NCBI GenBank assembly: GCA_038087875.1 | Contig: CM075995.1 | Coordinates: forward strand, 4,404,001-4,468,000 | Reading direction: 5' to 3' | DNA length: 64,000 nt | Source: Malacoraja senta | Lineage: Eukaryota | Shown: positions 1 through 64,000 of the stretch, in pieces | How positions within the stretch are numbered: the stretch's first letter is position 1 | Layout of the letters: each line of letters begins with the position of its first letter | The notes under the pieces: generated by a model | Told to the model about the DNA's origin: nothing | The model's input: only the letters and a program-made list of their open reading frames with translations | Database searches by the model: none | Program-made: the position numbers and the translations under genes

Positions 1-109
1 GATGGCAGGGGGGGGGGGGGTTAAGAAGGCAATCGGTGCGGAATGGATGGATTGAGGCAGGTGAATTAGTACGTGTTGGTTGGAGTATGTAAAATTGTAA
101 GGGGAGAGC

Positions 110-1300
110 ACGGGGGATATCAGTGGTTTTGAATGGGGGGATCTGTACGGGATCGATGGGGGGGGATCAGTACAGGATGAATGGGAGAATCAGTACCAGG
201 ATGAATGGGGGTAGACAAAAATGCTGGAGAAACTCAGCAGGTGAGGCATCATCTATGGAGCGAAGGAAATAGGCAACGTTTTGGGTCGAGACCCTTCTTC
301 AGACTGTTCCCCCATTCTTCTTGAATGGGGGGATCAGTACAGGATGGATAGGGGGGGGTCAGTGCAGGATGAATTGGGGGGTCAGTACAGGATGAATGGG
401 AAGATCACTACAGGATGGATGGGAAGATCACTACAGGATGGATGGGGGGATCGATGCAGGATAAATGGAGGGCGGATCAGTACAGGTTGAATGGAGGGTG
501 GGTCAGTACAGGATGAATGGGGGGCCAATAGACAATAGACAATAAACAATAGACAATAGACAATAGACAATAGGTGCAGGAGTAGGCCATTTGGCCCTAG
601 ATGATGCCTCACCTGCTGAGTTTCTCCAGCATTTTTGTCTAATCCCATTCATCCTGGTACTGATTCTCCCATTCATCCTGTACTGATCCCCCCCCATCAT
701 GGCTGATCATCCACAATCAGTACCCCATTCCTGCCTTCTCCCCATATCCCCTGACTCCGCTATTTTTAAGAGCCCTATCTAGCTCTCTCTTGAAAGCATC
801 CAGAGAACCTGCCTCCACCGCCCTCTGAGGCAGAGAATTCCACAGACTCACCACTCTCTGTGAGAAAAAGTGTTTCCTCGTCTCCGTTCTAAATGGCTTA
901 CTCCTTATTCTTAAACTGTGGCCCCTGGTTCTGGACTCCCCCAACATCGGGACATGTTTCCTGCCTCTAGTGTGTCCAAGCCCTTAACAATCTTATATCT
1001 TTCAAACAGGATGGATCAGTACAGGATGGATGGGGGTCAGTTCAGGATGGATGGGGTAGCAGTGCAGGATGAATGGGGGAGATCAGTGCAGGATGGATGG
1101 GAAGGGGGGTCAGTACAGGATGAATTGGGGGACCAGTGTAGGATGGATGGGGGTGGCAGGAGAATCAATGCGAGGTGGATAGGGTGATCAGTGCAGGATG
1201 AATAGATTGTTGGGGGGGGGGGGCGTATATGGGGAGGGGAGAACAGGGGATGTCAGTGAGGACTGAATAGAGGCGGGAATGGGGATCAGTGCGGGATGGA
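110..1300. repeat. Degenerate ~25-bp G-rich tandem repeat (ggatgaatggggggatcagtaca) with nested inserts
   Basis: Direct inspection. Confidence 0.8.
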
Positions 1301-1898
1301 GAGGAGGGGTCTCCGGATAAGAGGGGTGGAGGGGGCATACAAGAGAGAGAGAGAGAGAGAGGGGGTGAGGTGGGGAGGAAGGAAGGTCAGCGCTCCACGG
1401 ACAACATCGCTGCCTTGGCCGTCCCTGTCCACCGCCAAGTGCCGCCGCCAAAGGGGGAGGCGGTTGGGATCTCCTCGCCACCGCCTCCCCTCCTCCGCCA
1501 GCCAACAGCAAGGTGCGGGGCCGAGCGGTGCAGCTCAAAGATCCTATAGCTATAGGATCTTTGGTGCAGCTGCTTCAGACGGCGGAAGGAGGCCTCCCCC
1601 TCCCTCCCTCGGTGTGCGAGAGGGTTTGGTTTGTTTGGTTATCGCCGTTAGGGGATTTGCAAGCAGCGGCCGCTATCAGGACGGGCGGGGTGCGGCAGGA
1701 GGAGGAGGTGGAGCCGCTATCGCGGCTGCTGCTGCCGCTGTGCGGGGCCCGTCATTCGCTCCGACCCTTCGTCACCCCGCACCTAGAAACTTTGCCCCGC
1801 ACACGAAACGTCACGTTCCTTTTCTCCAGAGATGCTGCCTGACCCGCTGAGTTACTCCAGTTTTTTGTGTCTATCTTCGGTATAAACCAGTATCTGCA

Positions 1899-1992
1899 GT
1901 GCCAAGCCGGGCAAAATGACTCGGCGTTTAGGTTGCCCGGCGGCACTTTGGGTGGTCATTGGCACCCGGGCAACCGCTAATTTCGAGCCCTG
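1899..1992. mobile_element. Right end of another CAGGGCTC-terminus element (left end probably outside the window)
   Basis: gccaagccgggcaaaatg...gggcaaccgctaatttcgagccctg is nearly identical to 49358-49450. Confidence 0.8.
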
Positions 1993-2770
1993 GACGCCGT
2001 AAACTAACTCCACTGATGAAGATTGCAAGACCTGCTTTGGTGCGGTGCGAATCCCCAGCAGGACCCACGGTAACTTCCATCCAACCGGGACCGGTGAGGT
2101 GAGTCTTCAAATCGTCCTTAAACGTTCCACCAATCCATTGGACTGGGGGTGATAAGCCGTCGAGTGGTGGAGCTGTGTCCCCAACAGGCGAGCTGTTGCG
2201 GACCACAGCTCCGACGTGAACTGGGCACCCCGGTCAGATGAGATGTCCAGCGGTACCCCGAAACGGGCAATCCAATAGGCCACCAGGGCACGTGCGCAGG
2301 ACAGGGTCGAGGTGTCGACAAGCGGGATGGCCTCCGGCCACCGGGTGAAACGGTCCACCACCGTAAGCAGATGCAAAATGCCGCAGGACGGAGGCAGCGA
2401 CCCCACGATATCCACGTGGACGTGGTCGAAACGCCGGCGAGGCACCGCCATGTCTTGAACCGGTGCCCGGACCTTCGATGTTTGACATGGAATGCACTTC
2501 TGGGCCCAATGACCGACTTGTTTCCGCAACCCATGCCACATGAATCTTGTAGCAACCAACACCACCGTCGCCCGGATAGATGGGTGGGCCAAACCATGAA
2601 TGGCATCGAAAATCCGGCGACGCCAGGCCGCCGGAACAATAGGCCGCGGTTGCCCCGTGGAGACTGTGAAGCCGGCGGAACCCAAAGGAACGTCCTCGAG
2701 CACCAGTCCCGTGATCGCAGTTCGGTACGCCCTCATCTCCTCGTCCACCAGCAGAAGATCAGGCCCAGCA
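1993..2770 (-). pseudogene. Gypsy/Ty3 LTR-retrotransposon integrase fragment
   Basis: HHCC zinc finger (H-GLA-H...CIPC), VHVDIVG, VVDRFTRW, SDRGAQF and YHPQSNGLVER; continues after a frameshift as WVLLGIRTAPK...ELVYG. No LTRs seen. Confidence 0.9.
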
Positions 2771-4924
2771 GATATTTCTAAAGCGTCTAAATAGCTCATC
2801 TAAAACAGGACTCGATACTCTATTTGTAGCTTGTCATTCTCAGAATATGCATAACGTTATATATCGCGGGCGGCATCGTAGCGCAGCAGTAGAGTTGCTG
2901 CATAATAGCGCCAGAGACCTGGGTTCGATCCTGACTGCAGGTACTGTCTGTACGGTGTTTGTACGTTCACCCAATGACCGCATGGGTTTTCGTAAGTTAG
3001 TAAGTTATCGGAGCAGAATTAGGCCATTCAGCCCATCAAGTCTATTCTGCCTTTCAATCATGGCTGATCTATCTTTCCCTCTCAACAGAGTTAGATATAG
3101 CTCTTAGGGCTAACGGAATCAAAGGATATGGGGAGAACGCAGGAACGGGATACTGATTTTGGATGATCAGCCATGATCATATTGAATGGCAGTGCTGGCT
3201 CGAAGGGTCGAATGGCCTACTCCTGTACCTATTTTCTATGTTTTAACCCCATTCTCCTGCCTTCTCCCCATAACCCCTGACACCCGTACAAATCAATCTG
3301 TGACCACATGTGTTTTCTCCGGGTGCTCCCTCACTCCAAAGACGTACAGGTTTGTAGATTAATAGACAATAGGTGCAGGAGTAGGCCATTCGGCCCTTCG
3401 AGCCAGCACCGCCATTCAATGTGATCATGGCTGATCATCCACAATCAGTACCCCGTTCCTGCCGTCTCCCCATATCCCCTGACTCCGCTACCTTTAAGAG
3501 CCCTATCTAGCTCTCTCTTGAAAGTATCCAGAGAACCAGCCTCCACCGCCCTCTGAGAATTCCACAAACTCACAACTCTGTGTGAAAAGGTGTTTCCTCA
3601 TCTCCGTTCTAAATGGCTTACCCCTTATTCCTTATTGGCTTTGGTAAGTTGGAATGTTGGCATCGCTGGTCAGCGCCAACCCGGTGGGGTGAAGGGCCTG
3701 TTTCCACGATGTATCTCTAAACTAAACTAAATCTGTGAAATCTGTATCAACAATGTTCTACTGCCATCCCAGCTTCCTACAAACAGATAAGAATGCAAAG
3801 CAACTCTCTGCAGTTTTTCCACAGTCTCTTCTCTCTGCCCCACCCGGACTCACACATATTTCTCCCTCCCTTTCCCCCTATATTCCTACACAGTTCCTTC
3901 TATCCTTATCTCACCCCTTGTGTCTTTTCACCTCTGGTCTTTGTCCAACCATCTACCTATCAACAGCCAACCCTTGCTATCCCTCTCTCGATCTGTCCTT
4001 CCTTCATCCTAGTTCCCCGAATAGTCTGACTGTCCTCCTGATTAAATTGTACATTGTATGCCTCGTTGCCAACTTCCCCTAGCCAACAATGATCTATATT
4101 CTACATATTCCTTGAACTTCGTCCCCTTTGATCTCTTCTTTTCACACTTTACCCTTCCATATCTCTCGTTTCCCTATCCCCTCTCTCGGTCTGAAGAAGG
4201 GTCTTGACCGGAAACATCACCCATTCCTTCCATCCAGAGATGCTGCCTGTCCCACTGAGTCACTCCTTAAATGTTAATCTTCTGTGCCAAGCCTTGCACA
4301 ACAATATTGGCCTCACAGAATGATTAACTACAGCTATTGATAACTCCAGACATGGTCTACTTCCTTCAAAGCCTCATTGAGTTAGATGTTGAGACTAATG
4401 AAGTGTAAATAACTGATTTGTTTTTTATCCTTAACCACAATGGAATACACTGTCACTGGCTAACTCCATTATTACCGATATTGCTCAGCCCTCTGACTTC
4501 GACATCTAAGTGCCGCACAAAATGTTTACCTGTAGTCATGAGTACAATTTGGCCATTCAATCCATCAGGTCTACTCCGCCATTCAATCATTGGCTGATCT
4601 ATCTCTCCCTCCTAACCCCATTCTCCTGCCTTCTCCCCATAACCCCTGACACCCATACTAATCAAGTGGGCAGTAGCAGCTAGTGAAGTGCTATTCACCT
4701 TGTCTGCCCTGGTCCTGATGCTGTGCAAATTCCCTGTCATGGTTTCTTGCTGAAGCAATACACTGTATCCCGATATTGCTTTGGAAACAATGCACCTAAT
4801 ATTCTCGTATATCATTCTCCGACACGACCGGACATCGCATCCAAAATATCATTCTCTGGTTAGCGTGCAACAAAGGCTTTTCACTGTACCCTGGTATACG
4901 TGACAATAAACTAAACTAAACTAA

Positions 4925-5420
4925 TTCTCGACATTTAGGCCACCTTCAACGTGATCCCACCGACAGTCACATCTTCCCATCCCTACCCCTTTCTGCCTCC
5001 TGCAGTGACCGTTCACTCCGTAACGCCTTGGTTCTCTCATCCCTTCCCACCTACACCTCACCCTCCCCAGATACCTTCCCCTGCCAGCGTAGGACTTGTA
5101 ACACTTATCTCCGTATCACCTCTCTCAGATCTATCTAGAGACCCCAAACAGTCCTTCCAGTTGAGGCAGAGGTTCATGTCCACCCACTAGAACATCATTT
5201 ACTGGGGTCGGTGTTCCCAATGTGGCCTTCTTTACATTGGCGAGACCAAGTGTAGATAAGGCAAGCGTTTCGCCAAATACTTCCACTGGGCCCAAGGCTT
5301 GATGGATTGCCAACCACTTTAACTCCCCTTCCTATTCCCACACTGACCTTTCTGTCCCAGACCTCTATCCTTGCCAGAGTGTCGCCACACACAAACTGGT
5401 GGAACAGCACCTCACATTAA
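4925..5420 (+). mobile_element. Degenerate Penelope-like GIY-YIG fragment
   Basis: Homologous to 46842-47330 (e.g. tacattggcgagaccaag, accactttaactcccct). Confidence 0.75.
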
Positions 5421-5802
5421 CGTCATGAGGTCATAGATAACAGGAGGAGAATTAGGCCATTCGACCTATCAATCATGGCTGATCTATCTCTCCCTCCTTA
5501 CCCCATTCTCCTGCCTTCTCCCCATAACCCTTGACACCTATACTAATCAAGAATCTATTTATCTCTGCCTTAAAAATATCCATTGACGGGCTCCGCAGCC
5601 TTCTGTGGCAAAGAATTCCACAGATTCACCACCCTCTGACTAAAGAAATTTCTTCTCATCTCCTTCCTAAAGGAACATCCTTTATTTCTGAGACTATGAC
5701 CTCTAGTCCCAGCCCCTCCCACTAGTGGAAACATCATCTCCACATCCACTCTATCCAAGCCTTTCACCAACCGAATATTCTGCTTGGGTAGCTTACCTGA
5801 TG

Positions 5803-7830
5803 ATATAACCATATAACAATATAACCATATAACAATTACAGCACGGAAACAGGCCATCTCGACCCTTCTAGTCCGTGCCGAACACGTATTCTCCCCTAGT
5901 TCCATATACCTGCGCTCAGACCATAACCCTCCATTCCTTTCCCGTCCATATAACTATCCAATTTATTTTTAAATGATAAAAACGAACCTGCCTCCACCAC
6001 CTTCACTGGAAGCTCATTCCACACAGCCACCCCTCTCTGAGTAAAGAAGTTCCCCCCCATGTTACCCCTAAACTTCTGTCCCTTAATTCTCAAGTCATGT
6101 CCCCTTGTTTGAATCTTCCCTACTCTCAGTGGGAAAAGCTTATCCACGTCAACTCTGTCTATCCCTCTCATCATTTTAAAGACCTCTATCAAGTCCCCCC
6201 TTAACCTTCTGCGCTCCAAAGAATAAAGCCCTAACTTGTTCAACCTTTCTCTGTAACTTAGTTGCTGAAACCCAGGCAACATTCTAGTAAATCTCCTCTG
6301 TACTCTCTCTATTTTGTTGACATCCTTCCTATAATTAGGCGACCAAAATTGTACACCATACTCCAGAATTGGCCTCACCAATGCCTTGTACAATTTTAAC
6401 ATTACATCCCAACTTCTATACTCAATGGTCTGATTTATAAAAGCCAGCACACCAAAAGCTTTCTTTACCACCCTATCTACATGAGATTCCACTTTCAGTG
6501 AACTGTGCACAGTTATTCCAAGATCCCTCTGTTCACCTGCATTCTTCAATTCCCTACCATTTACCATGTACGTCCTATTTTGATTTGTCCTGCCAAGATG
6601 TAGCACCTCACACTTATCAGCATTAAACTCCATCTGCCATCTTTCAGCCCACTCTTCCAACCGGCATAAATCTCTCTGTAGACTTTGAAAATCTACTTCA
6701 TTATCCACAGCTCCACCTATCTTAGTATCATCTGCATACTTACTAATCCAATTTACCACACCATCATCCTGATCATTGATGTACATGACAAACAACAGTG
6801 GACCCAACACAGATCCCTGTGGCACCCCACTAGTCACTGGCCTCCAACCTGACAAACAACCATCCACCATTACTCTCTGGCATCTCCCATTCAGCCACTG
6901 TTGAATCCATCTTGCTACTCCACCATTAATACCCAACCATTGAACCTTCTTAACCAACCTTCCGTGAGGAACCTTGTCAAAGGCCTTACTGAAGTCCATA
7001 TATACAACATCCACGGCTTTACCCTCATCAATTTCCCGAGTAACCTCTTCAAAAAATTCAAGAAGATTAGTCAAACATGACCTTCCAGGCACAAATCCAT
7101 GTTGACTGTTCCTAATCAGACCCTGTTTATCCAGATGCTTATATATATTATCTCTAAGTATCCTTTCCATTAATTTGCCCACCACTGACGTCAAACTAAC
7201 AGGTCTATAATTGCTAGGTTTACTCTTAGACCCCTTTTTAAACAATGGAACAACATGCGCAGTACGCCAATCCTCCGGCACTATTGCCGTTTCTAATGAC
7301 ATTTGAAATATTTCTGTCATAGCCCCTGCTATTTCTACACTAACTTCCCTCAATGTCCTAGGGAATATCCTGTCCGGACCTGGAGACTTATCCACTTTTA
7401 TATTTCTCAAAAGTGTCAGTACTTCCTCTTCTTTGAATCTCATAGTTTCCATAGCTACTCTACTTGTTTCCCTTACCTCACATAATTCAACATCCTTCTC
7501 CTTGGTGAATACCGAAGAAAAGAAATTGTTCAATATCTCCCCCATCTCTTTTGGCTCTGCAGATACCTGTCCACTCTGACTCTCTAATGGACCAATTTTA
7601 TCCCTCGTTATCCTTTTGCTATTAATATAGCTATAGAAACCCTTTGGATTTACTTTCACCTTACTTGCCAAAGCAACCTCATAACTTCTTTTAGCTTTTC
7701 TAATTTCTTTCTTAAGACTCTTTTTACATTTTTTATACTCCTCCAGCACCTCATTTACTCCATGCTGCCTATAAATATTGTAGATCTCTCTCTTTTTCCG
7801 AACTGTCCAATTTCCCTTGAAAACCATGGG
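5803..7830 (-). mobile_element. 5'-truncated CR1-clade LINE with an uninterrupted ORF2 reverse transcriptase region (5896-7827)
   Basis: KSPGPD, YRPVSLTS, QHGF, DFSKAFDKV, GVPQGSVLGP, YADD and RRRLRGDLIEVFK motifs; short 3' UTR and (ATATAACC)n-type tail; no endonuclease domain. Confidence 0.95.
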
Positions 7831-8367
7831 AAAACCCTTGAAAAACTATATGCACATTGAATTCTCCAAGTTCAGGTAACTAAACTACTAACAACATCTC
7901 CTCCGCCCCTTTTAATTCCCCCTTCACTTCCCTGTGTCCCACCTGGATTCTTGCCCATTTCTCGCCTTTCCCTCCCCCTGTCTCCTTCCACCTAAATTCC
8001 TCCGGCTTCACAACGCGCAACCTTTCCATCCTTATCTCACACCTGATTATTCCACACTGAAATGATCAGTGAAATGATCATTTTTACTGTCTTCATTTCT
8101 GGCCTTCATCCAACCATCTACCTATCAAAAACTCCTCTGACCTATATCTACCTATCACTTGCCAGGCTTTGTCCTGCCCCCTCGACATGAAACGTCACCT
8201 CTCCATAGTTCTCCAGAGATGTTGACTGCACCGCTTACTTACTTCAGCACTCTGTCTTTTATTCAAAAAACAAGCATCTGCAGTTCCCTGTGTCTCCACC
8301 TACGTATCTACTACCTTTGGTTTACATTTAAACCCCACCGCTATCACACCCTTTCTTTTGGCATGTA

Positions 8368-9022
8368 AAGTTCAAGTTCAAATTTGCATTTATTGTCACT
8401 TAGCCAATTAAGTTACAGTGAAATTTGAGTTACCATACAGCCATACCAAGTGAAAAGAACGCAATACACACATAAAATAAAATTTTACATAAACATCCAC
8501 CACAGTGGAATCAACATTCCTCACTGTGATGGAAGGCAATAAAGTTCAGTCATCTTCCTCCTTTGTTCACCCGTGGTTGGGGCCTTGAACCCTCCGCATG
8601 TTCAGGCCCTCTCGTCGGGATGATCGAAACTCCGATGTCGAGACGGTTCGGAACACATGGAGTTCCCGAGTCGGCCGCTTCTTACCGGAGACTGCAGCGT
8701 CACGGTGTAAAAAGTCCACAGGCCCCGCGGTCCGAGCACTTCTTCTGGCAATCCTCGGCAAAGGATCGCAGCTCCGCGATGTTAAAGTCCGCACCGCGGC
8801 TTGGAGCTCCAGGCCGGTCTCCAGGAAAGGCCGCCGCGGGGGGGGGGGGGGGGGGGGGGGGGGTGCGTGGAGATGATGCACTGAAAAAAGTTTCCCTTAT
8901 TCATCCCCCCAACATAAACTAACCAAGAAACGTTGAAACACACATTTTAAACATACTTAAAATAATAAAAACATAGAAGGGACGTGACTGACTGCTGGCA
9001 AGGCAGCCATTGCTGGTGCCAG
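8368..9022 (-). mobile_element. Second copy of the GC-rich non-coding retroposon
   Basis: Shares gactttaacatcgcggagctgcg and ccttccNtcacagtg blocks with 28928-29772; (GAACTT)n tail. Confidence 0.7.
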
Positions 9023-10456
9023 TAAACTACTTGTTCCAAACAAACAAACAAATGGTGGCGCAGCGGTAGAGCTGTTGCCTTACAGCACCAGAGACCCGGG
9101 TTCGATCCTGACTATGGGTGCTTGTCTGTACGGAGTTTTACGTTCTTCCCGTAACCTGTATGCATTTTCTCCGAGATCTTCAGCTTCTCCCCACACTCCA
9201 AAGGCATACAGGTTTGCAGGTTAATTGGCTTGGTGTAAATGTAAAATTGTCCCTAGTGTGTGTTGGGTAGTGTTAATGTGCGGGATTGTTGGTCGGTGCT
9301 TCGCTGGGTCAAAGGGCTGGTTCCGCGTTGTACCTTGAAACTAAACATACCAATAGGGATTGGTTGCTCTGACATCTGCAACACATATTTCAATATTTTA
9401 CGTGTTGCTGTCCAAAGATTAAAGCTTTGAAACGCTGACGTGATTGTCTGCTGTAGTTGCCGCTGACAGGGGATGGAATTTGGCATTTTCAGCAGCATCA
9501 TCAATGAATTCTCAATTTACTCCAAGTCCATTCACAAATTCGCAGACGACTCCCCCATAGTGGGCCGAATATCAATAGTAACATAGAAACATAGAAAATA
9601 GGTGCAGGAGTAGGCCATTTGGCCCTTTGGGCCAGCACCGCCATTCAATATGATCATGGCTGATCATCCAGAATTAGTACCCCGTTCTTGCTTTCTCCCC
9701 ATATCCCTTGATTCCGTTAGCCCTAAGAGCTATATCTAACTCTCTCTTGAATACATCCACTGAATTGGCCTCCACTGCCTTCTGTGGCAGAGAATTCCAC
9801 AGATTCACAACTCTCTGGCTGAAAAGGTTTTTCCTCATCTCAGTCATAAATGGCCTACTCATTATTCTTAAACAGTGACCCCTGGTTCTGGACTCCCCCA
9901 ACATCGGGAACATTTTTCCTGCATCTAGCCTGTCCAATCCCTTAAGAATTTTATATGTTCCAACTAGACAAAGTGGGTCCCATGTTCACACAGGAGGGCT
10001 GGTCCTCCAATGCAATATTCCACCTCTCCACTAATTCCAATAATGGTGGCCAGTGGGGGGGGGGGGAGACTTTCTGGAGCGCTAGTATGGGTATTGTGGG
10101 CTGAAGGGACTGGTTTCCTGAGGGCTAGTATGGACATTGTGGGCCAAATGGATTCTTGTGGTGACAGCTCAGTCACTCAAGCCTGATGTGCTGGCAGCTC
10201 ACTCACGCTGGTGGGCAAGCAGTTGACTCACGGCTATTGGTGGGCAGTGGAAGCAGGTTCTCTGGGTGCTTTCAAGAGAGAGCTAGATAGGGCTCTTAAA
10301 AATAGCTGAGTCAGGGGATATGGGGAGAAGGCAGGAACGGGGTACTGATTGGGGTTGATCAGCCATGATCACATTGAATGGCGGTGCTGGCTCGAAGGGC
10401 CAAATGGCTTACTCCTGCACCTATTGTCTATTATCTATTGTCTATTGCTTGAAATT

Positions 10457-11002
10457 CCATTTCAAGCAGGGTGCAAGGCCACCAAATTCAAATGCAGTTC
10501 CCTACCATTTCAATCAGGGTGCAAGGCCACCAAATTCAAGTGCAGTTTCTTACCACTTCAAGCAGGGTGCAAGGCCACCAAATTCAATTGCAGTTTCATA
10601 CCACTTCATGCAGGGTGCAGGACCACCAAACTCAAGTGCAGTTTCATGCCACTTCAAGCAGGGTGCAAGGCCAGCAAATGCTAGTGCTGTTTAATTCCAT
10701 TTCAAGCTGGGTACAAGGCCACCAAATTCAAGTGCAGTTTCATACCACTTCAAGCAGGGTGCAAGACACCCAAATTGAAGTGCAGTTTCATACCATTTCA
10801 AGCAGGGTGCAAGGCAACCAAATTCAAGTGCAGTTTCATATCATTTCATGCAGGGTGCAAGGCCACCAAATTCAAGTGCAGTTTCATACCATTTCATGCA
10901 GGGTGCAAGGCCACCAAATTCAAATGCAGGTTCATACCATTTCATGCAGGATGCAAGGCCACCACATTCAAATGCAGTTTCATACCATTTCAAGCAGGGT
11001 GA
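10457..11002. repeat. 48-bp minisatellite, ~11 copies (inside Helitron-like element)
   Basis: Unit ccatttcaagcagggtgcaaggccaccaaattcaagtgcagtttcata. Confidence 0.95.
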
Positions 11003-11377
11003 AACCACCATAAAACCACACAAAACACCACTTAAACACCACTCACGGTTCAGTAGAAATTCAGTGTGTTCAGTTGATTCACAGCTCAGACAGTGTCATG
11101 ACCTCTCCCTCCCTCTTCTTGCAGAGACTGAGCCACACCCACACTTCCAAGTTTTATAATCCCACCGGAAGGGGCGTGGCCTTCATGGCATGATTGACAG
11201 GAGAGAGATTCTCAACATTTTTTTGAACACTAATAACACTTTTATTTTTCATTGATGGGAAGAATCCTCTGCACCTGATGAGCAGAAGGCGACCGAGTAA
11301 GATGGCTAAAAATCACAGCAGTAAGTGGTAGCGTTTTATCTAAAATCAATATGAAGTGCAAACAGGAAGTTGTCAAG

Positions 11378-11992
11378 TAACCACCAACAACCATTTGCAG
11401 TGCAGCATTTCACGGCAGTTACCACCACCAGCAACCATTTGCAGTGCAGCATTTAATGGCAGTTACCACCACCAACAACCATTTGCAGTGCTGCATTTCA
11501 CAACAGTTACCACCACCAACAACCATTTGCAGTGCAGCATTTCAAAGCAGTTACCACCACCAACAACCATTTGCAGTGCAGCATTTCAAAGCAGTTATCA
11601 CCACCAACAACCATTTGCAGTGCAGCATTTCAAAGCAGTTACCACCACCAACAACCATTTGCAGTGCAGCATTTCAAAGCAGTTACCACCACCAACAACC
11701 ATTTGCAGTGCAGCATTTCAAAGCAGTTACCACCACCAACAACCATTTGCAGTGCAGCATTTCAAAGCAGTTACCACCACCAACAACCATTTGCAGTGCG
11801 GCATTTCACGGCAGTTACCACCACCAACAACCATTTGCAGTGCAGCATTTCACGGCAGTTACCACCACCAACAACCATTTGCAGTGCAGCATTTCAAAGC
11901 AGTTACCACCACCAACAACCATTTGCAGTGCAGCATTTCAAAGCAGTTACCACCTCCAACAACCATTTGCAGTGCACATTTCAAAGCAACCA
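11378..11992. repeat. 44-bp minisatellite, ~14 copies (inside Helitron-like element)
   Basis: Unit ccaccaacaaccatttgcagtgcagcatttcaaagcagttacca. Confidence 0.95.
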
Positions 11993-12419
11993 CATTTTCA
12001 TTTTCAAACCACATTAAGGGCACTCACAGTTGAGTAGACATGTGTTCAGTGTTATTCACAGCTCAGAGAGACGTGACCCTCTCGCTTCCTCCATCTTGCA
12101 GAGACTGAGTGAGGCACAACACTTCCGGGTTTTATAGTCCATCCCCCCTCCCACCAGCAGGGGCAGCAGAGAGAATGTCAACTTTTAAAAAACATTAATA
12201 ACTCTTTTATTTTTCATCAATGAGAAAAATCCTCTTGTCCTGCGCAGCATAGGGGGACTCTGAGTAAGATGGCCAAAAATCACAGCCGTAAGTGGCAGCG
12301 TTTTTTCAAAAATCATGAAACAGAAAAACAGGAAGTGGTCAAGATCTTACTTTTAGTAATATAGATAACATCCCCTCTCATCCTTCTGAATATATGCCCA
12401 GTCAATCCATTATTTCAAA

Positions 12420-13200
12420 TAATGATGAGACAGAGTACAGGAAGGAGATTGAGAACCTTGTAACCTGTGTCAAGACAACAACCTTTCTCTCAATGCCAGC
12501 AAGACAAAGGAGATAGTGATCAACATCAGGAAGCAAAGCGGTACCGATACATTGACGGCACCAAAGTAGAAATGGTTGAAAGCTTCAAGTTCCAAGGAGT
12601 AAAATCACCAGCAACATGGCCTTGATTAGCCATATAGAAGCAACGATCAAGAAAGCACACCAACGCCTCTACTTCCGTAGAACACATAGGAAGATTGGCA
12701 TGTCCCCAACAACTCTCACCAACTTAGAACTTTGCTGTAGAAAACATTTTACCGGGATGCATCACAGCTTGGTTTGGGAACAGCTCCATCCAAGACCGCA
12801 AGAAATTGAAACGAATTGGGGTCGCATCCCAGACCATCACACAAACCAATCTCCCATCCATCGACTCTGTTTATATCTCACGCTGCCTCGGCAAGGCCAG
12901 CAGCATGATTAATGATGAGTCGCACCCTCTCCACTCCCTCTTCTCCCCTCTACTTCAGGAAAGAGGTACAGAAGTGTGAAAACACATACCTCCAGTTTCA
13001 GGGACAGCTTCTTCCCAGCTGTTATCGGGCAACTGAACCATCCTACCAACAACTAGAGACTTTATCTTGCACTATACATTATTCCCTTTATCCTGGTTCT
13101 GTACACTGGGGACGGCTTGATTGTAATCATATATAATCTTTCTGCTGACTGTATAGTGCGCAGCAAAAAGCTTTTCACTGTACAATAAACTAAACTAAAC
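12420..13200 (+). mobile_element. Rex1/Babar-type LINE 3' fragment (continues from 9515-9577)
   Basis: KKAHQRLYF motif, shared 3' UTR and (CTAAA)n tail; similar copy at 14325-14900. Confidence 0.75.
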
Positions 13201-13795
13201 TTGTAGGTCAGATGAAATGCGAGGGTTTTGGAGCATTATTTTAAGATTGTACCACTTTGTTCTGACTTCATTAATGGAAATCGTTATTCTATATCTATCT
13301 TATTAATTTCCTCCACATTTCAAATGTCTCAATTAGATCACCCATCAATCATCTAAGCTTTTGAAAGTAACAGTTAAATTAATGGAACTTCTAAATTTGG
13401 AATTCATATTTTCATCCTTCAAACCCCGGCATCTCTCCGGTGGAGATACACAAAATGCTGGAGTAACTCAGCAGGTCAGGCAACGGTCAGGTCAGGAGAA
13501 AAGGAATAGGCGACGTTTGGGGCAGAACCCTTTTTCAGACCTGAAACGCCACCGATTCCGTTTCTCCAGAGATGCTGCCTGAACCATCTCTCCAGAGATG
13601 CTGTATAAACCAGCATCTGCAGTTCCCTCCTACACATCTCTCTGGGCCGCACCTCGTCCAAGGCCAATGTAAACATCCAGACTCGGTCAGGTACCCACAG
13701 AGGGATTTGTAATGCAAATCAACATGTCTTCATGTGATAATAAATTACACTTTGAAATATGACACAGCTAAACAGCAACAAATGTTAGCACGTAC

Positions 13796-13847
13796 CAGTC
13801 CATCTTTTAGCAGTGGCTTTGTCTTCTTTATTCCAATCTGGATATAA
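13796..13847 (-). CDS. DCDC2: DCDC2 coding exon 2 (52 nt)
   Basis: Acceptor ttcttctttccag, phase compatible with exon 1, reading (D)YIQIGIKKTKPLLKDGL (compare human NYLDIGEIKKRPMEV), donor GTACGT. Confidence 0.85.
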
Positions 13848-16800
13848 CTGGAAAGAAGAACATGCGTGGTTACTTGCTTTTCTTCATGTCAAGTCAAGTT
13901 TATTTGTCACATACACATACAAGATGTGCGGTGAAATGAAAGTGGCAATGCCTGCGGATTGTGCAAAAAACTACAGAACAGAATAGAACAGAGTCAGTAT
14001 TTACATGTTAGAGAAAACCCCCCAACAATTTTAAAAAGACACATCACAACAGTAATTAGTACAGTAAATTGGTCCCTGGTGAGATAAGAGTTTACAGTCC
14101 AGATGGCCTGTGGGAAGAAATTCCGTCTCAACCTCTCTGTTTTCACGGCATGACAGTGGAGGCGTTTGCCTGACCATAGCAGCTGGAACAGTCTGTTGCT
14201 GGGGTGGTAGGGGTCCCCCATAATGTCCATATCAGTGAGTGAAAGCATTTTATAATAAAGTACAGTGATATCAGAGGGAAACATGAGATGTTTTCCAATC
14301 TCTCTGGTTCTTTGAGGTACATAAGAATGATGGTGCCGAAGTGGAGATGGTTGAAAGCTTCAAGTTCCTCGGAATAAATGTCACCAGTAATTCGTTCTGG
14401 ATCAGCTACATCGACGCAACAGGCAAGAAAGCACACCATCACCCCTACTTCCTTAGGATTAAGAAGTTTAGAATGTCCCCAACAACCCTTACCAACTTCT
14501 ACAGATCCGCCATAGAAAGCATTTTATCGGAATGCATCACAGCATGGTTTAGGAACAGCTCTGTCCAAGACCACGAGAAATTGCAGGGAATTGTAAAGGG
14601 AGTCCAAACCATCACACAAACCGATCTCCTTTACATCGTTTCTTCCCAGCTGTTATCAGGCAAATGAACCCTCCTCTCACCAACTAGAGTGTGAACCTGA
14701 CCTCATAGGAGACCTTCAAACTATCTTTAATTGGACTTTGCTGGGCTTTATCTTGCATTAAATGTTATCCCCTTCATCATGTATCTGTACACTGTGGACG
14801 GCTTGATTATAATCATGTATAGTCATTTCGCTGACTGGATAGCACGCAACAAAAATCTTTTCATTGTACCTCAGTCAGCGCGACAATAATAAACTAAACT
14901 GAAAAGTAAAATAGAATCAAATGATAAATGAAACGCAAAAGATCCTTGCAGAACTATATGAAATATAATGTGGAAAAGTTTTATCATTCACTTTGGGAGA
15001 AAAGATTAAATACTGGAGGTTTTTTTTGAATGGTGAGAAATTGAGAGGTATTCAGAGGCACCTTGCTGCACATTAACCACTGACTATTTACATGCAAGTA
15101 TCACAAGAGTCATAAGGTCTTTTATTTGAGGTAAAACCAAGAACCAGAGGACATAGGTTTAAGGTGCGAAGGGCAAGATTTAATAGAATTTTAAAAATTA
15201 CTTGGACAAATACTTGGATAGAAAACGTCTAGATGGACATGGGCCAGACACGGTCAAATGGGTCAAGATTAGATGGGGCATCTTGGCTGGCATGGACAAG
15301 CTGGGCCTGTTTCCATCAGCTTGACTCTATGATTCCAATAATAAAGGTACGCACTGTTCCAAGTAGATTTGAGAACAAGAGTAGAGATGCCTTAATGCAA
15401 TTAACAAGGATTGCACCTGTATTGTTTTTCACAGGTCTGGTCTCCAAACCTAAGGAAGATATAGATGCAATAAAGGGAGTCAAGAATCAAGTGTGTTCGA
15501 TTGTCATAATAAATAGAACAATGGAATTCTTAGGTGCTGCAGCTAACATGCCCATTAATGCTATAACACAGAAATAAATACAGAATAAGCAATAATGCAA
15601 TGTTAATAATTAATGATTCATCTAATTGATTTCTATGATGGGGTGGTTTATTTTATGAGGAAGATTAAGAAGAAACTCTTTACTCAGAGGGTGGTGAATC
15701 TGTAGAATTCATGAGCACAAACAGCTGTGGAGGCCAAGTCTATGGATATTGAGTCGGAGATTGAGAGATTCTTGATTAGTACGGGTTATGGGGAGAAGGC
15801 AGGAGAATCGGGTTGAGAGGGAAAGACAGATCAGCCATGATTGAATGATTTGATGAGCTGAATGGCCTAATTCTGCTCCTAGAACTTATGAAACATGCAA
15901 AATCCTTATGGACCTTGACAGCATGATGCAAAAATTCTGTGCTCACAGATTGGGATGTCTAGAACCAGGGACCACAGTGTCAGAATAAGGAGTCAGAATA
16001 AGGGGTCAAACTTTGACATTCTCTACCCATAAGGGGAATTCTAGAAACATAGAAACATAGAAAATAGTTGCAGGAGGAGGCCATTCGGCCCTTCGAGCCA
16101 GCACCGCCATTCATTGTGATCATGGCTGATCGTCCCCAATCAATAACCCGTGCCTGCCTTCTCTACCCATATGTTTTATAGTTGAGCATATCCAAGAGAA
16201 AGGTTGATAGATTTTTCAATATTGAGGAAATTGAGGGAATGGGTTACCTGCAGGAAAGAGGGTTGAGATTAACAATCAGCCATGAAACATCAGAAAGCAG
16301 GCACACAGGGCTGAATGACCTATTCCTGTTTTTATTCCCATCTTGCTATATAGAACTAACTATAGTTTCTTTATGTTGCATCCTTGACATGGATTTATCC
16401 ATTAACACCCCTCCTTCCACACGGTCACAGGGAGAACATACAAACTCTGTACAGAAAGCACCCGTAGTCAGGGTCTCTGGCACTGTTGCGCCACTATGTC
16501 GCCCGTTCTTCTGAATCACCTCATATATTTCCACTTTGTACTCCATCTGCTCTGTTGACCTGACCACTCATATTTCCACTTTATCATCAGTAAGCTCGGA
16601 AATATTGCAATTAGAGCCCTCATTCAAATCATTGACATTGATTATGAATAGCTGGGGTCCAAGTGCCAATCGGTGCAGTACCCGACTAGTCATAGCCTAC
16701 ATCCTGTTACAGCCTGCATGCCATTATCAGGCAACTGAATCATCCTACCACAACTAGAGAGCAGTACTGAACTACTATCTACCTCATTGGTGACCCTCAG

Positions 16801-17050
16801 GCTGGCTTTGATCGGACTTTACCAGCTTTGCCTTGCGCTAAATTATATTCCCTTATCATGTATCTGTACACTGTAAATGGCTCGATTGTAATCATGTATA
16901 GTCTTTCAGCTGACTGGTTGGCACGCAAGAATTTTTTTTCACTGTACCTGACAATATACTAAACTGAACTAAACATGAGATCTAAATTACGCACATGAAA
17001 GGAAAAAATTAACTTTCTCTCTTCGTACTATCGTAATTTGTAAAGGTTAA

Positions 17051-17609
17051 AGGGCCTGTCCCACCAGCATGCGATTGCATGCGTCTAGCGCGACCAAACG
17101 TGGTCGCTTGAGGTGTACGCGCGGGGCCAGTCCCACTTCGAACCGCGGAGGCATATGGAGTTGTGCGGGGCTGGTCCCGAGATCATACTCACCAATCAGC
17201 TGGGCGGCAGGATGCGGGCCGACTGAATTTGGACGTCGCACGGCATCGGGCGGTGACGTCGTCACGCAACGGCACGCCGGGCGGTGACGTCATCGCGCAG
17301 CGCTACGCGCTAGGCGTACACCATCAAGACGCTGCGTACGACGTCGAGACGCTGCGTACGACGTCGAGACGCTGCGTACGCCCGTCGAGACGCTGCGTAC
17401 GCCCTCAATGCACCTGCGGGCTGACAGGCAGTTGGCGCGCGGGATTTTCGAACAGTGCAAGATTTTTGGACCCCCGCGCGATGTCGGGACCAGCCCCGCA
17501 CAACTCTGTACGCCTCCGCCGATCGGTGGGACCGGCCCCCCGTACGCCTCAAGCGACCACGTTTGGTCGCGCTAGACGCATGCAATCGCGTGCTGGTGGG
17601 ACAGGCCCT
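17051..17609. mobile_element. PIF/Harbinger-type MITE
   Basis: Long TIRs starting AGGGCCTGTCCCACCAGCA, TAA TSD on both sides, CpG-rich, internal 18-bp tandem repeat. Confidence 0.9.
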
Positions 17610-18687
17610 TAACGGTGGTAAAGTTACTGTAGGGATGCACAATTTTAAAAAATAACCTAAACATTGGCATTGTAAAATTGAAACAGTTTTAATTCACTGG
17701 CAGTCTTGAAAAACATACCAGCCTTTTGTTCAAGAACAGAACATGGATTACATGGATAGGTCAGGTTTAGAGGGATTATGGGCCAAGCGCAGGCAAGTAG
17801 GACTAGAGCAGATGGGATATGTTGGCCGATGTGGGCAAGTTGGGCCGAAGGGCCTGTTTCCACACTGTATCACTCTTTGACTCCATAACAGAACCGGCAT
17901 GAACAACAACATATTTACAAGATGAATTGGCAACTGAATGCACATTGTTTGGCTCTTGAGAATAACTGTCGTACTTGGACTTCGCTATTATGGTGACAAT
18001 TATTAATTTTGCAGGTAATTTAATTTAGAAATAGATATATTGAATGAGGAGATAGATAAATATTTGAGAGATGGAGGAATTGAGGGTTAAGGGGAACTGG
18101 CACAGAAGTGTTGATCTATATATGAGTTCATCTATTGATTAGTACCCCTGAGTGTAAGGGGTTATGAGGAGTAGGCCTGAGAATGGGGTTGAGAGGGAAA
18201 GATAGATCAACCACGAATGAATGGCAGAGTAGACTAGATGGGCCAAATGGCCTAATTCTGCTCCTATCACAGGAACTTATGAACATACTCTAATATACTA
18301 ATGTCATTTTAGAGTATAACACCTCAAAGCGACTTTATTCAAATTAATGTTAGGAACACTGAACTTCCATTTCATTGTGTTCTTTACATTGTTTTGTTCA
18401 ACTTTGTGGGTTAATTTATTTCCAGTTCAAACAACGTGTGTTTGTTGCTGCAACACTGCTATGGACTCACTTCACTAGGTTTTCTGAATGGCGGAACGCA
18501 CTTGGAACCCGACGACTTTAGTTAAACCCATCCATTTTACACGAACAAAGTCTGAAACTTTTTTTTTGACAAAGACGCTGACTTTGTACTTGACCCACTA
18601 AAATGGCAATAAATCATTACTATAGATGATAATGGTTAAATTACATGTTTCCAAGTGACATAAATCCCTCTGGGCATTGAAAATCCT

Positions 18688-18880
18688 GAAGATAGACGGA
18701 AAAAGCTGGAGTAACTCAGCGGGACAGGCAGCATCTCTGGAGAGAAGGAATGGGTAACGTTTCGGGTCAAGACTGCTCTTCAGACTGAAGAAGGGTCTCG
18801 ACCTGAAATGTCACCCATTCCTTCTGCCCAGAGATGCTGCCTGTCCCGCTGAGTTACTCCAGCTTTTTCTGTCTATCTTC
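18688..18880. repeat. Palindromic Penelope pLTR-derived unit (representative; similar units near 25525, 31812, 44343, 56325, 56777, 57489)
   Basis: ~95-bp arms inverted about cttcagactgaag (18778-18790). Confidence 0.85.
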
Positions 18881-20749
18881 GGTTTAAGCCAGCTTTTGCC
18901 GTATATTTTTTTTCTCTCTCTCTCTGCTTAACAGAGCAACAGAACAAAAACAGCAGTCAGCAGAAATCATGTTTGGAGCCAGTGTATTACATGGGCCACT
19001 TTGAAAAGTATTCGATTGTTAGAATGTGGATGATGAGGAATTTCTTTAGACTGAGGGTAGAATTGATTGCCACAGATAGCTTTGGAGACCAAGACATTGG
19101 GTATTTTTAAAGTAGATGTTGATAGATTCTTGATTCGTAAGGGCGTCAGAGGAGAAGGCAGGAGAATGGGGTTAAGAAGGAAAAATAGATCAGCCATGAT
19201 CGAAGGGCGGAGTAGACTCGATGGGCTGAATGGCCTAATTCCGCTCCTTTGTCTTACATTTTTGGGTATTCTCAATATTTAACTGAATCTAAATATTGTG
19301 CATTAACAGTGCATAATATATGTCCCTTCATATAAAGATATAGGCAAGCACAGATGTATGAATGCACATAATATGGTGCTTCTTAATAGCTATTAAAATA
19401 ATATTGTTTATATTGTACAAATAGCAGGGGTCTGAATTTTTTTTTCCACCATTTACAGTTTAACTTTATTTAAATTTAATGTGAATGGACCTAACCCTAA
19501 CCATTTACTGTTTTAGACAATAGACAATAGGTGCAGGAGTAGGACAATTCGGCCCTTCGAAACAGCACCGCCATTCAATATGATCATGACTGATCATTCC
19601 CAATCAGTATCCCGTTCCTGCCTTCTCCCCATATCCCTTGACTCCACTATCTTTAAGAGCTCTATCTAACTCTCTCTTGAAAGCATCCAGAGAATCGGCC
19701 TCCACTGCCTTTTGAGGCAGAGAATTCCACAGACTCACAACTCACTGGGTGAAAAAGTTTTTCCTCATCACTGTTCTAAATGGCTTACCTCTTATTCTTA
19801 AACTGTGGCCCCATTTGCTTCATTGTAATTAAGTGTGAATAAATCTTATTTAGTACTGTAGTATGTATAATATATAACAGTGCATGAATAACAGTGCATA
19901 CCCATTTACATTTTATGTCGATTTTAATTTAGTGTGGATAGATCTAAAATCTAAGAACTATAATATGTATAATATATAACAGTGCATGTAAAACAGTGCA
20001 TAATAGTGCGTAACCATTTACAGTTTTTGTTTATTTTAATTTAATGTGAATAGATCCTAACCCTAACCCTTTACAGTTTTTGTATATCTAAATTCAGTAG
20101 AGATCTTATTTCTAAGTGCTGCAGTATGTGTAAACGGGATGCATCACAGCTCGGTTTGGGACCAGTCCATCCAAAACCGCAAGATATTGTAGCGAATTGT
20201 GGACGCAGCCCAGACCATCACACAAACCAACCTCCCTTCCATTGACTCTATTTATACCTAGGTCATAGCATCAGAGAACATAGGTGCAGGAGTAGGCCAT
20301 TCGGCCCTTCGAGCCAGCACCGTCATTCAATCTGATCATGGCTGATCATCCAGAATCAGTACCCCGTTCCTGCTTTCTCCCCATAATCCCTTGATTCCGT
20401 TCGCCCCAAGAGCTATATCTTGAATACATCCATTGAATTGGCCTCCACTGCCTGCTGTGGCAAATAACTAAACTGTTAAACTAAACTGAATATTAGGGTC
20501 TCGACCCGAAACGTCGCCAATTCCTTCTCTCCATAGATGCTGCCTCGCCTGCTGAGTTACTCCAGCATTTTGTGTCTACCTTGAATAATGCATTATAAAG
20601 TGCATGTATAACAGTGCATGACCCTTGCAGTTTCTGTTGATTTTAAGTCAGCGTGGATTGATCTCATAAGGACTGTAAAGTATAGTATATGCTGATTTCC
20701 AGTCACATAGAAGTAGATGGGTTAACTAGCGGTTCACACATTCACTCAC

Positions 20750-21036
20750 TCGAGTTTCTTGAACTTCTCCTTGCCTCCCGCCACGTACTGCTTGCCGCTG
20801 TCCAGCTCCTGCAGCTGGTAAACGCGGTGTCCCTGCTGCGGGGTGTAGATGTTGCGGACGGCGCCGAACGGCGGCTCCAGCCCGTTGGTCACCTCCTTGA
20901 GGAACGCCTCGAACGTGGACATCCGCCGCTCGTTGATCACGAACTTTCTGCCGGCGAAGAAGGGGTCCCCGTTGCGGTAAACCCGCACACTCTTCACCGC
21001 CGGCTGCGACAGAAAGCTCGGCTTGGCCGCTGCCAT
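20750..21036 (-). CDS. DCDC2: Doublecortin domain-containing protein 2, first coding exon (first DCX domain)
   Basis: ATG at 21036. Translates MAAAKPSFLSQPAVKSVRVYRNGDPFFAGRKFVINERRMSTFEAFLKEVT...PFGAVRNIYTP...YVAGGKEKFKKL, matching the vertebrate DCDC2 N-terminus. Ends phase 2 at a GA|GTGAGT donor. Confidence 0.95.
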
Positions 21037-21265
21037 AGCCGGCGTTGGAGGGACTGGGGTACCGGGGAGAAGTGAGACGGGGAGGTAGGGGAGAGAGGGC
21101 AAGGGCAAAATACTTCTCTACCTGGCCGCCGCGGTCAGATGGGCCGATTGGTGTTACATTTGGGATTGCAGGGGCCCGGGGGGGGAAGCGTTGCGGGAAG
21201 CGGCCGGAGTTGCCACTCACTCGGTGGGGAAATGTATCCACTGCTTTGAACTGCAACACTCCGCC

Positions 21266-21312
21266 GTGTCCCGGGCAACTGTGCATGTGCGTTCCAGCGT
21301 CCCCAAGGCAAC
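21266..21312. promoter_or_regulatory. Two RFX X-box-like motifs in the GC-rich DCDC2 promoter region
   Basis: GTGTCCCGGGCAAC (21266-21279) and GTCCCCAAGGCAAC (21299-21312). DCDC2 is a ciliary gene known to be RFX-regulated in mammals. Confidence 0.55.
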
Positions 21313-21374
21313 GCGACGCCGTGGAGCTCGGCTGCACACGTGTGTGTGTGTGTGTGTGTGTGGAGGCTGCGCCG

Positions 21375-22452
21375 CTCCCTCTCCCCGTCCTCCTCCTCCT
21401 CCTCGTCCTCCGCTCCCTCTCCCCGTCCTCCCCCTCCTCCCCTCCCCCGTCCTCCTCCTCCTCCTCCCCCTCCTCCTCCCCCTCCTCCTCGCCCTCCTCC
21501 TCCCCCTCCTCCCCCTCCTCCCCTCCTCCTCCTCCCCTCCTCCTCCTCCTCGTCGTCCTCCTCGTCGTCCTCCTCCCCCTCCTCCCCTCCTCCTCCTCCT
21601 CCTCCTCCTCCTCGTCGTCCTCCTCGTCGTCCTCCTCCCCCTCCTCCCCTCCTCCTCCTCCTCCTCCACCTCCTCCTCCTCCTCACCCCCTCACCTCCTC
21701 TCATTCCTCACCTCTCCCCCTCACCACCTCCTCCCCCTCCTCCTCCTCCTCACCCCCCTCACCTCCCCACCTCCTCCTCCTCCTCCTCCTCCTCCTCCCC
21801 CTCCTCCTCCTCCACCTCCTCTCACCCCTCACCTCTCCCCCTCACCACCTCCTCCTCCTCCTCCTCCTCCTCCTCCTCCCGCTCCCCTCCTCTCACCCCT
21901 CACCTCTCCCCCTCACCTCCTCACCTCTCCCCCTCTCCTCCTCTCGCCACTCACCTCCGCTCCCTCCTCCCTCTCCACCTCTCCCCCTCCCCTCCTCTCC
22001 CACCTCCCTCTTCCAGCTCCCTCTTCCCACTCCCCTTCCCTCTCCCCCACCCCTTCCCCTTCCCTTTCCCTCTCCCTCCTCCCATGGAGCTCGGCCCACA
22101 CGTGTATTTGGAGGCTTGGCCATTCCTCCCTCAGACTTCCCTCTCTCTCTCTCCCCTCCCCCTTTCTTTCTCCCTTCCCCTTCTCCTCTGTCCTGCTCCC
22201 CCCATCTCCCTCTCCCACCCCTCCTCTCCCCCACTTTCCCTCGACTCCTTCCCCCTCCCTCCTCCTCCTCCTCCCCTCTCCCTCTCCTCCCCCTCTCCCT
22301 CTCTTCCTCCTCCCCCTCTCCTCTTTCCCCTCTCCTCCTCCTCCCCCTCTCCCTCTCCTCCTCCCCCCTCTCCTCTTTCCCCTCTCCACCTCCCCCCCCT
22401 CTCCTCCACCTCCTCCTCCTTCCCGCCTCCTCCTCCTCCTCCTCTCCCATCT
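21375..22452. repeat. ~1.1-kb polypyrimidine (CCT)n/(CT)n low-complexity tract, preceded by (TG)n at 21340-21361
   Basis: Direct inspection. Confidence 0.97.
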
Positions 22453-23093
22453 CTGGAGAACATGGATGTGAGGTTTGTGGTCGAAACCCGTCAGAACATT
22501 CTGAGAATCTGTAGAAGGTTCGCGACTCAAAACATTACCTATCCATGTTCTTCAGAGCTACAGCCTGACCTACTGAGTTACTCCAGCACTTTGTGTCCTT
22601 TTGTGTATTTAACCAGCATCTGCAACTCTTTGTTTCTACTGTGTGGAGGCCAAGTCAGTGGGTCTTTTTAAAGCAGAGATTGATAGGTTGTCAAAGGTTA
22701 CGGGGAGAAGGCAAGTGAACAGGGTTGGGACGGAAAAATAGATCAGCCGTGATCGAATGGTGGAGCAGACTCAATGAGCCGAATGGTCTGACTCTGCTCC
22801 TCTGTCTAATAATCTTATGATTATGAAAGGTGAGGCGGCCTGGAATGTACACACTGTTCTCGGGTATGAATGGTCTGGCTACACTTGGTCACAAGTTAAT
22901 GACAAACAAATGTCTACACAGATCAGTGCGGTCGACTGCATTGTTGATATCGGTCGTGGATGATTTATTTTTCTCCGGAGACCCAAGGAACTGCAGATGC
23001 TGGAATCAACACAAAGTGCTGGAGTCTCTCAGCACATCCAGAAGACTTTATTTTTCCTCTCCAGTTTTGTAGGTTCCCGAATGGTTAATGATG

Positions 23094-23512
23094 CCTATTA
23101 TGCCTCCTGGCATGTAGGGCAGCAACGAAGGTCCTCCACTCCTGTCTGTTCTGGGCTAGCTTCTGGACACTACCCCAGGTCCCTTCCGGTGCCCAGTGCA
23201 GGGCTATTCTTGGGATGGTATCTGATTCACCTTGCATCTGTCGATAGCCCTGGAAGTCCATCACGCCCAGTAGTGTTGATTCCTTCAGTTGCTGTTTCCG
23301 TAACATGTTTGTTTTACGAGACAGGGTTGTTAGCCCTGTGCTCAACCTCCAACCTGGAGGACCAATGGATCGCTCTTCGTCTCGCCTCCACCCTTCGACC
23401 TGTCCAGCATGGGAGACCCTAACAGGAGACGAATCTCCCGCTGACATAGTTCTAGGGGTCACTGAGACACACAAGCTCCCCAACCATGACAAGGTTGCAA
23501 TCCAACGGGGAG
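23094..23512 (-). mobile_element. Internally deleted (bipartite) RTE-clade retroposon
   Basis: RTE-type 5' UTR (accttgtcatgg..ggggagcttg; ggtcctccaggttggaggttgagc..gggctaacaaccc) joined to an RTE C-terminal remnant (ALHWAPEG/WGSVQKLAQNRQEWRTFVAAL); flanking AATGATG duplication. Confidence 0.75.
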
Positions 23513-26269
23513 AATGATGACAGGTGGAACAGGAAAGACGTTGAAGTAACTCAGCAAGGTCAGGCAGCATCCCTGGAGAACATGGATAGGTGACGTTTCA
23601 GGTCGGGACCCTTCTTCAGACTGATGTTGCTTCTCCAGGGATTTGTTTAGTTTACCTTAGTTTAGAGGTACCGCGCGGAAACAGGCCCTTCGGCCCACCG
23701 AGTCAGTGCCAGCCAGCAATCCTCGCACACTATCGCTACCCTTACACACTAGGGACAATTTACAATTTTTACCAAAGCCAAATAACCTACAAACCTGTTC
23801 GTCTTTAGAGTGTGGGAGGAAACCGGAGCATCTGGAGAAAACCCACGCAGGTCACAGGGAGAACGTGCAAACTCTGCACAGACAGCACCCATAGTCAGGA
23901 TCGAACCCAGGTCTCTGGCGCTGTAAGGCAGCAACTCTACCATTGCGCCACCGTATGTTGCCTGACCTGCTGAGTTGCCCCAGCATTTTGCATCTTCCCT
24001 TGGTAAACCAGCATCAGAGGTTCTTTGTTTCTACCGTAGACCGGGAGCTACAGCAGGGGGCTGGGGAGTGGATCATACTTCAGCAGTGCACTCCCTCTCA
24101 TTTACACAGTGCCCCCGAGACTCAAGATTCTCACCGCCATGCCCTACACTCCACCACTTTTGCCTCAGGGCCTTCTGTAAGTCAATAGGCATGTTATACC
24201 TTATCAAGGAAACTTTTGAAGACAGCCTTAAATCTTTTCCTCCATCCACAATCTAATCTCTTACGACAGAGCTCAGGCCAGAGCATCTATTTCAGGAACA
24301 GTTTAAGGTGAGAGGAAAAATTATTTTTCTAGGCACCTGAGGGACAACTTTTTCACACAGTGAAACACAGTGGGACTGTGGAACGAGCTGCCAGAGGAGG
24401 TAATTGAGGAAGATATAACAGTATTTAAAAAAATACTTGGACAATTACATTGATAGGAAAGTTTTAGGGATATGGGCCAGACACGGGCAAATGGGACGAG
24501 CTTAGTTGGGGCATCTTGGTCAGCATGGATGAGTTGGGCTGACACGCCTGTTTCCATGCTCTGTGACTCATGGTTACTATGCCGTGTTATTCCACCACTT
24601 TGTGTTCTATGGAAGATTCCAGCATCTGCAATTCATTGTGTCTCCATCTGTTTTTGGAGTTTGGTGGTGTCAGCCATGCCAACAATGAGCTGGTTGTCGG
24701 AGCCAAAAGCACGCAGTTGGGGCCTTGATGGCAAGTGGATGTCGGCCTGGGTGAGCTTATGGACATTGCTTTGCTCATCCTACCAGTGGAATTAGAAGAT
24801 TATGGCAAACCATCTCTCCAGATCTTTGAGAGTTCTTTTAAATATTTTTAAGGCGGAGATTGACAAATTCTTGATTAGTACGCGTGTCAGGGGTTATGGG
24901 GAGAAGGCAGGAGAATGGGGTTGAGAGGGAAAGATAGATCAGCCATGAATGAATGGCAGAGTAGACTGATGAATGATGGGCTTTGCGCTGGGTTTGTGGT
25001 TTAATTTTCAATCATCCCTTTCTTCAAATAGCCAAAGACTACTATAGTAATAATAATAATACACTTTATTGTCATTGTAAATACATACAACGAAATTTCA
25101 GGAGCACTGCCCGAGCGGAGCTCCAACGTATCAGATAAATAATAACGAATAACGAATAACAAAAACGGCCAGAGAACGTCAAGTTAAGTTATAATGTGCA
25201 ATATTTCACAGTATAGTGTTGTAGCAGTACATAATATTGGCTATGGGGGGTGTGTGTTCAGTGCAGAGTTCAGAGCGGTGATGGCCTTGGGGTAGAAACT
25301 GTTTGTTAATCTTGTGGTGTGTGATTTGATGGACCTGTAACGCTTTCCTGAGGGCAGAAGGGCAAACAAGTGATGTGCGGGTTGAGATGGTAGGAGCAAT
25401 AAGGAAATGTAATCTCACTTAAAAATAAGAATGATACAGGAGAGGAACACATAGAAAGGTGGAAACTGACGTGAAACAGAAAAGGCAGCCTGAGATGGGT
25501 TGAATAAGCGGTCTATTTCTGTAGATAGACACAAAGGGCTGGAGTAACTCAGCGGGTCAGGCAACATCTCTGGAGAAAAAGGATGGATGACGTTTCGGGT
25601 CGGGACCTTTCTTCAGACGTTTCTGGTCGAAACCCTGCTTCATTGTTCTATTTCTATGTTATTTATGGAATTCTAGTGGCCATCTTTAAATTAAGCTCCA
25701 AGGGGTGTTATCATAAATGAACTGTTTGCAAACTTCCCACCTTCGAAAGATCAGAATTTCACGCCAGTTACCCTGGCCATCCCTCCTTATTGCTACTTTC
25801 ATCACAACCTATGGACAGCACAGTGAACAAAACACTCTGGCAAAGCTGCTATCATTTCTGCTGACCAATTATCATGTTTCAATGTTCAGAAAAATTTCAG
25901 GATGATCTTATTCAAACATATCTATATAATTAAAACTCATCTTGACCACTTCCTGTCTGCACTGTATATTGATTTTAGAAAAAATGCTAACATATATTGC
26001 TATGATTTTTGGCCATCTTACTCACAGTCCTCCTCCGCTGAGCAGGACCCGTGGATTTTTCCCATCGATGAAAAATAAAAAAGTTATGAGTGTTTAAAAA
26101 ACCTTGAGTCCTCTCGCCTGTCAATCACCGTGATGAAGGTAACAACCTTTCCGGGGGGGGGCGGGGAGGGGAGGCAGGACTATAAAACCTCAGATGCCTG
26201 AACATGACTCAGTCACTCTGCACGATCGCGAGGGAGAGGCCACGACTCATTCTAGGCTGTGAATCAACT

Positions 26270-26765
26270 GAAACTGCAATGGCAATGGAAATGAAATGAA
26301 AATGCAATGAGCTGTTTGGCCTGCCCTGTGCTTGAAACTGCAATGGCAATGGAAATGAAATGAAAATGCAATGAGCTGTTTGGCCTGCCCTGTGCTTGAA
26401 ACTGCAATGGCAATGGAAATGAATTGAAAATGCAATGAGCTGTTTGGCCTGCCCTGTGTTTGAAACTGCAATGGCAATGGAAATGAAATTAAAATGCAAT
26501 CAGCTGTTTGGCCTGCCCTGTGCTTGAAACTGCATTTTCATTTCTTTTCCATTGCCATTGCAATGAGTTGTTTGGCCTGCCCTGTGCTTGAAACTGCAAT
26601 GGCAATGGAAATGAAATGAAAATGCAATGAGCTGTTTGGCCTGCCCTGTGTTTGAAACTGCAATGGAAACGGAAATGAAATGAAAATGCAATGAGCTGGT
26701 TGGCCTGCCCTGTGCTTGACATTGAAATGGAAATGAAATGAAATGAGTTGTTTGGCCTGCCTGAA
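26270..26765. repeat. 64-bp minisatellite, ~8 copies (inside second Helitron-like element)
   Basis: Unit gaaactgcaatggcaatggaaatgaaatgaaaatgcaatgagctgtttggcctgccctgtgctt. Confidence 0.95.
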
Positions 26766-27207
26766 ACTACTAATTTCGGCCCACCAAGCCCTTATTAGCC
26801 AAGAAACCAGTCCCTTTTGCCCCAATGCCCGTATAAGCCCAGGAGGAGCATTTTGGCCCAAAAGGCCCATTCCAGACCAGGAAAAGCACAGAAAAACTGC
26901 CTATAATTGAGATTTAACTCCGATTTTCTTAAAGAGCCTCTTCGGCCCATCATGCCTGTACTAGCCCAGGAGGAGTCCCTTCAGCCCATCAGTAAATATT
27001 CCCCCTGCAAGTATTAAACCTCACCCGAGTATTTTTCTCCCTCCCTTCATTGGCTCCCTGTGAGTTCCAGGCCAGGATAGACTTTCCTCCATTGCTGTGA
27101 TCTGCAGAAAAAGATGAAAAATGTCTGAAATTGATTCTCCACCCTCTCCCCCTTCTCTCTCACAGAGTCTCTCACCTGTTTTGAGCTGAATTTCGGGCAG
27201 TTTCTTA

Positions 27208-27336
27208 GCCGCCAGCCCTCCAGGCCTGAGTGACTGAGCTGCAAGCCCACCAGGCCTGAGTGACTGAGCTGCCAGCCCACCAGGCCTGAGTGACTGAGCT
27301 GCCAGCCTACCAGGCCTGAGTGACTGAGCTGCCAGC
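27208..27336. repeat. 30-bp tandem repeat, ~4 copies
   Basis: Unit gccagcccaccaggcctgagtgactgagct. Confidence 0.9.
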
Positions 27337-28013
27337 ACAAGAATCCATTCAACCCACAATGTCCATACTAGCCCTCTGGAAACCAGTCCCTTTGGCCCAC
27401 AGCACCCATACTAGCACTCCAGAAAGCCCCCCCCCCCCCCCCCCACTGGCCACCAATATTGGAATTGGTGGAGAGGTGGAATATTGCATTGGGGGACCAG
27501 CCCCAACGGGTCCCACTTAGTCCAGTAAGATTCTAAAAGGCTGGCAGGGTAGTTATCAAGTTTGAGATGCAAGAGAGTGAAGATGCTGTCATCTGCAGCA
27601 AATAAAACTGGAAAAACTTGGTGGGTCAAGTGGCATCTGTGGAGACAAAAAGAAAGTTGATTTACAGGTTGATTGGTCGATACAATACGATACGTTAGAA
27701 CGTTATTTGTCCCAGGAGGGAAATTGATCTGCCAACAGCCATAATAACACAAAATGCACAAAACGCAAATTACATGAAATCCTGATGCAGGGTCTCGACC
27801 AAAATGTTGAATATCCTTAGGCCTCCATAGATGCTGTTTGATTCACTGAGTTCCTGCAGCAGAGATACAGCAATAAAACAGGCCTTTTGTCCCACCAAGT
27901 CCACACTGACCATCTATCATCCATTCATGCTAGCTTATCAAAAAAAACTCTTGCCTATGTCAACCTACTGCCTGCGATGCTTTATCCTGCCTCTCCTCTC
28001 TTCCAGTCAATTA

Positions 28014-30030
28014 TAGTCATAGAATGATACAGTGTGGAAACAGGCTCTTTGGCCCTACTTCCCAAACCATCCAACATGTCCCAGCTACACTAGTCCCACC
28101 TGCCCGCGTTTGATTCATAACTGTTTGGGACTAACTGTTTCTTAAACGTTGGGATAATCCCTGCTTCAACCACATCCTCTGGCAGCTTGTTCCATACACC
28201 CACCACCCTTTTGTGTGAAAAAGTTTCCCTTCAGCTTCCTACTAAATATTATCCCCTTCACCTTAAACCTATGTCGTCTAGTCCTCGATTTACCTACTCG
28301 GACAAAAGTCTCTGTGCGTCTACCTGATCTATTCCTCTCATGATTTTATACATCTCAATAAGATCACCCCACATCCTCCTGCACTCCAAGGAATGGAGTC
28401 CCAGCCTTCCCAATCTCTCCTTATAGCTCAGACCCTCCAGTCCTGGCAACATCCTCGTAAATCTTCTCTGTACCCTTTCCAACTTGACAACATCTTTCTT
28501 ATAACATGGTGCCCAGAACTGAACACAATACTCTAAATGCAGCCTCACCAGCTTCTTATATAACTGCCACATGATCTTACAACTTCTATACTCAATAATC
28601 TGACTGATGAAGGCTAACATGCCAAAAGCCTTTTTGACCACCCTATCTACCTGTGACTCCACTTTCAAGGAACTATGTACCTGCACTCCTAGGTCCTTCT
28701 GCTCTATAACTCTCCCCAGAGCCCTACCATTCACTGTTTAGGTCCTGCCCAGGTTAGAATCCCCAAAATGCAACACCTCACATTTTTCTGTATTAAATTC
28801 CATCAACCATTCCTCGGCCCACCTGATCAAAATCCTGCTGCAGTCCGGGAAGCAACCTTCCACCATCACCCTCTGCTTCCTTCCCTGAAGCCAATTTTCC
28901 ATCCATTACCCTCTGCTTCCATCCATTCTGGAGAAGGGGCGCTGTCCTGTACGGCTGCCAGTCCTGCAGCTGTCCGTTTTTTTCACTTCTTTTTTATTAT
29001 TTTTAGTACGTTAAAGTGTGTAGTTGGGGGTCTAATCTTTTTATGTGTGGGGGGTGGGGGAGGGAAGGGGGAAACTGCTTTTTCAAGTCCCTACCTGGTC
29101 GGAGAGACTGCCTTCCTCCGAGTAGCACCTTCGACCCGTCCTCGCGGCCTACCAGCGGGGCCTGAAGCGGCATTTCCTGAGGGGACCTGGCCAGAACCTC
29201 GGCTTCGGCGGCGGCACAGCGTTGGAGCGCTATCGCGGAGCGGGCGATGCCTTGCCTGGGTCGCCGCGCTGGAACTCCGGTATGCTGGGGCCTGCCGATT
29301 GAACATCGCGGAGCTGCGGGACTGTGGAGCGGCCAAGCTGCGGGCGGCGGCGCTGACTTTAACATCGGGAGCCTGGGATCTCTCGGCGAGATCGCCAGTG
29401 GTGGAGCTCCGTTCAGCGCGGCCTGTCGGCTTCGGAAGCCGCGGTCTCCAAGTAAGAAAGTGGCTGTTCCAGGTTTCCCATGCCGCTGTGAGGATTCGCC
29501 CAGCGAGAGGGCCTGAAACATCGGGCCGTCGTAGCGGCGACTGCGGAGGCCTCAATAGGCACGACTATGGGTGGACATGGGGATGGGGACTGGACTTTGT
29601 GCCTTCCCTCACAGTGGGAAACATTGTGGGGGAATGTTTTATGTTTCAATGTTAAACTTCTTCTTTAATGCTATGTTGTATTTTTATTAGTGTGCTGCAA
29701 GGACATCTGAATTTCCCCTGCAAAGGGGATTAATAAAGTATTTGTTATGTTATGTTATGTTATGTTATGTTATGAAACCAATTTTCTATCCATTCAGTTA
29801 CCTCTCCTTGGATCCAATGCAATCTAACCTTCCCGAGCTGCCTACCATGTGGAACCTTGTCGAATGCTTTGCTGAAGTCCATGTACACAACATCTACTGC
29901 CCTGCCCTCATTAACCTTTTTGGTCACGTCTTCAAAAAACTCAATCAGATTTGTGAGACACGATCTCCCACGTACAAAACCATGTTGACTCTCCTTAATC
30001 AGCCCTTGTCGATCTAAATGCTTGCGTATC
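28014..30030 (-). mobile_element. Degenerate CR1 LINE (RT to 3' UTR), interrupted
   Basis: KDLGVQVHSSLK...HLEYCVQFWAP...RRMWGDLIEMYK; RT remnants at 29773-30030. Confidence 0.85.
28928..29772 (+). mobile_element. GC-rich non-coding retroposon inserted in a CR1
   Basis: (TATGT)n tail after AATAAA; flanked by a near-duplicated tgaagccaattttccatccatt; homologous to 8368-9022. Confidence 0.7.
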
Positions 30031-31857
30031 CTTATTTATGATTTGTTTATGACCTATTGATGATTAATGAAATAACAAGGAATTGCAGATGCTGGTTTAT
30101 ACCAAAGATAGGCACAAAATTCTGGGGTAACAGATTGGACCAGGCAAATCCCTGGAGAAAATGGATAGGTGATATGAACATGCTGTGTCCTGCCCCTTCT
30201 CTATCCCAGCTTTCTTCGCCAAACCCCCTCCCACACAAACAATGTCTGAAGAAGGATCTCAAGCTGAATTGTCACTTTTGCATGATCTCCTGTGATGCTA
30301 CCTGACCTGCTGAGTTACTCCAGCACTTTGTGTCGTTTTGTGTATTAACCAGAATCTGTAGTTCCTTGTTTCTACATTTACGATACGATACGATGCGATA
30401 GAATTTTATTTATCTCAGGAGGGAAATTGATCTGCCAACAGTCATGAAAACCACAAAATACATGAAACCTGAAACTAAAATGACGAGTGGAAAGGCTTGG
30501 GGGATGTGCAAAGATGGGGAGGGGAGTCAGTCTCTGTCTACCACACGACAGAAGTGGGAGGGGTTATAAAGTTTGATAGCCACAGGGAAGAAGGATCTCA
30601 TGTGGCATTCTGACCTGTTGTCACATTTTCCTACTTACACAATGGGTATCAATGGTTTTGGGGAGAAGGCAAGAAAATGGGATTAGGAGGCAGGGATCAG
30701 CCATGCTTGAATGTCGGAGTAGATTCGATGGGCCGAATGACTTAATTCTACTCCTATAATTTGTGAAGTGACATTTGTTTTTTGCACACATTTTAGTAAA
30801 ATCTTACTCTACATAAGCATAATCGTACTGAAAGACAAGAGTAAGAATAGTTGATTACACTGAGGCAATACACAGAGTCGCCACACTTCTGCCGCCTTCT
30901 TGGATCCGTGTGAAAGTAGAGGCTTCAATGAAGCCGTAATGTGAAATAGATGACAATGGAAATGTTACTTTGAATTTATTAGGCATCTGAGAACATGTGT
31001 CCAAACAAACCAGGGAATTTCCCAATGAGAATAACGAAGATGAGAGAATATCGAAGATGAGAGAACAGCATTGTTCCTATATCTCACAAATGTCTAGTTT
31101 CAGTCTCAAGTTATGCCCATTTCACAGTTTATTTGCCATCAATTGCTTTTCAAAACAGGTTGAGATTCATAACTGTGATCAAGCAACCAATATCCAGATA
31201 TATTTATTTTTCAATTAAGTCACTATCAATCTCTTTATGTTATCTTACTTTTCTCAGGGAACTTCACGGGCCATTAACCATCTTGTATGTGGCAAGCTCC
31301 GAATACTTTGCTCAAAATATTTTATTCCACTGACTGGAAAGGTTGTTCTTAACTCTTTAAATACCACAGTGTGCAATATCTGCAATAACCATACAGGAAT
31401 ATCTCCACATATTAGAGTGGCACCATGGCGTAGCAGTAGAGGTGCTGCCTTACAGCGCCAGATACCCGGGTTAGATCCTGACTACGGGCGCTGTCTGTAC
31501 GGAGTTTGTACGGTTTCCCTGTGACCGCGTGGGATTTCTCCGGGTGCTCCGGTTTCCTCCCACATTCCAAAGATATGCAGGTTTGTAGGTTCATAGGCTT
31601 CCGTAAATTCTCTTTAGTGAGTAGGATAGAACTAGTGTGGATGAATGCTGGTCGGCGTGAATTCTGAGAGCCGAAGGGCCTGTTTCCACGCTGTATTTCT
31701 AAACTATTAAAAACTATTACTTTCAAATATTGTAGCTTTTTAATTGTACCAGTAGTGTTAGTTTATCATATGTTAGTTTATCAAAGAACTGCAGATGCTG
31801 GTTGAAATCGAAGGTGGACACAAAATGCTGGAGTAACTCAGCGGGACAGGCAGCAGT

Positions 31858-31885
31858 CTGAAGAAGGGTCTCGACCCGAAACGTC
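31858..31885 (+). ncRNA. Minimal hammerhead ribozyme core (Penelope-type)
   Basis: CUGAAGA-A-GGGU(CUCG)ACCC-GAAA-C-GUC; identical copy at 46752-46779. Confidence 0.6.
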
Positions 31886-33889
31886 ATCCATTCCTTCTCT
31901 CCAGAGATGCTGCCTGTCCCGCTGAGTTACTCCAGCATTTTGTGTCTACCTTTAGTTTATCATATGTTTGTTGCAATTATCACTTTTAGTGCATGTCCTG
32001 GAAAACCAGCTATTAATATTGGCCAGCAACATTTTCCCAGTTGTATTTCAGTTAAGCATCCCATTTATTAAGCCCACAGGCAAAACGTGAATAACAAAGC
32101 AATCCAGTTGTGTTATTGCATCAACGACAGTGTGGTTAGTCCTGTACCCAAGGCCCTTATCTCCATATAATGCTGGTAATCTCAGGAACATGGGCAGGTA
32201 ATTACCAAAGACATTATTACTTAAAGCATAAAACATTTAAAGAATTTGGCCAACCTAAACTCATTCAAAGGTTACTTAATGCATAAAAAAACTAATAATG
32301 GCTAATTGGAACATTTGATCATTTTATTTTACAAAGATCAGTTGTGTAAATGATGTCCTCACATAAAACATTGAGATAAACAACATGAACTTGTTGTGGG
32401 AAGCATTATATGGCTGCATAAAGGTTATAATATTTTTTAAACAACAATGGGTGGCGCAGCTGGTGGAGCTTCTGCCTCACAGGGCAGAGACCAGGGTTCA
32501 ATCCTGGCCTTGGGCGCTGTCAGTGTGGAGTTTGCACGTTCTCCCCGTGACCGTGCTCCAGTGTCCTCTCACATTCCAAAAACGTGCAGGTTTGTAGATT
32601 GATTGCCCATTGTAAATTCCCCTTAATGTGTAGGGAGTGGATGCGAAAGTAGTGTAACATAGAACCATTGTGAACGGGTAATTGATGGTCAGCATGGACT
32701 GTTTGCATGCTGTATCTCTAAACTAATAAACATTCATTGAAAATTATTTTATTTTTAAGGGGAAGTTTGCATGAGGTTAAATATATTTTCTGCTTATTTA
32801 AACTCCTGAAGATTAGTTTCAACTCATTGCATGATAGAAAATGGATCAGATAAGACTAGTAATATACACCAGGGTGCAATTAAATTCCCAGTTCATATGA
32901 AACTCACAGAGTAAACAGGATATATAGTAATGATAAATACACAAATAAATGCAATAATTAATGCAAAACAGCAGAAAGGTGTAATATAATTTTAAGTAGT
33001 GCAAAATAAAATATTGAAGTGCTGTAATAGAATAACCAATGAAGTTATTTGCAATGTCCAGGTGTTGAAATTAGGTTAGTTTCGCGACACAGAACGGAAA
33101 TAGGCCATTCGGCCCACCAAGTCTATGCCGATCCCCGTATACTAGCACCCACTACGCATTAAGGACAATTTACAAACCTGTACGTGGGAGGAAACCGGAG
33201 CACCCAGGGAAAACCCATGGGGTCACGGGGAGAACATGCAAACTCCATACAGACAGCACCCGTAGTCAGGATCGAACCTGGGTTGCTGGCGCTGTAAGGC
33301 AGCAATTCTGCCACCGTGCCGCCCAGTTTCAGGACAGGTTAAAAAAAACTACACAGCAAAGCTACAGGACAAAACTAGAGAACTTAAAGAACAAAGAACC
33401 GAAAAACAGGCCCTCTTATCTGTATAGGATGATCAGGATGTATTAAGCTATCGATCATACTGGCGTCTCTTACCGACTCAAAAACAATCACCCATATTGT
33501 GTCCCTTCCATAATGGTCCTGATATCAGGGAGCTGGTTGGCATTACCTCATTACTCTTGTGCCATGAAGGGGTTATTGTTCACAGTTCTGTCTCGGTTCT
33601 TATCAGTCGTAACCTTGAGTTCACATTCCTGTTCTTTGTCTCTGCGCTCAAGTTCACAGGCTGTTCTTTTCAAGGAGTCACCATTTTGTAACTAACTCTC
33701 TCCACAATTATCTGCAGATTCCACATTTATGAAAGTGAAAAAACATCTTAGACTAATATACTGAAGCACTTTGAGGATGTAAGTGGTGGAATAGATAAGA
33801 GAAAACCAGAAGATGTGTATTTGGATGTTCAGAAGGCTTTTGATAAGGTTCCACACAAGTTTAGAACATACAGATAATGTACATGATAA

Positions 33890-34400
33890 GGTCATAAGTA
33901 ATAGGAGTAGAATTAGGCCATGCAGCACATCAAGTCTACTCCGCCATTCAATCATGTCTGATCTATCTCTCCCTCCTAACCCCATTCTCCTGCCATCTCC
34001 CCATAACTTCAGACACGTATAATAATCAAGAATCTATCAATCTCTGCCTTAAAAATATCCACTGACGCCCTTCACAGCCTTCTTTGGCAAGGAATTCCAC
34101 AGATTCAACACCCTTAGTCAAAGAAATTCCTCCTCATCTCCTTCCTAAAAGAATGTCCTTTAATTCTGAAGCTATGAACTCTAGTCCTAGACTCTTCCAC
34201 TAGTGGAAACATCCTCTCCACATCCACTCTATCCAAGCCTTTCACTATTCTGTATGTTTCAATGAGGTCCCCCCTCATTCTTCTGAACTCCAGCGAGTAC
34301 AGGCCCAGCACTGACAAACACTCATCATAGGTTAACCTACTCATTCCTGGGATCATTCTTGTAAATCTCCTCTGGAATCCTTCCTGAGCCAACACATCCT
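33890..34400 (-). mobile_element. CR1 LINE 3' fragment
   Basis: QRRFTRMIPGM...RRMRGDLIETYRIVKG plus CR1 3' UTR. Confidence 0.85.
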
Positions 34401-34541
34401 TGCAATGTACTGACATGGATTCAGAATTGGATATCAGATGGAAACCAAAAGTGGGAATAAATGGATCTTTCTCAGGTTGGCAGATTATCCTTCAGAGGTA
34501 AACAAGGATCAGAACTTGGGGACAACTTGGAGTCCCCTGGT

Positions 34542-34691
34542 GACCGAATGCGTCCTGTCGCTGGCGGCAGCCTGAAGAAAGCGCTGTCGGCTAGGGGCTA
34601 CAACGTGAGCCACGACAACAGCCGCATCAACCGGACGGTGCAGCAGCGGGCGAAGAAGGGCTCACAGGTGCAGACCAGGGGCATCGGCACC
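34542..34691 (+). pseudogene. Histone H1 globular-domain fragment
   Basis: [45 protein letters not shown] versus canonical H1 [44 protein letters not shown]; frameshift at ~34570. Confidence 0.8.
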
Positions 34692-36403
34692 TAGTTTTAA
34701 GGTGAAACAACTCAAAGTGCTGGAGTAACTCATCAGACTGAATCAGTCTGAAGAATTATTCCAGCACTATGTCCCTCTCTGTCCATTTGTTCATAAATTC
34801 TAGGAGCAGAATAAAGCCAATTGGACCACCAAGTCTACTCCATCATTCAACCATGGCTGATCTATATTTTCCTCTCAACCCCATTCTCCTGCCTTTGTCC
34901 CATACACCCTGACACCCGTACTAATCAAGAATCTGTCAATCTGTTTTAAAAATATCCATTGACGGCCTCCACAGCCGCCAGTGGCAATGAATTCCACAGA
35001 TTCACCACCCTCCAACTAAAGACACTCTTTCTCATCTCCTTTTGTGTATTAACCAACATCTGCAATTCTTTGTTTCTAGTTTTAAGGTGATTCTGACGTG
35101 TAAAATCTGGCTTATGTGAGGGTTTATGGAACTTAACCCTTACGTACATTCGGGTAGTGTTTTATACACAACTACATATAGTCGGCCAGAGTGTACAGAT
35201 AAAGGATAAAGGGTGCAACAATGAGTGCAAGATGAAGTCCAATTAAAGATAGTTCAAAGGTCTCCAATGAGGTAGATCAGAGGTCAGGACTGCACTCTAG
35301 CTGATGAGAGGATGTTTCAGTTGCCTGATTACAGCTGTGAAGAAACTGTCCCTGAATCTGGAGGTATGTGTTTCAAACTTCTGTACCTCTTGTCTGATGG
35401 GAGAGGGGAAAAGAGGGAGTGACCGGGATGATACTAGCCCTTGATTATGCTGGTGGCCTTGCCGAGGCAGCGTGAAGTGTGGCTGGTGCCCCAGAAATTC
35501 TTGGTGGGACCTGAATTACTGGAAGATTAAGCATGATGCAGATCTTACAGCAGAATCTTTTAATTGCAAATGCTAAAACGAAGCTCTGATCATTATTTGG
35601 TTGTTGGAAGATTAATAATAATAATACATTTTATTTATAGGGCGCCTTTCAGGACTCTCAAGGACACCTTACAGTTAAAACAAGCATGAAACAAAAACAA
35701 CATATACAGCAACAATACACAATTCGGAGAGAGAGCAGCGGCAGCCAATCGCGGCAGCGTTCACTCTCGCCTCCAGCAGCCATATTATCTGAGCCATCTG
35801 CAGCACACCAATAAAAATAAAACACAACATTAAAGAATTTAACATAAAAACATCCCCCCACAATGGTTCCCACTGTGAGGGAAGGCAACAATGTCCAGTC
35901 CTCTCCCTCCTGATTAACGAGTTAACGAGGGCAGTCACAGACTTTACTAATCTAGCCCCCCTGGGTTACCAGAAACAAAAACATAACAAGACACAAGCAA
36001 TAAAAATACACGGAATTACAGCAGCAAAATCTGAAAAGTTAATTGTGTTTCTCTCTCCACAAGGGGAGTCATGGTGGCGAAGCAGTAGAGTTGCTGCCTT
36101 ACAGTGCCAGAGACCAGGTTCGATCCTGACCACGGGTGCCGTCTATATGGAGTTTGTACGTTCTCCGCATGACCTACGCGAGTTTTATCCAGTTTCCTAC
36201 CATGCTCCATAGATGTACAGCCTTGTAGGTAAATTGGCTTTGGTAAAATTGTAAATTGGCCCTAGATGCTGCCCGACACCGTTCCCTTACCGAATAGTGA
36301 AAGGCCTGGACAGAGAGGATGTGGAGAGGATGTTTCCACCAGTGAGAGAGTCTAGGACTAGAGGCCATAGCCTCAGAATAAAAGGACGTTCCTTTATGAA
36401 GGA

Positions 36404-37430
36404 GACAATAGACAACAGACAATAGACAATAGGTGCAGGAGTAGGCCATTCGGCCCTTCGAGCCAGCACCGCCATTTAATGTGATCATGGCTGATCATCC
36501 CCAATCAGTATCCCGTTCCTGCCTTCTCCCCATATCCCCTGACTCCGCTATATTTAAGAGCCCTATCTAGTTCTCTCTTGAAAGCATCCAGAGAACCCGC
36601 CTCCACCAGAGATTTCCACAGTCACCACTCTCTGTGAGAAAAAGTGTTTCCTCGTCTCCGTTCTAAATGGTTTACTCCTTATTCTTAAACTGTGGCCCCT
36701 GGTTCTGGACTCCCCCAACATCGGGAACATGTATCTTGCCTCTAGCGTGTCCAAACCCTTAACAATCTTATATGTTTCAATGAGATTTCCTCTCATCCAT
36801 TTAAACTCCAGAGTGTACAAGCCCAGCTGCTCTATTCTCTCAGCATATGACAGTCCCGCCATCCCGGGAATTAACCTTGTAAACCCACGCTGCACTCCCT
36901 CAAAAGCAAGAATGTCCTTTCTCAAATTAGGGGACCAAAACTGCACACAATACCCCAGGTGTGGTCTCACTAGGGCTCTGTACAACTGCAGAAGGACCTC
37001 TTTGCTCCAATATTCGATTACTCGTGTTATAAAGGCCAACATGCCATTCGCTTTCTTCACTGCCTGCTGTACCTGCATGCTTACTTTCATAGACTGATGA
37101 GCAAGGACCCCCAGATCCCGTTGTACTTCCCCTTTTCCCAACTTGACACCATTTAGATAGTAATCTGCCTTCCTGTTTTTGCCACCAAGGTGGATAACAG
37201 GTGGATAATAAAGGCATATCTATCTATCTATCTATCTATCTATCTAACCTCACATTTATCCACATTAAACTTCATCTGCCATGCATCTGCCCACTCCCCC
37301 AACCTGTCCAAATCACCCTGCATTCTCATAGCATCCTCCTCACAGTTCACACTGCCACCCAGCTTTGTGTCATCTGCAAATTTGTTAATGTTACTTTGAA
37401 TTCGTTCATCCAAATCATTGATGTATATGA
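36404..37430 (-). mobile_element. CR1 LINE 3' fragment with (CTATTGT)n tail
   Basis: 192-aa ORF QRDLGVL...RPHLGYCVQFWSP; the same 3' end recurs near 528-1005, 3360-3632, 9578-9963, 10245-10447, 19514-19812, 39620-40190 and 54005-54270. Confidence 0.9.
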
Positions 37431-37553
37431 GGAGATGAAGAGGAATTTATTTAGTCAGAGGGTGGTGAATCTGTGGAATTCATTGCCACAGAAGGCTGCG
37501 GAAGCCAATTCAGTGGATATATTTAAGGCAGAGATAGATAGATTCTTGATTAG

Positions 37554-38595
37554 TAGGTATGTTACAATACTTACCTTCAGTCGCGCTGCAATTCTGTCAC
37601 TGGCCGTGTGCGCAATTTTGGCACCTTTAAGGGGGGGGCGGGCTTAAAACGCGGGTTTCTCCTACCTTGTCCTGTATTATATTTCGTTGGAGTACAAGCG
37701 TTTGCTGAAAAATCATTCCTAGGGGCGTTTTGTGAATTTTTTATTTTTATTAAATCGTCAATGTCAGCGCTGGAGTCATTTTAAAATCAGCTCCTAAAGC
37801 CGTCAACGCCGATAACGGGGATGGATTTCATGTACGGGACAGGTAAACAAAAGTGGTTTCTTTTAATGTATAAAAGTGCATCTTAAGAAGCCTTTAATTC
37901 ACATTTTTTCTTGCAAAACGGTGATTTTATTCCCCGAACTAACGGCAGAATTTTTCATGCCAATACGGGGTTAAATTCACTGCAAATGAACGTTCCAATT
38001 GATCGCGTTCCAGAAATCCTCACTCACAAGATGATTTAAATGCCCATTAATGTCCAGGTATTAAACATTCAATTCCTTCCATTTGGCCTGTAAATTCATG
38101 ACAATGAGATTTAAAAATTATGTTATATTGTGAATTCTTGTGTGAATGTTATTTGGACACTTAGGCTATTTAAAAATGTTAATCTATTCTTAAGAAATTG
38201 ATAGATGTTTAGATCTAGTAATTGAATTTTGGAATTAGCTACAATTAGGTAACTAACTAATTATATGCTTTAATTTCATGTCTTCTAAGTAAGATTGTTT
38301 CATATTTGTTTCAGAATGCTTCAATCTATAATAACTGAACATTTCTTTCAGTTCTCTTAATTTTTAAGAAAGTTATGGGCTTTTAACTGTCTTCGATCAC
38401 AGCTTTTGTGTTAAGTCAATGGAAAGCAATAGGGAACAAGATGCTAATTTCCGAGTATGAAAATGGCCATAACTTTTTTAATACTGAAGATATGAAAGTG
38501 AATTAGGTGTCAAATTAAACTTCTTTTTATGCTTTATCTGATGGGATAAATTGCAGACTTTATTTTTAAAATCTCAAAATTTTGTAACATTGCTA
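37554..38595. mobile_element. Non-autonomous TIR DNA transposon (hAT-like termini) inserted in a CR1 tail
   Basis: TIRs TAGGTATGTTACAA / TTGTAACATTGCTA; 7-bp duplication TGATTAG on both sides; AT-rich, non-coding. Confidence 0.8.
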
Positions 38596-38739
38596 TGATT
38601 AGTACTGGTGTCGGGGATTATGGGGAGAAGGCAGGAGAATGGGGTTAGGAGGGAAAGATAGATGAGCCATGATTGAATGGCGGAGGAGACCTGATGGGCC
38701 GAATGGCCGAATTCTGCTCCAATCACATGATCCCACCGC

Positions 38740-39149
38740 AAGGCAGTATTTTTCTACCACACATGTCCCTCCCTCTGATGGCGCTTGCGTGCATTGGAGT
38801 GGGTTGATTTCCGGGGTCGTGTTGCTGGTTTCATCTGCGGAGATGTCACACTGTGACACTGTTGCTGAAGGAAACTCCATGTAGAATTTCACCCGGAGCG
38901 TTCCAAACTTCGCCCGGCCTTGTTGACTCGCAATTCTCCATAGAAAACAGCAACAACTAAAATCTTACGGACAGGGGACTCTTATTCCTGTCTGAGAAAG
39001 TTTCATTTTAAGAGATTTCGCCCACTTCATTCCGGGAGAGAAGGTCTGTTTTTTTCTACATCCCAGCATTTAATTGCTGAAGAAATCATTGCGCTGGGTC
39101 TCCGTCGTTCGAAGGCAGAGAAGGAATTTGGAACAAGAAACTTTTTGGG
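38740..39149 (+). promoter_or_regulatory. Probable MRS2 promoter / 5' UTR
   Basis: Unique CpG-containing sequence upstream of the ATG with GATGGCG (YY1-like), ATTGG (reverse CCAAT) and TTCCGG (ETS) motifs. Confidence 0.45.
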
Positions 39150-39351
39150 ATGGAGGTCTGCGGACTGACGAGGTCTTTCTTCTGCACTTTTGCAGAGCGA
39201 GCCGGGTTGGCCTTCAAAAGCACGCCTGCTAAATTGCGATTTTTTAAATACGGCTGCAGATGTACGATGTTAAAACCCTGTGGAAGAAGTATTTCTGCAT
39301 TTCATACTTGTGCTTTAGGAACACAACCTCGACTGGGGATAAGCAGACACA
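39150..39351 (+). CDS. MRS2: MRS2 exon 1 (putative mitochondrial targeting presequence)
   Basis: ATG in GGGATGG context; Arg/Lys/Ser-rich, acid-poor peptide MEVCGLTRSFF...; phase-1 donor A|GTGAGT joins exon 2 in frame; lies in unique CpG-containing sequence. Confidence 0.75.
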
Positions 39352-42084
39352 GTGAGTTCTTGCGTTGAAGGCAGACAATTTATAGAGCGCTGTTTATAGC
39401 GGTAGTGAACCTCAGCGTGTTTCTTCACCGACCGCTGTGATGACACTGTTTGACACCTGATGCTATTTTGAAACTAAATGTCGCTTCGTGATAATCAACT
39501 GCAGGCTAATACAACGTGCTGGGGGGAACTCAGCGGGTCAGGCAGCCTCTTCAGTCTGGGACAGTTTCTTCCCAGCTGTTATCAGGCAACTGAACCATCC
39601 CACCACAACTAGAGAGCAGTCAATAGACAGTAGAATAGGTGCAGAAGTAGGCTATTCGGCCCTTCGAGCCAGCACCACCATTCATTGTGATCATGGCTGA
39701 TCAACAGTACCCGTTCCTGCCTTCCCCCCCATATCCCTTGCCTACTCCATCTTTAAGAGCTCTATCTAACTCTTGAAAGCATCCAGAGAATTGGCCTCCA
39801 CTGCCTTCTGAGGCAGAGAATTCCGCAGATTCACAACTCTGTGGGTGAAAAAGTTTCTCCTCATCTCCGTTCTAAATGGCCTACCCCTTATATAAAAATA
39901 GCGGAGTCAGGGGATATGGGGAGAAGGCAAAACGGGGTACTGATTGTGGATGATCAGCCATGATCACATTGAATGGTGGTGCTGGCTCGAAGGGCCGAAT
40001 GGCCTACTCCTGAACCTATTGTCTATTGTCTGTTCTTAAACTGAGGCCCCTGGTTCTGGACACCCCCAACATCGGGAACATGTTTCCTGCCTCTAGCGTG
40101 TCCAAACCCTTAATAATCTTATATGTTTCAATAAGATGCCCTCTCATCCTTCCAAATTCCAGTGTATACAAGCCCAGTTGCTCCATTCTGAAGGAATGGA
40201 GCGACTGAACTGAACTACTGAACTAAGTCCTGAACCAGTCCTGAACTACCATCTACCTCATTGGAGACCCTCGGACTATCTGTGATCAGACTTTATCTTG
40301 CACTAAACGTGATTCAGGTTATTCCCTTTACCGTGTATCTGTACACTGTGAATGGCTCGATTACAATCACGTTTTGCCTTTCTGCTGACTGGTTAAGCAC
40401 GAAACAAGCTTTTCACCGTACCTCAGTACACATGACAATAAAATACTCAAAGAAGGGTGCCAAACGGCAAAGTCGTCTGTCCGTTTCCTCCACAGATGCT
40501 GCCTGGCCCACTCAGTTCCTTCAGCACTTTGTGTTTTGCTCACGTTTCTGGCACCTCAGTCTCTTGTGTCTCAACTGTAAATTAATTGGGGGTTGAATGG
40601 ACTGAATAATAATTCATTCGCTGCACAATGCACGACTTAGGGGTGTTTGAGAAGGATGCTCTTTTACAACGGAGGTGAGGAGGAACTTCTTTAGTCAGAG
40701 GGTAGTTAATCTGTGAAACATTGCCACAGAGGGCTGTGGAGGCGAAGTCAGTGGATATTTTTAAGGCAGAGATAGACAAATTCTTGAAGAAGAATCCTTG
40801 AGGAAAAAGGGTCTCGACCTGAAACGTCACCCAATCCTTCTTTCCAGAGATGCTGCCTGTCCCACTGAGTTACTCCAGCTTTTTGTGCTTATCTTTGGTT
40901 TAAACCACCATCTGCAATCCCTTCATACACAAATTCTTGATTAGAATAGGGGTTATGGGGAGAAGGCAGGAAGATGGGATTAGAAGGCTGAGATCAGCCA
41001 TGATTGAATGGCGGAGCGGCCTAATTCTACTCCTAAACAGCTTCTAATTCTACTACAGCTTCTTGTGTGACACCGGCTAAAAGGTTTTGAGGCATATAGA
41101 CTTAAGTGGTTGTCAATAGTGCTCTTTTTGATCGCCGCATATGTTGATTGTTAACACAGTGTAATTTGTTTCCTTACAAACAGTCCAGTACAGTATCACC
41201 CAAGCACCGATTATCAAGTGTGCAGGAATAATCTAATGAGCCACAAGCAGCTCTGGCACCATGTTCAAAGTTCACGCTCTAGCTCTTACGAGCCATCTCC
41301 TTCCTTGGATGCCACGTGCCATCGGAGGTGCAAAGGGACTGGGGAGTGCAGGTGCAGGATTCCCAAAAAGTCGAATCGGTAGTAAGGAAGGCAAACCCTT
41401 AATAATCTTACATGTTTCAATAAGACATCCACTCATCCTTCTAAATTCCAGAGTATACAAGCCCAGCCACTCCATTCTCTCAGCAGATGACAATTGCATC
41501 ATCCCGGGAATTAACCTTGTGAACCTACGCTGCACTCCCTCAATAGCAAGAATGTCCTTCCTCAAATTTGGTGACCAAAACTGCACACAATACACCAGAG
41601 GTGGTCTCACTAGGGCCCTGTACAACTGCAGACGGACCTCTTTGCCCCGATACTCAAATCATGGCTGATCTATCTCTTCCTTCTAACCCCATTCTCCTGT
41701 CTTCTCCCTATAACCTCTGACACCTGATATCTGAGGAAGGCTGTGCTGGCACTGGAGAGGGTCCAGAGGAGGTTTACGAGAATGATCCCAGAAATGAGTG
41801 GTTAACATATGATGAGTGTTTGACGGACCTCTACTCACTGGAGTTTAGAAGGATGGGAGGACACATCGTTGAAACTTATCGAACAGTGAAAGGCCTGGAT
41901 AGAGTGTATTTGGAGAGGATGTTTCCACTAGTGGGAGAGTCTTAGGACCAGAGGTCATATCCTCATAATTAAAGAATGTCCCTTTAGGATGGAGGTGAGG
42001 AATTTCTTTGGTCAGAAGGTGGCGAATCTGTGGAATTTATTGCCACAGAAGGCTGTGGAGGCTGTCAATGGATATTTTTGATGA

Positions 42085-43170
42085 TGGAAGGAATACAAGG
42101 AATTTGCCTTGGTGCTCCGCTCGCAAGTAATAACACGATATACAGTAACAATTAAGAATGACACATAAAACATTAAACATTAATAATAAAACATAGTTTA
42201 AACATGTGAATGAAATAAAATACCAGAGCAAAAGGAAGCTACAGACTTTTGGTTATTGAGTAGAGCTACTGCTCGTGGAGAAAAGCTGTTTTTATGTCTG
42301 GCTGTGTCGGCTTTGACAGTCCAGAGTCGCCTTCCAGAGGGAAGTGCTACAAAGAGTTTGCGGCCAGGGTGAGAGGGTCAGAGATAATCTTACCTGCTCG
42401 CTTCCTGGCCCTTGCAGTGTACAGTTCGTCAATGGGGGGAAGGTTGCAGCCAACAACCTTCTCAACTGATCGGAGGATTCGCCGCAGCCTCCAGATGTCG
42501 TGCTTGATGGCTGAGCCAAACTAGACCATGATGGAGAAGGTGAGGACAGTATAAAACTGGACCATCATTGCCTGTGGCAGATTGTGTTTCCTCAGCTGCC
42601 GCAGGAAGTACATCCTCTGTTGGGCCTTTTTGACTGTGGAGTCGATGGTGGCCTCCCATTTAAGGTCCCTGGAGATGATGGTTCCAAGGAACTTAAAAGA
42701 CTCCACAGATGTGACTGTGGTGTTGTTGATGGTGAGTGGAGGGAGGGGAGGGGGAGCTCTCCTAAAGTCTACAATCAATTCCACTGTCTTAAGAGCATTG
42801 AGCTCCAGGTTGTTGCGATGGCACCAGGATACCAGCTGTGTCACTTCCTGTCTGAAGGCAGATTCTTCCCCATCCTGGATCAGTCCAATCAGGGTTGTGT
42901 CGCCCGCAAACTTGAGAAGCTTGACAGAGGAGTCTGCTGAGGTGCAGTCTTTGGTGTAGAGAGAGTAGAGAGTACGCAGCCTTGCGGTGCTCCTATGCTG
43001 AGCGTTTGCGGGTCCGAGATGTGCTTTCCCAGCCTCACATGCTGCTTCCTGTCTGTCAGGAAGTTGGTGATCCACTGATAGAGGGGTTCAGGCACAGTCT
43101 GGAGAGTTTGGAGTGCAGTAGCTCTGGTACAATGGTGTTGAAAGCAGTACTAAAATCCACAAACACAATC
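42085..43170 (-). mobile_element. Rex1/Babar-type LINE, 3' RT fragment
   Basis: GAPQGCVLS, LLKFAGDTTLIGLI, KTVELIVDFRR, FKFLGTII and KKAQQRMYFLRQL; frameshifted. Confidence 0.85.
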
Positions 43171-43813
43171 CTTACATAGATAGATACATTCTTAATTTGT
43201 ACGGATGTCCGGGGTTATGGGGAGAAGGCAGGAGAATGGGGTTAAGAAGGAAAGATGGATCAGCCATGACTGAATGGTGGCATAGACTTGATGAGCCAAA
43301 TGGCCTAATTTTTCCCCTATCACATGCACTTATGAAAAGGTGGAAAATGGTGTTACAGTGGAGAATAGCCATAATGTAATCCTGTTTCTCTATTTATTTT
43401 TAATAGTGATATACAATATTGCTTCACTTTGAAGTATTTCTCTGTAAAACACTGTACTCAAATACATGTAAATCTGACTAACACGATTTTGCTCCATTGC
43501 ATTTAAAATGTTCCTTTACGCCCCAACCTGATTTCTATACCAATTGATTCATTCCCATACAAAGCAATGTAGGGTATTTTGTTGCATTTAATAACTTTTT
43601 TAAAGTAATTTCTTCGGAATTTATGAGACCCGCAGCCGACCTCAATGTCCGTGGCTATAGTGTCAGACTGACTTAAGACATCTTCTGGACATTGCGGGTG
43701 GTCCTGTGGTGAAAACCCCATGCCTCAACTGCTCTAATTTGTAGCTGGGAGAGAGCTTGCTTGTTTATGCTGAAAGCAAGTCTTTAATATTTTAAACTTT
43801 GACATTTCTTCAG

Positions 43814-43890
43814 TGAATAGACAACAACAATGTCACACCAAGGATTCATCGCAAAGTGCCCTTGGAAGTGTGGTTCCCGTGTTTTCTGTC
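43814..43890 (+). CDS. MRS2: MRS2 exon 2
   Basis: tttcttcag acceptor, ...DSSQSALGSVVPVFSV (human DVSQATLASVAPVFTV), GTAAGT donor. Confidence 0.9.
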
Positions 43891-43975
43891 GTAAGTGTCG
43901 TTTCTTGAATATTTATAACATTTTAAAGAACATACGCATGCATGCATTACATTAAAAATATATATTTTCTTTCAG

Positions 43976-44012
43976 GTGAAATATGAGAGTACTGGGAATA
44001 TAAGCTTCTTTG
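43976..44012 (+). CDS. MRS2: MRS2 exon 3 (37 nt)
   Basis: ttttctttcag acceptor, VKYESTGNISFF (human TKFDKQGNVTSF), GTAGGT donor; follows an 85-nt intron. Confidence 0.9.
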
Positions 44013-45334
44013 GTAGGTTGGTTTTAATCATTTTATATTTAAAGTATATTTGTTGGTAAGAAATAATTTAACCAATTTTAAATACTTGAACATTGATTCC
44101 ATTTATTTTTGTTCTTTTGCCAGCCTCACTTCATCATCTGTTATGCAATTAATGTACCCACAGTCATCTTATCGACAGACATCTTTAAGTAGCTTGTGTC
44201 ACCTGCATTCATTGTATTTATGTAGGTTTTTAATGCATAATAATTCTTGCCATGCATTGAAGAAATGTAACTGGACATAAGCCTACACCAAACCAAAGGT
44301 TTATTTTAGGAAAGAACTGCAGATGCTGGTTTAAATCAAAGCTGGACACAAAGTGCTGGAGTAACTCAGCGGGACAGGCAGCATCTCTGGAGAGAAGGAA
44401 TGGGTGACTGATCTGTCTGAAGAAGGGTCTTGATCCGAAAAGTCACCCGTTCCTTCTATCCAGAGATGCTGCCTATCCCGCTGAGTTATTCCAGCATTTT
44501 GTATCTATCAAAGGTTTGGTTTAGTTTAGTTTAGATATGTAGCATGGAAACAGGCCCTTCAGCCCACTGAGTCCACACTGACCATTGATCACCTGTTCAC
44601 AGTATTACTATGTTATCCCACTTTCCCATCCAATCCCTGAACATCCGGGACAATTTTAGAGATGCCAATTAATCTATAAACCCGCATGTCTTTGTGATGT
44701 GGAAGGAAACTGGAGCCCTGGAGGAAACCCATGGGAAAATGTGCTAACTCTACATAGACGGTACCTGAGGTCAGGATTGAAACCAGGTACCTCTGGTGCT
44801 GTGAGACAGTAGCTCTACCAGCTATTTCATTGTGCTGCCATAAATATCATTATGGACGGAGTGTGGCAGAGGGTAATGAAAATCTTAGGCAGAAGTGAAA
44901 GTCAAAGAAGAGGAATGTTTCAAAGTATCCATCTAAGATGAGGATATAGAAAGTGAATGAATGAATGAATGAATACTCCACATGGCACAGTGAAATTCTT
45001 CGTTTGCATACCCAAGGTATGCAAATAGTCGCCACATAAAGGTCACTGACAAAGTTACGAAGTATCCCACGCCAGGTCCTCATTTGTTCACCCCCCCCTC
45101 CCCCTTGCTCCAGGTCCAACCCTCCACCCCCCGCACCCCGCAACAGTTTCCCCCACGGCAAGTCCACCTGGTAATGAAGAAAGTGTAAAATGTTGTTCTG
45201 CTGATTATGATTCTGGGTATTTAGTTTGTTTAGTAGTTGAAATGGTAACAAGAGAAAATTACTACGGCTTAAAATGCTGTAGAGATTGGCCTCAAATTTA
45301 TTACTTAATGTTTATAAAATCATTCTCGCCGTAG

Positions 45335-45447
45335 AACGAAAGAGGACTGAACTGTACCAGGAACTTGGTCTCCAAGCGCGAGATTTGCGATTTCAGCACT
45401 TAACGAGTATTAATACCAGGAATAATTGCATCATCCTCAGGATGGAG
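45335..45447 (+). CDS. MRS2: MRS2 exon 4
   Basis: ERKRTELYQELGLQARDLRFQHLTSINTRNNCIILRME, with the conserved ARDLR motif; TAG acceptor, GTAAGA donor. Confidence 0.97.
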
Positions 45448-46032
45448 GTAAGAAGGCTTCCCAGCTGAGAAAGAAAAGCGTTTCAGGTTAAAGGTCATTC
45501 TGGACATGCTGAGAATTTCAAGCATTTTCTGTTTTTGTTTCAGGCTTTCAGCATCTGCGTTTAAGTTTGATTTTCATTTACTTTTATACAGTGGCTTAGG
45601 AAGCATCCAAAAGCATTAAAAACGGAGCAGACGGTGTGTACGCAGCAAGATGCACAAAAATACATTTCATAATAAACAGATCTTTTTAAGCAATTTTGTG
45701 ATTGAGTAATAAATATTGGTTATGGTATCATGAAAATCTTCTTTCAATGATATTGTTAGTCTTTTAAACTCATTTTGAAAGGATACATGAACACTGAAGT
45801 AATCTTACCTGAAGGACTACCTTAAAATTCATAATGATGCATTGAGCTCAGACCTAATACAGGGTGGCACGGTGGAGCAGATGTTAATTGGCTTCAGTAA
45901 AAATTGTAAAAATTGTACATTGTCCCGAGCGTTTAGGATAGTGCTAGTGTGCAGGGATCGCTGATCGGCGCAGACACGGTGGGCCAAAGAGCTTGTTCCC
46001 GTGCTGTATCTCTAAACTAAACTAAACTATTT

Positions 46033-49000
46033 CAGGGCTCTCGCTTAACTTTTTTTCCCTGTTGCCAGCCGGGCAACCCTTTTTAGGTTGCCAAACGACA
46101 GTTTAGGCGGTCATTTAAGACGGCTTGCATGACACGTGCGATAATGTGCTCGGACGAAGTGCGTAGTTACCAGTCAGAATTATGGTCAATGAAGCATTCA
46201 CGTATTATTTCTGCTTCAAATAAAGTCACAAACTAAACATATTCACCAATCAAGACGTGATATATACCACAATGACATGCAGCAAAATTATAATACAGTA
46301 TCTCATCTCCTTTTACACGTTGCAATGAATGCAATTTCTATTATTTCTTTCCACTTCCAAACAGAATTCTGGTTGGATTATTCAGCGTATGATCAACCTC
46401 AGTGAGACCAAGTGCACGCTTGGCGATCGCTTTGCACAACACCTCCACTCAGTTCACAATAACCAACCTGATCTCCCGGTGGCTCAGCACTTCAACTCCC
46501 CCTCTCATTCCGAATCCGACCTTTCTGTCCTGGGCCTCCTCCATGGCCAGAGTGAGGCCCACCGCATATTGGAGGAACAGCACCTCATATTTTGCTTGGT
46601 AGTTTGCACCTCAGCGGTATGAACATTGGCTTCTCCAATTTCAGGTAGTCCTTGCTTTCTCCCACCTTCCCCTCCCATTCCCAGCTCTCCCACAGCCTAC
46701 TGTCTCTGCCTCTTCCTTTCTTTTTTCCGACCCCCCCCCCCCGACATCAGTCTGAAGAAGGGTCTCGACCCGAAACGTCGCCTATTCCTTCGCTCCATAA
46801 ATGCTGCCTCACCCGCTCATTTTCTCCAGCTTTGTCTACCAACGGGATCCCACCACTGGCCACATCTTCCCATCTCCTCCCCTGTCGGCTTTCCGCAGAG
46901 ACCGCTCCTTCCGTAACTCCCTGGTCATTTCGTCCCTTCCCACCCAAACCACCCCCTCTCCTGGCACTTTCCCTTGCATCCGCAGGAAATGCTACACTTG
47001 TCGTTTTACCTCCCCCTTGACTCCATTCAAGGACCCAAACGGTCTTTCCAGGTGCGGCAGTGGTTAACGTGCACCTCCTCCAACCTCATCTATTGCATCC
47101 GCTGCTCTATGTGTCAGCTGCTCTACATCGGTGAGACCAAGCATAGGCTTGGTGATCGCTTTGCCCAATACCTCCGCTCAGTTCGCAATAACCAACCTGA
47201 TCTCCCGGTGGCTCAGCACTTCAACTCCCCCTCCCATTCCGAATCCGACTTTTCTGTCCTGGGCCTCCTCCATGGCCAGAGTGAGGCCCACCGTAAATTG
47301 GAGGAGCAGCACCTCATATTTGGCTTGGGCAGTTTACACCCCAGCGGTATAAAAATTGACCTCCAATTTCAGGTAGTCCCTGCTTTCTCCTCCGCTTCCC
47401 AGCTCTCCCTCAGCCCACTGTCTCCGCCTCTTCCTTTCTTCTTCCCACCCCCTGAACCCTCACATCAGTTTGAAGAAGGGTCTCGACCCAAAACGTCGCT
47501 TATTTCCTTTGCTCCATAGATGCTGCATCATCCACTGAGTTTCTCCAGCATTTTTGTTTCCCCCATTCACACATGTTCGGCTATCCCACTTTCCTCACCC
47601 ACTCCCTACATATTAGGGGCAATTTTACAGAGACAAGTTAACCTACAAAGCCAATGCATCTTTGGGACGTGGGAGGAAACCTACATGCTTGCATGGAGAA
47701 TGTGCAAATTCAACACAGACAGTGCCCGAGGACAGGATCGAACACAGGTCACTGGCGTCTGAGGCAGCAAGTCCACCAGCTGTGCTACTATATTTTAATT
47801 TCCAACACACACAAAATTATACGTTGATAACTTTGGTTACTGAAAAAAAAGAATCTATCCATTTTCAGTCTTAAATCTCTAAGTGATGCTATGTCCCCCT
47901 TTAAACTGTATGTTTAAATTTAGTTCAAGACTATGGGGCAGTACATTGGCCATAAAGTTGCTGCCTAAAATTGCCAGAGACCCGGAATTGATCCTGAATA
48001 TGGGTGCTGTCTGTATGGAGTTTGCTCCTTTTCCCTTTGATCACATGGGTTTTCTCCGGGTGCTCTTGTTTCCTTCCACATTCCAAAGGTGTGCAGGAAC
48101 CTTTTTCAGACCCAACCCAAAACGTAATATTTTCCTTTTGTCCAGAGATTCTGTCTGACCTGTTGAGTTACTCCAGCTTTTTGTGTCTATCTTAAGTTTA
48201 AACCAGCATCTGCAGTTCCTTCCTACACACATGATACTATACGATAGAACTTTTTAAATCCCAGGAGGGAAATTGTGTGTGTGTGTATAGTTATATATTC
48301 ATATTTTGTTTTCTCGTTGATAACATTGTTTACAGAGTACTATGTTTACATATTCTGTTGTGCTGCTGCAAGTAAGGATTTCATTGGGACATGAGAGAAT
48401 AAAACACTCTTGACTCTTGACTTACGTCGTTAATGTGTGGGATAGAACTAGTGTATGGGTGATCGGTGGTCGGCATGGACTCGGTGGGCCAAAGGGCCTG
48501 TTTCCACGCTGTATCTTTAAATTAAACTAAAACACTAAAACCAGAGGAAATCTAAAGAAGGGTCTCTACCTGAAACGTCACCCAATTTCTTCTATCCAGA
48601 GATGTTGACTGCTCCATGGAGTTCCGCCGCACAATTAAAGCATGGAATACTCTTCACCGTACTATAGGTACCCAACCAGAAGCAATTAAATTTAAGGTAA
48701 CTCTTTTTTGTTTAAGTCCAAGTCAAGAGTCAAGAGAGTTTTATTGTCATGTGTCCCAGATAGGACAATGAAATTTTTGCTTGCTGCAGCATAACATAAT
48801 ATGAAACATAATACAGAACAGGAGATAAAAGTTTACTGTGTCTATATACCATAGACCATATATATACACAATAAATAAACAGATAAAATGCAATAGGCTA
48901 TTTTTGGAGGACCAGGAAACCAAGAAGCAAGAGTTACTCCAGGGAGTTACTCCAGTTCGAACGAGTGATTCTGCGTTGGTTTTCAGCGGTCGTGGCGAGT

Positions 49001-49450
49001 GGACAGCAATGGCAGCCAGATCTACCACCATGCAAAGGGAGGGAGAAAGTGGCCGACGTCGACCAGTTGCAGTGACAGTGTGCATGTGCAGGGCGGCACA
49101 TGCGCACAGCCACGGCCGATGATGTGCTGGCAAAAGATCCTCGCTATAGGATCTTTGGTGCTGACCGTGGTTGTGCGCATGTGCAAGGCGGCCGGCCGTG
49201 CCGGCGGATGAGGAGCGGATAGAGACACGGACATGGATAGCGGGCGGAGACCCGAGACATGGACACGGATAGCGAGCGGAGACGGAGAGTGCCACAGAGA
49301 AAGAGAAAGATAGAGAGGGAGCCCGCTCAGAATTAAATGATAGGTGTCCCGGGTGCTTGCCAAGCCGGGCAAAATGGCATGGCTTTTAGGTTGCCCGGCG
49401 GGACTGTGGGTTGCCATTGGCAACCGGGCAACCGCTAATTTCGAGCCCTG
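46033..49450. mobile_element. Non-autonomous TIR element (CAGGGCTC ends) carrying nested Penelope, SINE and other inserts
   Basis: CAGGGCTC...GAGCCCTG termini, TATTT on both flanks, subterminal GGCAACC/GGTTGCC repeats. Confidence 0.7.
46401..47560 (+). mobile_element. Penelope-like element 3' region (GIY-YIG endonuclease) in partial tandem, with pLTRs
   Basis: CTSSNLIYCIRC..C..LYIGET...VAQHFN...E..LIF.LGSL.PSG motifs present twice, each copy followed by the ctgaagaagggtctcgacccgaaacgtc pLTR segment. Confidence 0.9.
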
Positions 49451-49724
49451 TATTTGTAATGCTTGTAGCACCAGTCCATAAGCATTACAAATAAACTTTA
49501 AATTTACCAGTAAACCAAAAGTGAAAATTGCAGATGCTGAAAAACTGGAGCAAAAACAAAGTGCAGGAAATGAGGAGCAGATAAAATGACATCTGTGTCA
49601 TTCTGAAATGTTGACTCCTCTTACCACAGATGCTGCCTTACGTGTTGAATGTTTCCTACATTTTCTAATTCTGTCTAAAACTTCCAGTCCTTAACAAAAA
49701 GGTTTTGCTGAATTTATGTTGGCA

Positions 49725-50191
49725 ATGTCATGAGATTGAAAGGGTTCAGAAAAGATTTACGAGGATATTGCCAGGACTAGAAGGTGTGAGCTATTGGGAG
49801 AGGTTGAGTCGGCTTGGTCTCTATTCTATGGAGCGCAGGAGGATGAGGCGTGATCTTATAGAGGTGTACAAAATCATGAGAGGAATAGATTGGGTAGATG
49901 CACAGAGTCTCTTGCCTAGAGTAGGGAAATCAAGGACCAGAGGACATAGGTTCAAGGTGAAGGGGAAAAGATTTAGTAGGTATCTGAGGGGTAACTTTTG
50001 GGTGTATGGAACAAGCTGCCAGAGGCTGGGTCTATCCCTTTGTTTAAGAAGTAGTTGGACAGGTATATGGATAGGACAGGTTTGGAGGGATATGGACTAG
50101 GTGCAGGCAGGTGGGACTATGTTGCTGGGACATGTTGGCCGGTGTGGGCAAGTTGGGCCGAAGGACCTGTTTCCACATTGTATCACTATGA
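49725..50191 (+). mobile_element. CR1 LINE 3' fragment abutting the MRS2 exon 5 acceptor
   Basis: ERVQKRFTRILPG...DLIEVYKIMRG and 3' UTR ending tgtatcactatga. Confidence 0.85.
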
Positions 50192-50212
50192 TTTTTTCTC
50201 TCCATTTATCAG

Positions 50213-50386
50213 ATCCTTAAAGCTGTAATAACTCCAAAGTATCTTCTTATCCTGGATTATCATCAATCAAATCTGGAGCATTGGCTTTTGAAGGACCTCA
50301 CATTACAATTGGCTGGAGATGGACAACTGGCCACATACTCTTTGCCTTTTGAATTCCGGGCCATAGAAGCAATACTTCATCACAGG
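50213..50386 (+). CDS. MRS2: MRS2 exon 5
   Basis: ILKAVITPKYLLILDY...YSLPFEFRAIEAILHHR, with the LPFEFRA motif; CAG acceptor, GTTAGT donor. Confidence 0.97.
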
Positions 50387-53383
50387 GTTAGTAAAAGGGA
50401 ATTATTTATGTTGCAAAAAAATAAAATCAATGCTTACCAACATGACTTCATTTTCCTCACACGGAATGAATGACATGGTTGAGAGAATATAAATGTTTTA
50501 GAAAGCAAAGTCAACTACCTCAGTTTAGTTTAGTTTATTGTCACGTGTACAGTGAAAAGCTTTTGTTGCGGGCTAACTAGTCAGCAGAAAGACAACACAT
50601 AAATGGAGACACACCTTAATACTATTATACGGAGGGATCTTAGTCTTCTTCAAAATTCAATAAGATAGCATGCAGGTACAGCGAGCAGTTGGGAAGACAA
50701 ATGGAAAACTAGTCTTTATGGTAAATAGGTTAGGATTTAAAAATAACTAACGTCTTGCCACAATTGTACATTACTTGAGACTACATCTGGTGTGCAGATT
50801 TAGTGGTCTTGTTCAAAGAGGGATATGCTTGCATTGGAGGTAATTCAGTAAAGGTTCACTAGGCTGATTCCTGGGATGAAGGTATGAAGTTTTGCAGTTT
50901 GAGCCTGTACTCATTGGAATGTAGAGATGGCAGCATGGTTGTGCAGCGGTACAGTTGCTGACATATAGCGCCAGGAAAGGTTTCCTCCTGCACTCCAAAG
51001 ATGTACAGTTTCATAGGTTAATTGGCTTGGTATAATTGTAAACTGTCCCTAGTGTCTGTCGGATAGCTGGTCCGCGCGGACTCGGTGGGCTGAAGGGCCT
51101 CTTGCCACGCAGTATCTCTAAAGTAAACTAAGCTAAAAAGATGATTTTATTTTAAGCATTGAAGATTCTGAAGCAGCTTGAAAGGTAGATGGCGAGGGAA
51201 CATATTCCCATTCAATGTGATCAAGACTGATCATCCCCAATCAGTACTGAGATGAGGAAGGACTTCTTTTGAGGGTCATGCATCTTTAGGATACTGGCAG
51301 TGGGGACTGAACTATTATATTCCAGGCCAGATTTGCATTCTTTAAGGAAGTTATGAGGATCAGGCAATAAAGTAGAACAGAGGACAAGATCATGGCCTTG
51401 TTGAGAGGCAGAACAAGGAAATCCTCTGTTGATGCCAACATATTTCCTCAAATTTCATAAATTCTAGTTCCAATTTCTTCCTGTGACTATATCTGGCTAT
51501 TCTTCTTGTCAATATCTGGCTATGTTTTCTGTGAAGTTAACAAGAAGTTAAAATTTCCCAATGCAATGTCTACTCATCACCGCTTGTGGTGATATGAAAG
51601 CTACACAATGGCAGTCCCACGCCATCCAGCTTCAGCTGGCTATCACAGAATCTGTAATGTGAACTCCAAAGACGTACAGGATTGTAAGTTAATTGGTTTG
51701 GAAAATTTGTAAATTGCCCCTAATGTGTGTAGGATAGTGTTTGTGTGCGGGGATCGCTGGTCGGCGCAGTCTCGATGGGCTGAAGGGCCTGATTCCGCAC
51801 TGTATCTCTAAACTAAACTAAACTTCAGTCACGCTAATAGATTTTCCTGACTTCATTAGAAATCTCTTGCTTTTAATTATTTGTTGAATAAGTATATTCA
51901 AGGGTTGTAATTTTAAGATGATCAAAATATATTTTTTCCTTGGATTTTGGTTTCTTTTCAGATTTCCAAATGATTTGAAAGTAGAGTTATATTTTTCAGC
52001 TAAAGTTTCAATCCTTGGTTTTAGATCAAGCAATGAATCATAAATCAGTTATCATAAAGCTGGCTCGATGGGCTGAATGGCCTAACTCTGCTCAGATGTC
52101 GTATGCTGATCTTGTTAGAAGAATAAAGTTGACCTAATATTTATTAGCGTAACTGCAACTGGTCACCTAGCTACAGGGGCAATGTCAGTAAGGTGAAAAA
52201 TATGCAGACGAGATTCACCAGGATGTGTACTATAGTCTACATTTGCCGCACTATCAACTGCATTGAGCGTGAGACTCATGCATTTCACGCAATTCTCACG
52301 CTGATCACAGAATTTGACATCTTCAGTTGTCGCCGACAGGGAAGTAGCTTGTCGTATCTTGTCGCGGGTGGACGTAAGTTGACTTCGGTTGTCGTAGGTT
52401 GCCGCCTGTGTGGTCGTAGGTGGACGTCACAATTCGCGAGGAATTGTGTCGCTGGTCGACGTAGCTTGACATTGATTAGGTGGTAGCTTGTCGTAGACAT
52501 TGTCATGGGGTGGGTCCAGATTTCTCACTCTCAACTCTCGCCCAACGTTGGCAGCCCTGCATTTGAATTGTTCGCAAACTTGCAATCCATTTCTTTGCGT
52601 ACCATCACGACTCCATGCGACCAATTTCAGTTTAGTTTAGAGATACAGGCAGAAACAGGCCCTTCAGCCCACCGAGGCCGCACCGACCAGCGATCCCCGC
52701 ACAATAACATTATCCTACACACAAGAGGGACAATTTACATTTATACCAAGCCAATTAACCTACAATCCTGTACATCTTTGGAATGTGGGAGGAAACCGAA
52801 GATCTCGGAGAAAATCTACGCGGTCATGGGGAGAACGTACAACCTCCGTACAGACAGCACCCATAGTCAGGATCGAACCCGGGTCTACTGGTGCTGTAAG
52901 CCAGCAATTACGCAGCGCCGCCGTGCAGTTGAAAATAAGTCAGAATCAAAAATCAAGATTGTCGTGGGCTTTCCGCGAAGTGCATAGTTTTTGTTCTGGA
53001 CCATGCGTCCAATTTTATCAATGTCTGCATGGCTTCTTCTGCATCCCATGCAGGTCACCAGCCTAGATGCAAGCTTTATTGACACTCATAAAGCCTGCAT
53101 ATTTGGGGTATTGTGTTCAGTTTTGGTCACCTGGCATTGGTGCCATTTCTCCAGCAGAGGGCCAACAAATAAAATGTTTGTCGACCTTCTAAAAAAAGTT
53201 AGTCAGTCCCAAGCAATCATGCTCTACACCTTGTCTCCATGTATGTCCAGATCCAGATATCCCTAAAGATTTTGTCCATTTTGCTTGGTCAAGCCAGCTG
53301 ATAAACTTCCATTGTCAGATGGTGCACTTATCAGGTAGCGTATGTCCATTTTGCTGAAAGGTATTTTCTTTTATGTTGTCCAG

Positions 53384-53514
53384 ATTAGTGCTCTGCAAGC
53401 AAGTCTGAATGAGTTACAACCTCAAATATTAGAGACATTAGAAGCTCTGGTGAATCCCAAACAAATGTCCATTGATCGAAGCAAACTGCATATTTTACTT
53501 CAAGACAGCAAAAA
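53384..53514 (+). CDS. MRS2: MRS2 exon 6
   Basis: ISALQASLNELQPQILETLEALVNPKQMSIDRSKLHILLQDSK; CAG acceptor, phase-2 GTAAGA donor. Confidence 0.96.
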
Positions 53515-55157
53515 GTAAGAGTAAACTAATGGCGAAAGTGGAATTTGATAGAAGTATTATAAATGTAGCACAGAAGGTGGCCATTTGACCCATCATGTTT
53601 ATTCAGGATCAAAAGTGGACTTGAAGACTTTTTTGGTCCATAGTTTACAACTTGGTCCAGAGTTTACAACTCTTCAAGTCCTCAAATGAATGGTTTCTGC
53701 CTTCATTATCCCTTATTTGTCCCATACATTGATAAATGGATATTATCATAATCGATAAAATCAGCTTTATTGATTTTCAGAGCTCCTTGGTTCAGTGAGT
53801 AAAATGATTTTTCCTCCTTATCTTTCTCTCAATTAACTTATGTTTTCGGGTTGCACATTGTCTTGTTTATTCTCCCTATTAAGGAAATGTGGTCCTTTCT
53901 TGTGTTCAGGCCTCTCACAGTTTTACACATCTCAATTACTGTAAATCTCCCCTCAGTTTCCTTTGTTGTAAAAACAAAACTGTTCATAAACAGTCACCCT
54001 CACAACAATAGACAATAGGTGCAGGAGTAGGCTATTTGGCCCTTTGAGCCAGCCATTCAATGTGATCATGGCTGATCATCCCCAATCGGTACCCCGTTCC
54101 TGCCTTCTCCCCATATCCCCTATCTTTAAGAGCCCTATCTAGCTCTCTCTTGAAAGTATCCAGAGAACCGGCCTCCACCGCCCTCTGAGGCAGAGAATTC
54201 CAGACTCTCTGTGTGAAAAAGTGTTTCCTCATCTCCGTTCTAAATGGCTTACCCCTTCCTTATTCTTAACTAATACATAGATTTCCTCTGTCATCTTTGG
54301 TGCTTTTGCATTTTTTTTACAATATGCTTACCAGTACTGTACCTTGTACCCGTGTTGTGAACTATTGTTTTCTATCTTCAAGCTTGACTTTCCTGTTCTT
54401 GTTTTCCGTACCTTAGTGAATAAAAGCAACTATCCCAAAATGCCTTCTGAACCACCTTTATTAACTTGTACTGCAATCAGTCTGAAGAAAAGTCTCGACC
54501 CAAACGTCACCCATTCCTTCTCTCCAGAGATGCAGCCTGTCCCGCTGAGTTACTCCAGCATTTTGTGTCTACCTTCGATTTAAACCAGCATTTGCAGTTC
54601 TTTCCTACACACTGCTACCTTAATTAATGTGTTACAGTTTGAGGTTCAACCAACACTTTCTTTATGAACCCCAATGACAAAGCTGGTAGAGCTACTGCCT
54701 CATAGTGCCATAGATCTGTGTACAATGCTGATTTTAGCTGCGGTGTATGGAATTAACATATTCTCCCTGTGACCGTATGGGTTTCCTCCAGGTGCTCCAG
54801 TTTCCTCCCACATCCCAAAGACGTGGGTTAGTAGGTATAAATTGCCTCGATATGTCAGTTTAATTTAGTTTGGAGATATAGCACGGAACTTCAGCCCACC
54901 AAATCCGTGCCGACCATCGACCCCCCGCTCACACTAGTTCTGTTACCCCACTTTCTCATTCACTCACTTCACACTAGGGGCAGTTTATAGAGGCCAATTA
55001 ACCTGCAAACCCGCCCGTCTTTGGGATGTGAGGGGAAACCGGAGCACCCAGAGGAAACCCATGCGGTAGAATCCTAGAGTGGGGAGAATGTGGAGAATAA
55101 AGATGGGATTAATGTAGAATGTGTGTAAGCGGGTGGTTGATTCTCAGTGTGGACTTA

Positions 55158-55548
55158 AGCCCCTGTCCCCCTTAGGAGACCTAAACAGCAACTTCTGGTG
55201 ACCTTGCCCGCCACCCAAGGTTTCCATGAGGTCACCGGAGGTTTTGGTCACTCTCCCTAATGGTCGAAAGTGGTTTCCGCGTGGTCGAGGCTTCATCTAG
55301 GTTGCTGCTATTTTTTCATCATGTTTAAAACTGGCCTCGACTAAATATAGGTTGCCGTTTTTAAATTAGATAATTTTTTAGTCACAGGTCTAGTCAAAGC
55401 CAGTTTTCTTCATAGTCGAGGAAGGTTTTCAACATATGCGTGGGAAGTGGTAGGAGGTTGCAGGTCACCTCGACCTTGATTTTTTTTTTGGGTGGCGGGC
55501 AAGGTCACCAGAGATTGCTGTTTAGGTCTCCTAAGTGGGACAGGGGCT
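55158..55548. mobile_element. PIF/Harbinger-type MITE inserted in a SINE tail
   Basis: TIRs AGCCCCTGTCCC...GGGACAGGGGCT (~60 bp), TTA TSD on both sides. Confidence 0.9.
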
Positions 55549-58011
55549 TTAGTGAGCTAAAGGGCGTGACTCCATGTCTCCATTCCCCCTGCTGCCATGG
55601 CAACATTCACCACGTCATGATTATCTTTGGCAAATCTGTACTTCTTAAAACAAAATCGTTTAAATTTGGTGCATCCTGATTCTCATCTACAACCCATCAT
55701 CCCTGTGCTTGGTTCTATATTGGATTCTGAAAAATATCAAGAGCTTCAAATATTCATCCTAATTTTCAAATGTTTAGTTTAGTGATAGGGTGTGGAAACA
55801 GGTTCTTCGGCCCACCGAGTCCATGCCAACCAGCGATCCCGTACACTAGCACTATCCTACACACTAGGGACAATTTACAATCTATACCAAAGCCAATTAA
55901 CCTACAAACCTGTACGTCTTTGGAGTGTGGGAGGAAACCATAGCACCCGGGGAAAACCCACGCGGTCACGTACAAACTCCATACAGTCAGCACCCGTAGT
56001 CAGGATCTAACACGGGTTTCTGGCACTGTAAGGCAGCAACTCTGCCACTGTGCCACTGTGCTGCACTCAATATAATGTCTTTATGGATTTTCTCCTCCCT
56101 TCCTCTAATTTCCCCCAGCCTTACAGATCCCTGCCATTCCAGTTTATAGCCCATTTTTCAAATATTCCCCTGTTGTGACTCTTCAACTTCCCAGGTTCTC
56201 AGCCCTAAAATTCCCTCCCAAATCATCCCTATCCTGTTAAAACATTCCTTACCCTGCCTATTTGACCAGGTCTCTCCGTATCTCGGTACACATGACAATA
56301 ATAAACCTCAATATTAAAAAAAGACACAATGTGCAGGAGTAACTCAGCGGATCAGGTAGTGTCTCTGGAAAACACGGATGGGTGATGTTTTGGGTCGGGA
56401 AAGATTGGGTTGGGTCTGAAGAAGAGCCTCCACAGTTGCTGCCTGACCCGCTGAGTGACTCCAGCACTTTTTTAAAATATTTAAGTTTATTATTGTCAGG
56501 TACAGAAAAATCTGGTCAAATAGACAGGGTAAGGAAAGTTTAGGTAAGGAAAGTTCTTTTGTAAACCTGGAGTTCCTTGTTTCTGAACCTAAATCTAACT
56601 TTTGATCATCTCTCTCCCTCTTTACATGGGTCAGTGATCTACAGCGCCAGAGACCCGGGTTCGATCCTGACTACTGGTGCTGGCTAGTTTGTGCGTTCTC
56701 CCCGTGACCGCGTGGCTGTAGGTTTGTAGGTTATGGTGTCGGAAGGAACTGCACATGCTGGTTTAAACCTAAAATAGGCACAAAAAACTGGTGTAACACA
56801 GCGGGACAGGCAGCATCTCAGGAGAGAAGGAATGGATGACTTTTCGGGTCGAGACCCTTCTTCAGACTGCTTTCTGACAATGGAGGAGACCTAGGACAGA
56901 AAGGTCTGTGTGGGAATGGGAAGGAGAATTAAAGTGTTTAGCAACCAGGAGATCAGGTAGGTTCAGGCGGACTGAAGAAGGGTCTCGACCCGAAAATCAC
57001 CCATTCCTTCGCCCCAGAGATGCTGCCTGCCTTGCTGAGATACTCCAGCTTTTTGTGTCTATCTTAGGTTTGTAGGTTAATTGGCTTCGGTAAAGATTGT
57101 AAATTGTCTCTAGTGTGTAGGATAGTGCTAGTCTATGAGTATCATTGATCAGCCAGGACTGCGCTGTATCACATAACTACCACTCGCTTCACGTTAATGC
57201 CAACTTACAGTCATCAAATAATATACCAGCCTGTACATGTTTGGGATGTAGGAGGATGGAGCAACCAGACGAAACCCATGCAGTTACAGGGAAAACAAGG
57301 AAACTCCAAGCAGACATAAATGAAGGTCAGGATTCACTCCTGGAACTGTGAACCATAAAAATCATGGCAAAGACTTTGTATTTAACTACAGATTATCTTC
57401 ACTGATAGAACGAAGGGCATAAATGTACCATTTACATAGTCAAATTAACTGTAGGTACAAAGAACTGCAGATGCTGCGCTATAAAAAAGACACAAAGCGC
57501 TGGAGTAACTCAGCGGGTCAGGCAGCAACTCTGGAGAACATGGACAGCTGACGTTTCGGGTGGGGAAACATCACCTATCCAGGTTCTCTGGAGATGCTGT
57601 CTGACCCGCTGAGTTACTCCAGAACTTTGTATTAAATTAATGGTGACATTCACATTTATAATAAATTGCTACAAATGATTAGTTTAGTTTAGAGATATAG
57701 CGAAGAAACATGCCCTTCGGCCTGCCAAGTCCACGCCACACACTAATCCTACACTACACACACTAGGGACAATTTACAAATTTACCAAGCCAATTAGCCT
57801 GCAAACATGTACTTCTTTGGAGTGTGGGAGGAAACCGGAGAAAACATATGCAGGTCACAGGGAAAATGTACAAACTCCGTACAGACAACACCCGTAGTCA
57901 GGATCGAACCCGGGTCTCTAGCACTGTATGGTAGAGAATGTGAGCATACAAAGAAATGTGCATAGCTTATATTGCATTTTCTCAGTCTTTTTCACCTGTG
58001 TTATTTCAAAG

Positions 58012-58122
58012 CTTGTCTGGATTGGAGACGGACGTAAAGGTCTTCAAGGAGACGTTGCTGGAGATTCTAGATGAAGAGAAGCTGCTAAAAGAACTTTGTC
58101 TCACCAGCGAGCAACTTGTTTC
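58012..58122 (+). CDS. MRS2: MRS2 exon 7
   Basis: LSGLETDVKVFKETLLEILDEEKLLKELCLT...; AAG acceptor, phase-2 GTATGT donor. Confidence 0.93.
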
Positions 58123-58394
58123 GTATGTATAGAGCTTTCCTTATTGTCACCCATGTTAAAAGTCTCCCGGGTATGATCACTTTCAATTTCATCAGCAAGC
58201 AGTGAAGAAAGCATAGGGATCAGCTTTTACTTTGATGTGAATTGAGAAATAGAGAACTTTACCCCTCAGTCTAAATAGCAAGCCATGTGGAATCGCAAAA
58301 AACCTGCTTAAGAAGGTATATTTTTTAAGCAGATGACATTTGTATTAATGTATGGAAAATGGTATATACTATTTAAATTTTATATCTTTTAGTA

Positions 58395-60009
58395 CAGTGG
58401 CTTGCAAAAGTTTTCATACCCCTTGAACTTTTCCACATTTTGTTAAGTTACAACCACAAAAGTAAATGTATTTTATTGGGATTTTATGTGATAGACCAAC
58501 ACAAAGTGGTGCATAATTGTGAAGTGGAAGGAAAATGATACATGGTTTTCAAATTTATTTACAAATAAAAAACTGAAAAGTGTGGCGTGCAAAGGTAATC
58601 AGCCCCCCTGAGTCAATACTTTGTAGAACCACCTTTCGCTGCAATTAAAGCTGCAAGTCTTTTGGGGTATGTCTCTACCAGCTTTGCACATCTAGAGACT
58701 GAAATGTTTGCCCATTCTTCTTTGCAAAATAGCTCAAGCTCAGTCAGATTGGATGGAGAGCGTCTGTGAACAGCAATTTTCAAGTCTTGCCAGAGATTCT
58801 CAATTGGATTTAGGTCTGGACTTTGACTGGGCCATTCTAACACATGAACATGCGTTGATCTAAACCATTCCATTGTAGCTCTGGCTGTATGTTTAGGGTC
58901 GTTGTCCTGCTGGAAGGTGAACCTCCGCCCCAGTCTCAAGTCTTTTGCAGACCAACAGGTTTTCTTCCAAGATTGCCCTGTATTTGGCTCCATCCATCTT
59001 CCCATCAACTCTGACCAGCTTCCCTGTCCCTGCTGAAGAAAAGCATCCCCACAGCATGATGCTGCCACCACCATGTTTCACAGTGGGGATGGTGTGTTCA
59101 GGGTGATGTGCAGTGTTAGTTTTCTGCCACACATAGCATTTTGCATTTAGGCCAAAAACTTCCATTTTGGTCTCATCTGACCAGAGCACCTTCCTCCACA
59201 TGTTTGCTGTGTCCCCCACATGGCTTGTGGCAAACTGCAAACGGGACTTCTTATGGGGTTTTTTCAACAATGGCTTTCTTCTTGCCACTCTTCCATAAAG
59301 GCCCGATTTGTGGAGTGCACGACTAATAGTTGTCCTGCGGACAGATTCTCCCACCTGAGCTGTGGATCTCTGCAGCTCCTCCAGAGCTACCATGGGCCTC
59401 TTGGCTGCTTCTCTGATCAATGCTCTCCTTGCCCGGCCTGTCAGTTTAGGTGGACGGCCATGTCTTGGTAGGTTTGCAGTTGTGCCATACTCTTTCCATT
59501 TTCGGATGATGGATTGAACAGTGCTCCGTGAGATGTTCAAAGCTTGGGATATTTTTTTATAACCTAACCCTGCTTTAAACTTCTCCACAACTTTATCCCT
59601 GACCTGTCTGGTGTGTTCCTTGGGCTTCATGATGCTGTTTGTTCACTAATGTTCTTTAACAAACCTCTGAGGCCTTCACAGAACAGCTGTATTTATACTG
59701 AGATTAGATTACACACAAGTGGACTCTATTTACTAATTAGGTGACTTCTGAAGGCAATTGGTTGCACTGGATTTTATTTAGGGGTATCAGAGTAAAGGGG
59801 GCTGAATACTTTTGCACGCCACACTTTTCAGTTTTTTATTTGTAAAAAAATGTGAAAACCATGTATCATTTTCCTTCCACTTCACAATTATGCGTCACTT
59901 TGTGTTGGTCTATCACATACAATCCCAATAAAATACATTTACATTTGTGGTTGTAACGTGACAAAATGTGGAAAAGTTCAAGGGGTATGAAAACTTTTGC
60001 AAGTCACTG
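58395..60009 (-). mobile_element. Full-length Tc1-family DNA transposon (DD34E, IR/DR type, Passport-like) in MRS2 intron 7
   Basis: TA|CAGTG...CACTG|TA ends; ~213-bp TIRs (58395-58607, 59797-60009) with inner and outer direct repeats; transposase 59630->58613. Confidence 0.97.
58613..59630 (-). pseudogene. Tc1 transposase with a single frameshift near 58950
   Basis: Paired-like HTH with GRPPK, WSDETK, FQQDNDPKH and WPSQSPDLNPIENLW, with 34 residues between D2 and E. Two overlapping ORFs (245 aa and 153 aa) join at EENLL/SAKDL. Confidence 0.95.
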
Positions 60010-60646
60010 TATATACAGGTTTCTAACTATACCCAGGTATATGCAGGTATATAGCTATACCCAGGTATATACAGTATCTATACCTGGAGTTAGATTCTAT
60101 TGTGTTTCACCTCATGGTGATTTTTAAAATACCGACGGTCTAGTTTAATGAAGACAGAAATGCTGGGGATACTCAGTGGGTGTGGTGCAATTCTGGAGAG
60201 AGCAACAGTGGTAACGTTTCCAGTCTGCAACCTTTTACCGGAGCTGGGAAAAGTTAGAAAAAGTTAGATTTTATTTTGCATAGAAGGGAAGGATGAGGAG
60301 AGCATAAAAAAATGTCTGCAATCTGATAACCAGGTTTTTTGGTATCTAGCGTCTTATAAATGTGGGGCCGTACAGTGGCGCTGCGGTGGAGTTGCTGCCT
60401 TACAACGCCAGAGACCCCAGTTCAAGCCTGACTTTAGGTGCTATCTGTATGGAATTTGCACATTCCCCATGTCTCCGGGTGCTTAGGTTTCCTCCCACGC
60501 TCCAAAGAAGTACAGGTTTGTAGGTTAATTGGCTTTGGTAAGTTGTTAAATTGTCCCTAGAGTGTAGGATATTGCTACTGTACGTGTGAACACTGGTCGG
60601 CGCAGACATGAAGGGCCCATTTCCGCACTGTATCTCTAAAGTCTAA

Positions 60647-60963
60647 AGGCTCGGTGACGCAGCAGTAGAGTTGCTGCCTTACAGCGCTTGCAGCGCCGGA
60701 GACCCAGGTTCGATCCCGACTACGGGTGCTGGCTGTACGGAGTTTGTACGTTCTCCCCGTGACCTTGCTTGGGTTTTCTCCGAGTTCTTCGGTTTCCTCC
60801 CACACTCCAAAGACGTACAGGTTTCTAGGTTAATTGGCTTGGTGTATGTGTAAAATTGTCCCTATTGTGTGTAGGACAGTGTTAGTGTGCAGGGATCGCT
60901 GGTCGGCGCAGACTCGGTGGGCCGAAGGGCCTGTTTCCGCATTGTATCACTGAACTAAACTAA
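60647..60963 (+). mobile_element. tRNA-derived HE1/V-SINE-type SINE (representative; >20 copies, e.g. 9053-9345, 23645-23953 minus, 31418-31705, 33075-33325 minus, 52628-52925 minus, 55772-56065 minus, 62959-63255)
   Basis: Pol III A box (tggcgcagcgg-like) and B box (ggttcgatcc), conserved core gtacgttctccccgtgacc, LINE-shared tail gggccgaagggcctgtttcc, and (CTAAA)n end. Confidence 0.9.
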
Positions 60964-61916
60964 AGAAAATGTAAATAATTCCTCAGATGCAGCCATATGT
61001 TACCTTAGGAATAGGAAGGGGGGGTAATACTTAGCAGAAACAATGAACTGCAGTTGCCTGTTTACCAAAATAAAGACACAAAATGCTGGAGTAACTTAGG
61101 GGGTCAGGCATTATCACTGGAGAACATGGGTAGGTGACATTTCCGGTTGAGCCCCATCTTCAGACTCAGTAATGCTTGGTATGATTATGCTTAATGTATA
61201 GCAAGATTGTCACTGAACTGTGTGTCCACCGAGTTCGTGCCGACCAGCGATCCACGTACACTAGCTCTATCCTACACACACTAGGGACAATTTACAATTT
61301 TACCGAAGCAGATTAACCTACTTAACCTGGAGTGTGGGAGGAAACCTGGGCACCTGGAGAAAACCCACACTGTCACAGGGAGAAAAATACATAACAGACA
61401 ATAGGTGCAGGAATAGGCCAGTCGGCCCTTCGAGCCAGCACCGCCATTAAATGTGATCATGGCTGATCATCCCCAATCAATACCCCGTTCCTGCCTTTTC
61501 CCCCATATCCCCTAACTCTGCTATTTTTAAGAGCCCTATCCAGCTCTCTCTTGAAAATCCAGCTCTCTCTTGAAAATCCAGCTCTCTCTTGAAAACAAAC
61601 AAACTCAGTACAGGCAGCACCAGTAGTCAGGTTCGAACCTGGAACTCTGTTGCTGTAAGGCAGCATCTCTACCGCTGCACCACCCATACTTGAATACATG
61701 TGACAATCAAGTACCATTCACCGTCAGTTGCATTCTTCACAGTAATTATGCTTCAAGAGGTGTGGAGTAATTATGCTTTTCGAAGTGAAAATTGTACCAT
61801 CTATAAAGGGACATTTTTTTTTTAGAAGCTCCATCAAAAGTGAATGTGACCATGAAAAGTTTGCAATGCTGGAGTTCAAGCCCATAGTGTTCAACTGATA
61901 GTTTGTTGGTTTGCAG

Positions 61917-62069
61917 TCATCAGAGTAATTCCGGAATCGACCTCACAGAAGAGATGGAACTCCTTCTTGAAAATTATTACCGACAGGCCGAAGACCTGGC
62001 CAACACAGCACGGGAGCTGAAGGTGTTGATAGATGATTCTGAGAGCATCATTTTTATCAACTTGGACAG
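61917..62069 (+). CDS. MRS2: MRS2 exon 8 (gene continues beyond the window; the GMN-motif exon was not seen)
   Basis: GIDLTEEMELLLENYYRQAEDLANTARELKVLIDDSESIIFINLD; ttgcag acceptor, AG|GTTGGT donor. Confidence 0.97.
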
Positions 62070-62195
62070 GTTGGTTAATGCCTGCATCCCTCCCCTCAAT
62101 GAATCATGGTGTATTTGCTACATTATGTGCATCCCTTCCCCCGTATTTCAGTTTAGTTTATTGTCACGTGTACCGAGGTACAGTGAAAAGCTTTA

Positions 62196-62820
62196 AGGGC
62201 CTGCCCCACTTGGGCGTCATTTGCGCGTCATTTACGCGACATCCTAAAAATTGGATGGCACGTCGCGACGCGCGCGTGGTGAGGCATGGTGGCGTATGCA
62301 GTGACGCGAGGTAACGCGCGGCGCCCCAGGATTTTGCAGTGCTCAAAATCCTTGTGTATCCCTTGCGCACGCTGATGTACTGATGGCGTACGTGTAGCGC
62401 GTGATGACGCATGGTTACACACGGTGACGCACGAACATTGCCTATGCTAATTTATTATGCGTAACCGTGCATCAACGTCCCTAACCATGCGCTGCCCGTA
62501 CGCCGTTGGCGCGCCATTTGCTCGTCATTTGAGCGCCGCACCACTTGACCACCCGGGTATAAAGCGCGTGTAGTTTTGAAAAATTTTCACCATAGTATCT
62601 TTGATTTTGACTGGGAAGATCCTTGTCAAGGAGATCGGACTAAGTACGAACGACATCGCAAATGGCTCCCAAAAGAATCAGGGCCCTCAAGAGCACTTGG
62701 CGCGCGACTGTCGTACTGCTAGACGATTTTCGCACGACAGTCGCGCAACTGTCGCTCGTCAGTCACTACCGGCCTGTCGCGTAAATGACGCGCAAATGAC
62801 GCCTAAGTGGGACAGGCCCT
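62196..62820. mobile_element. PIF/Harbinger-type MITE inserted in a LINE 3' tail
   Basis: TIRs AGGGCCTGCCCCACTTGGGCGTCATTTGCGCG... / ...GTGGGACAGGCCCT; TSD imperfect (TTA/TTG). Confidence 0.85.
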
Positions 62821-64000
62821 TTGGTTGTTTGCTAACCAGTCAGCGGAAAGACAATACATGATTACAATCGAGCCATTCACGGTGTATAAATACATGATAA
62901 GGGAATGACGTTTAGTTGAAGGTAAAGCCAGCAAAGTACCTACACCAAGTTAAAAAATGGGCGGCACATGGCACTGCGGTAGAGTTGCTGCCTTACAGCG
63001 GCAGAGACCCAGGTTCGATCCTGACTACGGGTGCTGTCTGTACAGAGTTTGTACGTTCTCCCTGTGATGGCATGGGTTTTCTCTGGGTGCTCCAGATTCT
63101 TCCCACGCACCAAAGACGTACATGTTTGTAGGTTAATTGGCTTCTGTAAATTTTCCCTAGTATCTAGGTTACTGCTAGTGTACGGGGGTAATCGCTGGTC
63201 AGCGTGGACTCGTTGGGCTGAAGGGCCTATTTCCATGCTATATCTTAAGTCTAAAAAGTCATGAGAGTAGAATTAGGCCATTTCGCCCATCAAGTCTACT
63301 CCGCCATTCAATTATGGCTGATCTATCTTTCCCTCTCAACCCCATTCTCCTGTCTTCTCCCAGTAAACTTTGACGCCTTTAGTGATCTAGAAATCACATT
63401 TACTAATCCCATTTACCTGCATTAGGTCCATATTCTTATATGCCCTTGGCATTTAAATACTAGTTTGGACGCTTCTCAAAAATCATAAGAGTATCTGCCT
63501 CCACAGGCTCCACTGCCTTCAGGCAACATATTTCAGACTCCAACCACCGTGTGAAAAGAGTCCCCTTCTGATCTATTTTTTGGTTGTGTATATAACTTTG
63601 CCCTTGTCTCTCTTCCAACCCATTAATCTATATGTACTAAACGTTATTCCCTTCATCATGTATCTGGACACTGTGGGCGGCTTGATTGTGATCATGTAGT
63701 CATAGAGTGATACAGTGTGGATTCAGACCCTTTGGCCCAACTTGCCCACAGTGGCCAACATGTCCCATCTACACGAGTCCCACCTGCCCATGTTTGATCC
63801 ATATCCCTCCAAACCTGTCCTATCCACTATCTTGGCCATTAGACTATACTATGGACATCAAGATGAGTCCCAATCAATTGAACTGTCCCTCTCCGTTACA
63901 CAAATGGCAATCTAAATTCTCTCTGGTAGGATTGGAAGATGGTAATGGCACTACCTGTAGAAGACTACAAGAGATGTGTGTTGTGATCCACAGGTCATGC

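What the first reader, a model, noticed from the sequence alone, without database searches (positions are those of the whole stretch)
9964..12365. Non-coding Helitron-like family built as promoter module + variable minisatellite + conserved 3' end
Seen: two elements (9964-12365 minus, 25921-27525 plus) share a ~350-bp 5' module and a ~250-bp 3' module, start with TC, end CTAG/CCAG, sit between A and T and have no TSD. Their middles are different arrays (44-bp and 48-bp in one; 64-bp and 30-bp in the other), all rich in TGCA/GAAATG words. Copy 1 has the 5' module twice (12365-12010 and 11375-11030), each followed by its own array. Merging the two 3' ends reconstructs TGGGACCC-AAC-GGGTCCCA-cttagt-CTAG. 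Established: these termini and the subterminal hairpin are rolling-circle (Helitron) hallmarks. Inference: a modular family that generates and spreads new minisatellites.
Basis: partly seen in the sequence, partly recalled or inferred. Interest (0 to 1): 0.8.

Follow-up and report, generated by a model that had tools for sequence, protein, structure and literature searches.

The report
Promoter-bearing non-autonomous Helitron with minisatellites
Two copies of a very common protein-less jumping-DNA family sit cleanly between an A and a T, carry tandem-repeat arrays and a predicted gene promoter, and were likely moved by a rolling-circle (Helitron) enzyme made elsewhere in the genome, a design already known from other animals.

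Summary
Both elements run TC to CTAG/CCAG. Intact LINE copies in the window show that both went into A|T with no target duplication. In four public runs the left boundary is sharp, with 154-319 unrelated AT-rich flanks per run. In four runs the family consensus supplies the 3' hairpin, which each window copy has partly deleted. This is a non-autonomous Helitron1 family.

All three 5' modules keep TATA and initiator motifs 29-30 nt apart; transcription is untested. Copy 1 is likely a compound of two subfamilies, its modules being only 73% alike.

Corrections: the 30-bp unit belongs to the shared 3' module and lacks GAAATG. Copy 1 holds a missed nested LINE tail. That the element generates its arrays is not shown.

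Helitrons with central repeats (Cg_HINE, DINE, HelitronY1) or promoters (HelibatN3) are known, and so are skate Helitron1 families. The RepHel partner, the Repbase match and 5'-3' linkage in other copies could not be tested. New member of a known kind; interest 0.3.

The parts
9964..12365 (-). Copy 1, compound non-autonomous Helitron, 2402 bp, TC...CTAG, inserted at A|T inside a LINE fragment
12006..12365 (-). Outer 5' module (5a): Helitron left end plus predicted core promoter (TATAAAA 12136, initiator A 12106, donor-like GTGAGT 12027)
11380..11988 (-). 44-bp minisatellite, 13.9 units; 13 full units differ 2.8% from their majority
11027..11377 (-). Inner 5' module (5b), lacking the first ~22 nt; 73% to 5a; DECA motif 11200, TATA 11158, initiator A 11129, GTGAGT 11046
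10457..11001 (-). 48-bp minisatellite, 11.4 units; 7.0% from majority; ends in a 10-bp-stem hairpin at 10468-10446
10240..10441 (+). Nested 5'-truncated LINE 3' tail, antisense to the Helitron, bracketed by CAATAG (10447-10442 and 10239-10234)
   Evidence: 80-95% matches to 13 other window LINE tails
9964..10233 (-). Copy 1 3' module: degenerate 30-bp units, C-run, hairpin with a 10-nt deletion, CTAG
25921..27525 (+). Copy 2, non-autonomous Helitron, 1605 bp, TC...CCAG, inserted at A|T inside a short LINE remnant
25921..26268 (+). Copy 2 5' module: left end, DECA 26118, GC-box-like 26158, TATA 26181, initiator A 26211
26269..26746 (+). 64-bp minisatellite, 7.5 units; one unit has a micro-inversion at 26531-26562 between TGCA palindromes
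26747..27206 (+). Non-array middle with two degenerate copies of a 3'-module sub-repeat (26775-26833, 26941-26988) and a splice-acceptor-like tract ending 27165
27207..27336 (+). 30-bp array, 4.3 units, a family-wide part of the 3' module
27260..27525 (+). Copy 2 3' module; a 20-nt deletion behind 27503 removes the left hairpin arm; ends CCAG

Best explanation
These are two decayed copies of a high-copy, protein-less element family with Helitron1 ends, inserted between A and T without target duplication and likely mobilised in trans by a RepHel transposase made by an autonomous Helitron elsewhere in the genome. Inferred from Helraiser: RepHel would nick at the 5' TC, copy one strand through the element, stop at the hairpin before CTAG, and insert the product at an AT site. 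Since mainly the ends are read, the interior is likely free to change: short units would expand by slippage or unequal exchange and then be copied as passengers. Copy 1 likely arose when the left end plus 44-bp array of one subfamily became joined upstream of an element of another subfamily and used its 3' terminator; a LINE tail likely inserted later. The 5' module holds a predicted Pol II core promoter (TATA, initiator), more likely the ancestral element's own transposase promoter (about 60%) than a captured host one (about 30%). Shown: termini, boundaries, empty sites, family hairpin, many insertions, motifs. Inferred: enzyme, order of events, promoter origin and activity.
For: Empty sites: 4 of 18 and 3 of 6 non-self LINE hits span the two junctions with nothing added. 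Left boundary in 4 of 4 runs: summed depth in X1 falls from 562,506 (12360-12366) to 295 (12374-12380), and loose ends behind 12366/12367 number 154, 284, 319 and 206 contigs, with agreement only 0.35-0.38 and AT-rich letters. Behind-12365 is not among the six rows shown per run, which suggests A at -1 in most copies (inferred from a cut table). 3' hairpin in the family consensus in 4 of 4 runs. No terminal inverted repeat (2 and 5 matches in 15). These are the HLE1 features as defined in PMC11417382 (Introduction read). AT targets, AT-rich flanks, hairpin terminator, end bypass and cross-mobilisation are shown for Helraiser (PMC4778049, passages). Compound Helitrons are described in bats (PMC4224331, passages). 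Modules 5a and 5b are 73% alike, no closer than 5b is to copy 2 (72%), and a 5b-type variant appears as a 62-contig consensus in X1. Promoter: TATAAAA-N19-24-TCAGT occurs 3 times in the window, all in the modules (shuffle mean 0.08); 13 of 13 motif columns are invariant against 6 of 21 spacer columns. Skates are known to carry HLE1: Repbase Helitron-1_AmRa and -2_AmRa, and 11,154 HLE1 calls in the little skate (PMC11417382 supplement rows).
Against: Copy 2 ends CCAG, not CTRR, and the family's last four bases were not read out. Neither window copy has an intact hairpin. No RepHel was identified: only 1 of the 35 ORFs of 150 aa or more was scanned, and it is a reverse transcriptase; no genome is held. 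Linkage of 5' and 3' modules is seen in 2 of 2 window copies only, since the contigs are too short to span an element. The three promoter matches are homologues, not independent events, and the pattern was chosen after seeing them. The host being a skate rests on earlier AI notes and my recall of its repeats.
Confidence: 0.85

Rival explanations
1. Same Helitron, but the 5' module is a captured host promoter, first exon and splice donor (HelibatN3-like), amplified because transcribed elements spread better.
For: TATA and initiator at canonical spacing in 3 of 3 modules, an exact DECA (TALE) motif in 2 of 3 (the only 2 in the window), and GTGAGT about 80 nt behind the predicted start in both copy 1 modules. 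In bats, promoter-carrying Helitrons reach higher copy numbers.
Against: The motifs lie within ~290 nt of the left end in three modules only 72-80% alike, as an inherited element promoter would; an autonomous Xenopus Helitron has factor-binding peaks at its 5' end. No CCAAT in any of the 3 modules, and weak exon-side donor bases (ACT, ACC). No donor gene was found, though none could be searched.
Confidence: 0.3
2. The element actively makes new minisatellites (for example by slippage during rolling-circle copying or transcription from its promoter).
For: Three different arrays begin just behind a 5' module. The 44-bp array is homogeneous (2.8% from majority).
Against: Each array was seen once. 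Common descent of the 48- and 64-bp units is marginal (3 of 300 shuffles with single units, 30 of 1000 with majority units, among 12 and 6 comparisons), so neither independent birth nor turnover is shown. Ordinary slippage and unequal exchange would give the same picture.
Confidence: 0.25
3. The family targets one spot in the 3' end of the host's CR1-type LINE.
For: Both window copies sit 10 nt apart in the same LINE coding motif. AT sites in homologues of that spot are 32 of 4589 in the window (0.7%).
Against: Left flanks in 4 of 4 runs show no common sequence (agreement 0.35-0.38), and depth continuing into copy 1's exact LINE flank is 295 against 562,506 in X1. The spot is AT-rich, which Helraiser favours. 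The coincidence was noticed after the fact. A weak bias of a few percent at copy 2's offset site is not excluded.
Confidence: 0.05
4. It is a Helentron/DINE-type (HLE2) element or a TIR MITE with a TA duplication.
For: Conserved ends around central tandem repeats are typical of Cg_HINE and DINE. TA abuts both ends of copy 2.
Against: Insertion is A|T, not T|T; no TIRs; the TATA is already present in uninterrupted LINE copies; the TC start and hairpin-CTAG end are HLE1 features.
Confidence: 0.03

Closest known systems
Canonical Helitron1 (HLE1): Helraiser/Helibat1 and non-autonomous HelibatN1-N3 (PMC4778049 and PMC4224331, passages read; PMC11417382, Introduction read)
   Same: 5' TC, hairpin plus CTAG, A|T insertion, no TSD or TIR, AT-rich flanks, many non-coding derivatives, compound elements
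   Different: Here the interior is mostly minisatellite arrays, and no transposase partner was identified
Repbase Helitron-1_AmRa and Helitron-2_AmRa (thorny skate, HLE1) and HELIANO's 11,154 HLE1 calls in the little skate (PMC11417382, supplement rows seen)
   Same: HLE1 class and, if the earlier notes are right that the host is a skate, the same lineage; likely candidates for the autonomous partner
   Different: Only names and counts were seen; the sequences could not be compared, so identity with this family is untested
Cg_HINE Helentrons of the Pacific oyster (PMC7492417, abstract read) and Drosophila DINE elements (PMC9659126, passages)
   Same: Non-autonomous rolling-circle elements made of shared flanking modules and different central tandem repeats, sometimes two arrays in a row; they spread the repeats
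   Different: Cg_HINE are Helentrons (HLE2 group: short TIRs, T|T targets; DINE's place in that group is recalled); this family has HLE1 ends and a promoter-like left module
C. elegans HelitronY1/Y1A with an internal 35-bp minisatellite (bioRxiv 10.64898/2026.08.08.743475, passages) and Xenopus Heli2Xen with 166-bp arrays (PMC12001565, Results part 1 read)
   Same: Internal minisatellites carried by Helitrons and their non-autonomous derivatives
   Different: Different units; function is claimed in the worm, and none was tested here
HelibatN3 (NUBPL promoter, first exon, splice donor; PMC4778049, passages)
   Same: Promoter-like segment followed by a donor-like site inside a non-autonomous Helitron
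   Different: There the host origin and the transcription are shown; here neither is

Membership tests
Helitron1 (HLE1), non-autonomous | 5' TC terminus | tested here: met
   2 of 2 copies; sharp family boundary at this place in 4 of 4 runs
Helitron1 (HLE1), non-autonomous | 3' CTRR terminus, copy 1 | tested here: met
   CTAG at 9967-9964
Helitron1 (HLE1), non-autonomous | 3' CTRR terminus, copy 2 and family-wide | tested here: inconclusive
   Copy 2 ends CCAG, one transition from CTAG; the family's last four bases are not in the rows shown
Helitron1 (HLE1), non-autonomous | Short hairpin near the 3' end | tested here: met
   Family consensus in 4 of 4 runs reads TGGGACCC-AAC-GGGTCC, continued by CA in copy 2; broken by deletions in both window copies
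Helitron1 (HLE1), non-autonomous | Insertion between A and T without target duplication | tested here: met
   Uninterrupted LINE copies span both junctions with nothing added (4 of 18 and 3 of 6 hits)
Helitron1 (HLE1), non-autonomous | No terminal inverted repeats | tested here: met
   2 of 15 and 5 of 15 matches between the ends
Helitron1 (HLE1), non-autonomous | Autonomous RepHel element sharing both ends | not testable with these tools
   No genome held; Repbase and Dfam sequences not available
Helentron/Helitron2 (HLE2; Cg_HINE, DINE type) | Insertion between T and T | tested here: not met
   A|T in 2 of 2 copies
Helentron/Helitron2 (HLE2; Cg_HINE, DINE type) | Short terminal inverted repeats | tested here: not met
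   (the 15 terminal bases compared; a subterminal offset was not scanned)
TIR MITE with TA duplication | TIRs plus TA target duplication | tested here: not met
   No TIR; TATA already in 2 of 3 uninterrupted LINE copies
Derivative of Repbase Helitron-1_AmRa or -2_AmRa | Near-identical first and last 30 bp | not testable with these tools
   Only names seen in the supplement
Promoter-capturing Helitron (HelibatN3 type) | Core-promoter motifs and donor-like site in the element | tested here: met
   TATA-initiator in 3 of 3 modules; GTGAGT in 2 of 3
Promoter-capturing Helitron (HelibatN3 type) | Homology of the promoter to a single-copy host gene, and transcription from it | not testable with these tools
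   No eukaryote genome search and no start-site data were available

The most novel reading that the evidence does not exclude
The left module is a working Pol II promoter with TALE (DECA) input and a splice donor, kept across diverged subfamilies and spread in thousands of copies through skate and ray genomes, where it starts transcripts into minisatellite arrays or traps host exons in early embryos or the germ line.
Probability: 0.15. Interest if true: 0.6.

Novelty: new member of a known kind. Interest (0 to 1): 0.3.

Why it matters
As it stands it is a clean vertebrate example of a known process: non-autonomous Helitrons swapping ends and carrying tandem repeats. It is useful for repeat annotation in a poorly curated lineage. 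It would matter more if the promoter works, because a high-copy TATA-initiator cassette with TALE sites could have seeded start sites across batoid genomes, as Helitrons did in bats, and that is directly testable with start-site data.

Tried and rejected
No whole genome is held, so no full-length copies could be extracted. Two scans of metagenome contigs, for a 3'-end pattern and a 5'-module pattern, gave 0 and 0 matches. Look-ups of earlier findings by the 3' module, by the 5' module, by Helitron words within this genome and by a long word list gave nothing. I laid 6 of the 23 listed runs (X1, X2, X7, X9; X1, X2, X8, X12), and only on the two end stretches, not on the arrays or on a whole element. 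Rfam: 0 matches in 9800-27700. A window scan for the intact hairpin gave 1 match with 3 mismatches, within chance. Common ancestry of the 44/48/64-bp units: marginal for 48 vs 64, weak or absent for the others. LINE-spot targeting: rejected as a dominant preference. TA duplication at copy 2: rejected. CCAAT beside DECA: 0 of 3 modules. A shared copy 2 insertion in organisms A and B is hinted by contigs starting 17 and 23 nt inside the element (records 7 and 16), below the tool's 31-letter bridging rule, so it is not counted. The Lep1 paper (PMC3276263) is not held and was not read. Summed depths were not used as copy numbers.

Full report
Observation. Copy 1 spans 12365-9964 on the minus strand (2402 bp, TC...CTAG) and copy 2 spans 25921-27525 on the plus strand (1605 bp, TC...CCAG); each has A before and T after it. 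The three 5' modules align at 72-80% by BLAST and the two 3' modules at 86% over 244 columns. No further copy or solo module exists in the window. Tandem Repeats Finder gives the four arrays as described.

Insertion sites. Both copies interrupt the same LINE family, which gives natural empty sites. With the flanks of copy 1 joined, 4 of 18 non-self hits run across the junction (68-89% identity) with no added bases. For copy 2, 3 of 6 non-self hits do so (83-87% over 31-36 bp). The TA that abuts both ends of copy 2 is already TATA in 2 of those 3 copies, so it is not a duplication. The ends are not inverted repeats. The LINE spot translates to GHLIETYKII in an intact copy and matches the C-terminal GDLIEVFKMM of the window's reverse-transcriptase ORF at 5896-7845. 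The label CR1-type is recalled, not tested.

Family level. No genome is held, so I used public runs. Of 23 listed runs, 16 hold 0.29-0.53 of the sampled words of 25400-28000, from 8 coded organisms (that stretch also holds other repeats). On copy 1's left end, 4 of 4 runs show a sharp boundary. In X1 the summed depth falls from 562,506 at 12360-12366 to 295 at 12374-12380. Loose ends behind 12366 and 12367 number 154, 284, 319 and 206 contigs, median 255 letters, with AT-rich consensus and agreement 0.35-0.38, as expected of unrelated flanks. Behind-12365 is not among the six rows shown per run, which suggests that A precedes TC in most copies; the table is cut, so this is an inference. On copy 2's right end, the loose-end consensus behind 27503 runs through TGGGACCCAACGGGTCC in 4 of 4 runs (155-217 contigs). 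The family therefore has an 8-bp stem with an AAC loop ending 10 nt before the 3' end. Copy 2 lacks 20 nt including the left arm and copy 1 lacks 10 nt including the right arm, so neither folds it. The family's last four bases were not read out, and the contigs are too short to link the two ends in other copies. The tool warns that summed depth is no copy number; I claim only hundreds of distinct junctions per run and a likely much larger family.

The 30-bp unit has no GAAATG and background TGCA. It is a fixed part of the 3' module, present degenerate in copy 1 and as a loose-end consensus in 95-142 contigs per run. Copy 1 holds an antisense LINE tail at 10441-10240, bracketed by CAATAG, though the left CAATAG cannot be separated from the LINE's own repeat tail. 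Copy 2 has a 460-bp non-array middle. The inner 5' module of copy 1 lacks the first ~22 nt and is 73% like the outer module and 72% like copy 2's, so a recent local duplication is unlikely. A 5b-type variant is the consensus of 62 contigs in X1. Whether the 48- and 64-bp units share an ancestor is open: 3 of 300 shuffles reached the score with single units, 30 of 1000 with majority units, among 12 and 6 comparisons.

Promoter. TATAAAA followed 19-24 nt later by TCAGT occurs 3 times in 64 kb, once in each module (shuffle mean 0.08). The spacing from TATA to the initiator A is 30, 29 and 30 nt. All 13 motif columns are invariant against 6 of 21 spacer columns. The copies are homologous and the pattern was chosen after seeing them, so this shows conservation, not three independent events. 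That this spacing is canonical for Pol II promoters is established knowledge, recalled. An exact DECA motif, the TALE site of early zebrafish embryos (PMC6023610, passages), lies in 2 of 3 modules and nowhere else in the window; CCAAT is in 0 of 3. Both copy 1 modules have GTGAGT about 80 nt behind the predicted start, with weak exon-side bases. Nothing here shows transcription.

Mechanism. The features match HLE1 as defined in PMC11417382 (Introduction). For Helraiser, AT targets with AT-rich flanks, the hairpin as terminator, bypass of a defective 3' end and cross-mobilisation of non-autonomous elements are shown (PMC4778049, passages); compound Helitrons made from two copies are described in bats (PMC4224331, passages). 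I infer that a RepHel from an autonomous relative moved these elements, that the interior drifts because mainly the ends are read, and that arrays grown by slippage or unequal exchange are copied as passengers. Copy 1 is likely a left end plus 44-bp array from one subfamily joined to an element of another. The hairpin deletions and the LINE tail are most simply later damage. The promoter is more likely the ancestral element's own (about 60%) than captured (about 30%), because it sits close to the left end in all three diverged modules; an autonomous Xenopus Helitron has factor-binding peaks at its 5' end (PMC12001565, Results part 1 of 3).

A side lead, mostly rejected. The two copies sit 10 nt apart in the same LINE motif, and such AT sites are 32 of 4589 in the window. 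The family-wide flanks show no common sequence, and depth running on into copy 1's exact flank is about 0.05% of that at the terminus in X1. A dominant target preference is excluded; a weak one is not.

Comparison. Shared ends around different central repeats, sometimes two arrays in a row, is the Cg_HINE design (PMC7492417, abstract) and the DINE design (PMC9659126, passages). Internal minisatellites occur in C. elegans HelitronY1 (bioRxiv 10.64898/2026.08.08.743475, passages; its supplements were not opened) and Xenopus Heli2Xen. Promoter carriage is known from HelibatN3. Earlier AI notes call this genome a skate, which I did not test. Repbase lists two thorny-skate HLE1 families, and HELIANO counted 11,154 HLE1 in the little skate, 4,818 and 1,651 in two rays (supplement rows). 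Their sequences could not be compared, so this family may already be catalogued. Five literature searches (listings only, open-licence PMC and bioRxiv) showed no paper describing this family. Two earlier scan notes from other genomes describe much the same picture; they are unchecked and not independent support.

Verdict. Real, and a non-autonomous Helitron1 family (confidence 0.85); new member of a known kind; interest 0.3. The boldest open reading, a working embryo-type promoter spread in thousands of copies, has probability about 0.15 and would deserve 0.6.

Noticed in passing
window 12366/9963 and 25920/27526, against intact LINE copies at 40113-40137, 36762-36786, 41402-41426: Both Helitron copies inserted 10 nt apart in the same LINE coding motif; such AT sites are 0.7% of all AT sites in the window. 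Family-wide flanks show no dominant target.
   Followed up: partly
window 10240-10447: Antisense 5'-truncated LINE tail inside copy 1, bracketed by CAATAG, which also matches the LINE's own repeat tail (possible priming by microhomology).
   Followed up: partly
window 26531-26562: One unit of the 64-bp array carries a 32-bp micro-inversion bounded by TGCA palindromes, as template switching would give.
   Followed up: partly
window 10468-10446 (minus): Perfect 10-bp-stem hairpin at the end of the 48-bp array (z -4.66, chosen after seeing it); possibly a cryptic terminator, but no CTRR follows.
   Followed up: partly
window 26747-27206: Copy 2's middle has two degenerate copies of a 3'-module sub-repeat and a strong polypyrimidine-CAG tract ending at 27165, possibly a captured splice acceptor.
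   Followed up: no
run X12 on window 12333-12365: 39 contigs share only the first ~33 nt of the left end and continue into one different common sequence (agreement 0.73): likely a sister family with the same terminus.
   Followed up: no
runs X1 and X2 on window 27503-27744 (records 7 and 16): Single contigs begin 17 and 23 nt inside the element and run through copy 2's flank, hinting that the insertion is shared by two coded organisms; below the bridging rule.
   Followed up: no
window 5896-7845 (minus): Stop-free 649-aa LINE reverse-transcriptase frame (Pfam RVT_1, E 1.8e-33).
   Followed up: partly
window 21388-22448: About 1 kb of degenerate (TCC)n and C/T-rich repeats overlapped by long low-complexity ORFs.
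   Followed up: no

What the first reader, a model, noticed from the sequence alone, without database searches (positions are those of the whole stretch)
11126..11180. Pol II core promoter with conserved spacing in all three Helitron 5' modules
Seen: minus strand GCCACGCCCC (Sp/KLF) TTCCGG (ETS) .. TATAAAA .. GGAAGT .. TCAGTC (Inr). The same TATAAAA-to-TCAGTC arrangement occurs at 12136->12103 (with CCGGAAGT) and 26181->26214. The Inr A lies 29-30 nt after the first T of TATA in all three, although the spacer has diverged. Each promoter points into the minisatellite. The two intronic ones fire in the DCDC2 sense direction; the intergenic one points toward MRS2. Inference: a mobile promoter making repeat-containing RNAs or alternative host transcripts.
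Basis: partly seen in the sequence, partly recalled or inferred. Interest (0 to 1): 0.72.

Follow-up and report, generated by a model that had tools for sequence, protein, structure and literature searches.

The report
Promoter-like cassette inside a Helitron family
A high-copy jumping element carries a textbook-looking gene start signal near its front end, likely a leftover of its parent element's own promoter, and the one RNA library tested showed no transcripts starting there.

Summary
They sit in two non-autonomous Helitron insertions, not three: 9964-12365 (-, holding modules B and A) and 25921-27525 (+, module C). Both went in at A|T without target duplication. The arrangement beats chance: 0.2-0.6% of module shuffles with a lenient Inr; 13 of 13 motif columns invariant against 6 of 20 in the spacer. 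The modules also carry YY1, ETS, Sp and PBX-PKNOX-type motifs, and A and B have a GTGAGT donor about 80 nt downstream. Function is not shown. In one polyA RNA run (about 6% read), stranded depth has no step at the Inr, no start pile-up, and reads run through the TATA box. Only 19 of 1777 reads were 99% alike, so the locus itself was barely tested. Best reading: the inherited promoter and first exon of the autonomous parent, mostly silent in copies. No support for alternative DCDC2 or MRS2 transcripts. Promoters inside Helitrons are already described.

The parts
9964..12365 (-). Composite non-autonomous Helitron 'AB' (2402 bp): 5' module B, 44-bp array, second 5' module A, 48-bp array, LINE fragment, 3' module ending CTAG
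   Evidence: flanks rejoin into an uninterrupted LINE (89% over 120 nt, 0 gaps, E 2e-41)
12012..12365 (-). Module B: terminus TCTATAT after an A; ETS-type ACTTCCTG 12336-12329; YY1-type GCCATCTT 12273-12266; TATAAAA 12136-12130; CCGGAAGT 12128-12121; Inr TCAGTC 12108-12103 (A at 12106); donor-like GTGAGT 12027-12022
   Evidence: reads leave the element at 12366-12367 into mixed flanks (73 reads, agreement 0.42-0.43)
11380..11988 (-). 44-bp minisatellite, 13.9 copies
11030..11377 (-). Module A, lacking the terminal ~20 bp: ACTTCCTG 11370-11363; GCCATCTT 11306-11299; TGATTGACAG (PBX-PKNOX DECA motif, on +) 11191-11200; GCCACGCCCC 11180-11171; TTCCGG 11170-11165; donor-like GTGAGT 11046-11041
11126..11158 (-). 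The finding's core: TATAAAA 11158-11152 and Inr TCAGTC 11131-11126 (A at 11129, 29 nt)
10457..11001 (-). 48-bp minisatellite, 11.4 copies
10247..10447 (.). Fragment of a common LINE 3' end inside the element
   Evidence: 94% complementary to 36406-36606 (I2)
9964..10231 (-). 3' module of AB, 86% identical to C's; palindrome broken; ends CTAG before a T
25921..27525 (+). Non-autonomous Helitron 'C' (1605 bp), starts TC after A, ends CCAG before T
   Evidence: flanks rejoin into LINE sequence (87% over 31 nt, 0 gaps, E 1.5e-5)
25921..26268 (+). Module C: ACTTCCTG 25948-25955; GCCATCTT 26012-26019; DECA motif 26118-26127 (on -); GGGGCGGGG 26158-26166; TATAAAA 26181-26187; Inr 26209-26214 (A at 26211); cut off before the GTGAGT donor
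26269..26746 (+). 64-bp minisatellite, 7.5 copies
27143..27165 (+). Acceptor-like site (19 of 19 pyrimidines, then CAG), the only one passing the filter in either element
27493..27525 (+). 3' end of C: GGGACC/GGTCCC palindrome ending 11 nt before the terminus
   Evidence: 6-bp stem; folding no better than shuffles, z -0.55
20746..21060 (-). Context: first coding exon of a doublecortin-domain gene (DCDC2 by recalled exon layout and synteny); exon 2 candidate 13847-13796
   Evidence: PF03607 E 5e-21
43814..62073 (+). Context: MRS2 exons; exon 1 not located
   Evidence: PF22099 E 1e-4 and 4e-6, below the curated cut-off as single exons

Best explanation
These are the 5' ends of a high-copy non-autonomous Helitron family, and the TATA-Inr cassette in them is likely the inherited promoter and first exon of the autonomous parent element, likely silent in most copies. 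Shown: two Helitron-type insertions; an inward-pointing TATAAAA and TCAGTC 259-290 bp from the 5' end; other promoter-type motifs upstream; a GTGAGT donor-like site about 80 nt downstream in A and B; no initiation signal in one RNA run. Inferred: in the parent, Pol II would start at the Inr A, read an ~80-nt leader, splice at GTGAGT over the minisatellite and reach the RepHel gene. Selection for transposase expression in separate parent lineages would explain why TATA and Inr stayed fixed while the spacer drifted (modules 71-76% identical). Internal deletion then gave non-autonomous families that copy the cassette passively, and RNA reads over it come from host transcripts reading through.
For: Helitron anatomy and empty sites. 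Motif columns 13 of 13 invariant, spacer 6 of 20, background 62.5% (P 0.002 and 0.003 under independent columns; only 1 of 301 placements at this offset is fully invariant). Spacing 29-30 nt lies in the -32 to -29 window of PMC1779604 (abstract). 4, 2 and 5 kinds of promoter motif in A, B, C against 2 or more kinds in 1.4% and 3 or more in 0 of 1179 overlapping background windows. TGATTGACAG occurs twice in 64 kb, both in the modules; it is the Prep-Pbx DECA motif (PMC6023610 passages). High copy number: 29,393 and 25,806 contigs laid in runs X16 and X17. A C>T change at the CpG of the spacer ETS site in 20-24% of DNA depth (12126) fits neutral decay in copies. No start pile-up; first-mate-+ depth 238-261 from 12145 to 12106 and 172-194 at 12061-12095. 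Precedent: the first 966 bp of wheat Feng8 drive a reporter (PMC13286980 passages); C. elegans Rep-helicase genes have heat-shock elements in their own promoter region (PMC6927752 passages); the autonomous Heli2Xen copy has minisatellite arrays at both ends (PMC12001565 passages).
Against: No autonomous parent was found: no genome is held and no Helitron-like ORF was recognised among the 63 frames of 120 aa or more (read by eye, 7 frames scanned). The module has 14 invariant runs of 5 or more, and the two longest are not TATA or Inr, so conservation is not specific to the core promoter. Within the B-like family the contrast is not significant: 0 of 13 motif places, 5 of 21 spacer places and 13 of 106 other places vary at 20% (P 0.15 and 0.13). 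The motif panel was recalled and chosen after I had seen ETS, YY1, Sp and DECA in the modules, so its enrichment is inflated. C lacks the donor, and AB lacks a passing acceptor. 'Mostly silent' rests on one library, and TATA promoters are often tissue-restricted (PMC1779604 abstract).
Confidence: 0.5

Rival explanations
1. Captured host promoter and first exon, as in bat HelibatN3 (NUBPL promoter, six codons, splice donor), able to trap downstream exons.
For: Promoter-short exon-donor layout in A and B; B has an ATG in AAGATGG context at 12094 that at least 96% of DNA depth keeps at 12092-12093; precedent PMC4778049 (passages).
Against: The promoter-type motifs start about 30 bp from the terminus and are interleaved with the terminal region; 25-29% divergence with motif retention needs selection in the element, not one passive capture (inference); B's frame stops after 12 codons, before the donor, and A and C lack the ATG. 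No source gene could be searched for.
Confidence: 0.15
2. Not a promoter: the blocks are transposase or other protein binding sites, or TATAAAA is the relic TA-rich 5' end of an older nested Helitron, and the Inr match is incidental.
For: Many other blocks are equally invariant and 12 of 13 block spacings are kept; Helitron left ends are TA-rich (TATATAAA in Heli1Xen1, PMC12001565 passage); no initiation seen.
Against: Helraiser cleavage determinants lie within 40 bp of the ends (PMC4778049 passage), far from these blocks; no TC precedes the box, and no loose end with mixed flanks is listed at 12137-12140 among the rows shown (212 rows not shown); TATA, Inr, spacing and donor are all in one orientation.
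Confidence: 0.15
3. The promoter is kept by selection on the non-autonomous elements themselves, because transcription or factor binding just inside the 5' end would open the AT-rich terminus for nicking by RepHel.
For: Helraiser cuts single-stranded but not double-stranded DNA in vitro (PMC4778049 passage), yet donors must be double-stranded (PMC5876387 abstract passage), so the end has to be opened locally (inference). All three modules keep the cassette, pointing away from the terminus.
Against: No direct test; inheritance from autonomous parents explains the same pattern with fewer steps; CpG decay in the ETS site in 20-24% of DNA depth.
Confidence: 0.1
4. One reading: these copies are working promoters that give alternative DCDC2 or MRS2 transcripts or minisatellite RNAs.
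For: Motifs intact at all three sites; A and B point with the DCX gene and have donors; first-mate-+ reads outnumber the others about 3 to 1 around TATA-Inr; in module A first-mate-+ depth rises from 42 at 11149 to 62 at 11116.
Against: The excess is already present upstream of TATA (236 reads at 12141). About half is one haplotype (12119 G in 115 of 242 against 0 of 70), and 91 reads run on upstream past 12147 into unlike sequence (median 68 nt). With marker reads removed the strand ratio is 1.74-1.86 on both sides of the Inr (2.48 at 12058). The rise in A coincides with an 18-fold drop in DNA alignability (X16: 831,979 to 45,520). Only 19 of 1777 reads are 99% alike. C lost its donor.
Confidence: 0.08

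Closest known systems
HelibatN3 of Myotis bats (captured NUBPL promoter; PMC4778049, passages read)
   Same: Non-autonomous vertebrate Helitron with an inward promoter, short exon and splice donor near the 5' end.
   Different: There the source gene and chimeric transcripts are shown. Here no source gene or transcript is shown, the core is TATA-Inr, and it is kept in three diverged versions in front of minisatellites.
Feng8, autonomous wheat Helitron (PMC13286980, passages read)
   Same: The 5' end of a Helitron holds the promoter that reads inward.
   Different: Feng8 is autonomous, heat-inducible and reporter-tested; these elements encode nothing recognisable and are untested.
Caenorhabditis Helitrons supplying heat-shock elements (PMC6927752, passages read)
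   Same: Regulatory motifs that may have served the transposase gene are spread by the family.
   Different: There the motifs bind HSF-1 and change neighbouring genes; here the motifs are in the unique 5' module and the four repeat units tested had no panel or HSE-like match.
Heli2Xen / Helitron-N2_XT / Helitron-N1_DR minisatellite-rich Helitrons (PMC12001565, passages read)
   Same: Vertebrate non-autonomous Helitrons largely made of minisatellite arrays; TC start.
   Different: Different repeat units (44, 48, 64, 30 bp here; 166 bp there); sequence relationship not tested; the passages describe no TATA-Inr cassette.

Membership tests
Helitron (canonical, non-autonomous) | 5' end begins TC | tested here: met
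   TCTATAT at 12365 (-) and 25921 (+); boundary confirmed by mixed flanks in reads at 12366-12367
Helitron (canonical, non-autonomous) | 3' end CTAG/CTRR | tested here: inconclusive
   AB ends CTAG; C ends CCAG, one base off
Helitron (canonical, non-autonomous) | Subterminal hairpin about 11 nt before the 3' end | tested here: inconclusive
   C: 6-bp stem ending 11 nt before the end, z -0.55; AB: palindrome broken, z 0.05
Helitron (canonical, non-autonomous) | Insertion between A and T without target-site duplication | tested here: met
   Both elements; rejoined flanks align across the junction to 5 (AB) and 3 (C) LINE copies with no gap at the junction
Helitron (canonical, non-autonomous) | Autonomous partner encoding RepHel with matching ends | not testable with these tools
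   No genome held; none recognised in the window
TATA-Inr Pol II core promoter | TATA box consensus | tested here: met
   TATAAAA (TATAWAW) in all three; eighth base C, so 7 of 8 against TATAWAWR (consensus recalled)
TATA-Inr Pol II core promoter | Initiator 29-32 nt downstream | tested here: met
   TCAGTC with A at 29, 30, 30 nt; window from PMC1779604 abstract; C fails YYANWYY but passes TCAKTY and BBCABW
TATA-Inr Pol II core promoter | Transcripts start at the Inr | tested here: inconclusive
   No start pile-up or depth step in polyA run X22; one library, about 6% read, not cap-selected
TATA-Inr Pol II core promoter | TBP/Pol II binding, TATA-dependent activity | not testable with these tools
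   Needs ChIP or a reporter
HelibatN3-type captured-promoter cassette | Promoter followed by short exon and splice donor | tested here: inconclusive
   GTGAGT at +83 (A) and +79 (B), absent in C; no spliced reads at the donor among the loose ends shown (2240 rows not shown)
HelibatN3-type captured-promoter cassette | Identifiable single-copy host source gene | not testable with these tools
   No genome; collection scans gave only chance hits

The most novel reading that the evidence does not exclude
Non-autonomous Helitrons of this family keep a working TATA-Inr promoter because inward transcription opens the AT-rich 5' terminus for RepHel nicking; the minisatellite sits in an intron behind the GTGAGT donor. 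A very abundant family would then seed tissue-restricted promoter-plus-donor cassettes across the genome, and in the right tissue A and B would give 5'-truncated DCDC2 transcripts.
Probability: 0.1. Interest if true: 0.75.

Novelty: new member of a known kind. Interest (0 to 1): 0.33.

Why it matters
Helitrons with their own or captured promoters are known in bats, nematodes and wheat, so the kind is not new. What this adds is a clean TATA-Inr-donor cassette held in three 25-29% diverged versions of an abundant vertebrate family (cartilaginous fish by my recollection of its repeats, from no call). It points to where a vertebrate Helitron may start its own transcript, and gives three exact bases to check in CAGE data. 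If transcription at the 5' end helped nicking, it would bear on how RepHel, which cuts single strands, opens a double-stranded donor.

Tried and rejected
Whole-genome copy set: none held. Metagenome scan: 2 loci, both unrelated by reading. Viral-contig scan: 37 loci; over all 39 loci the longest BLAST match to the modules was 33 nt (9 alignments of 30 or more), taken as seed extensions. Rfam at gathering threshold: 0 matches in the window, so no snRNA or 7SK-type gene. Earlier findings: nothing in 4 look-ups. Run search: no RNA holder listed; X22 came as an addition and its organism may differ from the window's. Strand excess as evidence of initiation: rejected; library polarity was not calibrated on a known gene, but no step appears on either strand. 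Depth gradient in module A: rejected as alignability. Spacing conservation as a separate argument: rejected. Family-wide motif-versus-spacer test: right direction, not significant. TATAAAA as a nested Helitron start: no TC and no mixed-flank boundary among rows shown. HSE-like sites in the arrays: none in the four units tested. DCDC2 exon 3 and MRS2 exon 1: not found. Minisatellite ORFs: no Pfam match above cut-off. Papers: searches listed no description of this family or of a TATA-Inr cassette in cartilaginous-fish Helitrons; repeat databases and subscription journals are not covered, and I read no supplements.

Full report
Observation. The motifs are at the stated places. TATAAAA starts at 11158 (-), 12136 (-) and 26181 (+), and the A of TCAGTC follows at 29, 30 and 30 nt. 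Only these 3 of 21 TATAAAA sites in the window have TCAGTC 15-30 nt behind; 30 dinucleotide shuffles give 0.03 per window at 28-32 nt. The sites are homologous, so I also shuffled each module 5000 times: 0.22-0.58% carry TATAWAW plus a lenient Inr at the right distance, at most 0.04% with TCAKTY. With the lenient Inr, 4 other TATAAAA sites in the window also qualify. The box reads TATAAAAC, so it misses the 8-letter consensus by one base (consensus recalled).

What the modules belong to. B and C begin with TCTATAT right after an A; the elements end CTAG (9964) and CCAG (27525) before a T. Rejoining the flanks restores LINE sequence with no gap at the joint: 5 other copies for AB (best 89% over 120 nt) and 3 for C (best 87% over 31 nt). 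That is A|T insertion without target duplication, as described for Helraiser (PMC4778049 passages). C has a palindrome ending 11 nt before its end, though it folds no better than shuffles; AB's is broken. So there are two insertions. A is a second 5' module inside AB, missing its first ~20 bp; in runs X16 and X17, 74 and 76 contigs continue from 11377 into a Helitron-type terminus, so A-like modules are terminal elsewhere. The family is abundant: 29,393 and 25,806 contigs were laid in those runs, and 2786 and 2760 on a 150-bp piece in X17 and X20. These counts are not copy numbers.

Conservation. The modules are 71-76% identical. TATA and Inr are invariant in 13 of 13 columns, the spacer in 6 of 20, the module in 62.5% of 285 (P 0.002 and 0.003 if columns were independent; 1 of 301 placements at this offset is fully invariant). 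Against this: there are 14 invariant runs of 5 or more, the longest being ATGAAAAATAAAA and GCCATCTTACTC, and 12 of 13 block spacings vary by 2 bp or less, so fixed spacing is the module's norm. Across copies related to B, 18 places vary at 20% or more in some run: 0 of 13 in the motifs, 5 of 21 in the spacer, 13 of 106 elsewhere; not significant. One of them is a C>T change at the CpG of the spacer ETS site, in 20-24% of DNA depth, as expected of decaying copies (inference).

More promoter-like features. All three modules hold ACTTCCTG (ETS-type) and GCCATCTT (YY1-type); A and C hold GC boxes and TGATTGACAG, which occurs nowhere else in the window and is the Prep-Pbx DECA motif (PMC6023610 passages; that paper found such elements mostly insufficient as enhancers). 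A, B and C match 4, 2 and 5 kinds from a 12-motif panel; 1.4% of 1179 overlapping background windows match 2 or more and none 3 or more. The panel was recalled and not blind. A and B have GTGAGT 83 and 79 nt after the Inr A; such hexamers occur at 0.34 per kb per strand. C is cut before that point but has a strong acceptor-like site at 27165 behind its array. The 29-30 nt distance lies in the functional -32 to -29 window (PMC1779604 abstract).

Transcription. No listed holder of the stretch was on record as RNA, which is no evidence. PolyA run X22 (raw reads, about 6% read, organism possibly not the window's) gave 1777 reads on 10990-12700, only 19 of them 99% alike, and no place where many molecules begin. 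At 5-bp resolution over B (545 reads), first-mate-+ depth is 238-261 from 12145 to 12106, 219 at 12096-12100 and 172-194 at 12061-12095; it does not rise behind the Inr, and again no start pile-up appears. The 3-to-1 strand excess is present upstream of TATA (236 against 63 at 12141). About half of it is one haplotype (115 of 242 against 0 of 70 at 12119; 0.06% of X17 DNA depth), and 91 reads continue upstream past 12147. Without marker reads the ratio is 1.74-1.86 either side of the Inr, and 2.48 at 12058. The rise across A's Inr (42 to 62 reads) matches an 18-fold change in DNA alignability. This is read-through of copies inside other transcripts (inference). Library polarity was not calibrated, and ordinary RNA-seq of one sample can miss a tissue-restricted promoter.

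Host genes. A doublecortin-domain first exon lies on - at 20746-21060 with an exon 2 candidate at 13847; MRS2-like exons lie on + from about 43.8 kb. The name DCDC2 rests on recalled exon layout and synteny; the best structure hits were doublecortin and DCLK. Exon 3 and MRS2 exon 1 were not found.

Mechanism. The most likely reading (0.5) is the parent's own promoter. An autonomous Helitron needs a promoter between its 5' end and the RepHel gene, reading inward, which is where this cassette lies (259-290 bp in). Wheat Feng8's first 966 bp drive a reporter (PMC13286980 passages), C. elegans Rep-helicase genes carry heat-shock elements upstream (PMC6927752 passages), and autonomous Heli2Xen has arrays at both ends (PMC12001565 passages). 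Selection in separate parent lineages would fix TATA and Inr and let the spacer drift; a donor before the array would splice it out. The parent was not found, so these steps are inferred. Rivals: captured host promoter as in HelibatN3 (0.15); not a promoter (0.15); promoter kept because transcription helps open the end for a nuclease that cuts single strands of a double-stranded donor (0.1; PMC4778049 and PMC5876387 passages); working alternative promoters of the host genes (0.08).

Novelty. Helitron-borne promoters and start sites are in print (PMC4778049; PMC3530677 passage). Of bioRxiv 10.64898/2026.08.08.743475, on Helitron minisatellites and transcription in C. elegans, I saw the abstract and outline only. 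Verdict: real, more than chance, promoter-like, function unshown; a new member of a known kind; interest 0.33.

Noticed in passing
window 9963/12366 and 25920/27526: Both Helitrons inserted into remnants of the same LINE family, at A|T sites about 10 bp apart in one AT-rich LINE motif. Two cases only; may be a target preference or chance in an abundant repeat.
   Followed up: partly
window 9964-10231 and 27260-27525: The 3' modules of AB and C are 86% identical while their 5' modules are 71-76% and their arrays differ (44, 48, 64 bp): ends and arrays look shuffled as modules.
   Followed up: partly
window 34548-34691 (+): Short linker-histone H1-like fragment, PF00538 E 0.03, below cut-off; looks like a pseudogene piece.
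   Followed up: partly
window 12058-12147 (reads of run X22): One variant copy of the module gives about half of the reads on one strand and is nearly absent from DNA runs: an expressed polyA transcript elsewhere contains this module; reads loose at 12055 show an unspliced GTGAGT.
   Followed up: partly
window 58393-60011: Tc1/mariner-type transposon with 222-nt inverted repeats (94%) and a frameshifted transposase frame, between MRS2 exons (family recalled).
   Followed up: no
window 2107-2799 (-): Retroelement integrase-like frame (Gypsy-type by recollection), CpG-rich.
   Followed up: no
window 8530-8922 and 29050-29600: Two CpG-rich dispersed-repeat-like segments that score as CpG islands and could be mistaken for promoters.
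   Followed up: no
window 21388-22448: About 1 kb of TCC/CT-rich simple repeat just upstream of the doublecortin-domain gene's first exon.
   Followed up: no
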